Positions 1 through 64,000 are shown, counted from the stretch's first letter. The stretch is DNA of 64,000 nucleotides from an uncultured Alphaproteobacteria bacterium (GCA_902537235.1 CACBAO010000005.1:19951-83950), one strand, 5' to 3'. The notes: generated by a model not told the origin, from the letters alone. A program made the numbers and translations.

Positions 1-470
1 GTTATTTTGAAAAATGGCTTGCTGGTTTGATCAACTTATTGGGTGAAAACGGTATTATTAAAGATGGGAAAGAAAGTGGAGGCAATTTTAAAAAAAACTC
101 TTTTCGCATTTTAGAAGCAAAAAATGTAAAAAAATTGTTGCATATGGGGGGACCAACCAAAAGAGATAGTACTATAGAGAAAAAATTCAACTTAGGAGAG
201 ACTGTCTCCGTAAGATCTAATAATAGTAATACAAGAGTTGAAAAAGGGCATACAAGACTACCAGACTATGTAAAGGGAAGAACTGGGAAGGTCATTGCCT
301 ATCACGGTAGTCATATATTACCAGATGCAAACGCTCATTTTTTAGGAGAAAGTCCAGAAGCACTCTACTCAGTGGAATTTAAGAGCCGAGATTTATGGGA
401 TAAATGTGAGCATGTTGAGGATACAGTAGTAGTTGATTTATGGGAGAGTTATCTTGAAAAATTCAAGTAA
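1..470 (+). CDS. nthB: nitrile hydratase beta subunit, 3' part (gene starts upstream of the window)
   Basis: The frame is open from the window edge. The tail HTRLPDYVKGRTGKVIAYHGSHILPDANAHFLGESPEALYSVEFKSRDLWDK...VVVDLWESYLE fits the conserved C-terminal region of NHase beta subunits. Confidence 0.85.
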   Translation, partial: YFEKWLAGLINLLGENGIIKDGKESGGNFKKNSFRILEAKNVKKLLHMGGPTKRDSTIEKKFNLGETVSVRSNNSNTRVEKGHTRLPDYVKGRTGKVIAYHGSHILPDANAHFLGESPEALYSVEFKSRDLWDKCEHVEDTVVVDLWESYLEKFK

Positions 471-771
471 TAAACCAATACCATTAACTAATGACCACGA
501 AGTTTTTTCTGCACCATGGCATTGTGAATTATTTGCACTTACCATTTCTTTGTATGAAAAAAAAGTTTTCGATTGGGCACTTTGGACTTCCGCACTGGGT
601 AATAAGCTTAAAGACAAGCCAGAGAGCATGGAAGACGATTTGGATTACTATTATGGTAGCTGGCTTGAGGCACTAGAAGAATTGATTTTAACTAAAGAGA
701 TGACTTATCAAGATGATTTCGAAAGAGAAGTTTTGTCCCAAATGAAGCATCTCCGAGATGATCACCATTAA
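433..771 (+). CDS. nitrile hydratase accessory (activator) protein, small beta-homolog type
   Basis: About 110 aa, overlapping the end of the beta subunit gene. FSAPWHCELFALTISLYEKKVFDWALWTSALG...YYYGSWLEALEELI fits the NHase accessory protein pattern (F-x-PW-x-AFAL...F-W-EW...YY-x-WL-ALE). The exact start is uncertain (ATG 433 or TTG 454). Confidence 0.75.
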   Translation: MIYGRVILKNSSNKPIPLTNDHEVFSAPWHCELFALTISLYEKKVFDWALWTSALGNKLKDKPESMEDDLDYYYGSWLEALEELILTKEMTYQDDFEREVLSQMKHLRDDHH

Positions 772-778
772 TATAAAG

Positions 779-1702
779 TTATCTTAAATCTTTGATAATA
801 CGTTTAACAATTTCACTAATATCTTTTTCATTGAAAGTTTTTTTATTTAGTTTCTCATGTATTTCTTGATCAACTAGGCACTGTTCTATTTTTTCATAAA
901 GTATTTGACGAACAAACCACAAATAACTTTCTTTGTTTTTCTCCAATTTTAATTTTTTTAAATATTTTTCGATGTGGCTAATTATTTTAGTATTTTCTTT
1001 CTGGTCTTTTTCATTAGTAACCATTATTTTGATATTTTTACCGTCGGGAGCCTGAGCCATATTAATTATAGACTTTAATTGGTGGAATGTTTGTGAGGAT
1101 TCTGGTTTGTCGGATTTATTCACTAAAATTAAATCTACTATTTCCAAAACGCCACCTTTCATCGCCTGGATACTATCTCCAAGTCCCGGGGCCAAAGTAA
1201 GAATTGAGAAATCTGCTAGTTTCGTAATATCTGATTCAGATTGCCCAACCCCAACAGTCTCAACGAAAATAAAATCGAAGTTGAAAGTGGCCATAACCAT
1301 TGATAAGAGAAAGCTCTTGTGAGATATTCCACCCAATGCACCATCCGACGATAATGATCTTATAAAGACATTCTCATCTGAAGAATGCTGTTCCATTCTA
1401 GTCCTATCACCGAGAAGCGAGCCTCCAGAAATTAAGCTGCTCGGGTCGACAGCAATCACGCCAATTTTCTTTTCTTTCGATCTAAGGATACTTATAAAGC
1501 TATTTATCAAACTCGATTTGCCTGCCCCAGGGAAGCCAGTTACACCAATTATTGGTGTTTTACAATCTGCTCTATTATAAAGCTTCAAGACCAATTCTAT
1601 TGGATTGTCACTGGTCTCTACATGGGTTAAGAATTTTGATAAAGCTAGCCTGTCACCTGCTTTGAGGTCTTCTATTGTTTGTTGTAACTCCATTGATTTC
1701 AT
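779..1702 (-). CDS. meaB: MeaB/ArgK-type G3E P-loop GTPase (methylmalonyl-CoA mutase-associated chaperone family)
   Basis: Motifs GVTGFPGAGKSSL, AVDPSSLISGGSLLGDRTRM, FIRSLSSDGALGG, VETVGVGQSE and NKSD are present. Confidence 0.85.
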   Translation of the reverse strand: MKSMELQQTIEDLKAGDRLALSKFLTHVETSDNPIELVLKLYNRADCKTPIIGVTGFPGAGKSSLINSFISILRSKEKKIGVIAVDPSSLISGGSLLGDRTRMEQHSSDENVFIRSLSSDGALGGISHKSFLLSMVMATFNFDFIFVETVGVGQSESDITKLADFSILTLAPGLGDSIQAMKGGVLEIVDLILVNKSDKPESSQTFHQLKSIINMAQAPDGKNIKIMVTNEKDQKENTKIISHIEKYLKKLKLEKNKESYLWFVRQILYEKIEQCLVDQEIHEKLNKKTFNEKDISEIVKRIIKDLR

Positions 1703-1725
1703 AACGAGGTTATTATTTTATTACA

Positions 1726-2403
1726 TCACTTTTCAAAGCCATAAAATGTAGTAAAACTGTCAACTGCTTCGCGGTCGGTTCTCCATGAATTAATAGGATG
1801 ATTCTCATCAGCATACCCGATACCCATTCCGCAAAAGAGCATCAAATTGTTATCAACAACAAGGTGTTTGTTTACAGTTGAATGCCACATCGCCCATGCT
1901 TCTTGAGCACAACTATGTAAGCCTTTCTCTCTTGCTATTAACATTACAGTTTGCAAAAACATTCCAACATCTGACCATTGGGGAGGCCCCATCTTTCTAT
2001 CGATGTAAACAAATAGCCCGACAGGGGCACCAAAAAAGCGTAAATTTTTAGCCAATTGATTTAACCGCGCGCTCTTATCTTCCCTTGGTATATTTATACT
2101 TTTGTATAAATCTTCGCCACATTTAAAGCGTCGACTTCTATAAGGGTCCCAAAGATTTGGTGGATATACGTCATATTCCGTTTTTTCTCCCATAGGCATT
2201 TCTGTTATTTTAGATTCAATATCCGAAACTATCTGATCGAGTTTCTTTCCTGATATTGCATGAATATGCCATGGCTGAAGGTTGCCCCCCGATGGGGCTT
2301 GTTTAGCTACGTCTAAAATTTCCTTGATTAATTCCTTAGAAACAGGCTTCTCAGTAAATGATCTGCAAGAAAATCTTGATTTTACAGCTTCTGAAACATA
2401 CAC
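1726..2403 (-). CDS. FMN-dependent nitroreductase family protein
   Basis: The N-terminus RFSCRSFTEKPVSKELIKEILDVAKQAPSGGNLQPW is the canonical nitroreductase-fold signature. Length is 225 aa. Confidence 0.8.
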   Translation of the reverse strand: MYVSEAVKSRFSCRSFTEKPVSKELIKEILDVAKQAPSGGNLQPWHIHAISGKKLDQIVSDIESKITEMPMGEKTEYDVYPPNLWDPYRSRRFKCGEDLYKSINIPREDKSARLNQLAKNLRFFGAPVGLFVYIDRKMGPPQWSDVGMFLQTVMLIAREKGLHSCAQEAWAMWHSTVNKHLVVDNNLMLFCGMGIGYADENHPINSWRTDREAVDSFTTFYGFEK

Positions 2404-2404
2404 C

Positions 2405-3514
2405 TTAATTAATACCCCATTGGCAAAACACCTCGGCTTCAGTCAATTTAATTTTATGCTTATCCGTAATTTTTGGTGCAGGAGTCACTGATAGATCGGG
2501 AGCTGGTTTTGGCTGAATAATATTAAAAGCCTTAGGAAAAATTCCTCGGTATTTATTGTGAGGATCAACAAAAGCTTCCTCAAAGTTTAAAACAGGAGCA
2601 ACGCATGCGTCTGTCCCAAAGTAAATCTCCTCCCACTCTCTCATAGTTTTTATCTTGATAATTTCTTGAAATATATTTTTCAGTTTCGGCCAATTAGACT
2701 TATCTGCTCTGTTTGGAAGCTCATCAAGTTTTAGATCAAGTTTTGTAATGAACTCTAGGTAAAACTTATCTTCAATAGCACCAACTGAAATATGCCGACT
2801 GTCTGAAGTTTTATAAGTTGTGTAAAAAGGCGCACCTCCATCAAGAAGATTAATATCTCGTCTATCTTCCCATTGTTTAAAATTAAACATTGAGTACATC
2901 ATTGCCATCAAATTGGCGGTTCCGTCCACAATCGATCCATCGACGACTTGACCCTGACCAGTCTGCTTTGCGTGTAAAACGGCACATAGGATTCCAAAAA
3001 CTAAATACATTGAACCTGCTGCAAAATCCCCCAAAAGATTCAGTGGTGCTATTGGAGTATCTTTGGTTCCGATAGCATGAAGCGCGCCGGATATAGAAAT
3101 ATAATTAATATCATGACCTGCAGTGTTACTTAATGGACCTTTTTGACCCCACCCTGTCATTCTCCCATAAACAAGCTTTTTGTTTGTTGAAAGCATCTCT
3201 GAAGGCCCTAAGCCCAATCTTTCCATAACGCCTGGTCTAAACCCTTCTATTAATATGTCAGAATGGGATACAATTTTCTTAGCGATGGTAAAATCATTAA
3301 CATCCTTTAGATCCAGCTCTATATAAGATCTATTCCTAATAACAACGTCAGTAAACTGATTGGCAGCCTGGGTACCTGTTTTTCGAGCGATCCTAATTAC
3401 GTTGGCTCCCATATCTGCCAATTGCATGGCAGAAAATGGAGTTGGTCCAAGCCCATCAAATTCAACGACTTTTAACCCTGATAAGGGTCCACCAGTGTTG
3501 TTCTGATCAATCAT
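2405..3514 (-). CDS. family III CoA-transferase (CaiB/BaiF) or alpha-methylacyl-CoA racemase-like protein
   Basis: GPLSGLKVVEFDGLGPTPFSAMQLADMGANVIRI, FRPGVMERLGLG and GHDINYI are present. The stop is 1 nt from the start of the nitroreductase gene. Confidence 0.85.
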   Translation of the reverse strand: MIDQNNTGGPLSGLKVVEFDGLGPTPFSAMQLADMGANVIRIARKTGTQAANQFTDVVIRNRSYIELDLKDVNDFTIAKKIVSHSDILIEGFRPGVMERLGLGPSEMLSTNKKLVYGRMTGWGQKGPLSNTAGHDINYISISGALHAIGTKDTPIAPLNLLGDFAAGSMYLVFGILCAVLHAKQTGQGQVVDGSIVDGTANLMAMMYSMFNFKQWEDRRDINLLDGGAPFYTTYKTSDSRHISVGAIEDKFYLEFITKLDLKLDELPNRADKSNWPKLKNIFQEIIKIKTMREWEEIYFGTDACVAPVLNFEEAFVDPHNKYRGIFPKAFNIIQPKPAPDLSVTPAPKITDKHKIKLTEAEVFCQWGIN

Positions 3515-3519
3515 TTTAA

Positions 3520-4686
3520 TTAGTCGTCCAACGATCTGGCAATTAATTCCTTCATGATTTCATTAGTCCCGCCATAAATTGACTGCACGCGAGCGTCGGC
3601 GTACATTCGTGCTATGGGGTATTCCATTATGAAACCGTATCCACCATGAAGTTGCAAACATCCATCCATGATCTCATTTTGTGTTTGGCTTCCCCAATAT
3701 TTTGCCATTGAAGCGGTAGCAGCATCAAGAGATCCCTGCTTAACTCTATCAACACAATCATTAATAAACGACCTAAGAACCTCAGCTTTGGTTTTCATTT
3801 CAGCAAGTTGAAAACGAGTATTCTGAAAATCCATAATTCGCTTATCAAAGGCTTTTCTATCTTTTACATATTTTATTGTCTCTTCTAGCGCAAAGTCAAT
3901 ATTTCCCAGAGCACCTATACCAATTGCTAATCTTTCCCATGGCAACTGTTTCATCAATTGATAAAAACCTTGGCCTTCTTCACTCCCAAGCAAATTTGTT
4001 AAAGGGACCTTGACATCTTCAAAAAATAATTCACAAGTGTCGTTGCCTTTTTGACCTAGTTTCTTTAGGGGTTTTCCTCTCGAAAAGCCTTCGAGGTCTT
4101 TTGTTTCAACAACTACCAACGAGACACCTTTCGATTTTTCATTTTTATTTGTCTTTGCCGCTAAAACAATGAGGTCAGCTGAGCCACCATTTGTTATGAA
4201 TATTTTTGATCCATTAATTCGATATTGATTTCCATCTTTTTCTGCCGTTGTTTTAATTGCCTGAACATCTGATCCAGTGCTGGGTTCGGTCATGGCTAGA
4301 GAGGCAACATATTCACCTGTTGATAGTTTAGGAAGCCATCTTTTTTTCTGTTCATCGGTGCCATACGCGTTGATGTAATGAACAACTATTGATTGGATAG
4401 CATATCCCCAGCTACCCGAGTCTCCGGCAGTTCTCCCGAGTTCGTATAAAGTGATAGCATCAAATCCTAAATCACCGCCAAAGCCACCAAATTCTTCGGG
4501 TATTGAGCTTCCTAAAATTCCTGCATCTCCTGCTTTATTCCATAAGGTCCTGTCGACCTGTTGTTTCTTACCCCAATCCTCTAAATTGGGCTTTACTTCG
4601 TCTATAAAAAATTTTTTTACACTATCGGTAAATAATTGGTGTTCTTCCATTTGCCATTTAGAAGTTGGGGTGAATAATGTCATCAA
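3520..4686 (-). CDS. acyl-CoA dehydrogenase
   Basis: LAMTEPSTGSD, KIFITNGG and IYGGTNEIMKELIARSL are present. Length is 388 aa. Confidence 0.9.
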   Translation of the reverse strand: MMTLFTPTSKWQMEEHQLFTDSVKKFFIDEVKPNLEDWGKKQQVDRTLWNKAGDAGILGSSIPEEFGGFGGDLGFDAITLYELGRTAGDSGSWGYAIQSIVVHYINAYGTDEQKKRWLPKLSTGEYVASLAMTEPSTGSDVQAIKTTAEKDGNQYRINGSKIFITNGGSADLIVLAAKTNKNEKSKGVSLVVVETKDLEGFSRGKPLKKLGQKGNDTCELFFEDVKVPLTNLLGSEEGQGFYQLMKQLPWERLAIGIGALGNIDFALEETIKYVKDRKAFDKRIMDFQNTRFQLAEMKTKAEVLRSFINDCVDRVKQGSLDAATASMAKYWGSQTQNEIMDGCLQLHGGYGFIMEYPIARMYADARVQSIYGGTNEIMKELIARSLDD

Positions 4687-4720
4687 AGTTCCTCGTATTT
4701 ATTAATATGCAAAAATGCTA

Positions 4721-4767
4721 CTACAAAAAAAAATTTGTGAACATCTAAATTTTGAACTTTTTTGTAG
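4721..4767. promoter_or_regulatory. 10-bp inverted repeat CTACAAAAAA-N27-TTTTTTGTAG in a divergent promoter region
   Basis: Read directly: arms at 4721-4730 and 4758-4767. The spacer holds a near-direct repeat AAATTTGTGAAC / AAATTTTGAAC. It lies between the ACAD start (4686, minus) and the hydrolase start (4797, plus). The arms are AT-rich and of low complexity, so significance is uncertain. Confidence 0.25.
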
Positions 4768-4796
4768 ATATTTGAGGTTTTCTACCCCAACATGTA

Positions 4797-5804
4797 TTGA
4801 TGATGGCTTCAATAGTGAAATATGCTTCTTTTCTTTTGATTTCAATATTCATTGTCTGCCTGGCCGTGGGGGAATATATACTTTGGCAAGCTTTGCCAGT
4901 TTCATGCTCAAACCATGAAAAAGTAAAAGCTAACAATCCCATAAAGTTTGTTACGAATGCAAAAGGCCAAGGTCCCTTCAGAGGTGAGAGATGGTCACAA
5001 CTTGTGGATACAGACCTTTCGCAGTGGTACCTAAAACACAAAAAGTACGAAAGCATAATAATTAAAAATAAAGAAGATGGGATAGATATTAGTTCTTGGT
5101 GGATTCCCGCTGATAAAGAAAATGAAAAGCGAACCGTTATTGTTGTTCATGGCATTAATGGTTCAAAGAAACAGTTTAACCAATTGATCCCGGCAAATAT
5201 AATCGCGAATTCTGGATTAAATGTTTTGATGATAGATGTTAGAAATCATGGAGAAAGTTCATGTCCAGATGGATGGCACTTTGCAGGAATAAAAGAATGG
5301 AAAGATGTTGACGCAGCTATTGAGTATCTTATCGACAAAAAAGGAATACCTGAGAGAAACATTGGAATTCATGCGGTCTCAGGAGGAGGTCTGGGTACTT
5401 TCTTTTTGATAAAAAATAGAAAAGATCTTGGAGCATTTTCACTCGATAGTGGTGTTTTTGATTGGGACTCTATTGTTCAACATGAGTTGGAATACCATGG
5501 TGTGCCTGGGTTTACGTGGCAGCTTGCAATTTTCGTAGCTAAATTTCACGGTATTTTCTTTGATAAGGATTTACCTAAAGATGCGCTTAATAACTTGCAG
5601 GATAGGCCAATGCTTGTTTTTCATGGGACAGAAGACACTAGAGTCCCTTTCTTCCACTCCGAGCAATTAGTTAAATATGTGAAGAGCATAAATGGTAAAA
5701 TAACATTCCTTTCATTAGAAGGAGCGGACCATACAGAAGGTGTACTATCACACTCCAAAATTTATGAAGATAATCTTCCTAAATTTTTCAAAACAAATCT
5801 TTGA
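4797..5804 (+). CDS. membrane-anchored alpha/beta-fold hydrolase
   Basis: There is an N-terminal hydrophobic helix (ASFLLISIFIVCLAVG). VVHGINGSKKQF, nucleophile elbow HAVSGGG, FHGTEDTRVP and GADHTEG fit a Ser-Asp-His hydrolase. Confidence 0.7.
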   Translation: MMMASIVKYASFLLISIFIVCLAVGEYILWQALPVSCSNHEKVKANNPIKFVTNAKGQGPFRGERWSQLVDTDLSQWYLKHKKYESIIIKNKEDGIDISSWWIPADKENEKRTVIVVHGINGSKKQFNQLIPANIIANSGLNVLMIDVRNHGESSCPDGWHFAGIKEWKDVDAAIEYLIDKKGIPERNIGIHAVSGGGLGTFFLIKNRKDLGAFSLDSGVFDWDSIVQHELEYHGVPGFTWQLAIFVAKFHGIFFDKDLPKDALNNLQDRPMLVFHGTEDTRVPFFHSEQLVKYVKSINGKITFLSLEGADHTEGVLSHSKIYEDNLPKFFKTNL

Positions 5805-5819
5805 TAGGTAGGATCGAAT

Positions 5820-6827
5820 ATGAACAGAAAAATAATTCTCAAATCGCGACCAGAAAAAGAACCTTTAAAAGAAAATTTTCAAATTGTTGAAGAGGCTTTA
5901 AAGCCAGTTCAACCTGGGCAAGTTCAATTAAAGTCAATTTATTTGTCGTTAGATCCCTATATGCGAGGAAGAATGAATGCTGGGCGTAGTTATGCGAAGC
6001 CAGTAGAACTAGGAGCAGTAATGGAGGGAGAAGCCGTTTCAGAGGTAATAGAGAGTGGTAGTGATATGTTCAACAAAGGTGATATTGTTATCGGTAGAAC
6101 TGGATGGCAAACGATGCCATTAGTTTCTAATAAAATTATAGAAAAAGTACATAACCCTGATCTTCCTTTAGGCCTAGCACTTGGAACATTGGGAATGCCA
6201 GGAAGAACTGCTTATATTGGAATGATGAATATTGGTAATCCAAAAAAGGGAGAAACACTAGTTGTATCTGCGGCTTCAGGCGCTGTTGGATCTGTCGTAG
6301 GACAAATTGGAAAAATTTATGGCTGCAATGTAATAGGGGTGGTAGGTAATGAAGAAAAATCGGATTACGTTAAAGATGAATTAGGCTTTGATGATTGTCT
6401 GAATTACAACGATGATAATTTCGAAAAAAAGCTAGGCGAAATTTGCAAAGATGGGGTCGACATATATTGGGAAAATGTTGGAGGGAAAACGTTCAATGCC
6501 GTTTATCCGCATCTCCGTGATTTTGCAAGAATTCCAGTTTGTGGTGTAATCTCAATGTATAATAATCAAAGCCAGCAATTAGAGGAAGATCGTCTGCCGA
6601 TGCTTTTTAGAAATGTTCTAACTTGGCGCTTGAGAATACAAGGATTTATTGTAAGAGAATTTCCTGAGCAACAACTAGAAGCAATGCAGCATTTAGAAAA
6701 GTGGTATTTGGAAGGGAAGCTACAATACAGAGAGGATATAGTAGAAGGCTTGGACAATATGGTTGAAGCTTTTCAAGGTCTTTTAAGGGGTGACAATTTC
6801 GGAAAGTTATTAGTAAAAGTAAACTAG
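5820..6827 (+). CDS. NADP-dependent oxidoreductase, MDR superfamily (YncB/CurA/PTGR1-like enone reductase)
   Basis: LSLDPYMRGRM and the Rossmann motif AASGAVGSVVGQIGK are present. The C-terminus is GDNFGKLLVKV. Confidence 0.85.
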   Translation: MNRKIILKSRPEKEPLKENFQIVEEALKPVQPGQVQLKSIYLSLDPYMRGRMNAGRSYAKPVELGAVMEGEAVSEVIESGSDMFNKGDIVIGRTGWQTMPLVSNKIIEKVHNPDLPLGLALGTLGMPGRTAYIGMMNIGNPKKGETLVVSAASGAVGSVVGQIGKIYGCNVIGVVGNEEKSDYVKDELGFDDCLNYNDDNFEKKLGEICKDGVDIYWENVGGKTFNAVYPHLRDFARIPVCGVISMYNNQSQQLEEDRLPMLFRNVLTWRLRIQGFIVREFPEQQLEAMQHLEKWYLEGKLQYREDIVEGLDNMVEAFQGLLRGDNFGKLLVKVN

Positions 6828-6857
6828 AAAACCGGAGCAATTAAAGAGGAGACTGTT

Positions 6858-7922
6858 ATGTCAGATACAAATTTGGATATTGAAAAACTAAAAAACCTCC
6901 AGTTTAAAATAATGAAAGATGTTGCAGCATCAGCGTTAATCCCGCTTATGCGAATAGGAGATCAGTTAGGGCTCTTCCAAAAACTTTCAGAGTTAGGGCC
7001 TATAAATTCAAAAAAATTTGCTGAAGAAGCTAGAGTTGATGAGCGGTATTTGAGAGAATGGCTATATGCGCTATCTGCCACTGACTTTGTCTCTTACGAT
7101 GGAGCAAAAGAAGAATTTTCATTGTCACCTGAACAAAGAGCAGTTTTTGCTGATGAAGAAGGGCCAGCAAACATGATGGGTGCGTACGAAGTCTTAGCAG
7201 GACAAGTATATGCTGAGGAAAAAGTGTTAGAGGCATTTAAAACAGGAAATGGTGTAGCTTATGAAAATGCGTGCCCTCTGTGTTTTACTGGAACTGCTAG
7301 ATTTTTCAAACCATCTTATCAGGTAAATCTTATAAAAAAATGGCTTCCAATGATTGATGGTTTTGAGGAAAAAATGAAGTTGGGAGGAAGTTTTGCTGAT
7401 GTGGGCTGTGGTCATGGGTTGTCTACTTTGATGGTAGCGCAAGCGTTTCCAGAGGCAAGCGTCTTTGGCTTTGATTTTCATGAACCATCGATAATTGAGG
7501 CAAAAAAACTAGCCGACAACGCTGTAAGTTCAGAGAAAATTAGTTATGAGATAGCTGACGCTAAAAGCTACTCAGGCAATTACGACTATATCGCTTTTTT
7601 TGATTGCCTTCATGATATGGGTGATCCCGTGGGGGCAGCAAAATATGCCTACGATCGCTTAAACGATGGTGGAGCTGTAATTCTCATTGAGCCAACAGCA
7701 AATGACAAGCCAGAGGAGAATTTCAATATATATGGACAGATGTATTATTCATTTTCAACCATGGGTTGTATACCAGTTTCTAAATCTCAGGAGGTAGGCT
7801 TAGCATTAGGTGCTCAGGCTGGACCTGCAAAACTAATTGAGGTGTTAGAAAAGGCAGGCTTTAAGGACTGCAAGATAGTCAAAAAAAATGCAACGAATAT
7901 GGTTTTAGAGGCGAGAAAATAA
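6858..7922 (+). CDS. class I SAM-dependent methyltransferase with an N-terminal helical domain
   Basis: Motif I FADVGCGHGLST, FGFDFH and AFFDCLHDMGDP are present. The substrate is unknown. Confidence 0.75.
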   Translation: MSDTNLDIEKLKNLQFKIMKDVAASALIPLMRIGDQLGLFQKLSELGPINSKKFAEEARVDERYLREWLYALSATDFVSYDGAKEEFSLSPEQRAVFADEEGPANMMGAYEVLAGQVYAEEKVLEAFKTGNGVAYENACPLCFTGTARFFKPSYQVNLIKKWLPMIDGFEEKMKLGGSFADVGCGHGLSTLMVAQAFPEASVFGFDFHEPSIIEAKKLADNAVSSEKISYEIADAKSYSGNYDYIAFFDCLHDMGDPVGAAKYAYDRLNDGGAVILIEPTANDKPEENFNIYGQMYYSFSTMGCIPVSKSQEVGLALGAQAGPAKLIEVLEKAGFKDCKIVKKNATNMVLEARK

Positions 7923-9074
7923 AAGCTTATAATTTATCATGCAAATTCCTGCTATAAAAAGTGAGCAACCTGATAAAAGCATCGCGTTTTGGTAATTTCC
8001 AAAAAAGTCGATCATTAAACCAGAAACGTATGGCCCAATAATCTGGCCGACGCTAAAGGTAGTAGTTAAAAAAGCTACAGCAAATGTTATTGATCCAGCG
8101 TGCCTTATCTTTCCCTCCATTAACACTAAACCTACGATGCCAACAACACCAAATCCATATGCCACGCAGGCAAATAATGAAGCGCTTATTCCTTCAAAAA
8201 AATACAATGTAAGTATACCTGAAGAACAGGTTAGGCACGATAGGGCCAGAGATATATGATTACCAGTAATTTTACTGATAGCTTGCCAGATGAAAATGGC
8301 TGGCATAGCAGAAATCCCAACTAAGATCCAACTCGCATGCTGAATGTTCTCTAATGCAGGAGTGTTGACCGCCAAAGCTGCGATAAAGGTACCAAAAATA
8401 ATATAGCCAAACCCAAAAAATAAGTAACCTACTGAGATACCAACGAAGCCTAAAGAGAGTTTATTCGACTGAGAGGTCTGATCAATGCTTGCTTCTGAAC
8501 TTACTTCTAGTGGACTTGAAATGATCGGTATAGTTAAAACCAAGCAAATCAACGCTATCACAAACCATTGGTAGTGCCATTGCAAGTCAAACATAGAGCA
8601 GATCCATACAGCTACAGCACTCAAAAACATTCCAACACCAAAACCCGATATATGAGCTAAACGAAGATCTATACGACCGGTAACTGTAATCTGAGAAAAA
8701 ATTAGATTTGTCGCAATAACTAACCCAATTGCACCTGAAATTCCCTGAAGGAATCTTAATAGAATAAATAAGTAAAAATCATTAGTTGAACCCATAAGGC
8801 CAAGTGTCACAATGGACACCACAACCGATAGATAAAGTGTAAGCCTTTGTTTGTTTGCAAAAGAATAAATAAGGGGAATGATCGAACCAATTAGATATCC
8901 CAAATAGTTAGAAGAAGCTATCAAGCCGATATCTGCAGAAGAAATATTAAGAGTATTCTGCATGTAGGGAATTATAGGAGTATAGGCAAACCTGCCTAAG
9001 CCGCCAGTAATTGCCACAACACAAATTCCTACCAGTGCCAATCTAAACTGTGAATTTGTTGTTAAAAGTGACAT
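7905..9074 (-). CDS. MFS transporter, YbfB/YjiJ-like
   Basis: About 12 predicted TM segments. The N-terminal GLGRFAYTPIIPYM is typical of the YbfB/YjiJ (MFS_4) group. The 3' end overlaps the convergent methyltransferase gene by 18 nt. Confidence 0.7.
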   Translation of the reverse strand: MSLLTTNSQFRLALVGICVVAITGGLGRFAYTPIIPYMQNTLNISSADIGLIASSNYLGYLIGSIIPLIYSFANKQRLTLYLSVVVSIVTLGLMGSTNDFYLFILLRFLQGISGAIGLVIATNLIFSQITVTGRIDLRLAHISGFGVGMFLSAVAVWICSMFDLQWHYQWFVIALICLVLTIPIISSPLEVSSEASIDQTSQSNKLSLGFVGISVGYLFFGFGYIIFGTFIAALAVNTPALENIQHASWILVGISAMPAIFIWQAISKITGNHISLALSCLTCSSGILTLYFFEGISASLFACVAYGFGVVGIVGLVLMEGKIRHAGSITFAVAFLTTTFSVGQIIGPYVSGLMIDFFGNYQNAMLLSGCSLFIAGICMINYKLLFSRL

Positions 9075-9150
9075 TTCTTTTTATAGTTCCTATGATTGAA
9101 AATAGCTTTTCTTATGCCTAAAGAATATGCAAACAAAAGGATAGCCATAA

Positions 9151-11313
9151 ATGAATAGTGAGGAAAGTTTTTTTGAAAGAGACTTGGTTCTTATCGGAGC
9201 GGGGCATACAAATTGTCTTTTTTTGAAAATGTGGGCAATGAAGAGTGATCCTTCTCTTCGAGTGACTCTAATAAATCCAGATCCTATTTCCTCTTATACC
9301 GGTATGCTACCTGCTCTAGTAGCTGGTTTATGTGCCAAATCAGATGCTCAAATAAATTTATTCAGTTTGTGTAGAGCTACAGAAACAAGATTAATTATCG
9401 ATACTGTTAAAAAAATCGATAAGAAAAAAAATCAAATTATGTGTAAGACAGGGAGGATTGTAAACTTTGATCTCCTATCCATAAATATTGGATCTAACTC
9501 CGTCCCTTTGATAAATGGGTTTAAAAAATTTGGATGCAGTGTTCGGCCTCTAGCTGCATTTCAAGAGCGTTGGGAAAACTTTTTGGAGTCCATTAATGAA
9601 AAATCGTCTCCGGTTATTTGTGTTGTAGGGGGAGGCCTAGCATCAATTGAGTTGGGTTTCGCAATGGATATTCGATTGAAAAAGACTGAATTAAAAGATT
9701 TTAAGATTAAAATTTTTGAAAGTGGTAAAGCTTTTGAAAAACTGAGTTTAAATCAGCAAAGATATTTGAAAACCAAAGCCAAACTACGAAAAATTGAAAT
9801 AATTGAAAATACTACAATAAAAGAAGTTTCAAATAATGGGTTAGTACAAAAAAACGGCAATTTTGTTCATGCAGATTTTATTATTTCTTGTATAGGACCT
9901 CAACCAAACGATTTGTTTAAAAAGTCAAAAATTGAAAATAAAGATGGATATGTTTGCGTCGACGAAACGCTAAGAGTTATAGGTTTTCAAAATGCGTTTG
10001 CAGTTGGTGATTGTGCACATTTCCCTTCTAAAGCTGTAGATAAGTCAGGAGTTTATGCAGTTAGGCAAGCACCAATTCTTTATAAAAATATCCTTAAGCT
10101 TTTTAAGAACAAGCAGCTAATTCGATTTAAACCTCAAAGTGATTATTTAAAGCTCATTGTCTATGAAGGTGATTCCGCGATTTTCCTTAGAAATGGGGTT
10201 GCCTTTTCAGCAAAATGGGTTTGGGCATTAAAAAGTTTTATTGATAAAAAGTTTATAAAGAATTTTAAAAAACTTAGTGAGATGGTCACTAAAAATATGG
10301 AAAACGCTCGAAGCAATAACCAAAAAATGCTTTGTGGTGGCTGTGGCTCGAAAGTCGGAAATGTTATTTTGGAGTCTTCGTTAAGGAAGTTAGCAGATCC
10401 TAGCTCAAAACATATTGTTAGTAAAATAGGAGATGACGCAGCAATTATAAAATTTAATTCCTTGTTTCAAGCTTTGACGACCGATCATCTGAGGTCATTT
10501 ACAAAGGATGCGTGGCTTCAAAGTAAGATAACGGCGATTCACGCTTTGGGAGATATTTGGGCAATGGGATCCGATCCTGAAATCGCTCTCACAAATATTA
10601 TTATTCCAGAGTCCTCCAATGACATACAAAAGCGAACAATCGAAGAAATTATAGATGGGGCAAATAGTGTTTTTGGTGCTGATGGAGTGAAGATAGTGGG
10701 TGGTCATACCTCTTTAGGAAAAGAGCTAGTAATCGGGTTCACGTTGGGAGGTTTTTCCAAAAACCAACCTAAGACTGTCGATAAGGCAAGTGTAGGTGAT
10801 CAAATAATATTAACAAAACCATTAGGCTCTGGGATTCTATTGGCAGGGGAAATGCGTTTTGAAGGTGAAGGGCAGGATCTAAAAAATCTTTTTGATGCAA
10901 TGTCTAAGTCACAAAGTTCTATCGCAAATGTGTTGAGGAAAGTTGCAAACTCGATGACGGACATCACTGGATTTGGCTTAGGTGGCCACCTTCTAAACAT
11001 AGTTTCAAAGTCTAACGTAGGAGCAAAACTATATTTGGATCAGATACCAGTATACCCTGGTGCCAATAATCTTATAGCCAAAGGTATTAGGTCTTCGATT
11101 TTTGAGAATAATTATATGTATTCTGAGAGAATGATTATTAAAACAACAGCGAATACAGATATCCTTTTTGATCCCCAAACATCCGGTCCATTACTTGCTA
11201 CCGTTCCGAAGAGCAAAGTAAAGGGTGTTATTACATCTGGTGAAAAGTTGGGTTTTGAGTGTAAAGTAATTGGCGAATTGGCAATTGGAAAGCCCTATAT
11301 TGAGGTTTTATAG
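9151..11313 (+). CDS. selD: fusion protein: FAD-dependent pyridine-nucleotide-disulfide (NDH-2-like) oxidoreductase domain plus selenide,water dikinase (selenophosphate synthetase)
   Basis: aa 1-380 carry two dinucleotide-binding motifs (LIGAGHTN, VVGGGLASIELG). aa 393-720 align along their length with SelD: CGGCGSK (nt 10333-10353, Cys type), DDAA, TTD, GDIWAMG, GGHT, LTKPLGSG, MTDITGFGLGGH and DPQTSGPL. Confidence 0.85.
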   Translation: MNSEESFFERDLVLIGAGHTNCLFLKMWAMKSDPSLRVTLINPDPISSYTGMLPALVAGLCAKSDAQINLFSLCRATETRLIIDTVKKIDKKKNQIMCKTGRIVNFDLLSINIGSNSVPLINGFKKFGCSVRPLAAFQERWENFLESINEKSSPVICVVGGGLASIELGFAMDIRLKKTELKDFKIKIFESGKAFEKLSLNQQRYLKTKAKLRKIEIIENTTIKEVSNNGLVQKNGNFVHADFIISCIGPQPNDLFKKSKIENKDGYVCVDETLRVIGFQNAFAVGDCAHFPSKAVDKSGVYAVRQAPILYKNILKLFKNKQLIRFKPQSDYLKLIVYEGDSAIFLRNGVAFSAKWVWALKSFIDKKFIKNFKKLSEMVTKNMENARSNNQKMLCGGCGSKVGNVILESSLRKLADPSSKHIVSKIGDDAAIIKFNSLFQALTTDHLRSFTKDAWLQSKITAIHALGDIWAMGSDPEIALTNIIIPESSNDIQKRTIEEIIDGANSVFGADGVKIVGGHTSLGKELVIGFTLGGFSKNQPKTVDKASVGDQIILTKPLGSGILLAGEMRFEGEGQDLKNLFDAMSKSQSSIANVLRKVANSMTDITGFGLGGHLLNIVSKSNVGAKLYLDQIPVYPGANNLIAKGIRSSIFENNYMYSERMIIKTTANTDILFDPQTSGPLLATVPKSKVKGVITSGEKLGFECKVIGELAIGKPYIEVL

Positions 11314-12372
11314 AGTTTTCATTCTATTATTTGCTGTTTTCAATATGCTATCAACGGTTAAACTAAGGCCCTTTCGAGATATGTCCTCTATTTCTATGGT
11401 AGCAAATACTTGTTTTTTCTTTCTTAAGAGTCCTCGTTCGTATCTGGGGTCATAGTGTTTTTCAATTAGTTGTTTTGCAAGTGCAATAAATTCTTTGTTT
11501 TTTGCCATTCTCAACCAACTCTCTACAACTTTATGCCCAGCTATTGTCGAAAGGCTCGTAATTTGTTTTTCTAATAAATCTAGATCAGTTGTTATTTCAG
11601 AATATTCTTCAACTAAAAATTGTGCCCTCTGTTCAACTGTAGCCGATATTTCAATTTGTGGAGAGTTTTTCATTAACTTCCAAAATTCTTTAGGTATATG
11701 CAAGTTTCCAATTTTATTAGATTCTGCTTCTACAAATATAGGTTCACCAGTTTTGAGGTTTTTTACTTTATCATAAATCAAAGTTTCGAATAATTTTTGA
11801 GATGGTTGTTTCTGACCTTGTGATCCAAATACTGACCCTTTATGATTAGCTAGGCTTTCCAGATCGATAGTTTGCCCCTGCCTCTCTTCTATCAAGTTAA
11901 GCAGTTTTGTTTTTGCGGTTCCTGTATTACCTGTTATTAGTATTAGAAAGTAATTTTCTATATTTTTATCCAGGAAATCATTGACATGTTTTCGGAATGA
12001 TTTATAGCCTCCATCCACTACTCCTACATCCCATCCTATTTGGTCAAGTATAGTTGCAAAGGCATATGATCGCTGTCCACCTCGCCAACAGTAGATTAAA
12101 GGAAGCCAATCTCGATGTTTTTCTCGAATATTCTCTTTTAAAAAATTCGAAATGTTTTTTGAGATAAGGGCAGCACCGAGTTTTTTTGCTTCAAACTTAC
12201 TATTTTGTTTATATATGGTGCCTACCATCTCACGCTCTTTATCGAAAAGAACCGGTAAATTAATTGCGCCAGGTATATGATCAACCTCATACTCGGATGG
12301 CGACCGAACATCTATTACATCATCGAGTTTTTTCAAGTCGATATCGGAAAAACTTATACGTTTAAATGCCAT
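11308..12372 (-). CDS. selU: tRNA 2-selenouridine synthase (rhodanese plus P-loop)
   Basis: The rhodanese domain has the active-site loop IYCWRGGQRS, and Walker A is ITGNTGTAKTKLL. Length is 354 aa. The stop codon interlocks with the selD stop (TTATAG, 11308-11313). Confidence 0.85.
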   Translation of the reverse strand: MAFKRISFSDIDLKKLDDVIDVRSPSEYEVDHIPGAINLPVLFDKEREMVGTIYKQNSKFEAKKLGAALISKNISNFLKENIREKHRDWLPLIYCWRGGQRSYAFATILDQIGWDVGVVDGGYKSFRKHVNDFLDKNIENYFLILITGNTGTAKTKLLNLIEERQGQTIDLESLANHKGSVFGSQGQKQPSQKLFETLIYDKVKNLKTGEPIFVEAESNKIGNLHIPKEFWKLMKNSPQIEISATVEQRAQFLVEEYSEITTDLDLLEKQITSLSTIAGHKVVESWLRMAKNKEFIALAKQLIEKHYDPRYERGLLRKKKQVFATIEIEDISRKGLSLTVDSILKTANNRMKTL

Positions 12373-12450
12373 ATCCTTATTAAAAACCTCTTTTAAAATC
12401 TTTCAAAATGATGTGCTGTTATTAGATTAGTATTAACTTAAGCGAAAAAA

Positions 12451-13002
12451 TTGGAGGATACAAAAATGTTTTCAAATTTACGAAGAGTTGTAACTGGAAA
12501 TGATGCAAGTGGAAAATCGTTGATAACTTTTGACGGGGCACCCCCTGCGTCCTATGAAATGGGTGCAGGTGGACTTTATGAATTATGGGACTCTGCAGGA
12601 AATAGCCTAAATTCGCAGGATAAACTTGATCGTGGGCTAGGAAAAGTAGTTCTGGGCCCACAATCTGGGGGAGTGAAATTTCGGTATTTCGCAATAGCGC
12701 CAACTCCAGAGGGGATCTCGAATGATGAGTTAAATAAAATGTTTGCTAAAGTATTTGGAGACATTAATGCAGCCGATGATCGTGTGGATGTAACTCGGCA
12801 TCCTGGAATGCATAAAACTAAAACGTTGGACTATATAATCCTCCTAAAAGGAACTGCAAAATTAATTTTAGACAATGATGAAACCGATCTTAAGCCCTTT
12901 GATGTTGTAGTACAGAGGTCTACTAACCATGCTTGGGTATGCACCAGTCAGGATCCTGCTTTATTTATAGCTGTACTTATAGCAACCGAAGTGGATATCT
13001 AA
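12451..13002 (+). CDS. cupin-fold protein of unknown function
   Basis: 183 aa. The beta-rich C-terminal part (GGVKFRYFAIAP...DYIILLKGTAKLILD...DVVVQRSTNHAW) is cupin-like. No catalytic assignment is possible. Confidence 0.5.
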   Translation: MEDTKMFSNLRRVVTGNDASGKSLITFDGAPPASYEMGAGGLYELWDSAGNSLNSQDKLDRGLGKVVLGPQSGGVKFRYFAIAPTPEGISNDELNKMFAKVFGDINAADDRVDVTRHPGMHKTKTLDYIILLKGTAKLILDNDETDLKPFDVVVQRSTNHAWVCTSQDPALFIAVLIATEVDI

Positions 13003-13106
13003 ATCGCCTTTCCTTTTGGTTATATTTAAATAAAGATTTGGTTTTACATTGTGTCAATTTGTCGCTAACTTTTTTAATATAAGAACAAATATTAAAGGGG
13101 GAAACG

Positions 13107-14168
13107 ATGAAAAAACTATTTTTTGGTATTTTTTCTGTATTAATCATTTCTATTACTTCACATCTAGCGGTAGCTAAAGAGATAAGTGTTACTTATGTTG
13201 CTGGACATCCACCGGTATTCAGATGGGTGAAACACGTCAATCAAACATTTATTCCAGCAGTAAACAAATCTTTGGAGGGTAGTGGCCATTCCATAAAATG
13301 GAGTGAGCAATATGGGGGATCCTTGGCAAAAGTTGGAGATGAGCTTGAAGCGGTTGAAGAGGGGTTAGCTGAAATAGGAGGAATATCAAGCTTATTTGAC
13401 CCTGCTAAACTAGCGGTGCAAAACGTCACTTATTATTCTCCCTTTGTTTCAAGTAATGTCGACAAAGTATCTGAGTTAATGACAAGAATGCAGTTCGAAA
13501 ACAAAGATATGAAGGCAGCTTGGGAAGCGAATGGATTAATTCAGCTAGGTGGTTCCATTGCAATTGATGATTACTTACTAATGACAACTTTCCCAGTCAA
13601 TTCGATTGCCGATTTAAAAGGAAGAAAAATTGGAGCTCCTGGTCCTGCTGTTACTTGGTTGAAGGGAACAGGAGCAGTCGGAGTATCCGGTAATCTGACC
13701 ACTTACAACAATGAAATAAAAGCAGGGGTATATGACGGAGTAATAGTTTTTGCTTCTGCAGCATTGCCTGGCAAACTTCATGAGGTGGCCCCATATATTA
13801 CAAAATTTGGGTTTGGAGCTCAATATGCTGGCTCAATTGCGGCTAATAAAGATTGGTTTGAGTCTCAACCCGATGTTGTGCAGAAGGCTCTAATAGACGC
13901 TGGTGAAACATACCGAGTTGCATATCAAAAAGATCTAGGTGCATCAGTTGCTAAATTTCTGTCTATAATGGAATCTCAAGGAGCAAAGGTTTCTGAAGCT
14001 AGTCCCGAGATGAGGAAAAAATGGGCTGCTGGAATGGATAATGTTGCTATGGAGTGGGCTAAAAAACTAGACTCTTCTGGTGTGAATGGAACTGCAGTTC
14101 TAAAAGCCTATATGGACACGATGAGAGCTGCAGGAGCAAAGCCGGTTAGAAACTGGGATAAAGAGTAA
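13107..14168 (+). CDS. TRAP transporter substrate-binding protein (DctP family) with signal peptide
   Basis: There is an N-terminal signal sequence (MKKLFFGIFSVLIISITSHLAVA). Size is about 350 aa, and the gene is followed by DctQ- and DctM-type genes. Confidence 0.8.
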   Translation: MKKLFFGIFSVLIISITSHLAVAKEISVTYVAGHPPVFRWVKHVNQTFIPAVNKSLEGSGHSIKWSEQYGGSLAKVGDELEAVEEGLAEIGGISSLFDPAKLAVQNVTYYSPFVSSNVDKVSELMTRMQFENKDMKAAWEANGLIQLGGSIAIDDYLLMTTFPVNSIADLKGRKIGAPGPAVTWLKGTGAVGVSGNLTTYNNEIKAGVYDGVIVFASAALPGKLHEVAPYITKFGFGAQYAGSIAANKDWFESQPDVVQKALIDAGETYRVAYQKDLGASVAKFLSIMESQGAKVSEASPEMRKKWAAGMDNVAMEWAKKLDSSGVNGTAVLKAYMDTMRAAGAKPVRNWDKE

Positions 14169-14192
14169 AGACAAGTATCTTTTGTAAATTTG

Positions 14193-14226
14193 AGGTGCCT
14201 TTTGAATAAGGCACCTTACTTTTTTT
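14193..14226 (+). terminator. intrinsic terminator or attenuator hairpin after the TRAP binding-protein gene
   Basis: The stem AGGTGCCTT (14193-14201) pairs with AAGGCACCT (14208-14216). The loop is TTGAAT, followed by TAC and a run of 7 T (14220-14226). Confidence 0.55.
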
Positions 14227-14249
14227 AAATTTTATTTCTTCATATACAG

Positions 14250-14897
14250 ATGGGTTTAACAAAGCTTATATTTTCAAAAACAGAACTGTTCTTCAATTTT
14301 ATTACGCAGAGTTTTAATATAATGGGGACGATATTAATCATTTTTATAATGATAATAGTCAATGTTGATGTAATAGGTAGAGAATTGTTTCTAATGCCTA
14401 TTGCAGGCGTCCCAATGATGGTATCAATGTCTATTGTTGCAATAGTTTTTTTGCAAACGCCTCAAACATTTAATCGAGGCAGACTTACTCAAAATGTATC
14501 TATATTAAATGCCATTGGACGAAGAACGCCTTTAGTAAAATTGCTATTAGATATCACATATTCTATAGCAGCTTTTTTCTTAATTTTACAGATATTCAAG
14601 TCGACTTATCCTTTGTTTATAAAATCTTGGGTAAGAAATACGTATGAGGGAACCATAGGAGATTTTACAGCACCAATCTGGCCCATAAAACTTGTCATCC
14701 TTTTGGGGTGTTTTTTACTGATGGTGCAAATCATGTTATTTGGTATTAGGCAAGTGATAAAATATTATGATCCAAAACATCAAGAAAATGAATCAGAAAA
14801 GATTAATGCAGAGGATATGGCTCTAAGGTTAGTTGCACAAAATACGAAAAAGATAATCACGGGAACTGAGGAAAAAGAACCCGCAGAGAGGAACTAA
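14250..14897 (+). CDS. TRAP transporter small permease (DctQ-like) with a long charged C-terminal tail
   Basis: Four hydrophobic segments, positioned between the DctP-like and DctM-like genes. The tail is ...KHQENESEKINAEDMALRL...EEKEPAERN. Confidence 0.75.
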   Translation: MGLTKLIFSKTELFFNFITQSFNIMGTILIIFIMIIVNVDVIGRELFLMPIAGVPMMVSMSIVAIVFLQTPQTFNRGRLTQNVSILNAIGRRTPLVKLLLDITYSIAAFFLILQIFKSTYPLFIKSWVRNTYEGTIGDFTAPIWPIKLVILLGCFLLMVQIMLFGIRQVIKYYDPKHQENESEKINAEDMALRLVAQNTKKIITGTEEKEPAERN

Positions 14898-14939
14898 ATT
14901 GATTGTTTTTTGCTTCAGAGATTTTTTTATTAAGAAGCG

Positions 14940-16259
14940 TTGCTAATGACCCCTTTTGACATTGGACTATACTCACTGGTTGCAATTGTAATACTTGTTT
15001 ATATGGGCTTTTGGGTTCCCTTTGCTTTGATGCTTTCTTCCTACATAGGAGTTTGGTTAATAAAAGACTCCTCTATTTTAGCAGGAAAATTACTAGCACT
15101 GGCAGCATCTGAAACCATTTCAAGCTATTTTTTTGGCGTAGTGCCATTGTTCGTATTCATGGGAAATGTTGTTTCAGCTACAGGGATGGGAGAAGATGCT
15201 TATGACGTTGCTAATCAAGCATTTAGAAAAATCAAAGGTGGTTTGGCTATCGGAACAGTTGGAGCCAACGCAGTATTTGCGGCTGTAACGGGAATATCAA
15301 TAGCATCAGCAGCAGTATTTACTAAAATTGCAGTTCCCCATATGGTCAAGTTTGGTTATTCACCGAGGTTTTCGGTAGGAGTGGTTGCAGGTTCTTCAGT
15401 TCTTGGAATGCTTATTCCTCCAAGCTTGTTGTTAATTTTATATGGAATTTTAACGGAACAATCAATTGGGGATTTATTTGTTGCTGCAATTATTCCAGGG
15501 ATCTTGTTAGCAATAGTTTTTGGCTTTGGAATTTTTATTCTATGTATTTTTTGGAAAAAATTTGTATTTTCAGAAGAAGTTCAAACTTTTGGTGATATTG
15601 AATTAATGCCATTGAAAGATTTTTGCTTAAAATGTTTGCCTTTAATTTTTTTAATTTCCATAGTTTTAGGGGGTATTTACGGAGGGATTTTTACTCCGAT
15701 AGAAGCGGGTGCTATCGGTAGTCTTGGAGCAGTAATAATAGGTATTCTTAAAAGACGGCTTTCATTGAAAGTTCTTTGGGAGGTACTCGTCGAAACTGGC
15801 TATATAACGGCTACAATATCTTTCATTATCATAGCGGCACAGATGTATGCCAGAATGCTAGCTCTTTCTGGAATGCCAGCAGAGTTTGGTTCGTTTGTGG
15901 TTGGTTCAGACCTAAGCATAATGGGTATAATAATTCTTTATATAATACTCATTATACTGATGGGAACGATATTAGATAGTGGATCAATAATGTTGATACT
16001 AGTACCTTTAATGTATCCTATATTGGTCTCTCTGAATATTGATTTGATTTGGTTTGGAATAGTCACCGTTATTGCCGTTGAGGTAGGGCTCCTTACTCCT
16101 CCTTTAGGCATATCTATATTTGTTATTAAGTCTTCTCTAGATAATGATAAAATATCATTGGGAGACATATTTGCGGGTGCGGCACCATTTGCTTTAATGA
16201 TGGTTACAGTTTTGTTACTTGTGATTGCTTTCCCAATTTTGACAACAATTCTTTTATAA
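14940..16259 (+). CDS. TRAP transporter large permease (DctM family)
   Basis: 439 aa and highly hydrophobic, with a DctM-like pattern (AIGTVGANAVFAAVTGISIASAA, LIPPSLLLILYG). The start is TTG 14940 or ATG 14946. Confidence 0.9.
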   Translation: MLMTPFDIGLYSLVAIVILVYMGFWVPFALMLSSYIGVWLIKDSSILAGKLLALAASETISSYFFGVVPLFVFMGNVVSATGMGEDAYDVANQAFRKIKGGLAIGTVGANAVFAAVTGISIASAAVFTKIAVPHMVKFGYSPRFSVGVVAGSSVLGMLIPPSLLLILYGILTEQSIGDLFVAAIIPGILLAIVFGFGIFILCIFWKKFVFSEEVQTFGDIELMPLKDFCLKCLPLIFLISIVLGGIYGGIFTPIEAGAIGSLGAVIIGILKRRLSLKVLWEVLVETGYITATISFIIIAAQMYARMLALSGMPAEFGSFVVGSDLSIMGIIILYIILIILMGTILDSGSIMLILVPLMYPILVSLNIDLIWFGIVTVIAVEVGLLTPPLGISIFVIKSSLDNDKISLGDIFAGAAPFALMMVTVLLLVIAFPILTTILL

Positions 16260-16268
16260 GAGGAAAAA

Positions 16269-17045
16269 ATGCCAAGAAAATTTATTGATCTTTCGGTAGC
16301 CTTAGAAACGGGTATTGTTTCAGATCCTCCTATGGCTCTTCCCGAAATAGAGTATGTAGATCACGCTATGTCAGCAGATCAAATCTGTTCCTTTTTTCCA
16401 GGACTCGACAAAAAAGATTTGCCCGGTGAAGAAGGTTGGGCCGTGGAAAATCTGAAAATAAGTACTCATAACGGTACGCATTTAGATGCTCCTTATCATT
16501 ACCATTCTACAATGGATGGTGGAAAACGAGCCATTACGATTGATGAGGTTCCTTTGGATTGGTGCTTTAATGATGGTGTAAAATTAGACTTCAGGCATTT
16601 TGAGGACGGTTATGTGGTTACTCCCAACGACATAGATGCTGAACTAGATAGAATAGGTTATCAAATTAAACCCTTTGATATAGTCTTGGTCAACACTTCA
16701 GCTGGGGAGAGATACGGTTACGATGATTATTTACTCAAAGGCTGCGGTATAGGTCGAGAAGCAACTCTTCATCTAACTAGTAAGGGAGTTAAAATTACTG
16801 GAACGGATGCATGGAGTTGGGATGCGCCATTTTCTCATACAGCAAAAAGATATGCTGAGAGTAAGAATTCTTCTATAATTTGGGAGGGACATAGAGCTGG
16901 TATGGAAAGAGCATATTGTCATATTGAAAAACTGAGCTCATTAGAAAAACTACCTGACTTTGGTTTTTTAGTTTCTTGCTTTCCCTTTAAAATAAAGAAA
17001 GCATCAGCTGGCTTCATTAGAGCAGTAGCAATCCTGGAAGAATAA
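16269..17045 (+). CDS. cyclase-family metal-dependent hydrolase (kynurenine formamidase / isatin hydrolase fold)
   Basis: The signature HNGTHLDAPYHY (HxGTHxDxPxH) is present. Length is 258 aa. Confidence 0.8.
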   Translation: MPRKFIDLSVALETGIVSDPPMALPEIEYVDHAMSADQICSFFPGLDKKDLPGEEGWAVENLKISTHNGTHLDAPYHYHSTMDGGKRAITIDEVPLDWCFNDGVKLDFRHFEDGYVVTPNDIDAELDRIGYQIKPFDIVLVNTSAGERYGYDDYLLKGCGIGREATLHLTSKGVKITGTDAWSWDAPFSHTAKRYAESKNSSIIWEGHRAGMERAYCHIEKLSSLEKLPDFGFLVSCFPFKIKKASAGFIRAVAILEE

Positions 17046-17060
17046 TCAGAAAGAAGAAAT

Positions 17061-17567
17061 ATGAACAATAAATTAGATTTAGAAAATTTACCAGGCGAAG
17101 CAGAAGTAAAGTTTACTTGCAATGGCCAAGCCGTTGGAAAAATGAGAAATGAACTTAAAGTAGATATGGTGTCTCCAATAGAGGAGACATTCCATTTGGC
17201 TACTGACGAAGGGTCTTTTCATGGAGGTGATGCTACTGCCCCACCGCCACTTGCTTTATTTATAGCAAGTCTTACTGGTTGCATAATGACACAAATTAGG
17301 GCGTTTTCTAAAAGAATGAAAATTGAAATAAACGATTTAAAGGTTGATAGCCGAATTATATGGAAATGGAAAAAACTCGATAATATTTATGAGACGGCTC
17401 CTCAAAGTTTCGAATTAGATGTATTCATAGAAAGCAATGAACCTTTAGAAAGAGTGAAAAATTTAATCGCGGCAGCTAAAAAGGGATGCTTTATTGAGCA
17501 AACTTTAAGTCAAAAAAATATTATTAACCATAAGTTAAGGGATGGTGACAACTGGGTTAATGTATGA
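17061..17567 (+). CDS. OsmC/Ohr family protein
   Basis: GGDATAPPPLALFIASLTGCIMTQIRAF and KKGCFIEQTL (two conserved Cys regions) are present. Confidence 0.75.
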   Translation: MNNKLDLENLPGEAEVKFTCNGQAVGKMRNELKVDMVSPIEETFHLATDEGSFHGGDATAPPPLALFIASLTGCIMTQIRAFSKRMKIEINDLKVDSRIIWKWKKLDNIYETAPQSFELDVFIESNEPLERVKNLIAAAKKGCFIEQTLSQKNIINHKLRDGDNWVNV

Positions 17568-17574
17568 AGTTGAC

Positions 17575-19275
17575 TTAGGTTGGTAAAGCTCTTTTTATAA
17601 TTTCGTCAAAATTTGTATTTGAATTTAGAGTTCCAAAAGCTCCAGTCCAGTTGCCTCCAAGGCGACTACTACAAAAAGCTGAGGCTATTTCTTCATTACA
17701 ATTTTTCAAGAAAATAGAAGCCTGCATCAGTGTTGCTAATCGTTCTGTTATAGATCTTGATTTTATTTCTAAATCCTCTGGGTTCTTTAACTCGAGAAAT
17801 AAATTATCAACATTCAAATCATAGTAAGCATTTAATCCTCTCGCTTTCTCTAACTCGTTGAAAACTGAAGAAATAGCGTTTTTATCCTTTTGCATGGCCC
17901 TCAAAACATCGACACACATAACGTTACCACTTCCTTCCCAAATACTATTTAGAGGAGCTTCCCGATATAATCTAGGCATAATTGACTCTTCTATGTATCC
18001 TGGTCCACCATGACATTCCAAGGCCTCAAAAATCAGATACGGTGCTCTTTTAGTTATCCAATACTTACTCACAGTCGTGAATATTCGCGATATTGATTTT
18101 TCGTTTTCATCCTCTTCCTGACAATCAACTGACCTAGCTACCCTCATAGCGAGATTAGCTGCCGCGTCGCTTTCTAAAATCATATCTGCAATGACATTCT
18201 TCATAAGAGGTTGATCAATCAATTTTTTCTGGAAAGCCGTTCTATGGGTCGTATGGTGTAGGACCTGAACAACCGCTTGACGCATTAAAGACGCTGAGCT
18301 GACAGCACAGTAAATTCTGTTTCCTATAACCATATCGAGTATAGTCTTAATTCCCTTACCTTCTTCTCCAATCATTGTGCCAAACGTATCATCAAGCTCA
18401 ATTTCAGAGGATGCATTCGACCTATTTCCAAGCTTGTCTTTTAGTCTTTGGATGAAAAAATTATTTCGTTCCCCATCTGGTTTCCATCTTGGAACAAGAA
18501 AGCATGACAACCCCACATCAGTGTTAGCTAGCACAAGAAAGGCATCGCACATTGGGGCTGAACAAAAATACTTATGCCCTGTAAGAAGATATTCCGATCC
18601 ATTGCCAACACTTGAGGACACCGGTTTTGCTCGTGTAGAGTTGGCTCTAACATCTGATCCACCTTGTTTCTCAGTCATAAACATGCCTATTGTTCCACCC
18701 AATTTCTGATCAATGGGGATATCTCTATCGTCATACTCATTAGATAGTACTTTTGGTAGCCATTGAGCTTCTAAGTCTGGATTATGCTTCAGTGCTGGAA
18801 TAACAGAATACGTCATTGCCATTGGGCACATAACGCCTCCCTCAATCTGGCTAAACATATAAGTTAGTGCCATATGTGCGACCTGTGACCCTTCTTTTTT
18901 ATGGTTCCACGCAAAACTTGGGATTTCATTCTTTATAGCTACTCCCAAGAGGTGATGGTAAGAAGGATGATAATCAACGTAGTTAATCCTATTGCCATAT
19001 TGATCGAATGCCTTTAGTTCTGGCGGATTTTTATTTGCCTTCTCAGCATGATCAAACATTTCAGTGCAGCCCATCAAATGTCCAAACGCACTTAAATTTT
19101 TCTCCGCCCAACCAGCGCCTTCTCTATTAACAGCTTCTCTAAGATTTTTATCATTTTTCCATAAATCTTGATTGCCCATATATGGCGGCATGTTTTCAAC
19201 TTCATGGGTAGGTAATTGTTTAATTGGTCTAAGATGGTTCATATTATCATTCCATTTTATTAAGTGAAAGCACAC
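17575..19275 (-). CDS. AidB-like acyl-CoA dehydrogenase family flavoprotein
   Basis: 566 aa with an extended N-terminus (DLWKNDKNLREAV...PELKAFDQYGNRINYVDYHPSYHHL) as in AidB. The ACAD core shows MTEKQGGSD and IWEGSGNVMCVDVLR. Confidence 0.8.
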   Translation of the reverse strand: MCFHLIKWNDNMNHLRPIKQLPTHEVENMPPYMGNQDLWKNDKNLREAVNREGAGWAEKNLSAFGHLMGCTEMFDHAEKANKNPPELKAFDQYGNRINYVDYHPSYHHLLGVAIKNEIPSFAWNHKKEGSQVAHMALTYMFSQIEGGVMCPMAMTYSVIPALKHNPDLEAQWLPKVLSNEYDDRDIPIDQKLGGTIGMFMTEKQGGSDVRANSTRAKPVSSSVGNGSEYLLTGHKYFCSAPMCDAFLVLANTDVGLSCFLVPRWKPDGERNNFFIQRLKDKLGNRSNASSEIELDDTFGTMIGEEGKGIKTILDMVIGNRIYCAVSSASLMRQAVVQVLHHTTHRTAFQKKLIDQPLMKNVIADMILESDAAANLAMRVARSVDCQEEDENEKSISRIFTTVSKYWITKRAPYLIFEALECHGGPGYIEESIMPRLYREAPLNSIWEGSGNVMCVDVLRAMQKDKNAISSVFNELEKARGLNAYYDLNVDNLFLELKNPEDLEIKSRSITERLATLMQASIFLKNCNEEIASAFCSSRLGGNWTGAFGTLNSNTNFDEIIKRALPT

Positions 19276-20029
19276 TATTTATTCTTATGGTCCCGGGTGT
19301 TCTCACACTACAGTAAACGCCAAAATCCTGGTGGCCAAAACGTTCATTAAGTATACCTATGGTATCACAATTATGTTGGCCTGTCTTAGTATTAGTTTTT
19401 GTAGCGTTACATCGCTCAATTCTATCAACGACCTTTAACTCTACTTTATCAATTTTAATTAATTCACCAACCCAATCAAATTCAGTCCATGGCTTCCCGG
19501 TTCGTATCCATATATTTCCTCTAAACCTTTCAGGTTCCAAGCTAATCCCTGCTTTTTTAGAGAGGTCTTCTAGAGAGTCCAACGAATTGATAGAAATTGA
19601 CTGGAAAGGAGTGTCTGTGAGAGCTGTATCGGCTACGCAAACTAATTTTGTAGGTTTCGGAAATTTATCAGAACAAATAGGGAGCAACCAGTTCACGAAA
19701 GATCCTCTGTCAGTATGATCACTAAGGTCTAATGATATAGGTTTTAGCTCAGGATGTTTAAAAGTATATTTTTGATCATCAGTCCTTATTGACTCGACGG
19801 CTGATAGCGTAGGCATAATTGAGCCTCTGAGAAACTTAGTACACGGTTGCCACTCATTTGATAATTCGTCAAAAGAACTTTTTTCATGCACCAATGCCCA
19901 CATTCTGTCTAACGGAAGAGCTTTTCTTCTTTCTAACTTAATCTGTGTAATTTCTTCGCGACTTATCGATTTTATTGGATGCCGAAAAATCTTTTCGACT
20001 CTAAAAGGCAGGGTGCTTCGTAAATTCAT
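19247..20029 (-). CDS. MOSC domain protein (with MOSC N-terminal beta-barrel)
   Basis: RFRGNIWI, DRIERCNATKTN and a YcbX-like layout are present. The start shares TAATG with the upstream stop. Confidence 0.75.
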   Translation of the reverse strand: MNLRSTLPFRVEKIFRHPIKSISREEITQIKLERRKALPLDRMWALVHEKSSFDELSNEWQPCTKFLRGSIMPTLSAVESIRTDDQKYTFKHPELKPISLDLSDHTDRGSFVNWLLPICSDKFPKPTKLVCVADTALTDTPFQSISINSLDSLEDLSKKAGISLEPERFRGNIWIRTGKPWTEFDWVGELIKIDKVELKVVDRIERCNATKTNTKTGQHNCDTIGILNERFGHQDFGVYCSVRTPGTIRINSVLSLNKME

Positions 20030-21600
20030 TATGGCCTCATTGTTACAAGGTAAGGTTTTGGGCTTTTCAATCGGTAAGCTTTAAGCGCGAGTTCTAACCA
20101 AGATATTAGTCGTGGACGCGTTTCCCTAGGATCTATCAAATCATGGGCAGAAAAACCTTCTGCTCTTGGAATTGGTGATTGTCTTTGAGCTAATTGATCC
20201 TCAAGCTCCTTCTGTTTTTTTTCAGGATTTTTTGCCCTAGCAATTTCCTTTGAAAATGCAACGGCAACGCCACCTTCTACAGGTAAAGCACCACTTAAGG
20301 CACTGGGCCAAAGTAATGTGAAGCTATCAGGCCCATAGTGTGCAGTAGCGGCTACTCCAAAAGATTTATGCATATGCACAGACGCCCATGGCACTCTTGA
20401 TTGCATTATCGCGGATATTGCAGCAGTGCCAAATCTAATTGTACCACTTTTTTCTGACTCTGGACCAATCATGAATCCTGGTTCATCTACCAAACTGATA
20501 ATCGGAATATGGAAACTGTTACAAAAATCAGAAAATCTTTCTAATTTCTTTGAGGCACTGGTTGTCATCGCTCCTGCATAGAACATGCAGTCATTAGCGA
20601 TAACGCCAACTGATTGACCATTAAGTCTACCTAAGCCTGTTACGAGGCTTGGTCCATATTTTTTACCGATCTCGAAAAAGGTGCTTTGATCATCATTTAT
20701 ATCTAGTAGGGATGTGATGATCTTTCTTACGCTATATGGTCTACGTCTATCTTTTGGTATTATATCGATTAATAAATCATCACAACGATCCTCCTTGTCG
20801 TTAGTAGAAATAGAGTCTGGGAACGTCCAAGCATTATCTGGCACGAAGGAAAGGAATGTTTTTATTTGTTCAAAAGCGTCATCTTCTGTTTTTGCAAAGT
20901 TGTTTATTACTCCGCTTTTTAAGTGTACCTCAGGTCCACCGAGAGCTTCTTTCGTAACATCTATATTTAACGCTCTTTTTACGACTTTTGGCCCTGCTAT
21001 AAGCACTAACGAGCTCTCTGTCATTACTGAAAAGTGTGAAGCAACGAGACGAGATGCGGGCAGCCCGGCGACTGGTCCCAACGCAGCCGTTGCCACGGGG
21101 ACTTCTCCCAAAGTGTTAGCGAGCGAAATAAATCGTGAAGGCGTATATACGGCATCACTTGTAGGTCGATTACTTTTTTCTTGATTGGTGCCACCAACGG
21201 ATCCCCCAGCCCCTTCATGTAGTCGAATTAAAGGAACCTTGTATTTAAGTGCTAGCTCTTCTGTGTATATACTTTTCCTTAAACCGGCAGCATTTGGTGA
21301 TCCACCTTTTAAAGAAAAATCTTCTCCTCCTATGATCACTGGTCTTTTATTGATTTTCCCAAATCCTAGAATAAAGTTTCCGGGAGTAAATTTCTTGAGT
21401 GATCCATTATCATTATACTCCGAGTAACCAGCACTTTTACCAATTTCATTGAAAGATTTATTATCTAGTATCCTGTTGATCCTTTCTCTTATAGGTAGTC
21501 TGCCTTTTTTATACTGTAATTCTACAGCCTCTTTGCCACCCATTTGATCAGCAAAATTTCTCTTCTCATTAATTTCTTTTGCTTCTTTTTCCCAAGTCAA
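20029..21600 (-). CDS. acyl-CoA carboxylase carboxyltransferase (beta) subunit / acyl-CoA decarboxylase-like protein
   Basis: 523 aa two-lobed carboxyltransferase (IGGEDFSLKGGS, LHEGAGGS, ANDCMFYAGAM, PIISLVDEPGF). No biotin carboxylase or BCCP gene lies in the window. Confidence 0.85.
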   Translation of the reverse strand: MTWEKEAKEINEKRNFADQMGGKEAVELQYKKGRLPIRERINRILDNKSFNEIGKSAGYSEYNDNGSLKKFTPGNFILGFGKINKRPVIIGGEDFSLKGGSPNAAGLRKSIYTEELALKYKVPLIRLHEGAGGSVGGTNQEKSNRPTSDAVYTPSRFISLANTLGEVPVATAALGPVAGLPASRLVASHFSVMTESSLVLIAGPKVVKRALNIDVTKEALGGPEVHLKSGVINNFAKTEDDAFEQIKTFLSFVPDNAWTFPDSISTNDKEDRCDDLLIDIIPKDRRRPYSVRKIITSLLDINDDQSTFFEIGKKYGPSLVTGLGRLNGQSVGVIANDCMFYAGAMTTSASKKLERFSDFCNSFHIPIISLVDEPGFMIGPESEKSGTIRFGTAAISAIMQSRVPWASVHMHKSFGVAATAHYGPDSFTLLWPSALSGALPVEGGVAVAFSKEIARAKNPEKKQKELEDQLAQRQSPIPRAEGFSAHDLIDPRETRPRLISWLELALKAYRLKSPKPYLVTMRP

Positions 21601-21614
21601 TGTCTATCTCCAAT

Positions 21615-22514
21615 TTATTGTGTCTGGATTCCGTTAAGTTTCTCAACAAACTCTTTTTCGTTATAAAAATTCTTTTTACCGATCACAACAAATACAGACT
21701 CCTTTTCATTTTTTTCTGTTTTTTCGATTTTTAAAGTTAATCCATCATATTGGATTGTACATACTTCACCCTTTTTATTTTTAAAAAATCCTTTAGCTCT
21801 TTCGATATTATAAACTGGATCCCGCAAAAGTGTGCTTAGCGCCTCAGCATTCATTGTTCCAGTCGGTTTAATTGTTGAGGAAATAAATCCATGCTCCTGT
21901 TTTTTCTCTAAGTTTATTTTGTGACTAGGGCCAAAGTCTAGAAGCATATCTTCTTCTTCAATATATGCGTTTACCGTTTTAAGAAACTTTCGTATTTCAA
22001 AACGTTTTGATAGAGTGTCGATACAATTTAATAGCTCATCTTCTTTAAGCAAATCAGTTTTATTCAATACCAAGAGATCATGTTGCTCGATTTGTAAACT
22101 AATTGTATCACTGATATACAAGTCATTTAATTGTGACCTAAGTCGGGATGCGTCTGTTAACAACACCGTTCCATGAAATGACAGGAAGTCCATAAGCGAT
22201 ATTGTTTGTATAATTTTAGAAGGTAAAGCAATCCCGCTTGCCTCAAGCACAATATGATCTGGTAAAATCTCATTTGAATTCATACTCTCCAAAGTTTCTA
22301 TCAACTCATTTCCATAGCTACAACACACACATCCACCCGCGATGCTCAGAACGGAGTCAGTTCTAGCTTCAATTAAGGACTCATCAATGTTAACGTCACC
22401 AAAGTCATTTACCAGTAGAGCTATTTTTTTCTTAGTTGTCCTAAGTAAATTATTTATTAATGTCGTTTTACCTGTTCCAAGGTAACCGGAGATCAATGTC
22501 AGAGGAATACCCAC
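21615..22514 (-). CDS. COG0523 (CobW/YjiA/Nha3-type) G3E metallochaperone GTPase
   Basis: Walker A GYLGTGKTTLINNLL, metal motif GCVCCS, LNKTDL and a CobW_C-like C-terminal domain are present. Confidence 0.85.
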   Translation of the reverse strand: MGIPLTLISGYLGTGKTTLINNLLRTTKKKIALLVNDFGDVNIDESLIEARTDSVLSIAGGCVCCSYGNELIETLESMNSNEILPDHIVLEASGIALPSKIIQTISLMDFLSFHGTVLLTDASRLRSQLNDLYISDTISLQIEQHDLLVLNKTDLLKEDELLNCIDTLSKRFEIRKFLKTVNAYIEEEDMLLDFGPSHKINLEKKQEHGFISSTIKPTGTMNAEALSTLLRDPVYNIERAKGFFKNKKGEVCTIQYDGLTLKIEKTEKNEKESVFVVIGKKNFYNEKEFVEKLNGIQTQ

Positions 22515-22516
22515 AA

Positions 22517-24244
22517 TTACGAACTATTTTCGATAATATGCGGCTTGCCACCTTTAATCGTCCCTAAGATTTTTTGATCTTTAAATTTTATTTCATCAAT
22601 ATCAAAGGGGTCCTCTTCTAGGACGCAACAATCCGCTTTTTTACCCGTTTCTAGTGATCCTACTTCATGATCTATCTTAAGAGTAAACGCAGCTCCTAAA
22701 GTGATCGCATATAACGCTTCCATTTTATTAATTTTTTCATAATCCCCCAGAGTTCTTCCTGAAAATGTTAATCTATTCATAGCACACCAAGCTGTAAATA
22801 GTGGGCCAAGGGGAGTTACTGGGGCATCGGAGTGTATTGCCAAAGGGACTTTTTCTTGTAGTGCTGTTTTACAGGCATTCATTCGATGAGCTCTTTCTGG
22901 ACCAACCGTTAGGGAGTAATGTTCATCTCCCCAATAAAAATGGTGGTTAGAAAATAAGTTTGCACACATACCAAGCTTATGCATCCTTTTAAATTGAGCA
23001 GTTGATGCAAGCTGACAATGTTGCAAAGTAAATCTATGATCATTTTTAGGAAATTTAGCCAGAGCACCTTCCAGACAATCGAGAGCTAATTCTGTAGCCT
23101 CGTCCCCATTAGTGTGCGTATGTACTAATATATTATTTTCTAATGCAAGCTCATAGGCTTCTTGTATATGTTCAGGTGCTGTATACCACATGCCATTGGG
23201 AGCTCCATTATAATATCCAGGCCATTTAAGTCTAGCCGTGAAGCCTTGAATTGAGCCATCTGCAACAATTTTTATTGCACCTAGTCTTAAATTTTCCGTT
23301 GATTTTTGTTTGAGTTCTAAGACTTTGGGAATTAATTCTTTTGGGCTTATCCCCTGCATATATCGTAAAGAAACAATTCGAGCTGGAAAATCTGTTTCCG
23401 ATGTAACCTTTAGCATCATTTCAACAGCCTCATCTGTTTGAAGGTTCGCAAGGTCAGCAGCAGTAGTGACCCCAGCTCTGGCACAGATTTTTCCAAAGTT
23501 TCTTAGACCTTCTGAATCTCCTGAGAGCCAATCCTTGCCTAAGCCTACATGCCTAGTTACTAAAGCAATGGTTTCAGCCCCTCTTATCTCCCCAGATGGA
23601 AGACCATCTTCACCGAGAGGAAGGCCCTCATGATTTATGCCTGTTCTCAAAAATCCTGCCAGCTTTAAGCCTACTGAGTTTATATTGAGTTTATGTCCAG
23701 ATGCATGTAGTATTCCTATCGGTCTTTGGTCTGAAACCACATCTAGTATTTTTCTGTCTAACGCTTTGTCGTCAAAATAAATTGGGTCTAATCCCCATCC
23801 TGCTAATGGTGCGTTCGGGTCCAATAAGGTTTCATTCTCGTGTTTAAGTGTCTGAACAAGCTCTTTTACATTTTTAATGCCAAGGCTCATTGTTCCATCC
23901 GGCTTTTGCCTATCAAAATACCCACAATATAATTTACTCCACAATGCACCTTCAAACAAATGACTATGTCCTTCAACAAGACCCGGCATTAAAACATAAT
24001 TCTCAAAACTTTTATCCAGTTCGTACTTGCCCTCAGGTTTAATTGTATTGAGGTCTCCCACTTGAACAATTTTACCATCCAGAACACTCATGTATTGTGC
24101 TTCTGGATTTCTAGGGTTCATTGTAATTATTTTTTTTGCCTTAAAAATTTTTAACAAGAATAAACCTTTCAAAAAAAACTTCTGTTTATACGAAAGCTTG
24201 ATATCATTAATATTAAATGTGACTTTTGAATGATAATCAATCAA
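22517..24244 (-). CDS. amidohydrolase_3 (YtcJ-like) metal-dependent hydrolase
   Basis: PGLVEGHSHL, HTHTNGDEA, IHSDAPV and ADCCVLEEDP are present. The longest ORF starts at 24244, but an internal TTG near 24157 (MLKIFKAKKIITMN...) gives a more typical N-terminus. Confidence 0.85.
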   Translation of the reverse strand: MIDYHSKVTFNINDIKLSYKQKFFLKGLFLLKIFKAKKIITMNPRNPEAQYMSVLDGKIVQVGDLNTIKPEGKYELDKSFENYVLMPGLVEGHSHLFEGALWSKLYCGYFDRQKPDGTMSLGIKNVKELVQTLKHENETLLDPNAPLAGWGLDPIYFDDKALDRKILDVVSDQRPIGILHASGHKLNINSVGLKLAGFLRTGINHEGLPLGEDGLPSGEIRGAETIALVTRHVGLGKDWLSGDSEGLRNFGKICARAGVTTAADLANLQTDEAVEMMLKVTSETDFPARIVSLRYMQGISPKELIPKVLELKQKSTENLRLGAIKIVADGSIQGFTARLKWPGYYNGAPNGMWYTAPEHIQEAYELALENNILVHTHTNGDEATELALDCLEGALAKFPKNDHRFTLQHCQLASTAQFKRMHKLGMCANLFSNHHFYWGDEHYSLTVGPERAHRMNACKTALQEKVPLAIHSDAPVTPLGPLFTAWCAMNRLTFSGRTLGDYEKINKMEALYAITLGAAFTLKIDHEVGSLETGKKADCCVLEEDPFDIDEIKFKDQKILGTIKGGKPHIIENSS

Positions 24245-24344
24245 ATGTTTCTATTGCAAATTAGTTTACCTTAAGTCAATCTAATCATAGGGGGCGTTTA
24301 GTGAAAATCGGGCAAAAATTTCAATTAACTAGAAAGGTCGAGAA

Positions 24345-25919
24345 ATGAATAAACATTTTTTAAAAACGTTACTTCTCACTGCTACTCTAATTTTTACGTC
24401 ATTAGGCGTATGTTTTGCAGAGCCGAAAAAGGGTGGTACTCTGATAGCTGCTGTTGGGAATAGCCCACGACATTTAAATCCAGCTGTTCAATCAGGAATT
24501 GTGACTGGGTTTCCGGGCGCACAACTCTTTGCAACACCAATTCGATATGACAATAATTGGGAACCACAGCCTTATCTTGCTGAGTCATGGGAAATAAGCG
24601 ATGGTGGAAAAACAGTTAGACTTAATCTTGTAAAAGATGCTGTGTTTCACGATGGAGTTCCTATTAAATCTAGTGACGTAAAGTTCTCCTTGGAAACAAT
24701 TAAAAAGAACCATCCCTTTAAAACCATGTTTGCTCCTGTTGTATCGGTCGAAACACCTGACGAGCATACAGCCATTTTAAAATTATCATCTCCACACCCC
24801 GCTTTAATGTTAGCCATGTCATCACAATTGATGGCTATAATACCTGAGCATGTTTATGGAGATGGTCAAGATCCAAAAACACATCCACAAAACTCTGAAA
24901 ATGTTGTTGGATCAGGTCCCTTTAAGCTCGTTGAATTTAAATCAGGTGAGCATATCATCTTGGAAAGATTTGATGACTTTTTTATAGATGGGAGACCATA
25001 CCTAGATAAGATGGTTCTTAAAATTATAAAAGATCCAGCAACCAGAACTATAGGGCTTGAAAATGGCGAAATTGATTTTTATGCCTTCGAAAATGTGGCT
25101 AGAAACATTGTTCGATTGAAAAAGAACGATAACCTGACAGTAACGCCTGATGGATATGCGGCCATTGGACCGATCGACTGGTTAGCTTTCAATACAAAAA
25201 CTGGAAAAACGGCTGACGTGAATGTTAGACGCGCTATCGCTTATGCAATAGACAGAAACTTCATTCTGAAAGCTATTATGCTTGGTGTTGCCGATGAGGC
25301 TCGAACTGGTATTCATCCTGGAAGTCCTTTTTATGAGCCGAATGTGGAGCCATATAATCTAGATATTGATAAGGCAAACAAAATACTTGATGATGCCGGT
25401 TATAAAAAGGGTAGTGATGGTATGCGGTTTGGATTGACAGTCGACTTTGGTTGGCCAGGGCTAAAACCAAACGCCGAATATACAAAGGCGGCACTCAAGA
25501 AAATAGGTATAGACGTAACCGTAAGAGCATCTGCCGACTTTCCAACATGGGCAAAGACTGTTAGCAACCATAATTTTGATCTAACCTGGGATACCGTTTT
25601 TAATTGGGGAGATCCTGTTATAGGTGTTCACAGAACCTATCAGACCTCTAATATAAAAAAGGGAGTTATCTGGTCTAACACTCAACAATATAGTAATCCA
25701 AAAGTGGATGCTATAATGGAGAAGGCTGGAGTAGAAAACGATATGGATAAGCGAAAAGCTCTATATTCAGAGTTACAAAAAATGCTGGCAAACGACTTGC
25801 CTGTATATTGGACAAATACTCTCCCTTATCATACCATTTACAGCAAGAAGGTTGGCAATCCTCCTATGGGAATTTGGGCAACCAGCTCTCCAATGGATAT
25901 GACATATATCAAAGATTAA
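24345..25919 (+). CDS. ABC transporter substrate-binding protein, family 5 (peptide/nickel/opine type)
   Basis: It has a signal peptide and is 524 aa. PKKGGTLIAAVGNSPRHLNP and RRAIAYAIDR are present. Confidence 0.85.
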   Translation: MNKHFLKTLLLTATLIFTSLGVCFAEPKKGGTLIAAVGNSPRHLNPAVQSGIVTGFPGAQLFATPIRYDNNWEPQPYLAESWEISDGGKTVRLNLVKDAVFHDGVPIKSSDVKFSLETIKKNHPFKTMFAPVVSVETPDEHTAILKLSSPHPALMLAMSSQLMAIIPEHVYGDGQDPKTHPQNSENVVGSGPFKLVEFKSGEHIILERFDDFFIDGRPYLDKMVLKIIKDPATRTIGLENGEIDFYAFENVARNIVRLKKNDNLTVTPDGYAAIGPIDWLAFNTKTGKTADVNVRRAIAYAIDRNFILKAIMLGVADEARTGIHPGSPFYEPNVEPYNLDIDKANKILDDAGYKKGSDGMRFGLTVDFGWPGLKPNAEYTKAALKKIGIDVTVRASADFPTWAKTVSNHNFDLTWDTVFNWGDPVIGVHRTYQTSNIKKGVIWSNTQQYSNPKVDAIMEKAGVENDMDKRKALYSELQKMLANDLPVYWTNTLPYHTIYSKKVGNPPMGIWATSSPMDMTYIKD

Positions 25920-25928
25920 ACTATAATG

Positions 25929-25959
25929 ATGAGAAGGGGCATAAGTTGCCCCTTCTCAT
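25929..25959 (+). terminator. perfect 12-bp hairpin after the binding-protein gene (partial terminator or mRNA-stabilising element)
   Basis: ATGAGAAGGGGC (25929-25940) pairs with GCCCCTTCTCAT (25948-25959), with loop ATAAGTT. Only TTT follows, so it is not a classic strong terminator. Confidence 0.45.
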
Positions 25960-25989
25960 TTTCCAATAAACTATTTCAGTCATTTATAA

Positions 25990-26964
25990 ATGCCATTTTT
26001 TGTTTCACTGATTAGGCGCCTCGTTTCCATGCTCTTGGTTTTGCTTGTTGTAGTCGTCTTAAACTTTCTCATGCTGCATTTAGCTCCCGGTGATATTGCA
26101 GACACAATCGCTCAAACAATGGGGGGTGCTGACGAGCAAGATATGGCTGAATTGAGGAAGCAGTATGGGCTTGACCAACCATTTTTTATTCAGTTGTTTA
26201 ACTATGTTGTTAGGGTTGCTTTATTGGATTTTGGACATTCTCACTTTTACAATTTACCAGTATTTGACTTGATAATGGAGAGATTTCCTGCCACTTTATT
26301 ATTAGTTTTTTCAGCACAGATATTGTCTTTATTTGTAGGCATACTTTTAGGGGTATACGCTGCTCAAAACCCTAATGGACTATCAAGTCTTTTTGTAAAT
26401 ATGTTTTCTCTATTTGGTTACGCAGCTCCTGTATTTTGGACTGGAATTCTTTTATTGATTGCGTTCTCACTCCACATTCCTATTTTTCCAGTCTCAGGAA
26501 TGAGGGATATAACAATTGAAAGCGGTAATTTCTTTGTTCATTTCTTTGATGTACTTAGACACCTATTTTTACCTATGATAACACTGGCCTCTATATTTTT
26601 CGCCTATTATTCGCGTCTTTGTAGAGCGAGTATGTTAGAAGTACTGGGCGCGGACTTTGTTCGAACTGCTAAAGCGAAAGGACTATCCAAAAAGGACGTA
26701 TTACTGAAGCATGCACTAAAGAATTCTTTATCCCCAGTTATAACTTTTGCTGGACTGAGCTTTTCTGCCGTTGTCTCAGGGGCCATTCTCGTAGAAACGG
26801 TTTACAGTTGGCCAGGTTTAGGGACATTAGCATTTAATTCAATTATATCTAGGGATACGCCGGTTTTACTAGGCATCCTGATTTTCTCAACGCTAATGGT
26901 AACTGTAGGAAATCTTTTAACAGATTTAACGTTAAAAGCTTTAGACCCAAGAATAAAAATTTAA
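25990..26964 (+). CDS. ABC transporter permease (DppB/OppB type)
   Basis: The C-terminus is LTDLTLKALDPRIK, and there is an EAA-like loop FVRTAKAKGLSKKDVLLKHALKNSL. Confidence 0.9.
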   Translation: MPFFVSLIRRLVSMLLVLLVVVVLNFLMLHLAPGDIADTIAQTMGGADEQDMAELRKQYGLDQPFFIQLFNYVVRVALLDFGHSHFYNLPVFDLIMERFPATLLLVFSAQILSLFVGILLGVYAAQNPNGLSSLFVNMFSLFGYAAPVFWTGILLLIAFSLHIPIFPVSGMRDITIESGNFFVHFFDVLRHLFLPMITLASIFFAYYSRLCRASMLEVLGADFVRTAKAKGLSKKDVLLKHALKNSLSPVITFAGLSFSAVVSGAILVETVYSWPGLGTLAFNSIISRDTPVLLGILIFSTLMVTVGNLLTDLTLKALDPRIKI

Positions 26965-26973
26965 GGTTTCAGA

Positions 26974-27846
26974 ATGTTAGAAAATGAAGAAATTGAAGAA
27001 CCTACAATCAAGCCTGTTAAAGAAATTTTTCAGACATTCTTCAAGAGTTACTCAGCAGTTACAGGACTGATTATTCTTATTGGTATCGCAGTGATGGGCT
27101 TTATAGGACCAATATTTTATCCTACTGACCCCTTTGATATGGTATGGATGCCATTTTCGCCTCCAGGAGCCGATGGGTTTCTGTTAGGAACAGATTATTT
27201 AGGTCGTGATATCTTATCCCAAATTATCAACGGTGCACGCGTTTCGATAGCAATAGGTTTTTCTGCGGCTTTGGTTTCGTGTTTTATAGGGGTGGGTATA
27301 GGCTCATTCGCTGGGTTTTATGGCGGTTGGGTCGAAGAAACATTAATGAGAATAACTGAGTTTTTTCAAGTTTTACCAACCTTATTATTTGCTATGGTAA
27401 TCGTGGCGCTATTTGGCTCATCAGTACTTTCTATAACTCTAGCGATAGGAGCAGTTAGCTGGGCTAGTGTTGCTAGAATTACAAGATCAGAGTTTTTAAG
27501 AATAAAGGAGCTAGACTTTGTCTTAGCCTCACGCTCCTCTGGGAGCAATAATATGGCTTTAATTTTCAAAGTTATTTTACCCAACGCGGCAGCGCCAATA
27601 ATTGTACAATCAGCATTGTTGGTAGGAGCGGCAATTACATTTGAGGCAGGCTTAGCTTTTCTAGGTTTGTCAGACCCAAATGTCATAAGTTGGGGTCAGG
27701 TGATTGGATCTAACAGAGTGTATATTCTTGATGCAACATATACTGTTACATTTCCAGGAGTAGCAATTTTTATAACAGTGCTCGCTATATCTCTTGTAGG
27801 TGATGGTCTTAATGATGCGTTAAACCCAAAACTTAGGTCAAGGTAA
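26974..27846 (+). CDS. ABC transporter permease (DppC/OppC type)
   Basis: LLGTDYLGRDILSQII, VLASRSSGSNNMALIFKVILPN and GDGLNDALNPKLR are present. Confidence 0.9.
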   Translation: MLENEEIEEPTIKPVKEIFQTFFKSYSAVTGLIILIGIAVMGFIGPIFYPTDPFDMVWMPFSPPGADGFLLGTDYLGRDILSQIINGARVSIAIGFSAALVSCFIGVGIGSFAGFYGGWVEETLMRITEFFQVLPTLLFAMVIVALFGSSVLSITLAIGAVSWASVARITRSEFLRIKELDFVLASRSSGSNNMALIFKVILPNAAAPIIVQSALLVGAAITFEAGLAFLGLSDPNVISWGQVIGSNRVYILDATYTVTFPGVAIFITVLAISLVGDGLNDALNPKLRSR

Positions 27847-29648
27847 TGGAAGACCTAGTTTCAATAAATAATCTGAATATAGAGGCAAGGACAAGAGCCG
27901 GCACGCTAAAAGTGGTAAATGATCTCTCTTTTACGATAAAAAAAAGTGAGACTTTGTGTGTTGTCGGAGAGTCTGGATGTGGAAAATCGGTAACAGCATT
28001 GTCCTTGATGAGCTTATTACCTGAGGGAATATTAAACGTTTCGTCAGGAGATATCTTATTCGACAATACTAACCTAGCTCAATTATCAGAGGCAGAGATT
28101 GAGGGTATAAGAGGCAATGACATTTCAATGATATTTCAGGAGCCGATGACTTCTCTCAATCCTCTTTTTACAGTTGGAGAACAGGTTTCAGAAGTTATCA
28201 GACGGCATAAAAATCTCAATAAAGAAAAAGCATGGGTGAGTGCAGTAGAATTACTAGATGCTGTAAAAATTCCTAATCCAGATAAAAGAGCTTTTGATTA
28301 TCCTTTTCAGCTTTCTGGTGGACAACGACAAAGAGTTATGATCGCAATTGCGTTGGCGTGTCAGCCAAAAATCTTGATCGCGGATGAGCCAACAACAGCA
28401 TTAGATGTGACCATTCAAGCAGAAATACTTGCTTTGATTAATATGCTCAAACAAGAAACAGGTACTGCAGTAATGTTTATTACGCACGACATGGCGGTTG
28501 TAGCCCAAATGGCGGATCGTGTTGTTGTTATGCATCCAGGTAAAAAAGTCGAAGAGGGGACAGTACATGAGATTTTTAATAATCCTCAGCATGAGTACAC
28601 GAAGTCCCTCTTAGCGGCAGTTCCAAAACTCGGAGAGATGGCGAGCAAGAAATACCCTGAACCCATGCGGTTAGTAGGAGAGAAAAAGACAAAGGCCCTA
28701 AAACCTATTGTTGGCACAAATGAGCCCCTACTTGAAGTGAATAATTTGGTAACCCGCTACCCGGTCAAAGGGGGTGTATTGAGACGAACGGTGGCACGTG
28801 TTCACGCTGTTGAAGACGTATCTTTTACTATCATGAAAGGAAAGACACTTTCGCTTGTCGGTGAATCAGGGTGTGGTAAGTCAACGGTGGGACGCTCACT
28901 CATTCGATTGGTAGAGCCTACATCAGGGGATGTGAATTTAGACGGTCAGAATATACTATCACTTAATCAAAAGGATATGCGGGAAGCCCGTAGTAATATC
29001 CAGATGGTCTTTCAAGATCCTTTCTCATCATTAAATCCGCAACGACCACTTTTTGATCAAGTAGCGGAGCCGTTGCGTAATTATGGGACGGTTAAGCGTG
29101 AAATATTGCAAGAGAAGATTGGCGATCTCTTTGATCGTGTAAAATTACCACGAAGTTTTATGCAGCGCTATCCACATCAACTTTCGGGTGGTCAGCGTCA
29201 GCGGATAGCAATTGCACGTGCGCTAGCGCTTAACCCTAAGCTTATCATAGCAGATGAAGCAGTGAGTGCATTGGATGTATCGGTGCAAGCTCAAGTCTTA
29301 AACTTAATGATGGAACTCCAGGTTGATTTGGGTCTTTCCTTTTTATTCATCAGCCATGATATGGCGGTTGTTGAGCGGGTAAGCCATGATGTTGGTGTTA
29401 TGTACTTAGGACGCTTGGTAGAGATCGGTCCTAGGCAAGCTATTTTTCGTAATCCACAACATCCTTATACACAGGATTTATTAAAAGCTGTACCTATTGC
29501 GGATCCGGATAAGAGGAAGTCCGAAAGAGATCTAAACTTTAAACCGCTTCCATCACCTATTCATGATTTGAACTATAAGGCTGAACCATCTGTATATAGA
29601 AAAGTGGCTAAAGACCACTATGTGTTAACAACGGATTGTGGGTATTAA
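27846..29648 (+). CDS. fused double-NBD ABC ATPase (DppD-DppF / GsiA-like)
   Basis: Two Walker A motifs (GESGCGKS twice), two LSGGQRQR signatures and oligopeptide-type C-terminal regions. The start overlaps the permease stop. Confidence 0.9.
28400..29648 (+). repeat. copy A of a ~1.25-kb intragenomic duplicate shared by the two fused ABC ATPase genes (partner ~55176-56424, constant offset 26776 nt, no indels)
   Basis: Compared by eye: 29217-29636 is base-for-base identical to 55993-56412 (420 nt). Upstream, the copies differ at scattered, mostly third-codon positions. The 5' ~550 nt of the two genes are only distantly related. Confidence 0.9.
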
Positions 29649-29664
29649 AACTTAAATTGAGAAA

Positions 29665-30651
29665 GTGGATATAATGCAGAGTATGTTTAATAACATCAAT
29701 CGGGCTCGTGAAGTATTACAAGGACAAATTGTAAATACGCCAACGCTCAAACTGAATGAGGATGATATTCAAGAGATTCTTCCTCATAATGCTGATGTAT
29801 CTATAAAGCTGGAATTATTTCAGCAAACGGGCTCGTTTAAGGCGAGAGGTGTGGCTATCGGACTGGAAACTCTAGAGGAAGATAAAAAAGCTCAAGGTAT
29901 TGTAACCGTCACGGGAGGAAATCATGGCATCGCTACCGCTTGGGGTGCAAGTCAATACAATATTTCGGCAAAAATTATTATGCCAAAGACTGCAGACCCA
30001 TTTAGAATTGATAAATGCCGTAGCCTTGGCGCTCAAGTAATACTTGCTGAAAATGTTGATGATGCCTTTGCAAAATTAGATGAAATTGAAAAGGATGAAA
30101 ATCGTTTTGTGCTTCACCCATTTAATCAAGAAAACATGATAATTGGTTCAGCTACTTGTTGTGCTGAGATTATAGATCAGATGGGCGATATTGATATATT
30201 AATTATTCCAATCGGTGGAGGCGGACTGATAGGTGGTATGGCGCACTATCTTGAACAGATTAATGCGTCCGTTGAATTATTAGGGGTGGAGCCTACGGGA
30301 GCGGATAGTTTCGCACAAAGCTTGGAAAATGATAGTGCAGTAAGAATCAATAAAGTGAACACAATAGCCGACAGCTTAGGCGCTCCAATGGCCATGGACT
30401 TTTCTTTCAACATCGCAAAAAAGAGAGTAAATCAAGTTGAAAAAGTTACTGATAATGAAATACGCAGAGCAATGATTACCATGAGAGATAAGCTTGGATT
30501 TATTGTTGAACCTGCCTGTGCTACCTCTTTAGCTGGACTGTTAGAGCGATATAAAAAGAAATGTGAGGGTAAAAAAGTTGGAATAATTGCATGTGGCTCA
30601 AATATTTCATTCGAAAGATATAATGAAATATTAAAAGACTATAAAGACTAA
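29665..30651 (+). CDS. PLP-dependent serine/threonine dehydratase family enzyme (no ACT domain; could be a dehydratase or racemase)
   Basis: The PLP lysine motif SFKARG, GGNHG and a GGGGL glycine loop are present. Length is 328 aa. The start is GTG 29665 or ATG 29674. Confidence 0.8.
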   Translation: MDIMQSMFNNINRAREVLQGQIVNTPTLKLNEDDIQEILPHNADVSIKLELFQQTGSFKARGVAIGLETLEEDKKAQGIVTVTGGNHGIATAWGASQYNISAKIIMPKTADPFRIDKCRSLGAQVILAENVDDAFAKLDEIEKDENRFVLHPFNQENMIIGSATCCAEIIDQMGDIDILIIPIGGGGLIGGMAHYLEQINASVELLGVEPTGADSFAQSLENDSAVRINKVNTIADSLGAPMAMDFSFNIAKKRVNQVEKVTDNEIRRAMITMRDKLGFIVEPACATSLAGLLERYKKKCEGKKVGIIACGSNISFERYNEILKDYKD

Positions 30652-30884
30652 CTCCACCACCTAAATAATCCAATTATCGCAGCACAAGAGTAAAAGAATT
30701 GTAATAAAAGAATTCCACTATGACGATTTAAGTACGCCCATACTCCAATTGAAATAGCAGAAACTAATAGTAAGAAAAACCCTATAACCTCCAAACCGAG
30801 GTTCAATGCTACGAATACTGAATAGAAGATTGCTGTAATTACCCCTAGCCATTCAAAAATGTAATAATTTTTTTTTTTAATCAT
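30648..30884 (-). CDS. 78-aa three-TM membrane protein (PnuC-half / SemiSWEET-like pattern)
   Basis: Three hydrophobic helices. The pattern FEWLGVITAIFYSVFVA...GILLLQFFYSCAAIIGLFRWW resembles one triple-helix bundle of PnuC. The start overlaps the upstream ligase gene by 8 nt. Confidence 0.4.
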   Translation of the reverse strand: MIKKKNYYIFEWLGVITAIFYSVFVALNLGLEVIGFFLLLVSAISIGVWAYLNRHSGILLLQFFYSCAAIIGLFRWWS

Positions 30885-32547
30885 TAGGTTTTCTCTTTTT
30901 TAAATGAGTAAAGTTAAATACTCCGGTTAAATTTCTAGGATCAATTTCTGGTTCAAATATCTTATGTTTAACAACTTTTTGGGTTCCAGTTACGGGAAGA
31001 TCATCCATGAACAAGATATAGCCAGGGGCCTTGAAGTAAGCCATTTTTTCTAAGGCATGATTGAAAAGAATTTCTGCTACCTCTTTAGATTCCTTCTTGC
31101 CATCTTCAAGAACTACGCAGGCCATAACTTCTTCCTCTCTGATATCATCTTTCACTGCTATGCACGCAATCTTGGATACAATTTCTATTTCAAAGAGGCA
31201 GTTCTCGACTTCTGCTGCAGCAATATTTTCTCCAGCACGCCTAATAATGTTTTTTGCTCGATCAACAAAGTACAACATTCCCGTTTCATCCATAGTCACC
31301 GTATCACCAGTATGAAACCAACCACTTTTCCATGCTTCTTCTGTTTCTTTTTCTTTATTTAGATACCCACTAAAAGCTCCCGCTCTAGGTGTTTTCTCTG
31401 AATGCCTTACAACCATTTGACCTGGCATTCCTATCTCCACTTCCTGATCATTTTCATCTACTACTTTAACCTGAAGATCTTCTCGCGGTCTTCCCATTGC
31501 TCTGGTGTGTATCTGCCTCGGTTCCTCGTTATTATAGAGCACTCGACACATTTCCGTCATACCCCAGCATTCGATCAGTGGAATGCCAAATCGGGTCTCA
31601 AATTCTTGGTGCAAAGCTGGTTCGACTCCCGCGCCGAAGCCTACCCTCAATTTACTAAGAGATGCTTTTGTTGCAGACTGATCAGACAATAAAACAGCAA
31701 TAATAACACCTAAATAATGAAAAATTGTTGCTTCTGTCTCATTAATATCTTCCCACCAACTTGAAATACTGAAACGCTCTGGTTGAATGAGACTATTCCC
31801 TGTAAGCATGGCTGCAAAAAAAGTAACTATACCAGCATTTATGTGGTAGCTAGGCAAGGGGTTTAAAATCTTATCTTTTCCAAAAGACAAACTTATTGGC
31901 GTTCCAATATTTGCATAGACTTCGCCACACATTAGCTCATATTCATGGGATAATATGCATCCCTTAGGTCTTCCTGTTGTTCCTGAAGTATAGAGTAAAC
32001 TAGCTTCGGTGTTTCCGTGGACCTGTGCTCCACGATCAGATAAGGGCTTAAGTGTTTGAATAGTTTCAATTTCGTCATATGTAACTATTGGAACGGAAAG
32101 ATCTTTGTAGGCTATCGCTGTTTTGAGCTGTTTTTTGTAATGCTCTGCACAAATTGCTAAGACGGAACCACTATCTACCAGCAAATACGCTGTCTCGTCA
32201 GGAGAATAATCAGGATTTATAGGCACTACTGAAACTCCGATTTTATTAAGTGCTAGTTTGACAATATAATGTGCTGGAGTAGACCCTAGTAAAGTAGCAA
32301 CTCGCAAATTGTTGCCATAGCCATTATCTAAAAAAATAGTCGATATCTTATTAGCTTTCTCAAATGTTTCTTGATAAGAGAAAGTCGTCATACCTTTTTG
32401 ATTTCTTGAAGGAGATATTAAAAAGGGTGCAGAAGGTGTTTTTCTGCAAATATCTTCAAAGGATTTAAAAATGGTCAGATCTTGTTTATTCATTTGAAAA
32501 CTTCCAAACTTTAAATGATATCTATTGTTATTCTTACCTAACGGCAA
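30877..32547 (-). CDS. AMP-dependent acyl-CoA synthetase/ligase
   Basis: The AMP-binding motif LLYTSGTTGRPKG, GWFHTGD and the C-terminal GTQKVVKHK are present. Confidence 0.85.
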   Translation of the reverse strand: MPLGKNNNRYHLKFGSFQMNKQDLTIFKSFEDICRKTPSAPFLISPSRNQKGMTTFSYQETFEKANKISTIFLDNGYGNNLRVATLLGSTPAHYIVKLALNKIGVSVVPINPDYSPDETAYLLVDSGSVLAICAEHYKKQLKTAIAYKDLSVPIVTYDEIETIQTLKPLSDRGAQVHGNTEASLLYTSGTTGRPKGCILSHEYELMCGEVYANIGTPISLSFGKDKILNPLPSYHINAGIVTFFAAMLTGNSLIQPERFSISSWWEDINETEATIFHYLGVIIAVLLSDQSATKASLSKLRVGFGAGVEPALHQEFETRFGIPLIECWGMTEMCRVLYNNEEPRQIHTRAMGRPREDLQVKVVDENDQEVEIGMPGQMVVRHSEKTPRAGAFSGYLNKEKETEEAWKSGWFHTGDTVTMDETGMLYFVDRAKNIIRRAGENIAAAEVENCLFEIEIVSKIACIAVKDDIREEEVMACVVLEDGKKESKEVAEILFNHALEKMAYFKAPGYILFMDDLPVTGTQKVVKHKIFEPEIDPRNLTGVFNFTHLKKRKPND

Positions 32548-32647
32548 TAAGATTAATTAAAAGCTTTAATGGGGGAAAGACTTAATTACATTATATCTGA
32601 TTATGACTCCACTTTCTTATAATTGGAATTAAGTTTTAAAGGGATTT

Positions 32648-34330
32648 ATGAACAAAATTCAAAAGATCACAAAAGGGAAACGAGACTTTTTTTCCCCCAA
32701 GGGTAGGCAAGTGGATGATCTAGCTCTAGACAGGATTAAGTCCATCTTAGCTGACCTGGAAATAAGAAGAGATCTTCTTATAGAGGCACTGCACAAAGTT
32801 CAAGATGCTTATGGATACATCAGTGCTGAAGACATGGCGGCATTGGCAGATATTTTCAAATTATCTCAAGCTGAGGTTTATGAGGTAGGGAGTTTTTATC
32901 ATCATTTTAAAATCGTAAAAGAGGATGGAAAGAAACCCCATAAATCAAAATTAAGAATTTGTGATGGGTTATCATGTGAAATGGCTGGTGCACATGCACT
33001 TTTTGACTTAGTGAAAGACGAATTGTCAGCCGAAAAAATAGAGATTGAAAAAGTCCCCTGTATTGGTCGATGCGCCTCTGCACCAGCGGCGCGCTTCAAC
33101 AATTTACCTATCGATAATTTGAACATAAAAAAAGTTAAAGAAATACATCGCGGTGGAATGTCTTATGTCCTTAAGTTACCTCAATACGAGAATCTTAATG
33201 AGTATGTTAGTAGGGGTGGATACCGAACACTCAATAAAATCAAAAAAGGGGAACTAAAATCAGAGAACCTTATTAAATTGATTGCAGATTCAAAACTAAG
33301 AGGTTTAGGCGGTGCAGGGTTCCCCGCTGGTAAAAAATGGGAAATTGTTAGGTCTTTTGAGGGACCGCGTTTGATGACCGTGAACGGTGACGAAGGAGAG
33401 CCGGGCACATTTAAGGATAGGTTTTGGTTAGAAAGAAGACCGCATCAAATGTTGGAGGGGGCCTTGATTGCAGCTCATATCGTTGAATGTGAAAAAATTT
33501 ACATTTATATGCGTGATGAATATCCTGAGGTATTAGAAATATTAAAAAGAGAAATAAATTCAATTGAAAAAGAAAATATTGCGGATATTTCTATCGAATT
33601 AAGACGAGGCGCTGGTGCATATATTTGTGGCGAAGAAAGTGCCATGATAGAAAGCATTGAAGGTAAAAGGGGCTTGCCAAGACATAGACCACCATATATT
33701 GCTGAGGTCGGGTTATTTGGAAGACCTACGCTAAATCATAATATAGAGACTTTAAACTGGCTTCCCGATATAATTGAAAATGGGGTTGATTGGTTTAAAA
33801 GAAAGGGCTGGACTGAGGCTTATAGCGGCGTGCGATCTTTTTCAGTATCAGGTCGAGTAAAAATTCCTGGAGTAAAAATTGCTCCAGCGGGTATACCTCT
33901 TCAACAGCTAATAGTCGACTATTGTGGGGGAATGCAAGACGGACACACATTAAAGGCATTCTTCCCTGGTGGAGCATCCGGGGGAATACTTCCAGCCAAT
34001 CTAGCATCATTACCACTTGATTTCGGAATTTTTGAAGAGTATGGGGGCTTTATTGGCTCGCATGCGATAGTGATTTTATCTGATCAAGATAATATCAAAG
34101 AGGCAGCTTTGAACACAATGCGTTTTTTTAAGCATGAAAGCTGTGGGCAATGCACCCCATGTAGGTCTGGTACGGACAAAATGATTAGTCTACTAGAAGA
34201 TAACAATAAGGAATTAGATCTCTATAACGCTCTTATCAAGGTTATGAGTGACAGTTCAATTTGTGGGTTAGGCCAAGCGGCTAGCAACTGTGTATCTCAT
34301 CTTATTAAATATTTTCCAGAGGAGTTTTGA
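32648..34330 (+). CDS. fdsB: NAD-dependent formate dehydrogenase diaphorase subunit, fused gamma (NuoE-like) plus beta (NuoF-like)
   Basis: The N-terminal ~150 aa are NuoE-like (2Fe-2S Cys pattern CDGLSC...CIGRC). Then come NuoF-like GLGGAGFPAGKKWE, NGDEGEPGTFKDR, a YICGEESAMIESIEG FMN site and ESCGQCTPCR. Confidence 0.85.
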   Translation: MNKIQKITKGKRDFFSPKGRQVDDLALDRIKSILADLEIRRDLLIEALHKVQDAYGYISAEDMAALADIFKLSQAEVYEVGSFYHHFKIVKEDGKKPHKSKLRICDGLSCEMAGAHALFDLVKDELSAEKIEIEKVPCIGRCASAPAARFNNLPIDNLNIKKVKEIHRGGMSYVLKLPQYENLNEYVSRGGYRTLNKIKKGELKSENLIKLIADSKLRGLGGAGFPAGKKWEIVRSFEGPRLMTVNGDEGEPGTFKDRFWLERRPHQMLEGALIAAHIVECEKIYIYMRDEYPEVLEILKREINSIEKENIADISIELRRGAGAYICGEESAMIESIEGKRGLPRHRPPYIAEVGLFGRPTLNHNIETLNWLPDIIENGVDWFKRKGWTEAYSGVRSFSVSGRVKIPGVKIAPAGIPLQQLIVDYCGGMQDGHTLKAFFPGGASGGILPANLASLPLDFGIFEEYGGFIGSHAIVILSDQDNIKEAALNTMRFFKHESCGQCTPCRSGTDKMISLLEDNNKELDLYNALIKVMSDSSICGLGQAASNCVSHLIKYFPEEF

Positions 34331-37149
34331 TTATGAGCCTCGATAATCCAACGATTAATGAAAAAATATTTTTTACTTTAGATGGCAAACGTGTGGAAGC
34401 AACTAAAGGAGAAACCATTTGGCAAGTTGCTAAGAGACATGGGGTTACTATTCCACATCTTTGTTGGAAAGATGCTCCTGGGTATAGAGCGGATGGAAAT
34501 TGCAGGGCATGCATGGTTGAGATAGAGGGGGAAAGAGTCTTAGCGGCTTCTTGTGTTAGAATGCCTTCAGAAGGAATGTCGGTTATATCACAGGGAGAAA
34601 GGGTCAATAGTAATAGGAAAATCGTTTTTGACCTCCTTGCTTCAGATATGCCGATTAAAGAGCAGAGTCCAGACCCAGAAGCCCATTTCTGGACTCAAGC
34701 GAAAAATGCAGATTTTGAAAGCCCATCTTTTCCAAGCAGTAAACCAGGAGCAAAAAATGAAATTCCTGTAGATAGTATATTCCGCGACGCGTCACACCCA
34801 TCGATTGCAGTTAATCTTGACGCGTGCATAGCTTGTGGTCTTTGTGAAAGAGCTTGTAAGGAAGTTCAGGTTAATGATGTAATAGGTATGGCTAAAAGAG
34901 GTATTGATACAGTTCCTGTTTTCGACATAGAAGACCCTATGGGATCTTCCTCTTGTGTAGCATGTGGAGAATGCGTTCAGGCTTGCCCCACGGGTGCCCT
35001 GATGGAAAAGTCTTTGATGAATGCAGAATCAACTAAAAGAATAGCCTATCCGGAAAAAAAGATTGAAAGCGTTTGTCCATTTTGTGGCGTTGGATGTCGT
35101 ACTGAGGTAAGTGTAAAAGAAAATCGGATAATAAAAGTCGATGGCATTCAAGGTCCGGCGAATAGGGGTAAGCTGTGTGTCAAAGGAAGGTTCGGAATGG
35201 ACTATGTTATGCATCCTGAACGACTTACTAAACCTTTAATAAGAAGGACAGGTGTCGAAAAGAAACCAGACTGCGCATACGATTTTTCAGATATAAATGA
35301 AATTTTTAGAGAAGCAACATGGGACGAAGCACTAGATTTAGCTGCTTCAAAATTTTTGAAGATACTTGAGCAAAAAGGAGGCCAGGCGCTTAGCGGGTTT
35401 GGGTCAGCTAAAGGAACAAATGAAGAGGCTTATTTATTCCAAAAATTTATAAGACAAGGCTTCGGCACTAATAATGTCGATCACTGTACAAGGCTATGCC
35501 ATGCTTCAAGTGTTGCTGCTCTTATGGAAGGAATTGGGTCAGGGGCAGTATCAGCGCCTTTTACTGCTGCAGATGACAGTGACTGTATTATGATAATAGG
35601 AGCAAGACCGGAACAGAACCATCCAGTGGCCGCAACTTACTTTAAACAGGCAGCCAAAAACGGGAAAAAATTAATTGTTATGGATCCGAGGAAACAGGGT
35701 TTAATGCGTTTAGCAAGCCATCCTGTTGTATTCAATGCTGGTCGCGATGTTGCAATGCTTAATGCAATGATTAATGTAATAATTGAAGAAAACTTGTATG
35801 ACACACAATATATCCAAGCTAATGTGGATGGCTTTCAATCTTTGGCCGAGAACGTAAAGGATTTTACCCCAGAGGCAATGGAAGAAGTCAGTGGAGTTAA
35901 GGCAGAGTATATAAGAGAAATTGCACGAACATATGCTACCTCAAACAACAGTATAATTTTTTGGGGAATGGGTATCAGTCAGCACGTTCATGGAACTGAT
36001 AATGCCCGATGTCTCATAGCCTTATCGTTAATCACAGGTCAAATTGGTAGAAAAGGGACCGGGCTTCATCCTTTGAGAGGACAAAATAATGTTCAAGGTG
36101 CTTCTGACGCTGGCCTTATACCCATAACATATCCCGACTACAAGTCAGTTGAGAACTCAGATATGCGTAAGCATTATGAGGATGCATGGGGAAGATCTTT
36201 GGATCCTGTCAAAGGACTTACCGTAGTTGAAATAATGAATGCAATAAATGATGGCGATATATCCGGAATGTATATTATGGGAGAAAATCCAGCTATGAGT
36301 GATCCGGATCAGCGGCACGCTAGACACGCTCTTTCAAAACTAGATAACCTCGTAGTTCAGGACATATTTTTTACTGAAACAGCTTGGTTTGCTGACATAA
36401 TTTTTCCAGCCTCAGCTCAAGCAGAAAAGCTGGGTACATACACGAACTCTAATAGGCAGATTCAATTAGGTCGACCTGTATTAGAGATGCCGGGTGATGC
36501 GAGACAAGATTGGGAGTTGATAGTTGATTTAGCCAAAAGATGTGGGCTGAAATGGGAATATAATAGTGTTTCAGATGTTTACAAAGAAATGGCAGGTCAT
36601 ATGAGAAGTTTAGATAATATAAGCTGGGATCGTTTGGAGAAAGAAGGATCGGTCTGCTATCCAAGCTTTGGTCCTGACTTACCAGGAGAGGAGGTTATAT
36701 TTTTCTCTGGGTTCCCAACTGAGACAGGAAAAGCCAAAATTGTGCCAACCGACCTTCTTCCTCCAGACGAATTGCCAGATGAAAAATATCCTTTTGTCTT
36801 AACCACTGGTAGGGTACTAGAACATTGGCATACAGGTGCAATGACAAGAAGAGCGTCGATGCTAGAAGCACAAGAGCCTATTCCAGTCGTAAGTATGCAT
36901 CCAAGGGATGCAAAAATTCAGGGTTTCAACAGGGGTGACTGGGTTTGTGTAAAAACGAGAAGGGGAGAAGTTGAGCTTCAACTCAAGCTTGATAGGGATG
37001 TCAGTGAAGGGATGCTATTTATGCCATTTTGTTACGTTGAAGCACCTGCAAACTTCTTAACTAACCCACAACTTGATCCATATGGAAAAATTCCTGAGTT
37101 TAAATTCTCAGCAGCACAAGTAACTAGGTCAAAAAAAACGGCAAACTAA
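34327..37149 (+). CDS. fdsA: formate dehydrogenase alpha subunit (molybdopterin; Cys type)
   Basis: N-terminal 2Fe-2S and 4Fe-4S Cys clusters (CRACMVE, CIACGLCERAC, CVACGECVQACP, CPFCGVGC). The molybdopterin domain has HCTRLCHASS (Cys at the Sec/Cys position). The start overlaps the beta stop by 4 nt. Confidence 0.9.
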   Translation: MIMSLDNPTINEKIFFTLDGKRVEATKGETIWQVAKRHGVTIPHLCWKDAPGYRADGNCRACMVEIEGERVLAASCVRMPSEGMSVISQGERVNSNRKIVFDLLASDMPIKEQSPDPEAHFWTQAKNADFESPSFPSSKPGAKNEIPVDSIFRDASHPSIAVNLDACIACGLCERACKEVQVNDVIGMAKRGIDTVPVFDIEDPMGSSSCVACGECVQACPTGALMEKSLMNAESTKRIAYPEKKIESVCPFCGVGCRTEVSVKENRIIKVDGIQGPANRGKLCVKGRFGMDYVMHPERLTKPLIRRTGVEKKPDCAYDFSDINEIFREATWDEALDLAASKFLKILEQKGGQALSGFGSAKGTNEEAYLFQKFIRQGFGTNNVDHCTRLCHASSVAALMEGIGSGAVSAPFTAADDSDCIMIIGARPEQNHPVAATYFKQAAKNGKKLIVMDPRKQGLMRLASHPVVFNAGRDVAMLNAMINVIIEENLYDTQYIQANVDGFQSLAENVKDFTPEAMEEVSGVKAEYIREIARTYATSNNSIIFWGMGISQHVHGTDNARCLIALSLITGQIGRKGTGLHPLRGQNNVQGASDAGLIPITYPDYKSVENSDMRKHYEDAWGRSLDPVKGLTVVEIMNAINDGDISGMYIMGENPAMSDPDQRHARHALSKLDNLVVQDIFFTETAWFADIIFPASAQAEKLGTYTNSNRQIQLGRPVLEMPGDARQDWELIVDLAKRCGLKWEYNSVSDVYKEMAGHMRSLDNISWDRLEKEGSVCYPSFGPDLPGEEVIFFSGFPTETGKAKIVPTDLLPPDELPDEKYPFVLTTGRVLEHWHTGAMTRRASMLEAQEPIPVVSMHPRDAKIQGFNRGDWVCVKTRRGEVELQLKLDRDVSEGMLFMPFCYVEAPANFLTNPQLDPYGKIPEFKFSAAQVTRSKKTAN

Positions 37150-37226
37150 GTTTTGATTATACTTTATTAAATAAAGATAAACCCTATAGGACTTCGGTCT
37201 GATTTTATGATAGTCTTATTCCTAGC

Positions 37227-37303
37227 GGTGACGTAGCTCAGCTGGATAGAGCACCAGATTTCGGCTCTGGGGGTCGAGGGTTCGAATCCTTCCGTCATCG
37301 CCA
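37227..37303 (+). tRNA. tRNA-Arg (anticodon UCG), CCA encoded
   Basis: Folded by hand. Acceptor GGTGACG/CGTCATC, D arm GCTC-AGCTGGATA-GAGC (A20 present) and anticodon arm CCAGA-TTTCGGC-TCTGG (anticodon TCG at 37261-37263). Variable loop GGGTC, T arm GAGGG-TTCGAAT-CCTTC, discriminator G, then CCA. Confidence 0.85.
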
Positions 37304-38827
37304 TTAATTTTGTCCATTAATTAAGTCTAGATTAATTCCAAAATCAGTTTCTATTTGTCTTAATATCTCTGGGCTTAGGTGGCTCCTAAAATTGCTAGAA
37401 AGAATTTTTTCAAGGTTTTTTCTGGCTTCGTTTAACATTGTATTATCTTTTTCTTTCATCCATAACTCTGGCGATAACCTTTTTGCCGATTTTGGATAAT
37501 CAAAATCAGTACTCATTCTTTTCAAGGTATCAGACTCTCCTAAAAAGTGCTTGTCCCCCTCAATTACTTGCCTTATGGACTCTAAATCATCGGTTAGCGC
37601 TGGTACATCTATGCTACGCATTGAACTCAAAATTGATCCACATAGTTCATTATCGAGAACGAAAGATTCAAGGGATACTCCCATTAGACCGCTGAGCATA
37701 CCGCTTGCTTGTGTGACTAAATTTGCTCCTGACTGTGCTGAGGTTGCTATTGAGAGAGCTTTCTCATAACCTGCTTGGTAATCGGGAATATTGCTGTCTG
37801 ATGCACCAGCGATCGATGAGTTTGGGATCTTGTAGTAATGCATCATTTGACTAAGCAAAGAGGTGGTTTGTGCTTGCTCTCCGCTTCCTCCAGCCATTCC
37901 GCCTGTCCTTAGATCGGTTACCATAGCTCTTGGACCACAGATAACTTTTGAATCTGGATCTAAAAGCCAACATATTAATAACCCTGATAATGCCTCAGCA
38001 ATCGTTTGACAGACTGATCCAACAATGCTGACAGGGCTGGAAGCGCCTCGCTGTCCAAACACGTTTGCCATAACAGGAATTCCATATTTGACACTCTCTC
38101 TCATAACTTCGCACGCTTCAGTATCTAACCTAAGTGGAGGAATTATGAAATTGATATTTAAAGATAAAAACGGTGATCGCCTAAAAGCGTCTTCCCCACC
38201 AGCTATAAGATAGCAGACTTCGGCCAAGGGTTTTACGGTATTAGAGTTGGCGACGCTTGTCATGACATGTTTGTTGGTAGCAGATAAAGATATAACAGCT
38301 GTATAGATATCCATTAGGTGTGGGTCTGCAATATCTGTCAGTACCAAGGGCCTTGAAAAAAAACTCAGATTATCTAATCTATCAACAACTCGGGCTGCGT
38401 TTAAGAGATCTTTTCCTAAAGAGGGGCGATAAATTTTTTTTTCATAGTCCAAAATAAGCGGAGCAGCACCCCCTGTTCCAAAATAAACATTTCCTTTTGA
38501 CAGATCTAAGTAGTTCTCTAGATTTTGTTGATGCAATAAAATTTTGTTGTTGAACGATTTTAGGCACTGATCAATTAGCCCTAATCCAAAGCAGAACCGA
38601 TTATTTTTTCTAATAATCGTTTTATTATCAATAAAACTTTCTAAAAATTTCGGAAGTTGCTCAAAGCCTATTTCAGACAGAATGTGCTGCACCCCCGCAT
38701 GGATCTCGGCCTTGTCTTTTTCTGATAGTGTGTTGAGACTGTTGCTAAACACGCCTAAATTTTTAGAGTTATCAAATTCAATGCTCTCTTGAGCTCCACG
38801 GGAACGTGATCCTCTTCGTCGACTCAT
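37304..38827 (-). CDS. MttB-superfamily methyltransferase, non-pyrrolysine type (quaternary-amine/betaine methyltransferase-like)
   Basis: 507 aa with an Arg-rich N-terminus MSRRRGSRSRG. YFGTGGAAPLILD, ARVVDRLDN and NINFIIPPLRLDTEACE fit COG5598. The frame is uninterrupted, with no in-frame TAG. Confidence 0.85.
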   Translation of the reverse strand: MSRRRGSRSRGAQESIEFDNSKNLGVFSNSLNTLSEKDKAEIHAGVQHILSEIGFEQLPKFLESFIDNKTIIRKNNRFCFGLGLIDQCLKSFNNKILLHQQNLENYLDLSKGNVYFGTGGAAPLILDYEKKIYRPSLGKDLLNAARVVDRLDNLSFFSRPLVLTDIADPHLMDIYTAVISLSATNKHVMTSVANSNTVKPLAEVCYLIAGGEDAFRRSPFLSLNINFIIPPLRLDTEACEVMRESVKYGIPVMANVFGQRGASSPVSIVGSVCQTIAEALSGLLICWLLDPDSKVICGPRAMVTDLRTGGMAGGSGEQAQTTSLLSQMMHYYKIPNSSIAGASDSNIPDYQAGYEKALSIATSAQSGANLVTQASGMLSGLMGVSLESFVLDNELCGSILSSMRSIDVPALTDDLESIRQVIEGDKHFLGESDTLKRMSTDFDYPKSAKRLSPELWMKEKDNTMLNEARKNLEKILSSNFRSHLSPEILRQIETDFGINLDLINGQN

Positions 38828-38857
38828 AGAAGCGTTTTTTTTAATAGACTAAAAAGC

Positions 38858-39064
38858 TTAATCGACTTTTATATTAATGGCAGATTTACGGCCATCTTCG
38901 GAAGTCTCTATTTCAAAGGAAACCTCTTGGTCCTCATCAAGTCTTTTTAGACCTGCGGCCTGCACAGCGGTGATATGTACAAAAACGTCCTTGTCTTCAC
39001 CCTCTGGCGCTATGAAACCGTAGCCCTTTTTTTGGTTGAACCATTTTACGATACCTTTAGTCAT
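38858..39064 (-). CDS. cspA: cold-shock protein (CspA family)
   Basis: [16 protein letters not shown] (RNP1) and VFVHITAV (RNP2) are present. Length is 68 aa, and AAGGAG lies upstream of the start. Confidence 0.95.
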
Positions 39065-39296
39065 ACTATATCTCCTTTGACCGTCTATATTTCCGATCTT
39101 TTAGTATGTATCTTAAGCAATAATCTCGATACATCAGATAGAATAGTAAAGCATAACCTATCCTCAAAAAATCGTTGATGATAGCGATAGACTAATTACA
39201 CCGTCTTTTCAATTTATTTTTTGTTATTTTAGTTTTTTTGTTAAAGTCAGTGATATCTCAGTAATACTTGAGAATTTTAAATTAAAGGAAATTACC

Positions 39297-40049
39297 ATGG
39301 TAAATAAAGTTGCGTGGATAACTGGGGCAGGGTCAGGTATTGGCGAGGCATCCGCTATTAAGCTTTCAGAAGAGGGTTTCATTGTTGTACTTTCTGGGAG
39401 AACTAAGGAAGCTCTTGAATCAGTGGCCTCAAAATGTAGAGGACAGGCTTCAGTAGAGCCTCTTGATGTCTCCAATTCGGAAGATGTGGAAGGTGTGTTT
39501 AAAAATATCATCTCAGACTACGGTCGAATAGATGTATTAGTTGCTAGTGCAGGTTTAAACGCGAAGAACAGAAACTGGCATAATGTGTCAGATGAAGATT
39601 TCGATCAAATTATAAAAATTGATTTGAACGGTGTGTTTTATACAAATCGCTTAGTGTTAGAAAAAATGAAGGAGCAAAGAGAGGGTTTAATTATAAATAT
39701 CTCATCTTGGGCAGGAAAATATGTGACTACACTTACAGGACCCGCATATACAGCAGCTAAACACGGGGTAAATGCTTTAACCGAAGGCATAAACATGGAG
39801 GCAGGTCACTTTGGTGTTAGAGCTTGTGCTATTTGCCCTGGTGAAGTGGCGACACCAATTCTTGATAAAAGGCCTATACCCGTCTCCAAAGAAGATAAGG
39901 AAAAAATGGTTCAACCGGAAGACTGTGCGGAGACTGTTGCATTTCTAGCTAAGCTACCTCCAAGAGTATGTATAAATGAGATTACTATTAGTCCTACTTG
40001 GAATAGACTTTATGTAGCTGGCCTTACAGATCAAATTCCAAAAAAATAA
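39297..40049 (+). CDS. SDR family oxidoreductase
   Basis: ITGAGSGIGEA, NISS and YTAAKHG (catalytic Tyr-x3-Lys) are present. Confidence 0.9.
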   Translation: MVNKVAWITGAGSGIGEASAIKLSEEGFIVVLSGRTKEALESVASKCRGQASVEPLDVSNSEDVEGVFKNIISDYGRIDVLVASAGLNAKNRNWHNVSDEDFDQIIKIDLNGVFYTNRLVLEKMKEQREGLIINISSWAGKYVTTLTGPAYTAAKHGVNALTEGINMEAGHFGVRACAICPGEVATPILDKRPIPVSKEDKEKMVQPEDCAETVAFLAKLPPRVCINEITISPTWNRLYVAGLTDQIPKK

Positions 40050-40056
40050 AATATAA

Positions 40057-40974
40057 ATGACCCAATTCTCACATCTGGCCCAGTCTATTTTCTGGATGCT
40101 AGGGGCTATGATCTCCTTCACTCTCATGGCAGTTTCAGGAAGAGAACTGTTTTCGTCTTTAGATACCTTTGAGATTATGCTCTATCGGTCATTAGTAGGG
40201 ATTTTTTTAGTCTTATCTTTTGGAAAATATTTTAATACTCTTAAGCAAATACGGGTGGAGAAGCTTTCGCTTCATTTCATACGAAACATAAGTCATTTTG
40301 GTGGTCAAAATTTTTGGTTTTATGCTATCGCATTGATACCTTTTTCTCAACTATTCGCCTTCGAGTTTTCAACCCCTCTTTTTATAGTGTTTCTAGCTCC
40401 TATTTTTTTAGGCGAGCTGTTAACAAAAGAAAAGCTTTTCGCAGCATCCATTGGTTTTGTGGGTATTATGTTAGTAGCAAGGCCCGATTTAAATGTTGTA
40501 AGCTGGGCCTTAGTTGCAGCATTTCTTCTACCTATTTGTTTTGCAGCAACAGCTATTGCAACGAAGTTACTGACCCGTACATTTAGTTTAACCTGTATAC
40601 TCTTTTGGTTGGTTATTATGCAAACGGTATTTAGTCTCATCTGCGCAGGGTATGATCTCACCATTAAAATACCAACAAAGTCCGATTTACCATTCTTACT
40701 TGTAGTTTCTGTTACAGGGTTGACTGCGCATCTATGCATGACAAAAGCATTCAGTTTGGCGCCAGTTTCTGTAGTAATGCCGATTGATTTCGTAAGGTTA
40801 CCTCTGATTTCTGTGGTAGGTTACCTGTTTTATAATGAAGTGCTAACATGGTACATAGTTTTGGGATCTGTATTAGTATTTCTCGGGAACTATATAAATA
40901 TAAAAGCAGAGGAAAGGGGTCAAAGTTATGAAAGAGTTTCAGGATCTGAAAGACAGTATCAGGACAGTGCCTGA
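40057..40974 (+). CDS. DMT superfamily (EamA-like) transporter
   Basis: About 10 TM segments in two EamA-like halves. The 3' end overlaps apt by 47 nt. Confidence 0.8.
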   Translation: MTQFSHLAQSIFWMLGAMISFTLMAVSGRELFSSLDTFEIMLYRSLVGIFLVLSFGKYFNTLKQIRVEKLSLHFIRNISHFGGQNFWFYAIALIPFSQLFAFEFSTPLFIVFLAPIFLGELLTKEKLFAASIGFVGIMLVARPDLNVVSWALVAAFLLPICFAATAIATKLLTRTFSLTCILFWLVIMQTVFSLICAGYDLTIKIPTKSDLPFLLVVSVTGLTAHLCMTKAFSLAPVSVVMPIDFVRLPLISVVGYLFYNEVLTWYIVLGSVLVFLGNYINIKAEERGQSYERVSGSERQYQDSA

Positions 40975-41461
40975 TTATCCAGTAAAGGGTGTTCAATTCA
41001 GGGATATTACAACCCTTCTTCAAAATAGAGATCTCTTTAAAAAGATGATTGATGGAATGACAAAACAATGGGCCGAAACACCTATTGATGCAATTTTAAG
41101 TATCGAGTCCAGAGGGTTTATAATGGCTGGAGCGCTGGCATTTAACCTTAATGCCGCTTTCGTTCCTTTGAGAAAACCACAAAAGTTACCCTTTCACACA
41201 TACAATGTTTCATATGAGCTAGAATATGGTGCTACGGATATGCATATACATAAAGATGCTTTAGATAATCACAAAAATCTTTTAATAATTGATGATCTCC
41301 TTGCTACAGGTGGGACAGTAATTGCGTCACTTGATTTAATCAGAAAATTTGAAGCCAAAAATATAGTTGGTGCAGGTTTCTTGGTAAACCTCCCTGCTTT
41401 AGGTGGATTTAAAAAGTTAGAAAATTTAGGAATTAAATCCAAATACTTAGTTGAATTTTAA
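40928..41461 (+). CDS. apt: adenine phosphoribosyltransferase
   Basis: IRTVPDYPVKGVQFRDITTLL and the PRPP motif LLIIDDLLATGGT are present. Confidence 0.9.
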   Translation: MKEFQDLKDSIRTVPDYPVKGVQFRDITTLLQNRDLFKKMIDGMTKQWAETPIDAILSIESRGFIMAGALAFNLNAAFVPLRKPQKLPFHTYNVSYELEYGATDMHIHKDALDNHKNLLIIDDLLATGGTVIASLDLIRKFEAKNIVGAGFLVNLPALGGFKKLENLGIKSKYLVEF

Positions 41462-41537
41462 AAAATCAATTCAAATTTGCAACGAATCGCTATTTAATTA
41501 TCATAGAGCTCATTAAAAACACCCGGGGGATATTGTC

Positions 41538-44500
41538 ATGGATAATAGCGATGCAATTTTAGCAATGATGGACGCTTTTGATAATGGAGGCCAAGGGTTG
41601 GCCGTTTGGGACCCGAAAGATAATTTGACTTCCTTTAATATCAATTACAAAAAAATATTTTTTAGTAATATGCATTTCAGCCCTGAGGTAGGGCTAAATT
41701 TTGGAAAGGCTTATGCTGACGCCGCGAAAAACCCAAAATTCACGCTTGATCCGGAAAATACAAAGCAAAGAATTGCACAAAGAGAACAAGCTAGGTTAGA
41801 CAAAAGGCCAATTGAAAGTGAATATGAAGTTGAACCCGGCAAATGGCTTCATGTCAAGGAAACAGCCTCTAATGACGGCCACATGATTACCGTTTTGACG
41901 GATGTAACTGCAAGAAAAACTAGGGAGATCATGCAATCGAAGCTTGCCGATGCTATTGATGCAATACCCTCACATGTAATGTTCTGGGATGAAAAAGAAA
42001 AGCTGGTTAAGGCTAATAAATTGGCAGTAAAAGAAAACTTAGAATACGAGGTGGAGTTGCGTGAAGGTATGAGTTACGCTGAGTTTCTGTCTTCTCAGTT
42101 CGAAAAAGGGGTTTACTCTACTCCCCCAGATTTTTCAATTAAGAAATTAGTTAAAAAACGTTTAGATGAAAGAAAAGAATTAACTTCGAAATCCAGAAAA
42201 GTACACTACAAAAATGGTAGAACGTTAATCAGAACTGAAAATAAGTTAGACCAAGGGGGCATTCTTACCATCCTAAATGATGTCACGGAGCTTGAGCAAA
42301 TAGAGGCAAAAGAAAAGCTGTTATCTTCTTCACTTGAAAATATGTCGTACGCTGTTGCTTTATGGGACAAAGACAATAGGCTTGTGAGGTTCAATGAAGC
42401 TCTTCGAAGAAATAATGAAAAGTTTGGAATGAAGACTGAGGTTGGAATTTCATTTGAAGATGCTTTGGAGCGCCAGGTAAAGGGTTCTTTTTATAACATT
42501 GCTGAAAGTGATAAGAAAGACTGGATTAATAAGGGATTAAAATACTGGAAAAATTTGAAAGGAGAACATACGGTAACCTATCAGCATCCAAATGGACAGC
42601 ATTCAATGGTTACCGATAAACGCCTCGATGATGGAGGAACTTTACAGATAATTTCAGATGTCACTTACTTAAAGAAACAAGAAAAAGAGTTAATCCGATT
42701 AAGAGAAGGGATCGATCAAATGCCCGATGGAATTGCTTTTTGGGATAACAAAGAGCAACTTATCTATGCAAATAAATCGATGCAAGACTGGCAAAATAAT
42801 GTGGGTTTCGAAATGCAGCCTGGGGCCAAAAAAAAGGACCTTGTCTCTAATCTAATTAGTAAGAAGATAATTAGAACCGAAAAGTCTGCTACTGAATTAG
42901 AAGAGTATTTTAAGTCAGTAAAAGTATCCGCTGCGCAACGTTCAAAATCAACTGACATACAGTTTTTTCTGGGGGATCAATTGCAGACTACAGCGGTAAC
43001 AGAAATAGATTTGAAAAATGGGGATTCAATACAGAGATTCTCTGATGTCTCGAGAGACAGAAAGAGAGAGGCAGAAATCAAGCGGGTATACGATGCATTA
43101 GAAAACTTTCCGACCGGTGCAATGCTTTGGGATAAAGAACACAAACTTATATTTGCAAATAGAGCTGCTCGAGAAATTCAAGAAAATAATGGTCTGAAAA
43201 TGTCTGTAGGTATCAGCCGGATAGATATGGTCAAAAATAGTATAAAGAACAATATTTTTGCTTTGCCGAATGATATAAAAACAGTTGAAAAATATGTTGA
43301 ATATTCTGTTCAAATGATGAGGGAGAATGAACAAGGTTTTGTGTTTTCTTTTAGCAACGAAAAGAATGCATTTTTAGGTACGAACATGCTGTTGGAAACT
43401 GGTGATTATATTCAAATTTATAATGATATTACCGAAATCAAACAAAAAGAAGGGGAGCTTACTCGTCTGAGAGACGGTATTGATCAAATGCAGTCTGGAG
43501 TAGCATTCTGGAATTCTGATGATGAGCTAATATACGCAAATAAGGTTGTGAGAGATTTCCAAGAAGCTATTGATTTTAAGATGGAGCCTGGCGTTAAGCG
43601 TATTGATATGGTTCGAAATAGTATGACAAAAGGCTCAACCAAGTATGAATTTGATAATGCAGAACAACAGCATAATGATTATGTAAGAAAAATGGATGAA
43701 GCTGGCTCAACAGGCATTAGTTACGAAGTCGAGATGGAAGTGGATGGTGAAAGAGGTTTTATGTTGAGTACAGGTTTTAGGTTGGATACTGGCGATTGGA
43801 TACAGACCTTTAATAATATCACTGATATAAAAAATAAGGATCTCGAATTGAATAGGCTTAGAGAAAGTGTAGATCAAATGCCTGATGGTTTGATGGTCTG
43901 GGGCAAAGAGGGGAAACTTGTATATGCAAATAAAATTGTTCGTGATGTCCAAGCCGCTATCGGTTTTGACATAAAACCTGGTGTTAATAGGCTAGACATG
44001 CTGAAAAATAATGTTGAGAAAGGCCTGTCCGATTATGGTATGTCAGTCGAGGAATATCAAAAACAGTTTTTAGCTAAGCTAAATGACGCGGGCGACGCAG
44101 GTATAAGTAGTGAGTTAAAAATGCAGTTTGAAGGTGAAGAGAGCAGTTTTATCTCAACAGCTTTCAAATTAAAAAACGGTGACTGGATACAGACTTTAAA
44201 AAATATCAGTGATATAAAGAAAAGAGAGGAAGAGCTTAAAAGAGTAACTGACGCAATAGAAATTATTCCAAACGGAATTGTAATCTGGGATAGCGAGCAT
44301 TCTTTGACTTTCTTTAATAAATTCGCTGCTAAAATAATGGAAGAGTGGGGCTGTCCACTTAAATTGGGTCTAATGAGAAAAGAACTGGTAAATAAATTGA
44401 TTTCCAGTGGCATAATAAACCTTCCTGCTGGTCAGAATGTTGATAGTTATATTGAAAACTCTTTATCAGCAATGAAGGATTCTGAGAATGGTTATAATAT

Positions 44501-46170
44501 TGAAACATCAAATTATGGTACTCACCTTTTGGTAAATAATGTTGCCTTGGAAACAGGAGAATATGTTGGTGTTTATTCGGACATCACAGAGATAAAAAAT
44601 AAACAGGGTGAGCTAGACAGATTAATGCTTGGCATGAACCAGGTGAAAGGTTTTGGCCTAGCGGCATGGTCAAAAGATAACAAGCTCATATATGCTAATG
44701 ATTTTATGAAAGAGTTTTCGAGGAAAGTTGGCTTCGATCTGGTTGCAGGTGTTAAGAGGTTAGACTTTATAAAAAGCCAATTTGCAAAAAGAAGTTTGTC
44801 CGTTGAGCATAAAACGCCAGAGGCCTATTTAAATTGGTTCAATAATGAAATGGATAAAAGTGAAGATGGGTTTACTTTTGAGTTTGAGGCATTTGATGGA
44901 GAAAATAGGTTTCATAACCAACAAAGTGCTCGGCGAGTAGAGAATGGAGACTATTTCCAGATGATTACCGATATCACACAAGTGAAACAGCAGCAAAAAG
45001 AACTTGAAAGGTTGTATGATGGGATCGATAAAATGGGTGACCCAGTTATAATATGGGATTCCGAAAATGTTCTGGTATTTTGTAACGAAGCAGCAAAGCT
45101 GAGGAATAAAAATGAGTGGGATTATGATATAAAGCCTGGGGTTAGACGAGCGGATATGTTAAACCATTTTCTTAAAAAAGGATTAACCATTCCCAATGGG
45201 CTAAGCGTAGAGGAACATATGGGAATACAAAAGGGCAGAATGCTAGAGCGAGAAGAGGGTATTACTGTCGAAACCAGAATGGGTGAAACTACATTTATTT
45301 CAACTTCAAAGATGCTTGGTGATGGTGGTTTTATTCAAAATTTCACGGATATAACTCAGCAAAAAAATCATGAGGAGCAAATAGCGCTCCAAAAGGAAAG
45401 ATATTCTCGTGTTTTAGGAGACCTAAATTCAATTGTTTTTGACTCAAATTTAGAAACTAGAGAAGTAACCTATGAAGTACCTGAAAACCTTAACAGTGAG
45501 TGGGGTGATTTAGCTCAAGCTACTACCACAATTGAGGCAACCGAAGATTTCTATTCTTTTGTAAGAGAAGACTATAGAGATGCTTACAAGAAGGCATTTA
45601 AAGAACATGTTAAGGGCGAGACTGATGCTGTAAGGATAGAACATCTGAATAAGACACAAGATGGGAGCGAAATTTGGTATGAAACTAGAGCCAAAGCTGT
45701 CTTCGAGGAGGGAAGAGCAGTAAGGATAATTGGCTTGGTCGAGAATATTGATGCAAGAAAGGCTCTGGAACTTAAAGTAAAAAAAGCGCAACAGCAAGTT
45801 TATGATGCTATAAATAATATTGAAGGCGGAGTTATCCTTTGGAGTGAGGATGATAAGGTAATTTTAATAAATAGTTATATGAAAAAATTGACTGGAGAAG
45901 ATCTTGAAGAAGGGATTCACTATAGAGATCTAATTGCAATTTTTATTAAAAAGGGCCTGTTACAGCTAGATGATCAGGATCCAGAAGTATGGATTGAAGA
46001 ACGCCTGAATGCAAGACGGAAAGTAACTGGATTTGAGGAACAGACAATGCCTCCAATGAAAAATGGACGCTCGTTTAAGATGTCGGGTCGCAGACTTCCT
46101 GATAAAACTTTTATTCAGATCTTTACTGACGTGACTGATCTTAAAACAAGAGAGATTGAATTAGAGAGGA
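41538..46170 (+). repeat. protein-level tandem array of 12 PAS-like sensor modules (period ~126-136 aa)
   Basis: Module starts lie near 41538, 41946, 42324, 42702, 43087, 43470, 43860, 44247, 44625, 45015, 45393 and 45791. Eleven share ...G-I-D-x-M-P-x-G-[IV]-x-[FLI]-W-D-x5-L-[IV]-[YF]-A-N ... G-D-[WY]-I-Q-x3-[DN]-I-[TS]-[DE]-I-K. The module at 45393 is a different, classical PAS/PAC type. Confidence 0.8.
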
Positions 46171-47744
46171 TTGTCAACGAACTAAATGCAGCAAAAGAGC
46201 AAGCAGATGGTGCAAATAAAGCAAAAAGTCAATTTTTGGCAAATATGAGTCATGAACTTAGGACACCTCTAAATGCAGTGATCGGTTTAACAGAGATGCT
46301 AAAAGAAGATGCTGAAGACGACGGCAATGACGAGTACTTAGAGCCTTTAGAGCGTATTCATGGTGCTAGTAAACATTTACTTAATTTGATCAACGATGTT
46401 TTAGATTTATCTAAAATTGAGGCGGGAAAGGTTGAGCTTTATAATGAAAGCTTTTCGTTGCCTTCGTTACTTGAGGAGGTTGCAGATACTTCTAGAACTT
46501 TGGTGGAGCAAAAAAACAATAAATTATTGTTAAATGTCGACTCTGGCATCACTTTTATAAATGCAGATATTACGCGCACAAAACAAATCGTTCTAAATCT
46601 GATTTCTAATGCTGCTAAATTTTGCGAGAATGGAAATATATCTATTAATGTTAAATCTAAGAAAAGTCCTAAAACGAGACTCATTCAGATCGATGTCCAA
46701 GACTCCGGTATTGGTATGACACAAGACCAAATTGACAAATTGTTTCATGCTTTTACTCAAGCCGATGCTTCTACCACTAGAAAGTATGGAGGAACTGGTC
46801 TAGGTCTCACCATCGTACAGAATCTTGCAAGGTTGATGGGTGGAGATGTTTCGGTAAAAAGCGAATTAGGTAAGGGTACAACGTTTACCGTTACAATTCA
46901 GGATATTGAAGTCGAGAAAACCTCCGGTGTTGATGCCGAGGATCTAGAGAGCCTTAACCGGCAGACGGCTTTAATATCTAAGAAAAATGGAAAAAGCACA
47001 ATTTTGGTAATAGATGATGACCCAACAATCAGAGACCTGATGACAAGGCACCTGGAAAAGAATAATTTTAGTGTGCTTCAAGCTCTTGATGGAGCTCAGG
47101 GCATTAAAATGGCGAGGGAATACAGGCCCGATGCGATTACCTTGGATATTTTAATGCCCGAAATGGATGGATGGTCCGTCTTACGAACGTTGAAAGCTGA
47201 CAAGGAAGTTTCTCACATACCTGTTGTGATGGCTTCTATAATTGATGAAAAGAAGAAAGGATTTTCTCTAGGGGCAGCTGACTACCTATCCAAGCCTGTA
47301 GAAAGGGACAGATTAATAGGCTCTATAAGTAAATTGCTTGGCAGTAAATCAGGAAAAGTCATTTTGATTGTAGAAGACAATGACGATTTGAGGTTTACTG
47401 TAAAAGAAGCACTTACTAGTGCAGATAATATAGTGTTGGAAGCAGGTAACGGAAAAGAGGCTCTTGATGTATTGAACGACAAGACAAACAAAAGCCCAGA
47501 CCTAATTTTACTTGATTTAATGATGCCTAAAATGAATGGATTTGAGTTCTTGGAAGCCTATCGTACTCAATTTGAAAAACAGGTTCCAGTAATTGTAATT
47601 ACAGGAGCCGATTTGGATGAAAATGACAAAAAATTCTTGTCTTCAGAGACTAGCAGAGTTTTAGAAAAGTCTTCTATGAGTGACACTGGAATAGCTGATC
47701 ATTTAGTAAAAACAATTGAATCCGTTGCAGGAGTAGGCAAATGA
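41538..47744 (+). CDS. cytoplasmic hybrid sensor histidine kinase: 12 PAS-like modules, HisKA, HATPase_c and two receiver domains
   Basis: H-box SHELRTPLN (His codon 46251-46253), N/G boxes (NLISNAAKF, DSGIGM, GGTGLGL). REC1 has Asp at 47145-47147 and REC2 has Asp at 47514-47516. No hydrophobic TM segment was seen. Confidence 0.9.
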   Translation: MDNSDAILAMMDAFDNGGQGLAVWDPKDNLTSFNINYKKIFFSNMHFSPEVGLNFGKAYADAAKNPKFTLDPENTKQRIAQREQARLDKRPIESEYEVEPGKWLHVKETASNDGHMITVLTDVTARKTREIMQSKLADAIDAIPSHVMFWDEKEKLVKANKLAVKENLEYEVELREGMSYAEFLSSQFEKGVYSTPPDFSIKKLVKKRLDERKELTSKSRKVHYKNGRTLIRTENKLDQGGILTILNDVTELEQIEAKEKLLSSSLENMSYAVALWDKDNRLVRFNEALRRNNEKFGMKTEVGISFEDALERQVKGSFYNIAESDKKDWINKGLKYWKNLKGEHTVTYQHPNGQHSMVTDKRLDDGGTLQIISDVTYLKKQEKELIRLREGIDQMPDGIAFWDNKEQLIYANKSMQDWQNNVGFEMQPGAKKKDLVSNLISKKIIRTEKSATELEEYFKSVKVSAAQRSKSTDIQFFLGDQLQTTAVTEIDLKNGDSIQRFSDVSRDRKREAEIKRVYDALENFPTGAMLWDKEHKLIFANRAAREIQENNGLKMSVGISRIDMVKNSIKNNIFALPNDIKTVEKYVEYSVQMMRENEQGFVFSFSNEKNAFLGTNMLLETGDYIQIYNDITEIKQKEGELTRLRDGIDQMQSGVAFWNSDDELIYANKVVRDFQEAIDFKMEPGVKRIDMVRNSMTKGSTKYEFDNAEQQHNDYVRKMDEAGSTGISYEVEMEVDGERGFMLSTGFRLDTGDWIQTFNNITDIKNKDLELNRLRESVDQMPDGLMVWGKEGKLVYANKIVRDVQAAIGFDIKPGVNRLDMLKNNVEKGLSDYGMSVEEYQKQFLAKLNDAGDAGISSELKMQFEGEESSFISTAFKLKNGDWIQTLKNISDIKKREEELKRVTDAIEIIPNGIVIWDSEHSLTFFNKFAAKIMEEWGCPLKLGLMRKELVNKLISSGIINLPAGQNVDSYIENSLSAMKDSENGYNIETSNYGTHLLVNNVALETGEYVGVYSDITEIKNKQGELDRLMLGMNQVKGFGLAAWSKDNKLIYANDFMKEFSRKVGFDLVAGVKRLDFIKSQFAKRSLSVEHKTPEAYLNWFNNEMDKSEDGFTFEFEAFDGENRFHNQQSARRVENGDYFQMITDITQVKQQQKELERLYDGIDKMGDPVIIWDSENVLVFCNEAAKLRNKNEWDYDIKPGVRRADMLNHFLKKGLTIPNGLSVEEHMGIQKGRMLEREEGITVETRMGETTFISTSKMLGDGGFIQNFTDITQQKNHEEQIALQKERYSRVLGDLNSIVFDSNLETREVTYEVPENLNSEWGDLAQATTTIEATEDFYSFVREDYRDAYKKAFKEHVKGETDAVRIEHLNKTQDGSEIWYETRAKAVFEEGRAVRIIGLVENIDARKALELKVKKAQQQVYDAINNIEGGVILWSEDDKVILINSYMKKLTGEDLEEGIHYRDLIAIFIKKGLLQLDDQDPEVWIEERLNARRKVTGFEEQTMPPMKNGRSFKMSGRRLPDKTFIQIFTDVTDLKTREIELERIVNELNAAKEQADGANKAKSQFLANMSHELRTPLNAVIGLTEMLKEDAEDDGNDEYLEPLERIHGASKHLLNLINDVLDLSKIEAGKVELYNESFSLPSLLEEVADTSRTLVEQKNNKLLLNVDSGITFINADITRTKQIVLNLISNAAKFCENGNISINVKSKKSPKTRLIQIDVQDSGIGMTQDQIDKLFHAFTQADASTTRKYGGTGLGLTIVQNLARLMGGDVSVKSELGKGTTFTVTIQDIEVEKTSGVDAEDLESLNRQTALISKKNGKSTILVIDDDPTIRDLMTRHLEKNNFSVLQALDGAQGIKMAREYRPDAITLDILMPEMDGWSVLRTLKADKEVSHIPVVMASIIDEKKKGFSLGAADYLSKPVERDRLIGSISKLLGSKSGKVILIVEDNDDLRFTVKEALTSADNIVLEAGNGKEALDVLNDKTNKSPDLILLDLMMPKMNGFEFLEAYRTQFEKQVPVIVITGADLDENDKKFLSSETSRVLEKSSMSDTGIADHLVKTIESVAGVGK

Positions 47745-48112
47745 CAAAAATCCTATATGTAGAGGATAATCCTGATAATGTTTATATGCTTACTCGAAGG
47801 CTCAAGAAAAAAGGTTTTGAGCTAATAATCGCTGGAGACGGTCAGGAGGGAATCGATAAAGCTGTAGAAGAGAATCCAGACCTTATTTTAATGGACTTAA
47901 GTTTGCCAACTATGGATGGTTGGACTGCTACTGCCAAAATTAAGGAGATTGAAGAGGTGAAAGATATTCCGATTATAGCACTATCTGCTCATGCCATGCC
48001 TGAACACCGCGATAGAGCTCTTAAAGCTGGATGCAGTGACTATGATACAAAGCCAGTGGATATTAAAAGGCTTCTTAGCAAAATTGGCCAATATATAGAG
48101 TTACCGGGATAA
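47741..48112 (+). CDS. single-domain response regulator (CheY-like receiver)
   Basis: ILYVEDNPDN, DLILMDLSLPTMDGW, LSAHA and KP are present. The ATGA overlaps the kinase stop. Confidence 0.9.
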   Translation: MTKILYVEDNPDNVYMLTRRLKKKGFELIIAGDGQEGIDKAVEENPDLILMDLSLPTMDGWTATAKIKEIEEVKDIPIIALSAHAMPEHRDRALKAGCSDYDTKPVDIKRLLSKIGQYIELPG

Positions 48113-48113
48113 A

Positions 48114-49163
48114 ATGAATTCTTACAATCAAAAAATACTTATTGTTGATGATATCGAAGATAATAGATTTACACTCGAAAGGAGGTTATCTAGAAACGGC
48201 TACACCGCCATAAGCCAAGCTGACTGTGGGAAAAAGGCCCTTGAATTAGTGAAAGAAGAACGCTTTGACCTGATACTACTCGACTTGATGATGCCGGATA
48301 TTAGTGGTCTCGATGTGTTGAAAACACTAAAAGCTGATCCTAAGAATAGAAGTATACCTGTTGTAATGGTTACAGCGGCGGATGAGATAGAGACAACGGC
48401 AGATTGTATTAGTAATGGTGCTGAGGATTATATAACAAAACCAATTAATGCTACCTTGCTAAAAGCAAGAGTTTCTGCTTGTCTAGAAAAGAAAAGGTTC
48501 AGAGATAGTGAGGAGCACTATTTAAGCAAAGTTGAAGCTGATAAAAAAAGGTCACAATCATTCTTAAAGCAGATATTGCCAGAAAAAATAGCTGAGGAAC
48601 TTAACTCATCCGGACTAGTTAGACCAAGAAAATATGAAGATGTAGCAATACTTGTTTGTGATTTAGTTGGTTTCACGGCTTTCTGCGAGTCTAATCCTCC
48701 TGAAAATGTGGTAGAAAATCTTCAAGAGATTTTTGAAAAGTTTGAAAGTGAAATCGAAAGATTTGGACTAGAAAAAATTAAAACTGTAGGTGATGCCATA
48801 CTGGCGACTGGAGGGTTAACCAGAAGTTTAGAGAACCAAGTGCTTTCAGCATCGAAGTGTGCAATAAATTTGAAAAAGATAGCGATTGAGTCGGATCCTA
48901 ATTGGGCAATCCATATAGGTATTCATTCTGGACCATTAGTGGCGGGACTAATAGGAAAAAAGAGTTTTCAGTTTGATGTTCTAGGTGGTAACGTGAATAC
49001 AGCATTTAATATATGTGATAGAACGGAACCTAATGAGATTTTGATCTCTAGTGAGGCATGGATGTCGGTGAGAAGCGAAGTTGAGGTCCAATCAAAAGGG
49101 TTAATGAAACTTAAGAGTGATAACCAGATAGAGATTTTAGAACTTCTCAGTATAAATAATTAA
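48114..49163 (+). CDS. response regulator with a class III adenylate/guanylate cyclase output domain (atypical catalytic motif)
   Basis: REC shows ILIVDDIEDN and DLILLDLMMPDISG. The cyclase shows VAILVCDLVGFTAF and IKTVGDAILA. FDVLGGNVNTAFNI has Asn (49008-49010) where canonical enzymes have the transition-state Arg. Confidence 0.85.
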   Translation: MNSYNQKILIVDDIEDNRFTLERRLSRNGYTAISQADCGKKALELVKEERFDLILLDLMMPDISGLDVLKTLKADPKNRSIPVVMVTAADEIETTADCISNGAEDYITKPINATLLKARVSACLEKKRFRDSEEHYLSKVEADKKRSQSFLKQILPEKIAEELNSSGLVRPRKYEDVAILVCDLVGFTAFCESNPPENVVENLQEIFEKFESEIERFGLEKIKTVGDAILATGGLTRSLENQVLSASKCAINLKKIAIESDPNWAIHIGIHSGPLVAGLIGKKSFQFDVLGGNVNTAFNICDRTEPNEILISSEAWMSVRSEVEVQSKGLMKLKSDNQIEILELLSINN

Positions 49164-49168
49164 AGGAG

Positions 49169-49483
49169 ATGAAAATGGCGGTATCAATGCAAGTGGCTTA
49201 TCCGGTCAATGATGATACAAACTTCGACCTTGACTACTATATAAAAGAGCATTTGGCTATTATTAAGGAAAACTGGTCAGAGCATATTCAGCAAATGATT
49301 GTTACAAAAGGAACATCAGGAGGTAAGGATGTTCCTTCCCCTTATTATGCAATTGCCACTGTAATTTTTGAAAACGCTGAAGAAATGAGAGCTGCAATGA
49401 AAAAGGGTGGCCCAGTATTCAAAGATATAGGCAACTACTATAATACCAATCCAATCATGATGTTGGGTGAAGTTGTTGGATAA
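49169..49483 (+). CDS. EthD-family (dimeric alpha/beta-barrel) protein
   Basis: About 100 aa. VAYPVNDDTNFDLDYYIKEHLAIIKE...PYYAIATVIFENAEEMRAAM...DIGNYYNTNPIMMLGEVV matches the EthD (TIGR02118-like) pattern. Confidence 0.8.
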   Translation: MKMAVSMQVAYPVNDDTNFDLDYYIKEHLAIIKENWSEHIQQMIVTKGTSGGKDVPSPYYAIATVIFENAEEMRAAMKKGGPVFKDIGNYYNTNPIMMLGEVVG

Positions 49484-49521
49484 TATCCATTTATTTTCTT
49501 AATTGAGCTCTCTATTTAATC

Positions 49522-49752
49522 TTAAATGTTAATCTTGTAGATACTCCTTAGAGCCCTCGCTTTTATCTCGGCTTTGCTAAAACCTATATCGGCTAAGTCT
49601 CTGTTAGACATCTTTTCAAGTTCTCTAATGGTCTTTAGATACTCTCTTCTTTTTTTTACTCTGTCCAATGTTGCGAAGTAACTTCCAATGAATATTTGGC
49701 TTACTTTTTCCATAAATGTAAGATTGGTTGTTGTTATTTTTGTTACTGCCAT
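49522..49752 (-). CDS. DUF1127 small protein
   Basis: 76 aa. The C-terminal EKMSNRDLADIGFSKAEI matches the DUF1127 core (L-x-D-x-x-L-x-D-I-G-x-x-R/K). AAGGAGG lies 5 nt upstream of the ATG. Confidence 0.7.
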   Translation of the reverse strand: MAVTKITTTNLTFMEKVSQIFIGSYFATLDRVKKRREYLKTIRELEKMSNRDLADIGFSKAEIKARALRSIYKINI

Positions 49753-49767
49753 CTTGGCCTCCTTAAT

Positions 49768-49829
49768 TAGTTTAACGATGAACTATATGTTAAAGTTATG
49801 ACTCATATATTTAGTTTAAGGCTAAACTA
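49768..49829. promoter_or_regulatory. two copies of the palindrome TAGTT-N8-AACTA upstream of the DUF1127 gene
   Basis: Read directly: TAGTTtaacgatgAACTA (49768-49785) and TAGTTTAaggcTAAACTA (49812-49829, 7-bp arms). Their centres are 44 bp apart, within the 178-bp divergent intergenic region. Confidence 0.3.
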
Positions 49830-49930
49830 CTATTGATATTTCTAGAAGGCACCTATCGAATAAATGCATAGCCTAAAGTTAAATAGTGATTTGTTTTATC
49901 AAAATGTTAATATTTTCGAAAAAATGAAGT

Positions 49931-50740
49931 ATGCGAGGTCAAATGACTAAAATTGAAGAACTAAAAGAAAAAGCTAAAATGGGATGGGCATCATTCATTT
50001 CTTTTGAAGCGTTAACAAGTACAGCAGCACCAAAGCTTGTACAATTTAGTGGTGCAAGACAAGGAATGAAGTTATTGGATGTAGCTTGCGGCACAGGAGT
50101 GGTAGCTTTGACTGCATCAAGACAGGGAGTAGAAGTTGAGGGTATTGATCTGACACCAGAGTTAATTAGTAGGGCAATTGAAAATTCAAAGATAATGGGA
50201 CTTAAAGTAAAATTTGTTGAAGGTGATGCAGAGTTTCTACCCTATAAAGAAAATGAGTTTGATTTTATACTTAGCCAATATGGCCATATGTTTGCTCCAA
50301 GACCGTCAGTTGTTGTCAAAGAATTGGCAAGAGTCTTGAAACCAGGAGGTGTTTTGGCGTTCTCTACATGGCCAAAGGAGTTGTTTATGGGGAAATTTTT
50401 TAAGCTCATTGAAAGTTTTTCACAACCTCTTCCCACTGAAGTTCCCTCTCCGGTTCTATGGGGAGATATGGCAGTAATAGAGGACAGGTTAAAAGATCAT
50501 TTTGATCAGATTGAATTTGGTAGAGATACTATGTTTGCGCCAACTATGAGCCCGGGACATATGCTCAAATTATTTGAAAAAAATGCCGGTCCATTAGCAA
50601 ATTTGGTAAAAGCCCTATCCGATGATCCAAATAAATTAAGTAATCTCCGTAATAGAGCGTTAGAATTAATTGAAAACTTCTTTTCAAACAATTTTCTCAG
50701 GCAAGATTTTTTAATGACAAGATGTATAAAAAAGGTCTAA
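49931..50740 (+). CDS. class I SAM-dependent methyltransferase
   Basis: Motif I LLDVACGTGVVAL, EGIDLTPELI and LKPGGVLAFSTW are present. The start is ATG 49931 or ATG 49943. Confidence 0.8.
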   Translation: MRGQMTKIEELKEKAKMGWASFISFEALTSTAAPKLVQFSGARQGMKLLDVACGTGVVALTASRQGVEVEGIDLTPELISRAIENSKIMGLKVKFVEGDAEFLPYKENEFDFILSQYGHMFAPRPSVVVKELARVLKPGGVLAFSTWPKELFMGKFFKLIESFSQPLPTEVPSPVLWGDMAVIEDRLKDHFDQIEFGRDTMFAPTMSPGHMLKLFEKNAGPLANLVKALSDDPNKLSNLRNRALELIENFFSNNFLRQDFLMTRCIKKV

Positions 50741-50754
50741 CTTTTTTAAAAAAA

Positions 50755-51687
50755 TTATCTTTTCCTCATTCTTGGGTCGAGGGCATCTCTAAGTCCGTCA
50801 CCAAGATAATTGATACTTAAAACCGTCAGCGAAATTGCAAGGCCTGGCCAAAAAACCCTTTCTGGGTACTGCTGTATATAGTCAACAGCATCATTTAAAA
50901 GCCGGCCCCATGTCGGAAAATCGGGAGGAAAACCTAAGCCTAAAAAGGATAATGCACTTTCCGTGATAATACCATTGGCAATTCCGAGGGTCGCAGATAC
51001 CATTATAGGGGACAAGACATTTGGCATTATATGCCTTAAAATAATCAGAGTATCTGAAGTGCCACTTGCTTTGGCTGCTAACACAAACTCTCTTTCTTTA
51101 AGTGCCAGAACGTCAGCCCGTACTATTCTGGCTGTAGGCATCCAACTCGTGATACCAATGGAAACCACAATTAAAACAAACATTCCTCTCTCGGGACCAT
51201 ACGCCTCGCTGAGCGGCTCTCTAAATAAGAGCATCATCACTAAAAGGAGTGGAAGTAGGGGTAAAGAAAGAAATAAATCAGTAATCCGCATAAGAATGCC
51301 ATCCAATTTTTTATAAAAACCGGCAGTCACTCCTATGAAACTTCCAAAAAACAAAGACAGGGCCATTGCTGCTAATCCTACTGCAATTGATGTACGCCCC
51401 CCTGCCATCATTCTTGCCAATGTATCCCTACCTAACTGATCGGTTCCAAATGGATGCAATAAGCTGGGACCTTGGTTGCGAGATCTAATATCAATTTGAT
51501 TTGCGTCAAAGGGCCAAAGAAATGGTCCAATCATTACTAGCATAACAATTGAGAAGAATATTATCGCTCCCAGAAGAGCGCCTTTGTGGCTCTTGAACTG
51601 ATCCCAAACATCTCTAACTTTACTGCGTGGCTTTCCAGTGATATTATTGTTATCAGTCATAGCGTATCCTTGGATCAAGTATTCCAT
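50755..51687 (-). CDS. ABC transporter permease (DppC/OppC type)
   Basis: PFGTDQLGRDTLARMM, VLAAKASGTSDTLIILRHIMPN and GDGLRDALDPRMR are present. Confidence 0.9.
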   Translation of the reverse strand: MEYLIQGYAMTDNNNITGKPRSKVRDVWDQFKSHKGALLGAIIFFSIVMLVMIGPFLWPFDANQIDIRSRNQGPSLLHPFGTDQLGRDTLARMMAGGRTSIAVGLAAMALSLFFGSFIGVTAGFYKKLDGILMRITDLFLSLPLLPLLLVMMLLFREPLSEAYGPERGMFVLIVVSIGITSWMPTARIVRADVLALKEREFVLAAKASGTSDTLIILRHIMPNVLSPIMVSATLGIANGIITESALSFLGLGFPPDFPTWGRLLNDAVDYIQQYPERVFWPGLAISLTVLSINYLGDGLRDALDPRMRKR

Positions 51688-52660
51688 AAATGATGTCAGC
51701 TAATAAGTTGAAAAGCACTATTAATACGGCAAACATAAATGTAATCGTTTGTACGGTTGGTAGGTCGTTGGCATAAATTGCGCCAATTAATTGTTGGCCT
51801 ATACCATTTACCTTAAACACTTGTTCTGTAATAATTGCTCCCCCAAAGATTGCGGGCACGTTTAAAGCGATCACCGTTATTACTGGAATCATGGAATTCC
51901 TCAATACATGGACCATCACGACAGTCCACTCACTTAGCCCCTTTGCCCTTGCGGTTCTGACATAATCTTGATTTAAATTATCAAGCATAGTTGCTCGCAT
52001 AAATCTATTTATCATGGCTGTTGTTTGGAGTGCTAAAACCATAACTGGCATGACCATTTGTTTTAATTGAATCTTGAATGTTTCCCAATCGACTACAGAG
52101 TGTGTTGTATCATAAATTGATGGCAACCACCCCAATTGGACAGAAAAAATCACTATAACAAATACTCCAGTGAAAAACGGTGGTACTGAATAACCAATCA
52201 TTGTAACGAAAGTACCGACCTGATCAAAAACCGAGTATTGTTTGTAAGCTGAATATATTCCTATGGGAATAGCGATTAAAATACCAACAACGTAAGACAT
52301 TCCAACAACCCATAGTGTTTGGGGCATTCGTTGAACAATTATATCCATTACAGGACTACGAGTTTGCCAGCTAATTACTCTTTGTTTGCCTTCAGAAAAG
52401 CTCGTATCGAAAAGGTAATCTATAAATACTTGGGGTTCTATCCAAAAAAATTGGATCAGCCATTTTAAAAATTGAATGTAGAGGGGCTGTCCAAGCCCTA
52501 ATGCCTCCCTCATTTTTTGCTTTACTTCTGGAGGAACAGTTAGTGGTACTTGAGCCATAGGATCGTTAGGCGCTAAGTTAAGCAACAAAAAGATGACCAA
52601 ACTAATAACAATCAGTGTTGGGATCGAAATTAATAAACGTCTAGAAATGAAGCTAAGCAT
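51653..52660 (-). CDS. ABC transporter permease (DppB/OppB type)
   Basis: YVRTARAKGLSEWTVVMVHVLRNSMIP and the C-terminus ADIIYGILDPRIRY are present. It overlaps the downstream permease gene by 35 nt. Confidence 0.9.
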   Translation of the reverse strand: MLSFISRRLLISIPTLIVISLVIFLLLNLAPNDPMAQVPLTVPPEVKQKMREALGLGQPLYIQFLKWLIQFFWIEPQVFIDYLFDTSFSEGKQRVISWQTRSPVMDIIVQRMPQTLWVVGMSYVVGILIAIPIGIYSAYKQYSVFDQVGTFVTMIGYSVPPFFTGVFVIVIFSVQLGWLPSIYDTTHSVVDWETFKIQLKQMVMPVMVLALQTTAMINRFMRATMLDNLNQDYVRTARAKGLSEWTVVMVHVLRNSMIPVITVIALNVPAIFGGAIITEQVFKVNGIGQQLIGAIYANDLPTVQTITFMFAVLIVLFNLLADIIYGILDPRIRYD

Positions 52661-52688
52661 TCTAATTTTATGCTGAAGTTTAACGAAT

Positions 52689-52716
52689 AAAGGCGCAACC
52701 CTTGAGTTGCGCCCTT
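52689..52716 (-). terminator. GC-rich hairpin between the binding-protein and permease genes (attenuator or stabiliser)
   Basis: On the plus strand, GGCGCAAC (52692-52699) pairs with GTTGCGCC (52706-52713). On the transcribed strand it lies just after the binding-protein stop and is followed by TTTATTCGTT. Confidence 0.4.
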
Positions 52717-52722
52717 ACAAAA

Positions 52723-54435
52723 TTATTTAATTCGGTACCAATCGGCAACATTCCAGAGTTCGGAGTCCCATGTGTTCAACACAACTCCGCCAAGGGATTT
52801 GGCATGAGCTGAAACTCTTCCTCTATGTACCAAAGGAACAATTGTGTAGCTATCCTTAGTCAACATATTGTTGAGCTTAATTCCGATCTCTCCTCTCTTC
52901 TTGAGGTCACCGGTAGCGGACAACTCATCTAGCAACGCGTCATAGGCTGGGTCGCAATATCTATTAATATTCTCACCCTGCCATTGGCTTTCTGGCTTTG
53001 GCTCGTTACCACATCTATACATGGAAAGGTAATTTTGAGGGTCAGTACCATCAAATGTATTTGCATACATTTCTACATCAGCATAGAATTTTTGAAAAGT
53101 ATCTGGTGAACCAGGGTCCCCTCCAAAGAAAACCGATGCGTTTAGGTTCCTCAACTCAGTTTCAACACCAATTTGCTGCCACCAGTCTTTAATAAGAGCT
53201 TGGAAGTCTTGTCTTACGGCATTAGTAGATGTTTGGTATAAAATAGAGAGCTTTACACCATCCTTAGCTCTAATACCATCCGAACCTTTTTTCCATCCAG
53301 CGCTTTCTAGCAAAGCATTGGCCCCAGCTATATCCTGTTTCATGCAATAATCATTTTTAGCTGCATACAAGTCTGGAGCAGGAACAAGATCACAAGTAAC
53401 ATCACCAGCTTTGCCATACCCTATTTCTACTAGTAATGTTCGATCTATTGCCATCGATAGCGCTTTACGAACGTTGATATCTGTTAGAAATGGATGGGGA
53501 GCTTTCCTCGTAGCTCTGGTATTTGCATCTAAATCTGGAGATGGGTCTGTTAAATTCATTTCTAATCTTTCAACCAATGGTCCAAAGCCGGCGATTGCGA
53601 TACCTTTTCCAGCTTTTTCCATATTAGCAATAACTTCAGGTGCTAATTGTAGGTTCCAAGCATAATCGAATTCCCCTGTTTCAAGTACTGATCTTCCTGC
53701 AGCTGTTGCATCTCCGCCACCTTTAAAAGTAACAGTTGCAAAAGCTGGTTTGTTAGGATCTCTGTAGTTGTCATTAGCTTTCATTTGAATGACATCATTA
53801 GGCTTAAATTCAGTAACTACAAACGGTCCAGTTCCAATGGGCCCAAAATTTGCGTCGGTACAATTTGGTGCTTTTGCGCCCATACAGTTTTCGAACTGTT
53901 TTTTCTGTATTATTGGCGATTGGCCACCCATGAAAGGACCGTAAGGGTTTGGTTTAGGTGCAGAAAATTTTACAACGATAGTTCTTTCGTCAGGGGTTGA
54001 TACTGAAGTCACCCCATCAAATTTTGCTAACTGTGCACAGCCTCCCTCAGGGTGCATGCAGTAATCTGCAGTAAATTTTACATCAGCTGATGTAACTGCT
54101 GAACCATCAGACCACTTTAAACCCTTTTTGAGCTTCCACGTAATAGACATTAGGTCTGAACTAACGCCTCCGTTTTCAACGGTCGGAATCTCTTCAGCCA
54201 AATAGGGAACAAGAGCTCCTGTTTCGGTATATCTTCCTAGCGGTTCAATAATCATCGATGACGACTCAATATCCTTTGTTCCGCTAGAGAGGTATGGGTT
54301 CAAAATTGAAGGTGCTTGCCAGTATATTATGCTAACATTTCCATCAGAACCCCTTCCTGCAAAACTAGCGGTAGCTATAAGAACTGCAGCTAGTCCCACA
54401 AATAAAGATTTAATTTTCATATTATTTTCTCCCAA
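52723..54435 (-). CDS. ABC transporter substrate-binding protein, family 5 (peptide/opine type)
   Basis: It has a signal peptide (KIKSLFVGLAAVLIATASFA) and is 570 aa. VRKALSMAIDR is present. It is not similar to the binding protein at 24345. Confidence 0.85.
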   Translation of the reverse strand: MGENNMKIKSLFVGLAAVLIATASFAGRGSDGNVSIIYWQAPSILNPYLSSGTKDIESSSMIIEPLGRYTETGALVPYLAEEIPTVENGGVSSDLMSITWKLKKGLKWSDGSAVTSADVKFTADYCMHPEGGCAQLAKFDGVTSVSTPDERTIVVKFSAPKPNPYGPFMGGQSPIIQKKQFENCMGAKAPNCTDANFGPIGTGPFVVTEFKPNDVIQMKANDNYRDPNKPAFATVTFKGGGDATAAGRSVLETGEFDYAWNLQLAPEVIANMEKAGKGIAIAGFGPLVERLEMNLTDPSPDLDANTRATRKAPHPFLTDINVRKALSMAIDRTLLVEIGYGKAGDVTCDLVPAPDLYAAKNDYCMKQDIAGANALLESAGWKKGSDGIRAKDGVKLSILYQTSTNAVRQDFQALIKDWWQQIGVETELRNLNASVFFGGDPGSPDTFQKFYADVEMYANTFDGTDPQNYLSMYRCGNEPKPESQWQGENINRYCDPAYDALLDELSATGDLKKRGEIGIKLNNMLTKDSYTIVPLVHRGRVSAHAKSLGGVVLNTWDSELWNVADWYRIK

Positions 54436-54594
54436 GTTAAGAGTTTAAAACCAGATATAAAGACAAGCATCTGATTCCAAAACCCGTTATAAGCAGAGAA
54501 TGAGTATGCAATATCGATTTGTCATTGTAAATGATGTAATTCGAGTTGTAAGATAGAAAGCTAAATTTATTTTTAATCGGAGATTAAATCAAAA

Positions 54595-56424
54595 ATGCTA
54601 GATGATAAAAAACCCCTCGCATCCTTCGAAAACTTACGTGTTGAGTTTGATACTAAGGATGGAAAGGTTGTGGCAGTTGAGAATATTTCCTTTGAGATAA
54701 AGCCGCAGCAAACCGTATGCTTGGTCGGTGAGTCTGGTTCTGGGAAATCCGTCTCATCGCTTTCCATGATGAGGCTTGTTGAATTTGGCGGTGGGAGCTT
54801 GGCCGGTGGCAAGTTGATTTTTAATAGAGGTGATAAAGAATCAATTGACGTAGCAGTCTCTAATCAGTCTCAAATGAGAAAAATCAGGGGTAATGAAATT
54901 GGTATGATATTTCAAGAACCCATGACCGCGTTAAATCCCGTTTTCACGGTTGAAAGACAATTGACTGAAGGTCTAATGGTTCATAAAGGGTTTTCAAAGA
55001 GAGAAGCGAAGAAAAGAGCGTTAGAGCTAATGACTATGGCAAAAATACCAGAGCCTGAGAGAAGATTAAAACAATTTCCACATGAACTCTCTGGCGGCAT
55101 GAGGCAAAGAGTAGTAATAGCTATCGCGCTGGCGTGCCAGCCAAGACTTTTAATCGCTGACGAGCCCACAACAGCTTTGGATGTGACCATTCAAGCAGAA
55201 ATACTCGCTTTAATAAATCGATTGAAGGAAGAAACAGGTACAGCAGTGATGTTTATTACGCATGATATGGCAGTGGTAGCGCAAATGGCAGATCGTGTTG
55301 TGGTTATGTACCAAGGCAAGAAAGTCGAAGAGGGAACAGTACATGAGATTTTCAATAATCCTCAGCATGAGTATACGAAGTCCCTCTTAGCAGCGGTTCC
55401 AAAACTTGGAGAGATGGCAAGTAAGAAATATCCCGAACCCATGCGGTTAGTAGGAGAGAAAAAGACAAAGGCTTTAAAGCCTATTGTAGGAACGAATGAG
55501 CCCCTGCTTAAAGTGAATAATCTAGTGACTCGCTACCCGGTTAAAGGGGGTGTATTGAGAAGAACGGTAGCACGTGTTCACGCTGTTGAGGATGTATCTT
55601 TTACTATTATGAAAGGAAAGACACTTTCGCTTGTAGGGGAGTCAGGTTGTGGTAAGTCAACGGTGGGACGCTCACTCATTCGATTGGTAGAGCCTACTGC
55701 AGGAGATGTGAATTTAGATGGTCAGAATATACTATCACTTAATCAAAAGGATATGCGGGAAGCCCGTAGAAATATCCAGATGGTGTTTCAAGATCCCTTC
55801 GCCTCATTAAATCCTCAAATGATGTTAATTGATCAAGTAGCGGAACCGTTTCGTAATTATGGGACAATGAAGCATGAAGTATTGCAGGAGAAGATTGGAG
55901 ATCTCTTTGATCGTGTAAAATTACCACGAAGTTTTATGCAACGCTATCCCCATGAACTTTCCGGTGGTCAGCGTCAGCGGATAGCAATTGCGCGTGCGCT
56001 AGCGCTTAACCCTAAGCTTATCATAGCAGATGAAGCAGTGAGTGCATTGGATGTATCGGTGCAAGCTCAAGTCTTAAACTTAATGATGGAACTCCAGGTT
56101 GATTTGGGTCTTTCCTTTTTATTCATCAGCCATGATATGGCGGTTGTTGAGCGGGTAAGCCATGATGTTGGTGTTATGTACTTAGGACGCTTGGTAGAGA
56201 TCGGTCCTAGGCAAGCTATTTTTCGTAATCCACAACATCCTTATACACAGGATTTATTAAAAGCTGTACCTATTGCGGATCCGGATAAGAGGAAGTCCGA
56301 AAGAGATCTAAACTTTAAACCGCTTCCATCACCTATTCATGATTTGAACTATAAGGCTGAACCATCTGTATATAGAAAAGTGGCTAAAGACCACTATGTG
56401 TTAACAACGGATAGTGGGTATTAA
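54595..56424 (+). CDS. fused double-NBD ABC ATPase (DppD-DppF / GsiA-like), mosaic paralog of 27846-29648
   Basis: Walker A motifs GESGSGKS and GESGCGKS, with signatures LSGGMRQR and LSGGQRQR. The C-terminal ~415 aa are nearly identical to the other ATPase. Confidence 0.9.
55176..56424 (+). repeat. copy B of the ~1.25-kb duplicate (partner ~28400-29648)
   Basis: Same comparison as copy A: 55993-56412 equals 29217-29636 exactly. Identity ends just after the stop codons. Confidence 0.9.
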
Positions 56425-57586
56425 TAAGATGAGTGAATTATCGGCTTTAGAAATTCTGGAAAAATTAGTTAGCTTTCCCACGGTAAGCGATAGAAGTAAT
56501 CTTGAGCTTATTGACTGGGTAGAAAATTACTTAAACTCATTTCAAATAGAGACATACAGAAAATATAATGAAGACAAGAGTAAGGCTTCACTATTTGCTC
56601 ATGTAGGTCCGCAAATAGAGGGAGGCGTAGTGCTATCTGGCCATACGGATGTAGTTCCGGTTGAAGGCCAAGATTGGAGCACTGATCCTTGGGTACTTAC
56701 AGAAAATGATAATAAACTTTATGGTCGGGGATCCTGCGATATGAAGGGATTTGATGCATTGGCTATTTGGGCAATGATTGAAGCCAACAAGAGTGAACTG
56801 AAAAGACCTCTCCAGGTAGCACTTAGTTATGATGAGGAAGTTGGCTGTATAGGCGCGCCTCCGATGATAGACGAAATGATAAAAAAATTGCCAAAAGCCA
56901 GTATGGTAATTGTTGGAGAACCATCCACTATGCTCGCAGTAACTGGACATAAGGGTGCTCTAGGTTTTACAACACATTTAGTTGGGAAAGAGGTTCATTC
57001 CTCAATATTAGATAGAGGTGTTAGTGCAATAATGAATGGAGCAAAGTTGATAGACTGGGCTAACGAACAGAATATAAACAATAAAAAAGCTGAGCAGACA
57101 GAGACTGCAAAGTTATTTGACCCTCCCTATACCACTTTACATGTAGGTGTTGTAAAAGGAGGAACAGCACATAATATAACCGCAAAAGATTGTCATTTTG
57201 AAATGGACATAAGAGTTGTTTCGGACCAAAAAGTTGATTTTTGGATTGAAAAATATAACGAAAAAGTACAAGAGATAGAAACTGAAATGAAAGCCATCTC
57301 GGAAGATGCAAAAATAATTGTTTCAAATAGATCTGCAGTGCCAGGGTTAAGACCGGAAACTAATGGTGAAGCTGAAACTTTTGTCAGACAAATTACTGGG
57401 GATAATGGGAACCATTTTGTTTCTTATGGCACCGAGGCTGGTCAATTTCAAGAAAGAGGGTATTCTGCTGTTATATGTGGGCCAGGTGATATTTCTGTAG
57501 CCCATCAACCTAACGAATACATTGAGAAATCTCAGTTTGAACTTGGCCGCAGCTTTATGAAAAATATGATCAAAAAGCTTTCTTGA
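56414..57586 (+). CDS. argE: M20-family deacylase, acetylornithine deacetylase (ArgE)-like
   Basis: GHTDVVPVEGQDWSTDPW, GRGSCDMKG and DEEVGC are present. The start is GTG 56414 (11-nt overlap with the ATPase gene) or, more likely, ATG 56429. Confidence 0.75.
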   Translation: MGINKMSELSALEILEKLVSFPTVSDRSNLELIDWVENYLNSFQIETYRKYNEDKSKASLFAHVGPQIEGGVVLSGHTDVVPVEGQDWSTDPWVLTENDNKLYGRGSCDMKGFDALAIWAMIEANKSELKRPLQVALSYDEEVGCIGAPPMIDEMIKKLPKASMVIVGEPSTMLAVTGHKGALGFTTHLVGKEVHSSILDRGVSAIMNGAKLIDWANEQNINNKKAEQTETAKLFDPPYTTLHVGVVKGGTAHNITAKDCHFEMDIRVVSDQKVDFWIEKYNEKVQEIETEMKAISEDAKIIVSNRSAVPGLRPETNGEAETFVRQITGDNGNHFVSYGTEAGQFQERGYSAVICGPGDISVAHQPNEYIEKSQFELGRSFMKNMIKKLS

Positions 57587-57683
57587 AAATTCGAAAAGTT
57601 CAGTTTTTTGATGCCAGTTCCTATTGACAGAATGGAGCTAATTAAAATACGATTTATTTATGAAATTATAAAGGAAATACTAA

Positions 57684-58367
57684 ATGCACATAGAACCTGG
57701 AGTAGTAAACGGCGCAAAAATTGGATTTAGTTATTTAACCGGCGCAGCAGCGATAGCAATAGGATTAAAGTTACTTTTTCAGCGAATGTCTAACAACACA
57801 TCTGTTTTGATAACAGCTGTTAGATGTCTATTAACCACTATTTTTGTTTTTTCTTTTTTTGAGGTTCTTCCACAGTACCCACTTGGTGTTTCGGAGGTTC
57901 ATTTTATATTTGGTGCTACTCTGTTCTTATTTTTTGGTGCTGGAGCAACAGCTTTTGGTTTGGTTGCAGGTATATCTTTACAGGGACTTTTGTTAGCTCC
58001 ATCAGATTTGCCGCAGCTCTACATAAACATATCAACTCTAATATTTCCTTTATTTGCGGTTTCGTACATTTCAAAGAAGATAATACCGGCCAACATTGCG
58101 TATACTGATTTGAAGTATAGGCAAGTTATATCATTAACAGGAATATATCAGGGTGGAATAATTCTTTGGGTCGCGTTTTGGTGTTTCTATGGCCAAGGAT
58201 TTAATCAAGAAGCATTTTACAATGTCGGTATATTCTCCTTAGCGTACTCTACGGTCATTGGCATAGAATGTCTACTAGATGTTGGATTGCTAGCCACATT
58301 TAAAAGTTACAAAAAAAGATCTTTGCCATATGTATTTAATCAAAGGTTGATTTCTGTGAAAGACTGA
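57684..58367 (+). CDS. solitary CbiM/NikM-like membrane protein (ECF-type Co/Ni substrate-capture component fold)
   Basis: The N-terminus is MHIEPG (Met1-His2, as in the CbiM/NikM metal site). SEVHFIFGATLFLFFGAGATAFGLVAGISLQGLLLA parallels the CbiM core (S-x-S-H-P-x-G...FQALLLA). About 6-7 TM segments. No CbiN/Q/O genes are nearby. Confidence 0.55.
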   Translation: MHIEPGVVNGAKIGFSYLTGAAAIAIGLKLLFQRMSNNTSVLITAVRCLLTTIFVFSFFEVLPQYPLGVSEVHFIFGATLFLFFGAGATAFGLVAGISLQGLLLAPSDLPQLYINISTLIFPLFAVSYISKKIIPANIAYTDLKYRQVISLTGIYQGGIILWVAFWCFYGQGFNQEAFYNVGIFSLAYSTVIGIECLLDVGLLATFKSYKKRSLPYVFNQRLISVKD

Positions 58368-58468
58368 TTATTTCTTTTATTCAAATAACAAATTTAAAGT
58401 TGAATTAATTTCCAGAAATGGAATACCTTCTGGGTTACACTGGCATTTAAATTGAAAGGTTAATCACT

Positions 58469-59704
58469 ATGGGTTCTATAAACTTCGAGAAGTTGGATAA
58501 GCTTGCTGAACTCTCAGTTAGTACTGGGGTTGCTCTGCAAAAAGGACAAAACCTATTAATTACCGCGCCATCAGATGCACTACCACTAGTGAGATTAATA
58601 GCAAAGCATGCGTACAAAGCGGGAGCGGGCTTGGTTACACCTTTTTTCTCTGATAGTGAAATAACGCTTGCAAGATATAAATACGCTTCCGATGAAAGTT
58701 TCGACGTAGCTGCAGATTGGCTTTACAAGGGTATGGGTGAAGCTTTTGATAATAATACGGCTAGAATGGCAATTGCCGGTGATGACCCAATGTTATTATC
58801 AGATATGGATCCGGAAAGAGTTGCGAGAGCAAATAAAGCTAACTCTAAGGCTTACAAACCAGCAAGAGAACGAATTACCCAGTTTGATATTAACTGGAAC
58901 ATTATAGCTTGGCCAGGCTTATCTTGGGCAAAAAGAATGTTCCCTGATCTAGCTGAAGATGATGCGCAAGCTCGATTAGCTGAGGCTATTTTTATGGCTT
59001 CGCGTGTTAACGCAGAAGATCCCGTTGCATCATGGAAAACACATAATCAGACACTGAAAGAGAAAAGGGATTGGTTGAATCAAAAAGATTTCAAAGAGAT
59101 ACATTTCAAGGGGCCTGGAACAGATTTGAAGGTAGGTTTGGCTGATGACCACGAGTGGATGGGTGGTGCTTCAATAGCTCAAAATGGTGTGATTTGTAAT
59201 CCTAATATTCCTTCTGAAGAAGTTTTCACTACCCCACACGCGCTGAAAGTTGAGGGCTATGTATCTTCTACTAAACCATTATCGCATCAAGGAACGTTAA
59301 TTGATAATATTCGAGTTGTTTTTGAAAAAGGTAGTATTACAGATGCAAAAGCTAACAAAGGTGAAACCGTTTTGAAGAAGGTTTTAGAGTCTGATGAAGG
59401 GGCTCGAAGATTGGGAGAAGTAGCACTCGTACCTAATAGCTCACCAATTTCGAACTCTGGACTTTTATTTTATAATACACTTTTTGATGAAAATGCTGCT
59501 TGTCACATAGCTCTTGGCCAGTGTTACTCTAAGTGCTTTAAAGGAGAAACAAACCTTTCGACGTCAGAAATAAGGGAGCGTGGAGGCAATTCAAGCATGA
59601 TCCATATTGATTGGATGATTGGGTCAGGTGAGATTGACATTGATGGTTTTGGAAAAAACGGGGAAATAGTGCCTATATTTAGGAGAGGTGAGTGGGTTGA
59701 TTAA
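58469..59704 (+). CDS. M29-family aminopeptidase (AmpS/PepS/aminopeptidase T-like)
   Basis: 411 aa. EKLAELSVSTGVALQKGQNLLI, IPSEEVFTTP, EGARRLGEVALVP, DENAACHIALG and HIDWMIG are present. Confidence 0.85.
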   Translation: MGSINFEKLDKLAELSVSTGVALQKGQNLLITAPSDALPLVRLIAKHAYKAGAGLVTPFFSDSEITLARYKYASDESFDVAADWLYKGMGEAFDNNTARMAIAGDDPMLLSDMDPERVARANKANSKAYKPARERITQFDINWNIIAWPGLSWAKRMFPDLAEDDAQARLAEAIFMASRVNAEDPVASWKTHNQTLKEKRDWLNQKDFKEIHFKGPGTDLKVGLADDHEWMGGASIAQNGVICNPNIPSEEVFTTPHALKVEGYVSSTKPLSHQGTLIDNIRVVFEKGSITDAKANKGETVLKKVLESDEGARRLGEVALVPNSSPISNSGLLFYNTLFDENAACHIALGQCYSKCFKGETNLSTSEIRERGGNSSMIHIDWMIGSGEIDIDGFGKNGEIVPIFRRGEWVD

Positions 59705-59884
59705 AACAAATATAGTAACATCAAAAGTGCTAGCCGAGGGCTTAAAAAAAATAGTAAAGCTTGAAGGTGTCGATGAAAAAAAAGAGCCGTATGAAAAAAC
59801 AAAAAAAATTACCAAAGGGGTAGTTGTAGCTTTGAGTTCAGAAGCAAAACAGAAAGTAATTAAGTCCCTATAGATTTTTTTTAA

Positions 59885-60319
59885 TCAACCCATATCATAG
59901 AATTTTCTTAAAAGATTTAAAGCCGTAGGTTTCAACTTATTTGGGTTAGACCAAAATTGGTCATCATTAATATTGATGAATCCTGGAATGTCCTCAAGTG
60001 CTTCGGTATTTAAGTTCTTCAAACCCATAGACCATGTCGAAAAGTTTCTTTCTTCAAAACTCCCATCCTCTAGAACTGTTATTGTATGATGTCTAGGGTC
60101 AGCAGTAATTCTATCCCACGTAGGTGAGATTGATTTTTTTGGTCCCTCAATGATTTGAAGGAAGTTGCCTCTTTTAAACTTTTTATTGTATCTATAAATA
60201 AGTAATCCTGTGATTTCATAAGCTTCGTTCCATTCTCTTGCTTTTTGTAATAATTCTTTAAGCTCACTACTGCTTATTTCTGACTGAGAGAAGCTGTAAT
60301 AGACAATATATTTCAACAT
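59885..60319 (-). CDS. short BLUF-domain blue-light photoreceptor
   Basis: YIVYYSFS (photoactive Tyr region), ITGLLIY, FLQIIEGP (conserved Gln), DPRHH and FSTWSM (Trp-x-Met) are present. Length is 144 aa with a ~45-aa C-terminal extension. Confidence 0.8.
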   Translation of the reverse strand: MLKYIVYYSFSQSEISSSELKELLQKAREWNEAYEITGLLIYRYNKKFKRGNFLQIIEGPKKSISPTWDRITADPRHHTITVLEDGSFEERNFSTWSMGLKNLNTEALEDIPGFININDDQFWSNPNKLKPTALNLLRKFYDMG

Positions 60320-60409
60320 AGCATCATTTAATCATTATAGACCTAGTATTCTTATGGTAAAGTATAACTGGTAACAAACCAAATTAAGATTATCAGGGAG
60401 ATAACTCCA

Positions 60410-61612
60410 ATGAGAGAAGCCGTTATAGTATCGACAGCCAGAACCCCCATTGGGAAAGCATACCGTGGATCGTTCAATAACACACATGCACAAACTTTAG
60501 CAGGGCATGCCATTTCAGAGGCAGTAAAACGAGCAAAAGTAGATCCGACTGATATTGATGATGTAATATTAGGGGCAGCAGCTCAACAAGGTACGCAGCA
60601 AGGCAATATTGCAAGGCAATCTTTACTTAGAGCTGGCCTGCCTACAAGTGTTGCTGGTATGTCAATAGACAGACAATGTGCATCGGGTATGATGGCAATA
60701 GCTACTGCAGCCAAACAGATAATTGATGATGGAATGAATGTTACAGTAGGGGGCGGAGTTGAGTCTGTTTCATTGGTCAGAAATGAAAATTTTAGAATGG
60801 ATAATGCAAGAGATCCTTGGCTTGAGAATGAAATGCCTGAGCTTTACATGACTATGATTGAAACAGCCGAAACAGTAGCAAATCGATATGGGATATCTCG
60901 TGAAAAACAAGATGAATACGCGTTACAGTCACAAATGCGAACAGCACATGCCCAAAGAAATGGGTTTATGGATGATGAAATTGTGCCGCTTAAGTCTACA
61001 ATGAAATATTACGATAAAAAAAATAAAACTGCTACTTATAATGAGGTGAATTTAATAAAAGATGAGGGGAACCGACCTGATACAAGTTTGGAGGGCTTAA
61101 GCGCGCTCAAACCGGTTTTTAAAGATGGCATTCACATAAGTGAGGGAAGTCACATCACTGCAGGAAATGCCTCTCAATTGTCAGACGGAGCATCTGCAAG
61201 TATTTTGATGGAGTCAAAAGAGGCTGAGCGGAGGGGGCTAAGCCCTCTGGGAGTTTATAGAGGTATGGCTGTTGCCGGTTGTGATCCTGATGAAATGGGA
61301 ATAGGTCCGGTATATGCGGTACCAAAGCTTCTGAAAAATAATGGGTTAAAAATGGACGATATTGATCTCTGGGAGCTAAATGAAGCGTTCGCAAGCCAAG
61401 TCATTCACTGCAGAGATAGGTTAGGAATTCCAAACGAAATTTTAAATGTAAATGGAGGAGGGATATCTATCGGCCATCCATTCGGAATGTCAGGCGCTAG
61501 ACTTGTAGGGCACGCATTAATTGAGGGGAAACGGCGAAATGCAAAGTTTGTTGTTTGCACTATGTGTGTTGGAGGAGGTATGGGGGCTGCCGGACTCTTC
61601 GAGGTTTTGTAA
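60410..61612 (+). CDS. acetyl-CoA C-acyltransferase (thiolase)
   Basis: DRQCASGM (active-site Cys), [17 protein letters not shown] and CVGGGMG are present. Confidence 0.9.
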
Positions 61613-62077
61613 TTGCTTAAATTAAAATATCCAAGAGATTTAAAGAAATTTGAGAATTATGAGTTGGGCTTTAGTGATTGGTTTTTCATTGATCAGCAAC
61701 TTATCAATGCCTTTGCACAGCTTTCAGGTGATGATCAGTGGATTCATGTTGATACAGGAAGAGCATTAAATGAAATGCCAGATGGAAAAACAATTGCTCA
61801 CGGGTTATTAAGCCTTTGCATTTCTCCAACTTTAGGAAAAAACAAAATTCATATTGAGAACCTAAAGCATACTCTAAACTACGGGATTGATAAAGTTAGA
61901 TTTATTTCTCCAGTAAAAGTTGGATCATTTATAAGGCTTAAATCAAAGATAATGAAAGTCACAATACGTGAAGACAATTCCGTTCTTGTCAGAATTGAGA
62001 GATTGATGGAAATTAAGGGAATAAAAAAGTTAGCTATGTATGCTGAAACTTTGTCATTAATGAATTCCGGTGATTGA
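61613..62077 (+). CDS. MaoC-like (R)-specific enoyl-CoA hydratase / hot-dog fold dehydratase
   Basis: FAQLSGDDQWIHVD (the GDxNxIHxD-type motif) and AHGLLSL are present. The TTG start comes directly after the thiolase stop. Confidence 0.8.
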   Translation: MLKLKYPRDLKKFENYELGFSDWFFIDQQLINAFAQLSGDDQWIHVDTGRALNEMPDGKTIAHGLLSLCISPTLGKNKIHIENLKHTLNYGIDKVRFISPVKVGSFIRLKSKIMKVTIREDNSVLVRIERLMEIKGIKKLAMYAETLSLMNSGD

Positions 62078-62078
62078 G

Positions 62079-63848
62079 TTAATTGAAAAGGCTTTCAACA
62101 AAGCCTACAAGAGATTTTTGCAAACCTTCATTATTTAAATGAAACCTGTCTATTTCCATTTCCCAATCCATTTCCTTGAAATGATCTTTATTTTCAGTAA
62201 ACCAAACTTCTGAAGTATATTCTATCTCTTCATCATCACAAATTTTTGCGGTCACTAGCCATGATTTAAAGTCAACCTCTTGCAGGTTTTTTATGAGCTC
62301 CTTGCACTTGTCACTGTTTCTATCCATAAAATATCCAAATAGAACGGCTCTAATTCTATGATCTGTATTTGTTTTCCCCATTGGTATGGGATCTAATTCC
62401 AGAGCACTTTCTAAAAGTTCTATTCCCTTTTCTGTTGAACCAGTTCTAGAAAGTATTTCTCCATACACCGATAATACTCTCGGATCATTTGGAACCATCT
62501 TAAATGACGTACGAGCATGCCTTTCTCCAGCCTTGAAATCGTGGGTGCTTAAGGCAACTTCTGCCAGCATTCTATGGACTTCAAAATCATTATCATTTAG
62601 CTGTTGAGCTTTCTCTATACACTGCATGGAATTATCCCACCACTCTTTCATATCACCTTCTAAATAACCACGACCCATTCCCTGACCAATCGCGCAAGCC
62701 TTCCAGGCATATGCCTGCCCATTATTATTGTCAGCCTGAATCGCTTTATTGAATGAATCTATAGCTTCAAGGCAAGCCTCTTTCTTAAATTTATGGTGCA
62801 ACACTTTGCCTCTAAGTAATAATTCGTATGAGGTAAGATTCTCAGTTGGTTTACGATTAGCCCGCTCGAGACTTGAAATTTCAATTTCGCCCAGAAGTGC
62901 TATTGATATTTTTCTTACAATCTCATCTTGCACATCGAAAATGTCTTCTAGGATACGATCATACTTATTATTCCAAAGAGCATTACCATCGCTCGAGTCT
63001 GATAATTCTACGGAAATTCTAACTCGCTTTCCTGATGTACGAATACTACCTGAAACTGCGTAATCTACTCCAAACTTTTTGCAAAAATCTCGTATGCTGC
63101 TAGAGGCATCACGAAATTCGAAACAAGACTGTCTGGATAAGACCTCAAGTTCGCGTATTCGTGAAAACTCTGTAATTAAATCTTCAACAACACCATCAAC
63201 TAAATAACCGCTGTCTTCATCATTGTTCATATTATCAAAAGGTAAAACTGCTAATTTTGGCTTATAACTTTTAACCGCCTCTTGTGCATCCTTTTCTTTA
63301 AGTGCATCGGTCTTAGAAATTTTTTCGCCAGAGGGAGAGATTCCATATACTTGAAAGGCCTCGTCAATATTTTTTAAAGATTTTGTTCCAGCATCTTCAA
63401 TACTAAAATTTATTCTTTTATTAACCTGATCTTGTACTGCTGTTGAAAGTAATATTTGTCCTGGAGAACAGGCAGTCTCAAGTCTAGCTGCAATGTTTAC
63501 GCCGTTACCATAGACATTATCTCCTTCTATTATGACGTCATCGAGATGTATACCAACTCTCCAGTCCAGCTGAGATTCTTCAGAAAGCATATTATTTCTA
63601 TCATTAATAGCTTTTTGAAAACCTATTGCTGCGTTCACACATTCAACAGGACTTTCAAACTCCGCTATTACTGAGTCACCTGCTGTATAAAAAATTCTTC
63701 CGCCAAATTCCTTTATCTGTGGATCTATTATAGATCTGCAGGCTTTTAGGTTTTCAAGTGTTAGTTCTTCATTTTCATCCATTCTTTTGCTAAAGCCGAC
63801 ACAATCGGTAGCAAGAATTGTTGTTAATTTACGTTTAACTTTTGACAT
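62079..63848 (-). CDS. class III adenylate/guanylate cyclase with TolB-N-like and TPR domains
   Basis: The N-terminal cyclase shows ILATDCVGFSKRM, FYTAGDSVIAEF and a canonical GNGVNIAARLE. The middle region is KPKLAVLPFDNMNNDEDSGYL, and the C-terminal part has TPR-like repeats. Confidence 0.85.
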   Translation of the reverse strand: MSKVKRKLTTILATDCVGFSKRMDENEELTLENLKACRSIIDPQIKEFGGRIFYTAGDSVIAEFESPVECVNAAIGFQKAINDRNNMLSEESQLDWRVGIHLDDVIIEGDNVYGNGVNIAARLETACSPGQILLSTAVQDQVNKRINFSIEDAGTKSLKNIDEAFQVYGISPSGEKISKTDALKEKDAQEAVKSYKPKLAVLPFDNMNNDEDSGYLVDGVVEDLITEFSRIRELEVLSRQSCFEFRDASSSIRDFCKKFGVDYAVSGSIRTSGKRVRISVELSDSSDGNALWNNKYDRILEDIFDVQDEIVRKISIALLGEIEISSLERANRKPTENLTSYELLLRGKVLHHKFKKEACLEAIDSFNKAIQADNNNGQAYAWKACAIGQGMGRGYLEGDMKEWWDNSMQCIEKAQQLNDNDFEVHRMLAEVALSTHDFKAGERHARTSFKMVPNDPRVLSVYGEILSRTGSTEKGIELLESALELDPIPMGKTNTDHRIRAVLFGYFMDRNSDKCKELIKNLQEVDFKSWLVTAKICDDEEIEYTSEVWFTENKDHFKEMDWEMEIDRFHLNNEGLQKSLVGFVESLFN

Positions 63849-64000
63849 TTTTTATTACAGAAAGCTTTGATTTTAATAGGCAACCAAATGCCCAATTCAA
63901 AATTTAGTGTAAAACGAACAAATGACCAAAAGCTATAAAAAAATTAGTTTCCATCGCTTGTTCCTTGAAAGTCAGACATGGGCGGACACGTGCAAATTAG

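What the first reader, a model, noticed from the sequence alone, without database searches (positions are those of the whole stretch)
41538..46170. Cytoplasmic hybrid kinase with twelve tandem PAS-like modules in a streamlined genome
Seen:
- A single 2068-aa ORF.
- Upstream of the H-box (His codon 46251-46253) the protein is built from 12 consecutive ~126-136-aa modules.
- Eleven share one skeleton. The start is L-x-R-L-x-x-G-I-D-x-M-P-x-G-[IV]-x-[FLI]-W-D-x5-L-[IV]-[YF]-A-N. The end is G-D-[WY]-I-Q-x3-[DN]-I-[TS]-[DE]-I-K-x3-E-L.
- The module at 45393-45790 is a different PAS/PAC type.
- I saw no transmembrane segment.
- The modules are clearly diverged at the nucleotide level, so this is an old amplification and not an assembly stutter.
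Established: PAS domains are ligand- or cofactor-binding sensor modules, and most kinases carry one to a few. The repeated skeleton resembles the PAS_7-type fold common in alphaproteobacterial kinases (from memory, not searched).
Inference: the gene spends about 6.2 kb, roughly a tenth of this otherwise compact window, on one sensor. That suggests either a multi-input integrator (each module with its own pocket) or a rigid signalling rod. The variable middle third of each module (e.g. ...PGVKRIDMVRNSM... versus ...PGAKKKDLVSNLI...) is where any ligand specificity would diverge.
Basis: partly seen in the sequence, partly recalled or inferred. Interest (0 to 1): 0.65.

Follow-up and report, generated by a model that had tools for sequence, protein, structure and literature searches.

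The report
Hypervariable twelve-PAS sensor kinase controlling a cyclase
A 2068-residue cytoplasmic sensor kinase of uncultured low-GC marine bacteria really does carry twelve PAS sensor modules in a row, which is not a record; the surprise is that this array differs completely in module number and sequence between near-identical genomes while the kinase and its neighbours stay conserved.

Summary
ORF 41538-47744 encodes a soluble hybrid histidine kinase with 11 PAS_7 modules, one PAS_3 module, HisKA (His1572), HATPase_c and two receivers. The modules are old copies (14-45% aa identity).

The architecture is ordinary in kind. Histidine kinases with up to 19 PAS domains are published, and tandem PAS_7 arrays are widespread.

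Three findings are new here.
1. Modules are joined by a fixed-length helical junction. The DIT Asp to the next Trp is 28 residues in 424 of 553 measured gaps. The last DIT to the phospho-His is 41 residues in 65 of 68 proteins.
2. The gene sits in a conserved operon (kinase, single receiver, receiver-adenylate-cyclase-like protein) in two alphaproteobacterial lineages.
3. The PAS array is a recombining, hypervariable cassette locus.
 - It has 4-13 PAS_7 modules, drawn from 24 module types in subfamily A, in at least 13 arrangements.
 - One close relative lacks exactly module 9.
 - Genomes with flank dS of 0.09-0.4 carry arrays only 29-73% identical.
 - Arrangements are shared between species whose flanks are saturated at synonymous sites.
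 - Within an arrangement dN/dS is about 0.07.

Best reading: a serial multi-input PAS chain on a helical spine, probably controlling cAMP, with its composition kept polymorphic. Ligands are unknown.

The parts
41538..47744 (+). Poly-PAS hybrid histidine kinase gene, 2068 aa
41538..42686 (+). PAS_7 modules M1-M3 (aa 1-131, 132-257, 258-383). These are the N-terminal anchor types B-A-G, present in nearly all subfamily-A arrays.
42687..44999 (+). PAS_7 modules M4-M9 (aa 384-512, 513-639, 640-769, 770-898, 899-1024, 1025-1154). This is the variable core, types J-L-D-D-M-H. M9 (44610-44999) is the module deleted in the AG-899-B02 relative.
45000..45377 (+). PAS_7 module M10 (aa 1155-1280), anchor type E
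45378..45794 (+). Module M11 (aa 1281-1419), PAS_3-type PAS domain
   Evidence: Pfam PAS_3 at aa 1335-1400; PAS fold in the AlphaFold2 model
45795..46157 (+). PAS_7 module M12 (aa 1420-1540), anchor type F. It occurs as two or more deeply diverged allelic forms.
46128..46457 (+). Signalling helix plus DHp. A continuous predicted helix runs from the last DIT (Asp1531) through His1572 (codon 46251-46253). HisKA covers aa 1562-1630.
46566..46901 (+). HATPase_c catalytic domain (aa 1677-1788)
47001..47324 (+). Receiver domain 1 (aa 1822-1929)
47355..47711 (+). Receiver domain 2 (about aa 1940-2058; boundaries set by eye)
   Evidence: Pfam reports two Response_reg stretches; sequence
47741..48112 (+). 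Single-domain response regulator, 123 aa. Its start overlaps the kinase stop codon (ATGA).
   Evidence: conserved in all loci
48114..49163 (+). Receiver plus class III nucleotidyl cyclase, 349 aa. It starts 1 nt after the previous stop. This is the probable output enzyme.
   Evidence: Pfam Response_reg and Guanylate_cyc; best solved relatives of the cyclase domain are bacterial adenylate cyclases; conserved next to the kinase in both subfamilies
40928..41461 (+). Adenine phosphoribosyltransferase-like gene. It marks the 5' edge of the zone of deep allelic divergence.
   Evidence: Pfam Pribosyltran; dS 0.5-2.5 against flank dS 0.2-0.4

Best explanation
**What it is**

A soluble, presumably homodimeric, hybrid histidine kinase. 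Its sensor is a chain of twelve PAS domains: 11 PAS_7 and one PAS_3.

**How the chain is built**
- Each module is a PAS core. Its last strand ends in the D-I-T motif and runs into a helix.
- That helix continues without a break into the N-terminal cap of the next module.
- The spacing is locked at 28 residues from the DIT Asp to the next Trp.
- The last module feeds a continuous helix. It places the phospho-accepting His1572 exactly 41 residues after the last DIT.

**Inferred mechanism**
- The chain works as a serial allosteric line. The state of any module biases the shared helical spine and so the kinase/phosphatase balance.
- The conserved junction elements are the wire.
- The type-specific middle of each module (helices C-F, strands G/H) is the input site. 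The ligand could be a small molecule, a cofactor or a partner protein. It is unknown.

**Inferred output**
- Phosphoryl groups go to the two internal receivers, to the co-transcribed single receiver, and to the receiver-cyclase.
- The cyclase has the Lys/Asp pair typical of adenylate cyclases, so the output is probably cAMP.

**Population level**
- The array is a cassette locus. Modules are deleted, duplicated and exchanged at the conserved junction sequence.
- Deeply diverged arrangements co-exist among very close genomes and are shared across species. Which inputs are wired to the cyclase is therefore a maintained polymorphism.

**Shown:** architecture, PAS folds (predicted), junction length lock, operon conservation, copy-number variation, recombination mosaics, divergence peak, purifying selection.

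**Inferred:** dimeric coiled coil, direction of phosphotransfer, cAMP as product, ligand binding, selective maintenance of the polymorphism.
For: **Architecture**
- Domains from Pfam; module definition.
- AlphaFold2 model of M6-M7: pLDDT 94.7, two PAS folds, one continuous 18-residue linker helix.
- Foldseek top hits are tandem-PAS sensors. DosP has TM 0.68; FixL PAS-A/B, NifL, Brucella LOV-PAS-HK and MmoS follow.
- AlphaFold2 model of M11-M12-DHp: a 63-residue continuous helix from the DIT through the His. Hits are FixL, DosP, the LOV-PAS-HK and YF1.

**Junction lock**
- DIT Asp to next Trp is 28 residues in 424 of 553 measured module-to-module gaps. Of the 553, 512 are direct PAS_7-PAS_7 junctions and 41 span the PAS_3 module.
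- Minor classes are 29, 32, 35 and 39 residues.
- The PAS core itself varies from 94 to 104 residues.
- Last DIT to His is 41 residues in 65 of 68 proteins. One protein has 34, a heptad less.
- Linker hydrophobic residues sit at positions 1, 4, 11, 14, 18 and 21.

**Modules are functional units**
- dN/dS of the array is 0.06-0.09, against 0.04-0.06 for the transmitter.
- The middle region is 79-81% conserved between orthologous modules of species with saturated flank dS.

**Output**
- The kinase, receiver and receiver-cyclase order is conserved in 11 complete Rhodobacterales-type loci.
- It is also conserved in SAR116-type loci. Those add a cNMP-binding protein and an MBL/Apyc1-like hydrolase.
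- The cyclase domain is closest to solved adenylate cyclases, E about 1e-26.

**Cassette behaviour**
- Relatives carry 4-13 PAS_7 modules.
- There is an exact 130-aa deletion of M9, with its junction at the DIT-x-x-K codons.
- Subfamily A has 24 module types in at least 13 arrangements.
- The breakpoint between the window and L004 lies at the M3/M4 linker.
- Flank dS is 0.19-0.44. In contrast, array pS is 0.73-0.82, transmitter dS is about 1 and APRT dS is 1.7-2.5.
- L004 versus L010: flank dS 0.09, array blocks 29-73% identical.
- Arrangements are shared with L008 and L009, whose flanks are saturated.
- The same pattern holds in the second subfamily.
Against: - No ligand, cofactor motif or partner has been identified.
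- No solved structure is close in sequence. The profile search found only MmoS, at E=7e-6, across a junction.
- The structure predictions are monomers, so the dimeric coiled coil is assumed by analogy.
- No Hpt domain is seen in the protein, and I did not scan the rest of the genome. The route from kinase to receiver-cyclase is therefore uncertain.
- Modules can be lost in nature (M9), so no single core module is indispensable.
- Synonymous distances inside the array rest on codon alignments at 30-60% aa identity and are noisy. The robust part of the peak is APRT and the transmitter.
- Sharing of arrangements across species could be lateral allele transfer rather than long-term balancing selection.
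- Flank relatedness was measured on about 6 kb only, in single-cell and metagenome-assembled genomes.
Confidence: 0.6

Rival explanations
1. Only the kinase-proximal modules sense anything: M10, the PAS_3 module M11 and M12, which are present in nearly every array. The variable core M4-M9 would then be a structural extension, an oligomerisation element or a scaffold for partner proteins. Its number and identity would modulate gain or localisation rather than add inputs.
For: - The frame B-A-(G)...E-(PAS_3)-F is constant while the core varies from 0 to 6 modules.
- Natural deletion of M9 in a relative about 98% identical leaves the ORF intact.
- In known multi-PAS proteins some PAS domains serve only dimerisation (general knowledge; PpsR paper listed).
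Against: - Core modules are under purifying selection as strong as the catalytic part.
- Their middle regions are 79-81% conserved between orthologues across saturated species distances.
- The anchor modules M11 and M12 are themselves hypervariable between alleles, at 42-84% identity.
Confidence: 0.3
2. The extreme divergence of the array reflects weak constraint, that is fast neutral drift of a repetitive and dispensable region. It would not reflect maintained alleles or selection.
For: - The sensor is far more diverged than the transmitter and the flanks.
- Module number is labile.
Against: - dN/dS is 0.06-0.09 within arrangements, the same as the transmitter.
- The ORF is intact in all complete loci.
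- Synonymous divergence is also elevated in the non-repetitive neighbours APRT and DHp-CA. Relaxed protein constraint cannot produce that.
- Near-identical arrays (dS 0.07-0.16) occur in genomes with flank dS of 0.2. Unrelated arrays occur in genomes with flank dS of 0.09. These are discrete classes, not a clock-like blur.
Confidence: 0.07
3. The polymorphism marks a recognition system under negative frequency-dependent selection, and the array is the specificity determinant. It could be a pherotype-like self/non-self signal. It could also be a cytoplasmic sensor of phage or other invading molecules, coupled to cyclic-nucleotide signalling.
For: - The pattern is a hypervariable sensor, a conserved transmitter, and allele classes shared across species. 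It resembles the ComQXPA pherotype polymorphism (PMC4408185).
- The output is a cyclic-nucleotide cyclase with weak similarity to Pycsar cyclases, E=1.5e-9.
- SAR116-type loci carry an Apyc1-like hydrolase and a cNMP-binding protein next to the kinase.
Against: - No co-varying signal-peptide or modification gene is present. The 76-nt upstream spacer has no room for one.
- The sensor is cytoplasmic.
- PADLOC gives only generic receiver- and cyclase-level hits, far weaker than Pfam Guanylate_cyc at 5e-31.
- The locus sits among core metabolic genes with conserved synteny. The cyclase is 93-98% conserved in all but the most distant locus (86% in L009).
Confidence: 0.15
4. The long ORF, its module number or the mosaics are assembly or gene-calling artefacts of single-cell genomes.
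For: The relatives are single-cell amplified genomes or MAGs. One contig (L014) is binned under an implausible taxon.
Against: - Modules are too diverged in DNA to be collapsed or expanded by an assembler (34-59% identity; no tandem repeat).
- The same arrangements recur in many independent SAGs, MAGs and metagenome contigs from NCBI, ENA and JGI.
- All complete loci keep one uninterrupted frame.
Confidence: 0.02

Closest known systems
FixL-type and LOV-PAS-HK/YF1-type cytoplasmic PAS histidine kinases (Bradyrhizobium FixL PAS-A/PAS-B, Brucella LOV-PAS-HK, engineered YF1)
   Same: - In-line PAS, helix, PAS, helix, DHp design.
- A DIT motif at the end of the PAS core, feeding a continuous signalling helix to the phospho-His.
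- These are the best structural matches of both models.
   Different: - Those proteins have one or two PAS domains with known cofactors (heme, FMN). This one has twelve and no recognisable cofactor motif.
- Sequence identity is only 10-19%.
- The PAS_7 modules have no close solved relative.
Published multi-PAS histidine kinases, e.g. the cyanobacterial kinase with 19 PAS domains (UniProt A0A1Z4MZL8, cited in Xing et al. 2023, PMC10468136)
   Same: - Many tandem PAS domains ahead of one transmitter.
- They show that the count here is within the known range.
   Different: - Those occur in large genomes, and that paper finds PAS number scales with genome size. This one is in a 38%-GC compact genome.
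- It is made of one sub-family (PAS_7) with a length-locked junction.
- No population-level cassette variation has been described for those proteins, as far as my searches show.
Wider set of tandem PAS_7 proteins in metagenomes and genomes
   Same: - The same di-module profile matches 21,940 cluster representatives (892 at E<=1e-30).
- The top 150 carry 2-13 detectable modules at a period of about 125-130 aa, in kinases and GGDEF/EAL proteins.
   Different: - Most carry 3-6 modules.
- The family studied here is defined by the B-A-G...E-(PAS_3)-F frame, two receivers and the receiver/receiver-cyclase operon.
- I did not test whether the other tandem PAS_7 proteins are hypervariable.
Pherotype-polymorphic sensor kinases (Bacillus ComP in ComQXPA; Staphylococcus AgrC)
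   Same: - The sensor part of the kinase is highly polymorphic within a species, while the transmitter and the response regulator are conserved.
- Alleles form discrete classes (ComQXPA: PMC4408185; AgrC from my own knowledge).
   Different: - Those sensors are membrane domains that read an extracellular peptide. The peptide is encoded next door and co-varies with the sensor.
- Here the sensor is a cytoplasmic PAS chain, no signal gene is adjacent, and variation includes module number and order.
Response-regulator-controlled class III adenylate cyclases
   Same: - A receiver domain fused to a Guanylate_cyc-family catalytic domain.
- Nearest solved catalytic domains are bacterial adenylate cyclases.
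- The motifs KIKTVGDA (Lys) and FDVLGG (Asp) are the adenine-specifying pair. I read these by eye and interpret them from general knowledge of class III cyclases.
   Different: No experimental product is known. The partner kinase is an unusually large poly-PAS protein.

Membership tests
PAS fold, Pfam PAS_7 (PF12860) | Profile match above the curated cut-off | tested here: met
   259.9 bits against a cut-off of 27, with 10 stretches. My own module HMM finds 11.
PAS fold, Pfam PAS_7 (PF12860) | Five-stranded antiparallel sheet flanked by helices | tested here: met
   AlphaFold2 M6-M7 model, pLDDT 94.7, with strand and helix order typical of PAS. Foldseek probability is 1.00 to the tandem PAS regions of DosP, FixL, NifL and MmoS. 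This is a prediction, not an experiment.
PAS fold, Pfam PAS_7 (PF12860) | Bound ligand or cofactor | not testable with these tools
   No heme-His, LOV-Cys or flavin signature seen by eye. Needs biochemistry.
PAS_3 (PF08447), module M11 | Profile match above the cut-off | tested here: met
   36.7 bits against a cut-off of 25.6, aa 1335-1400. PAS fold in the model.
HisKA-class hybrid histidine kinase | H-box His in a DHp domain, plus an HATPase_c domain | tested here: met
   HisKA E=9.7e-22, HATPase_c E=5.2e-28. SHELRTP motif with His1572.
HisKA-class hybrid histidine kinase | C-terminal receiver with the acidic pocket and phospho-Asp | tested here: met
   Two Response_reg stretches, E=1.4e-44. 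DD/ED, D, S/T and K positions are visible in both (by eye).
HisKA-class hybrid histidine kinase | Hpt domain for a phosphorelay | tested here: not met
   No PF01627 hit in the protein, in the two downstream receiver proteins or in the upstream APRT-like protein, nor in five further flanking proteins scanned at E<=0.01. The rest of the genome was not scanned.
Named kinase equivalogs (BarA, LuxQ, TorS, ArcB, RcsC, NahK) | NCBIfam score above the equivalog cut-off | tested here: not met
   The best is BarA, 310 bits against a cut-off of 890. All hits cover the transmitter only.
Pherotype-type polymorphic sensor kinase loci (ComQXPA, Agr) | Hypervariable sensor with a conserved transmitter and regulator | tested here: met
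   Between different arrangements, PAS modules are 30-75% identical (M12 up to 84%) against DHp 89-100% and REC1 87-99%.
Pherotype-type polymorphic sensor kinase loci (ComQXPA, Agr) | Adjacent co-varying signal-precursor or processing genes; membrane sensor | tested here: not met
   The upstream gene is a phosphoribosyltransferase, and the spacer is 76 nt. There is no transmembrane segment.
Cyclic-nucleotide anti-phage systems (Pycsar and similar) | Dedicated cyclase plus an effector gene, recognised by defence-system models | tested here: not met
   PycC hit of only 1.5e-9, against Guanylate_cyc at 5e-31. No effector model hit.
Class III adenylate cyclase (downstream gene) | Catalytic domain match, metal Asp residues, Lys/Asp substrate pair | tested here: inconclusive
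   Pfam Guanylate_cyc 5.1e-31. The best solved relatives are adenylate cyclases. The residue assignment was made by eye only.

The most novel reading that the evidence does not exclude
The PAS array is a long-lived, combinatorially shuffled polymorphism. A small library of module types is recombined at a conserved, length-locked junction, so co-occurring cells of one population wire different sets of cytoplasmic inputs to the same cAMP output. Arrangements persist across speciation, either as trans-specific balancing selection or as recurrent allele exchange. This would be a sub-genic 'flexible island' in a core signalling gene of streamlined ocean bacteria, comparable in logic to pherotype or immune-receptor diversity. 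It would also be a natural experiment showing that PAS modules can be added or removed in register without breaking signal transmission.
Probability: 0.35. Interest if true: 0.8.

Novelty: new variant of a known kind. Interest (0 to 1): 0.62.

Why it matters
**For signalling**
- Nature has already built a deletion, insertion and swap series of in-line PAS modules with an invariant junction.
- That series is the material needed to test how signals travel through multi-PAS chains. It also gives rules for engineering modular sensors.

**For marine microbiology**
- Streamlined pelagic bacteria are thought to have minimal regulation.
- Here one of their few large regulators is the most variable gene in an otherwise conserved, core-gene region.
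- This suggests that what co-existing cells sense, rather than what they metabolise, can be a maintained axis of micro-diversity.

**For annotation**
- These proteins are named only 'PAS-domain containing protein'.
- The conserved link to a receiver-cyclase predicts a cAMP pathway in two abundant, uncultured lineages.

Tried and rejected
- **Single-sequence PDB search of M6-M7.** It gave only spurious G-alpha hits at E>=0.02. The profile search found only MmoS.
- **Mixed alignment of both subfamilies (A1).** It was too diverse for the locus scan, so I used subfamily A only (A2). Subfamily B genomes were therefore sampled only through two look-ups.
- **Exact look-up of the window's own protein.** It found no record.
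- **Tandem Repeats Finder.** No array in the gene.
- **Rfam.** Nothing in 39000-50500.
- **Promoter and terminator scan.** No more sites than in shuffles. A TTGCAA-16-TATCAT site at 41477-41504 is only a candidate.
- **PADLOC.** Only generic domain-level hits, so I rejected the defence-system reading as a classification.
They match no module.
- **First dN/dS run.** It timed out.
- **Some rows are not used.** APRT versus L003, and the methyltransferase rows with dN>0.9, are codon-registration artefacts of gapped HSPs. I recomputed them ungapped.
- **Relaxed-constraint explanation.** Rejected on dN/dS and on the elevated dS of neighbouring non-repeat sequence.
- **Intragenic gene conversion as the cause of divergence.** Considered unlikely. 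Paralogous modules share only 34-59% DNA identity, and the peak extends into non-repeat DNA.
- **Literature searches.** I found no description of this family or of hypervariable PAS arrays.

Full report
**1. The observation**

The window has a single ORF at 41538..47744 (+) of 2068 aa. It has an ATG start preceded by a GGGGG run.

Pfam finds these domains:
- PAS_7 (PF12860), E=2.9e-78, in 10 stretches.
- PAS_3 at aa 1335-1400.
- HisKA at 1562-1630.
- HATPase_c at 1677-1788.
- Two receiver stretches.

Splitting the protein at the recurring D/N-[IV]-[ST] motif gives twelve modules of 121-139 aa. An HMM built from them recovers eleven PAS_7-type modules. The gap at aa 1281-1419 holds the PAS_3 module.

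- Paralogous modules are 14-45% identical in protein and 34-59% in codon-aligned DNA.
- Tandem Repeats Finder reports nothing in the gene.
- The highest 19-residue hydropathy is 1.14, so there is no membrane segment.
As literal patterns they fit no module, while a relaxed core fits all eleven.

**2. Folds and junctions**

An AlphaFold2 model of M6-M7, built on an alignment of 32 di-modules, has pLDDT 94.7 and pTM 0.76. It shows two canonical PAS cores joined by one continuous 18-residue helix. Foldseek places it with tandem-PAS sensors: DosP (TM 0.68), FixL PAS-A/B, NifL, Brucella LOV-PAS-HK and MmoS.

A model of M11-M12-DHp has pLDDT 79. It shows a PAS_3-type PAS, a 22-residue linker helix and the last PAS_7. 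A single 63-residue helix then runs from the DIT motif through the phospho-His into DHp helix 1. Its matches are FixL, DosP, the LOV-PAS-HK and YF1. By sequence there is no close solved relative.

Across 72 family members (627 modules):
- The distance from the DIT Asp to the invariant Trp of the next module is exactly 28 residues in 424 of 553 measured gaps. Of these, 512 are direct PAS_7-PAS_7 junctions and 41 span the PAS_3 module.
- The minor classes are 29 (22 junctions), 39 (48, that is 28+11), 32 (8), 35 (3, that is 28+7) and 25 (5).
- The PAS core itself varies from 94 to 104 residues.
- The last DIT to the His is 41 residues in 65 of 68 proteins. One case has 34, a heptad shorter.
- Linker hydrophobic residues recur at positions 1, 4, 11, 14, 18 and 21.
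- Column conservation is highest in the N-cap helix, strands A/B, the G-x-x-R-x-D motif and the H/I hairpin with DIT-x-x-K. It is lowest in the middle.

The junction is therefore the constrained element. This is what is expected if the helices form a register-sensitive signalling spine, as in characterised PAS kinases. That last link rests on established knowledge of DIT and coiled-coil linkers and is an inference for this protein.

**3. Operon and output**

The kinase stop overlaps the start of a 123-aa single receiver (47741-48112). A 349-aa receiver plus Guanylate_cyc protein follows 1 nt later, at 48114-49163.

- The same three genes, in the same order, are present in all complete Rhodobacterales-type loci.
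- They are also present in two SAR116-type loci. There the kinase is additionally preceded by a 112-aa cNMP-binding protein and an MBL-fold Apyc1-like hydrolase.
- The cyclase domain's nearest solved relatives are bacterial adenylate cyclases.
- It carries the Lys (KIKTVGDA) and Asp (FDVLGG) that specify ATP in class III cyclases. I read these by eye.
- I found no Hpt domain in the kinase or in the neighbours I scanned.
- NCBIfam equivalogs (BarA, LuxQ, TorS and others) match only the transmitter, far below their cut-offs.

**4. The family and its distribution**

A search with the sensor region returned 72 proteins. They fall into two subfamilies:
- **Subfamily A** is named Paracoccaceae or Rhodobacteraceae where named. 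It always has the PAS_3 module before the last PAS_7.
- **Subfamily B** is named Puniceispirillales or Alphaproteobacteria. It has no PAS_3 module.

Protein lengths fall in steps of about 128 aa. The PAS_7 count is 4-13.

A scan of one genome per GTDB species found 14 loci. All are from uncultured marine single-cell genomes (AG-...) or Mediterranean MAGs. All are syntenic: SDR, EamA, APRT, kinase, receiver, receiver-cyclase, orf104, methyltransferase.

A profile search of 1.84 billion cluster representatives shows that tandem PAS_7 arrays are a large class:
- 21,940 hits, of which 892 are at E<=1e-30.
- The best 150 carry 2-13 detectable modules, most often 4-5.
- One 3308-aa protein has at least 13.

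Histidine kinases with up to 19 PAS domains are published, and PAS number scales with genome size (PMC10468136). So twelve PAS domains is the upper tail of a known kind, notable mainly for sitting in a compact 38%-GC genome.

**5. The array is a hypervariable cassette locus**

*(a) Exact module loss.* The relative AG-899-B02 is about 98% identical module by module. It lacks precisely M9. The 130-aa in-frame deletion joins ...DITEIK to KQQQKEL..., and the DNA junction is GAGATAAAA|CAGCAGCAA. The deletion thus lies between the equivalent DIT-x-x-K codons of M8 and M9.

*(b) Module types.* I clustered subfamily-A modules at 50% identity or more. This gives 24 types and at least 13 arrangements on a common frame, B-A-G-[core]-E-(PAS_3)-F. 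Examples:
- Window: BAGJLDDMHEF
- BAGJLDDM-EF
- BAG-L-DMHEF
- BAGJLDCDCEF
- BAGJCDCEF
- BAGDCDKEF
- BAGNCIHEF
- BAGPKDOHEF
- BACIHEF

*(c) Mosaics.*
- L004 is 96-98% identical to the window in M1-M3, then 31-68%.
- DNA identity falls from 92-100% to 52-68% within aa 384-400, which is the M3/M4 linker.
- M12 occurs as forms 83-100% or 42-50% identical to the window's. These forms are independent of what lies upstream.

*(d) Contrast with the background.*

| Region, against the window | Measure | Value |
|---|---|---|
| Flanking proteins (L004-L007, L010-L013, L015) | aa identity | mostly 92-98% |
| DHp / CA / REC1 (L004-L014) | aa identity | 89-96% / 73-90% / 87-97% |
| PAS modules (L004-L015) | aa identity | 30-75% (M12 up to 84%) |
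| Five concatenated flank genes | dS | 0.19-0.44 |
| APRT | dS | 1.7-2.5 (0.54 in L004) |
| PAS array | pS / dN | 0.73-0.82 (random level) / 0.2-0.6 |
| DHp-CA | dS | about 1 (1.7 in L006) |
| Single receiver (REC123) | dS | 0.3-0.8 |
| Receiver-cyclase | dS | 0.3-0.6 |

The aa-identity rows for DHp/CA/REC1 and PAS modules cover L004-L015. The dS rows exclude L008 and L009, whose flanks are saturated.

This is a divergence peak of about 7 kb centred on the array.

*(e) Discrete classes.*
- L002 and L003 share the window's array (array dS 0.07-0.16), although their flank dS is 0.21-0.23.
- L004 and L010 have a flank dS of only 0.09. Their arrays are nevertheless 29-73% identical per 128-aa block, and transmitter dS is 0.92.

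*(f) Sharing across species.* L008 and L009 have flanks saturated against every other genome. They carry the same arrangements as L010-L013 (BAGDCDKEF, 86% aa) and L005 (BAGNCIHEF, 82% aa).

*(g) Purifying selection.* Within an arrangement, dN/dS is 0.06-0.09 in the closest pairs and 0.03-0.16 over all pairs. The transmitter gives 0.03-0.06. The 'variable' middle of the modules is 79-81% conserved between orthologous modules of those distant species. The junction parts are 85-92% conserved.

*(h) Second lineage.* Subfamily B behaves the same way. L016 (11 modules) and L017 (6 modules) have flanks 84-97% identical (five of seven genes at 92% or more) and transmitters 90% identical. Their sensor is 40-61% identical.

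**6. Interpretation**

- The array is not an inert spacer. It is under purifying selection and shows type-specific conservation.
- It is not a fixed-length ruler. Module number ranges from 4 to 13, and M9 has been lost in nature.
- The best-supported picture is a serial chain. A conserved, length-locked helical junction transmits state from module to module and on to the DHp. The type-specific interior of each PAS supplies the inputs.
- Whole modules can be removed or exchanged because recombination at the conserved junction preserves the register.
- The output is most likely cAMP, through the receiver-cyclase.

The population pattern has three parts: discrete and deeply diverged arrangements among very close genomes, the same arrangements in distant species, and a peak of synonymous divergence that decays into the neighbours. 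This is the signature either of long-term balancing selection or of repeated allele exchange between species. I cannot separate the two.

The pattern resembles pherotype loci such as ComQXPA (PMC4408185). It lacks their defining signal gene and membrane sensor, so I do not file it there. A defence-system reading is not supported by PADLOC.

**7. Caveats**

- Structures are monomer predictions.
- Ligands are unknown.
- The phosphotransfer route is inferred from gene order.
- Synonymous distances inside the array rest on alignments at low identity.
- Relatedness of genomes was measured on about 6 kb of flanks in SAGs and MAGs.
- Module types depend on a single-linkage threshold.
- Literature searches were limited to the open-access library. 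They found no description of this family.

**8. Verdict**

- Observation: confirmed.
- Interpretation: partly supported.
- Architecture: a new member of a known kind.
- The length-locked junction, the cassette-type hypervariability and the cyclase operon together make it a new variant worth follow-up.

Noticed in passing
window 40928-41461: The APRT-like gene just upstream of the kinase is itself deeply polymorphic. Against the window, dS is 0.5-2.5 and dN is up to 0.17, while flank dS is 0.2-0.4. Its alleles do not always travel with the kinase allele: L003 has a 98% identical kinase but an 86% identical APRT.
   Followed up: partly
P0004 / P0005 versus window aa 1-2068: Two 2067-2072-aa homologues are mosaics. 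M1-M5 are 41-63% identical to the window. M6 through REC2 are 71-99% identical, which over M10-DHp is closer than in the overall nearer homologue P0002. This points to an intragenic recombination tract.
   Followed up: partly
L014 (SGYQ01000030.1): A 6.6-kb contig labelled 'Burkholderiaceae bacterium MED-G174' carries the Rhodobacterales-type EamA-APRT-kinase synteny, with 87% and 86% identical flank proteins. It is probably a MAG binning contaminant.
   Followed up: no
L016 109-6000 and L017 85-5977: In the SAR116-type loci the kinase is preceded by a 112-aa cNMP-binding protein and an MBL-fold hydrolase hitting the Anti-Pycsar Apyc1 family. Further upstream is a Guanylate_cyc-alpha/beta-hydrolase fusion. 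Together these form a fuller cyclic-nucleotide module than in the window.
   Followed up: partly
subfamily B proteins such as P0041-P0054: Two specific junctions per protein are 39 residues long instead of 28, that is 28+11 or three helical turns (48 cases). This is a conserved alternative register at fixed array positions.
   Followed up: no
window 42001-46000: GC skew (0.26-0.30) and AT skew (0.15) peak over the PAS array, compared with 0.19 or less for GC skew in most of the window. The likely cause is the purine-rich codons of a Lys/Glu/Asp/Asn-rich protein, but I did not test this.
   Followed up: no
window 49169-49483: A 104-aa ORF directly after the cyclase gene has no Pfam family. It is nevertheless 88-98% conserved and syntenic in 10 of the 11 complete Rhodobacterales-type loci; no match was found in L009. 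It may belong to the operon.
   Followed up: no
window 32648-38827: Upstream lie FdsB/FdsA-like NAD-dependent formate dehydrogenase subunits and, on the minus strand, an MttB-family methyltransferase. Downstream is an Opp/Dpp-type peptide ABC transporter. The hypervariable kinase therefore sits among core metabolic genes.
   Followed up: no
P0075: A 3308-aa metagenomic protein carries at least 13 detectable PAS_7-type modules. Gaps between them suggest more, perhaps about 20. It is much larger than the window's protein.
   Followed up: no
window 40928-40974 and 47741-47744: Genes are tightly packed. EamA and APRT overlap by 47 nt, the kinase and the receiver overlap by 4 nt (ATGA), and the receiver and the cyclase are 1 nt apart.
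   Followed up: no
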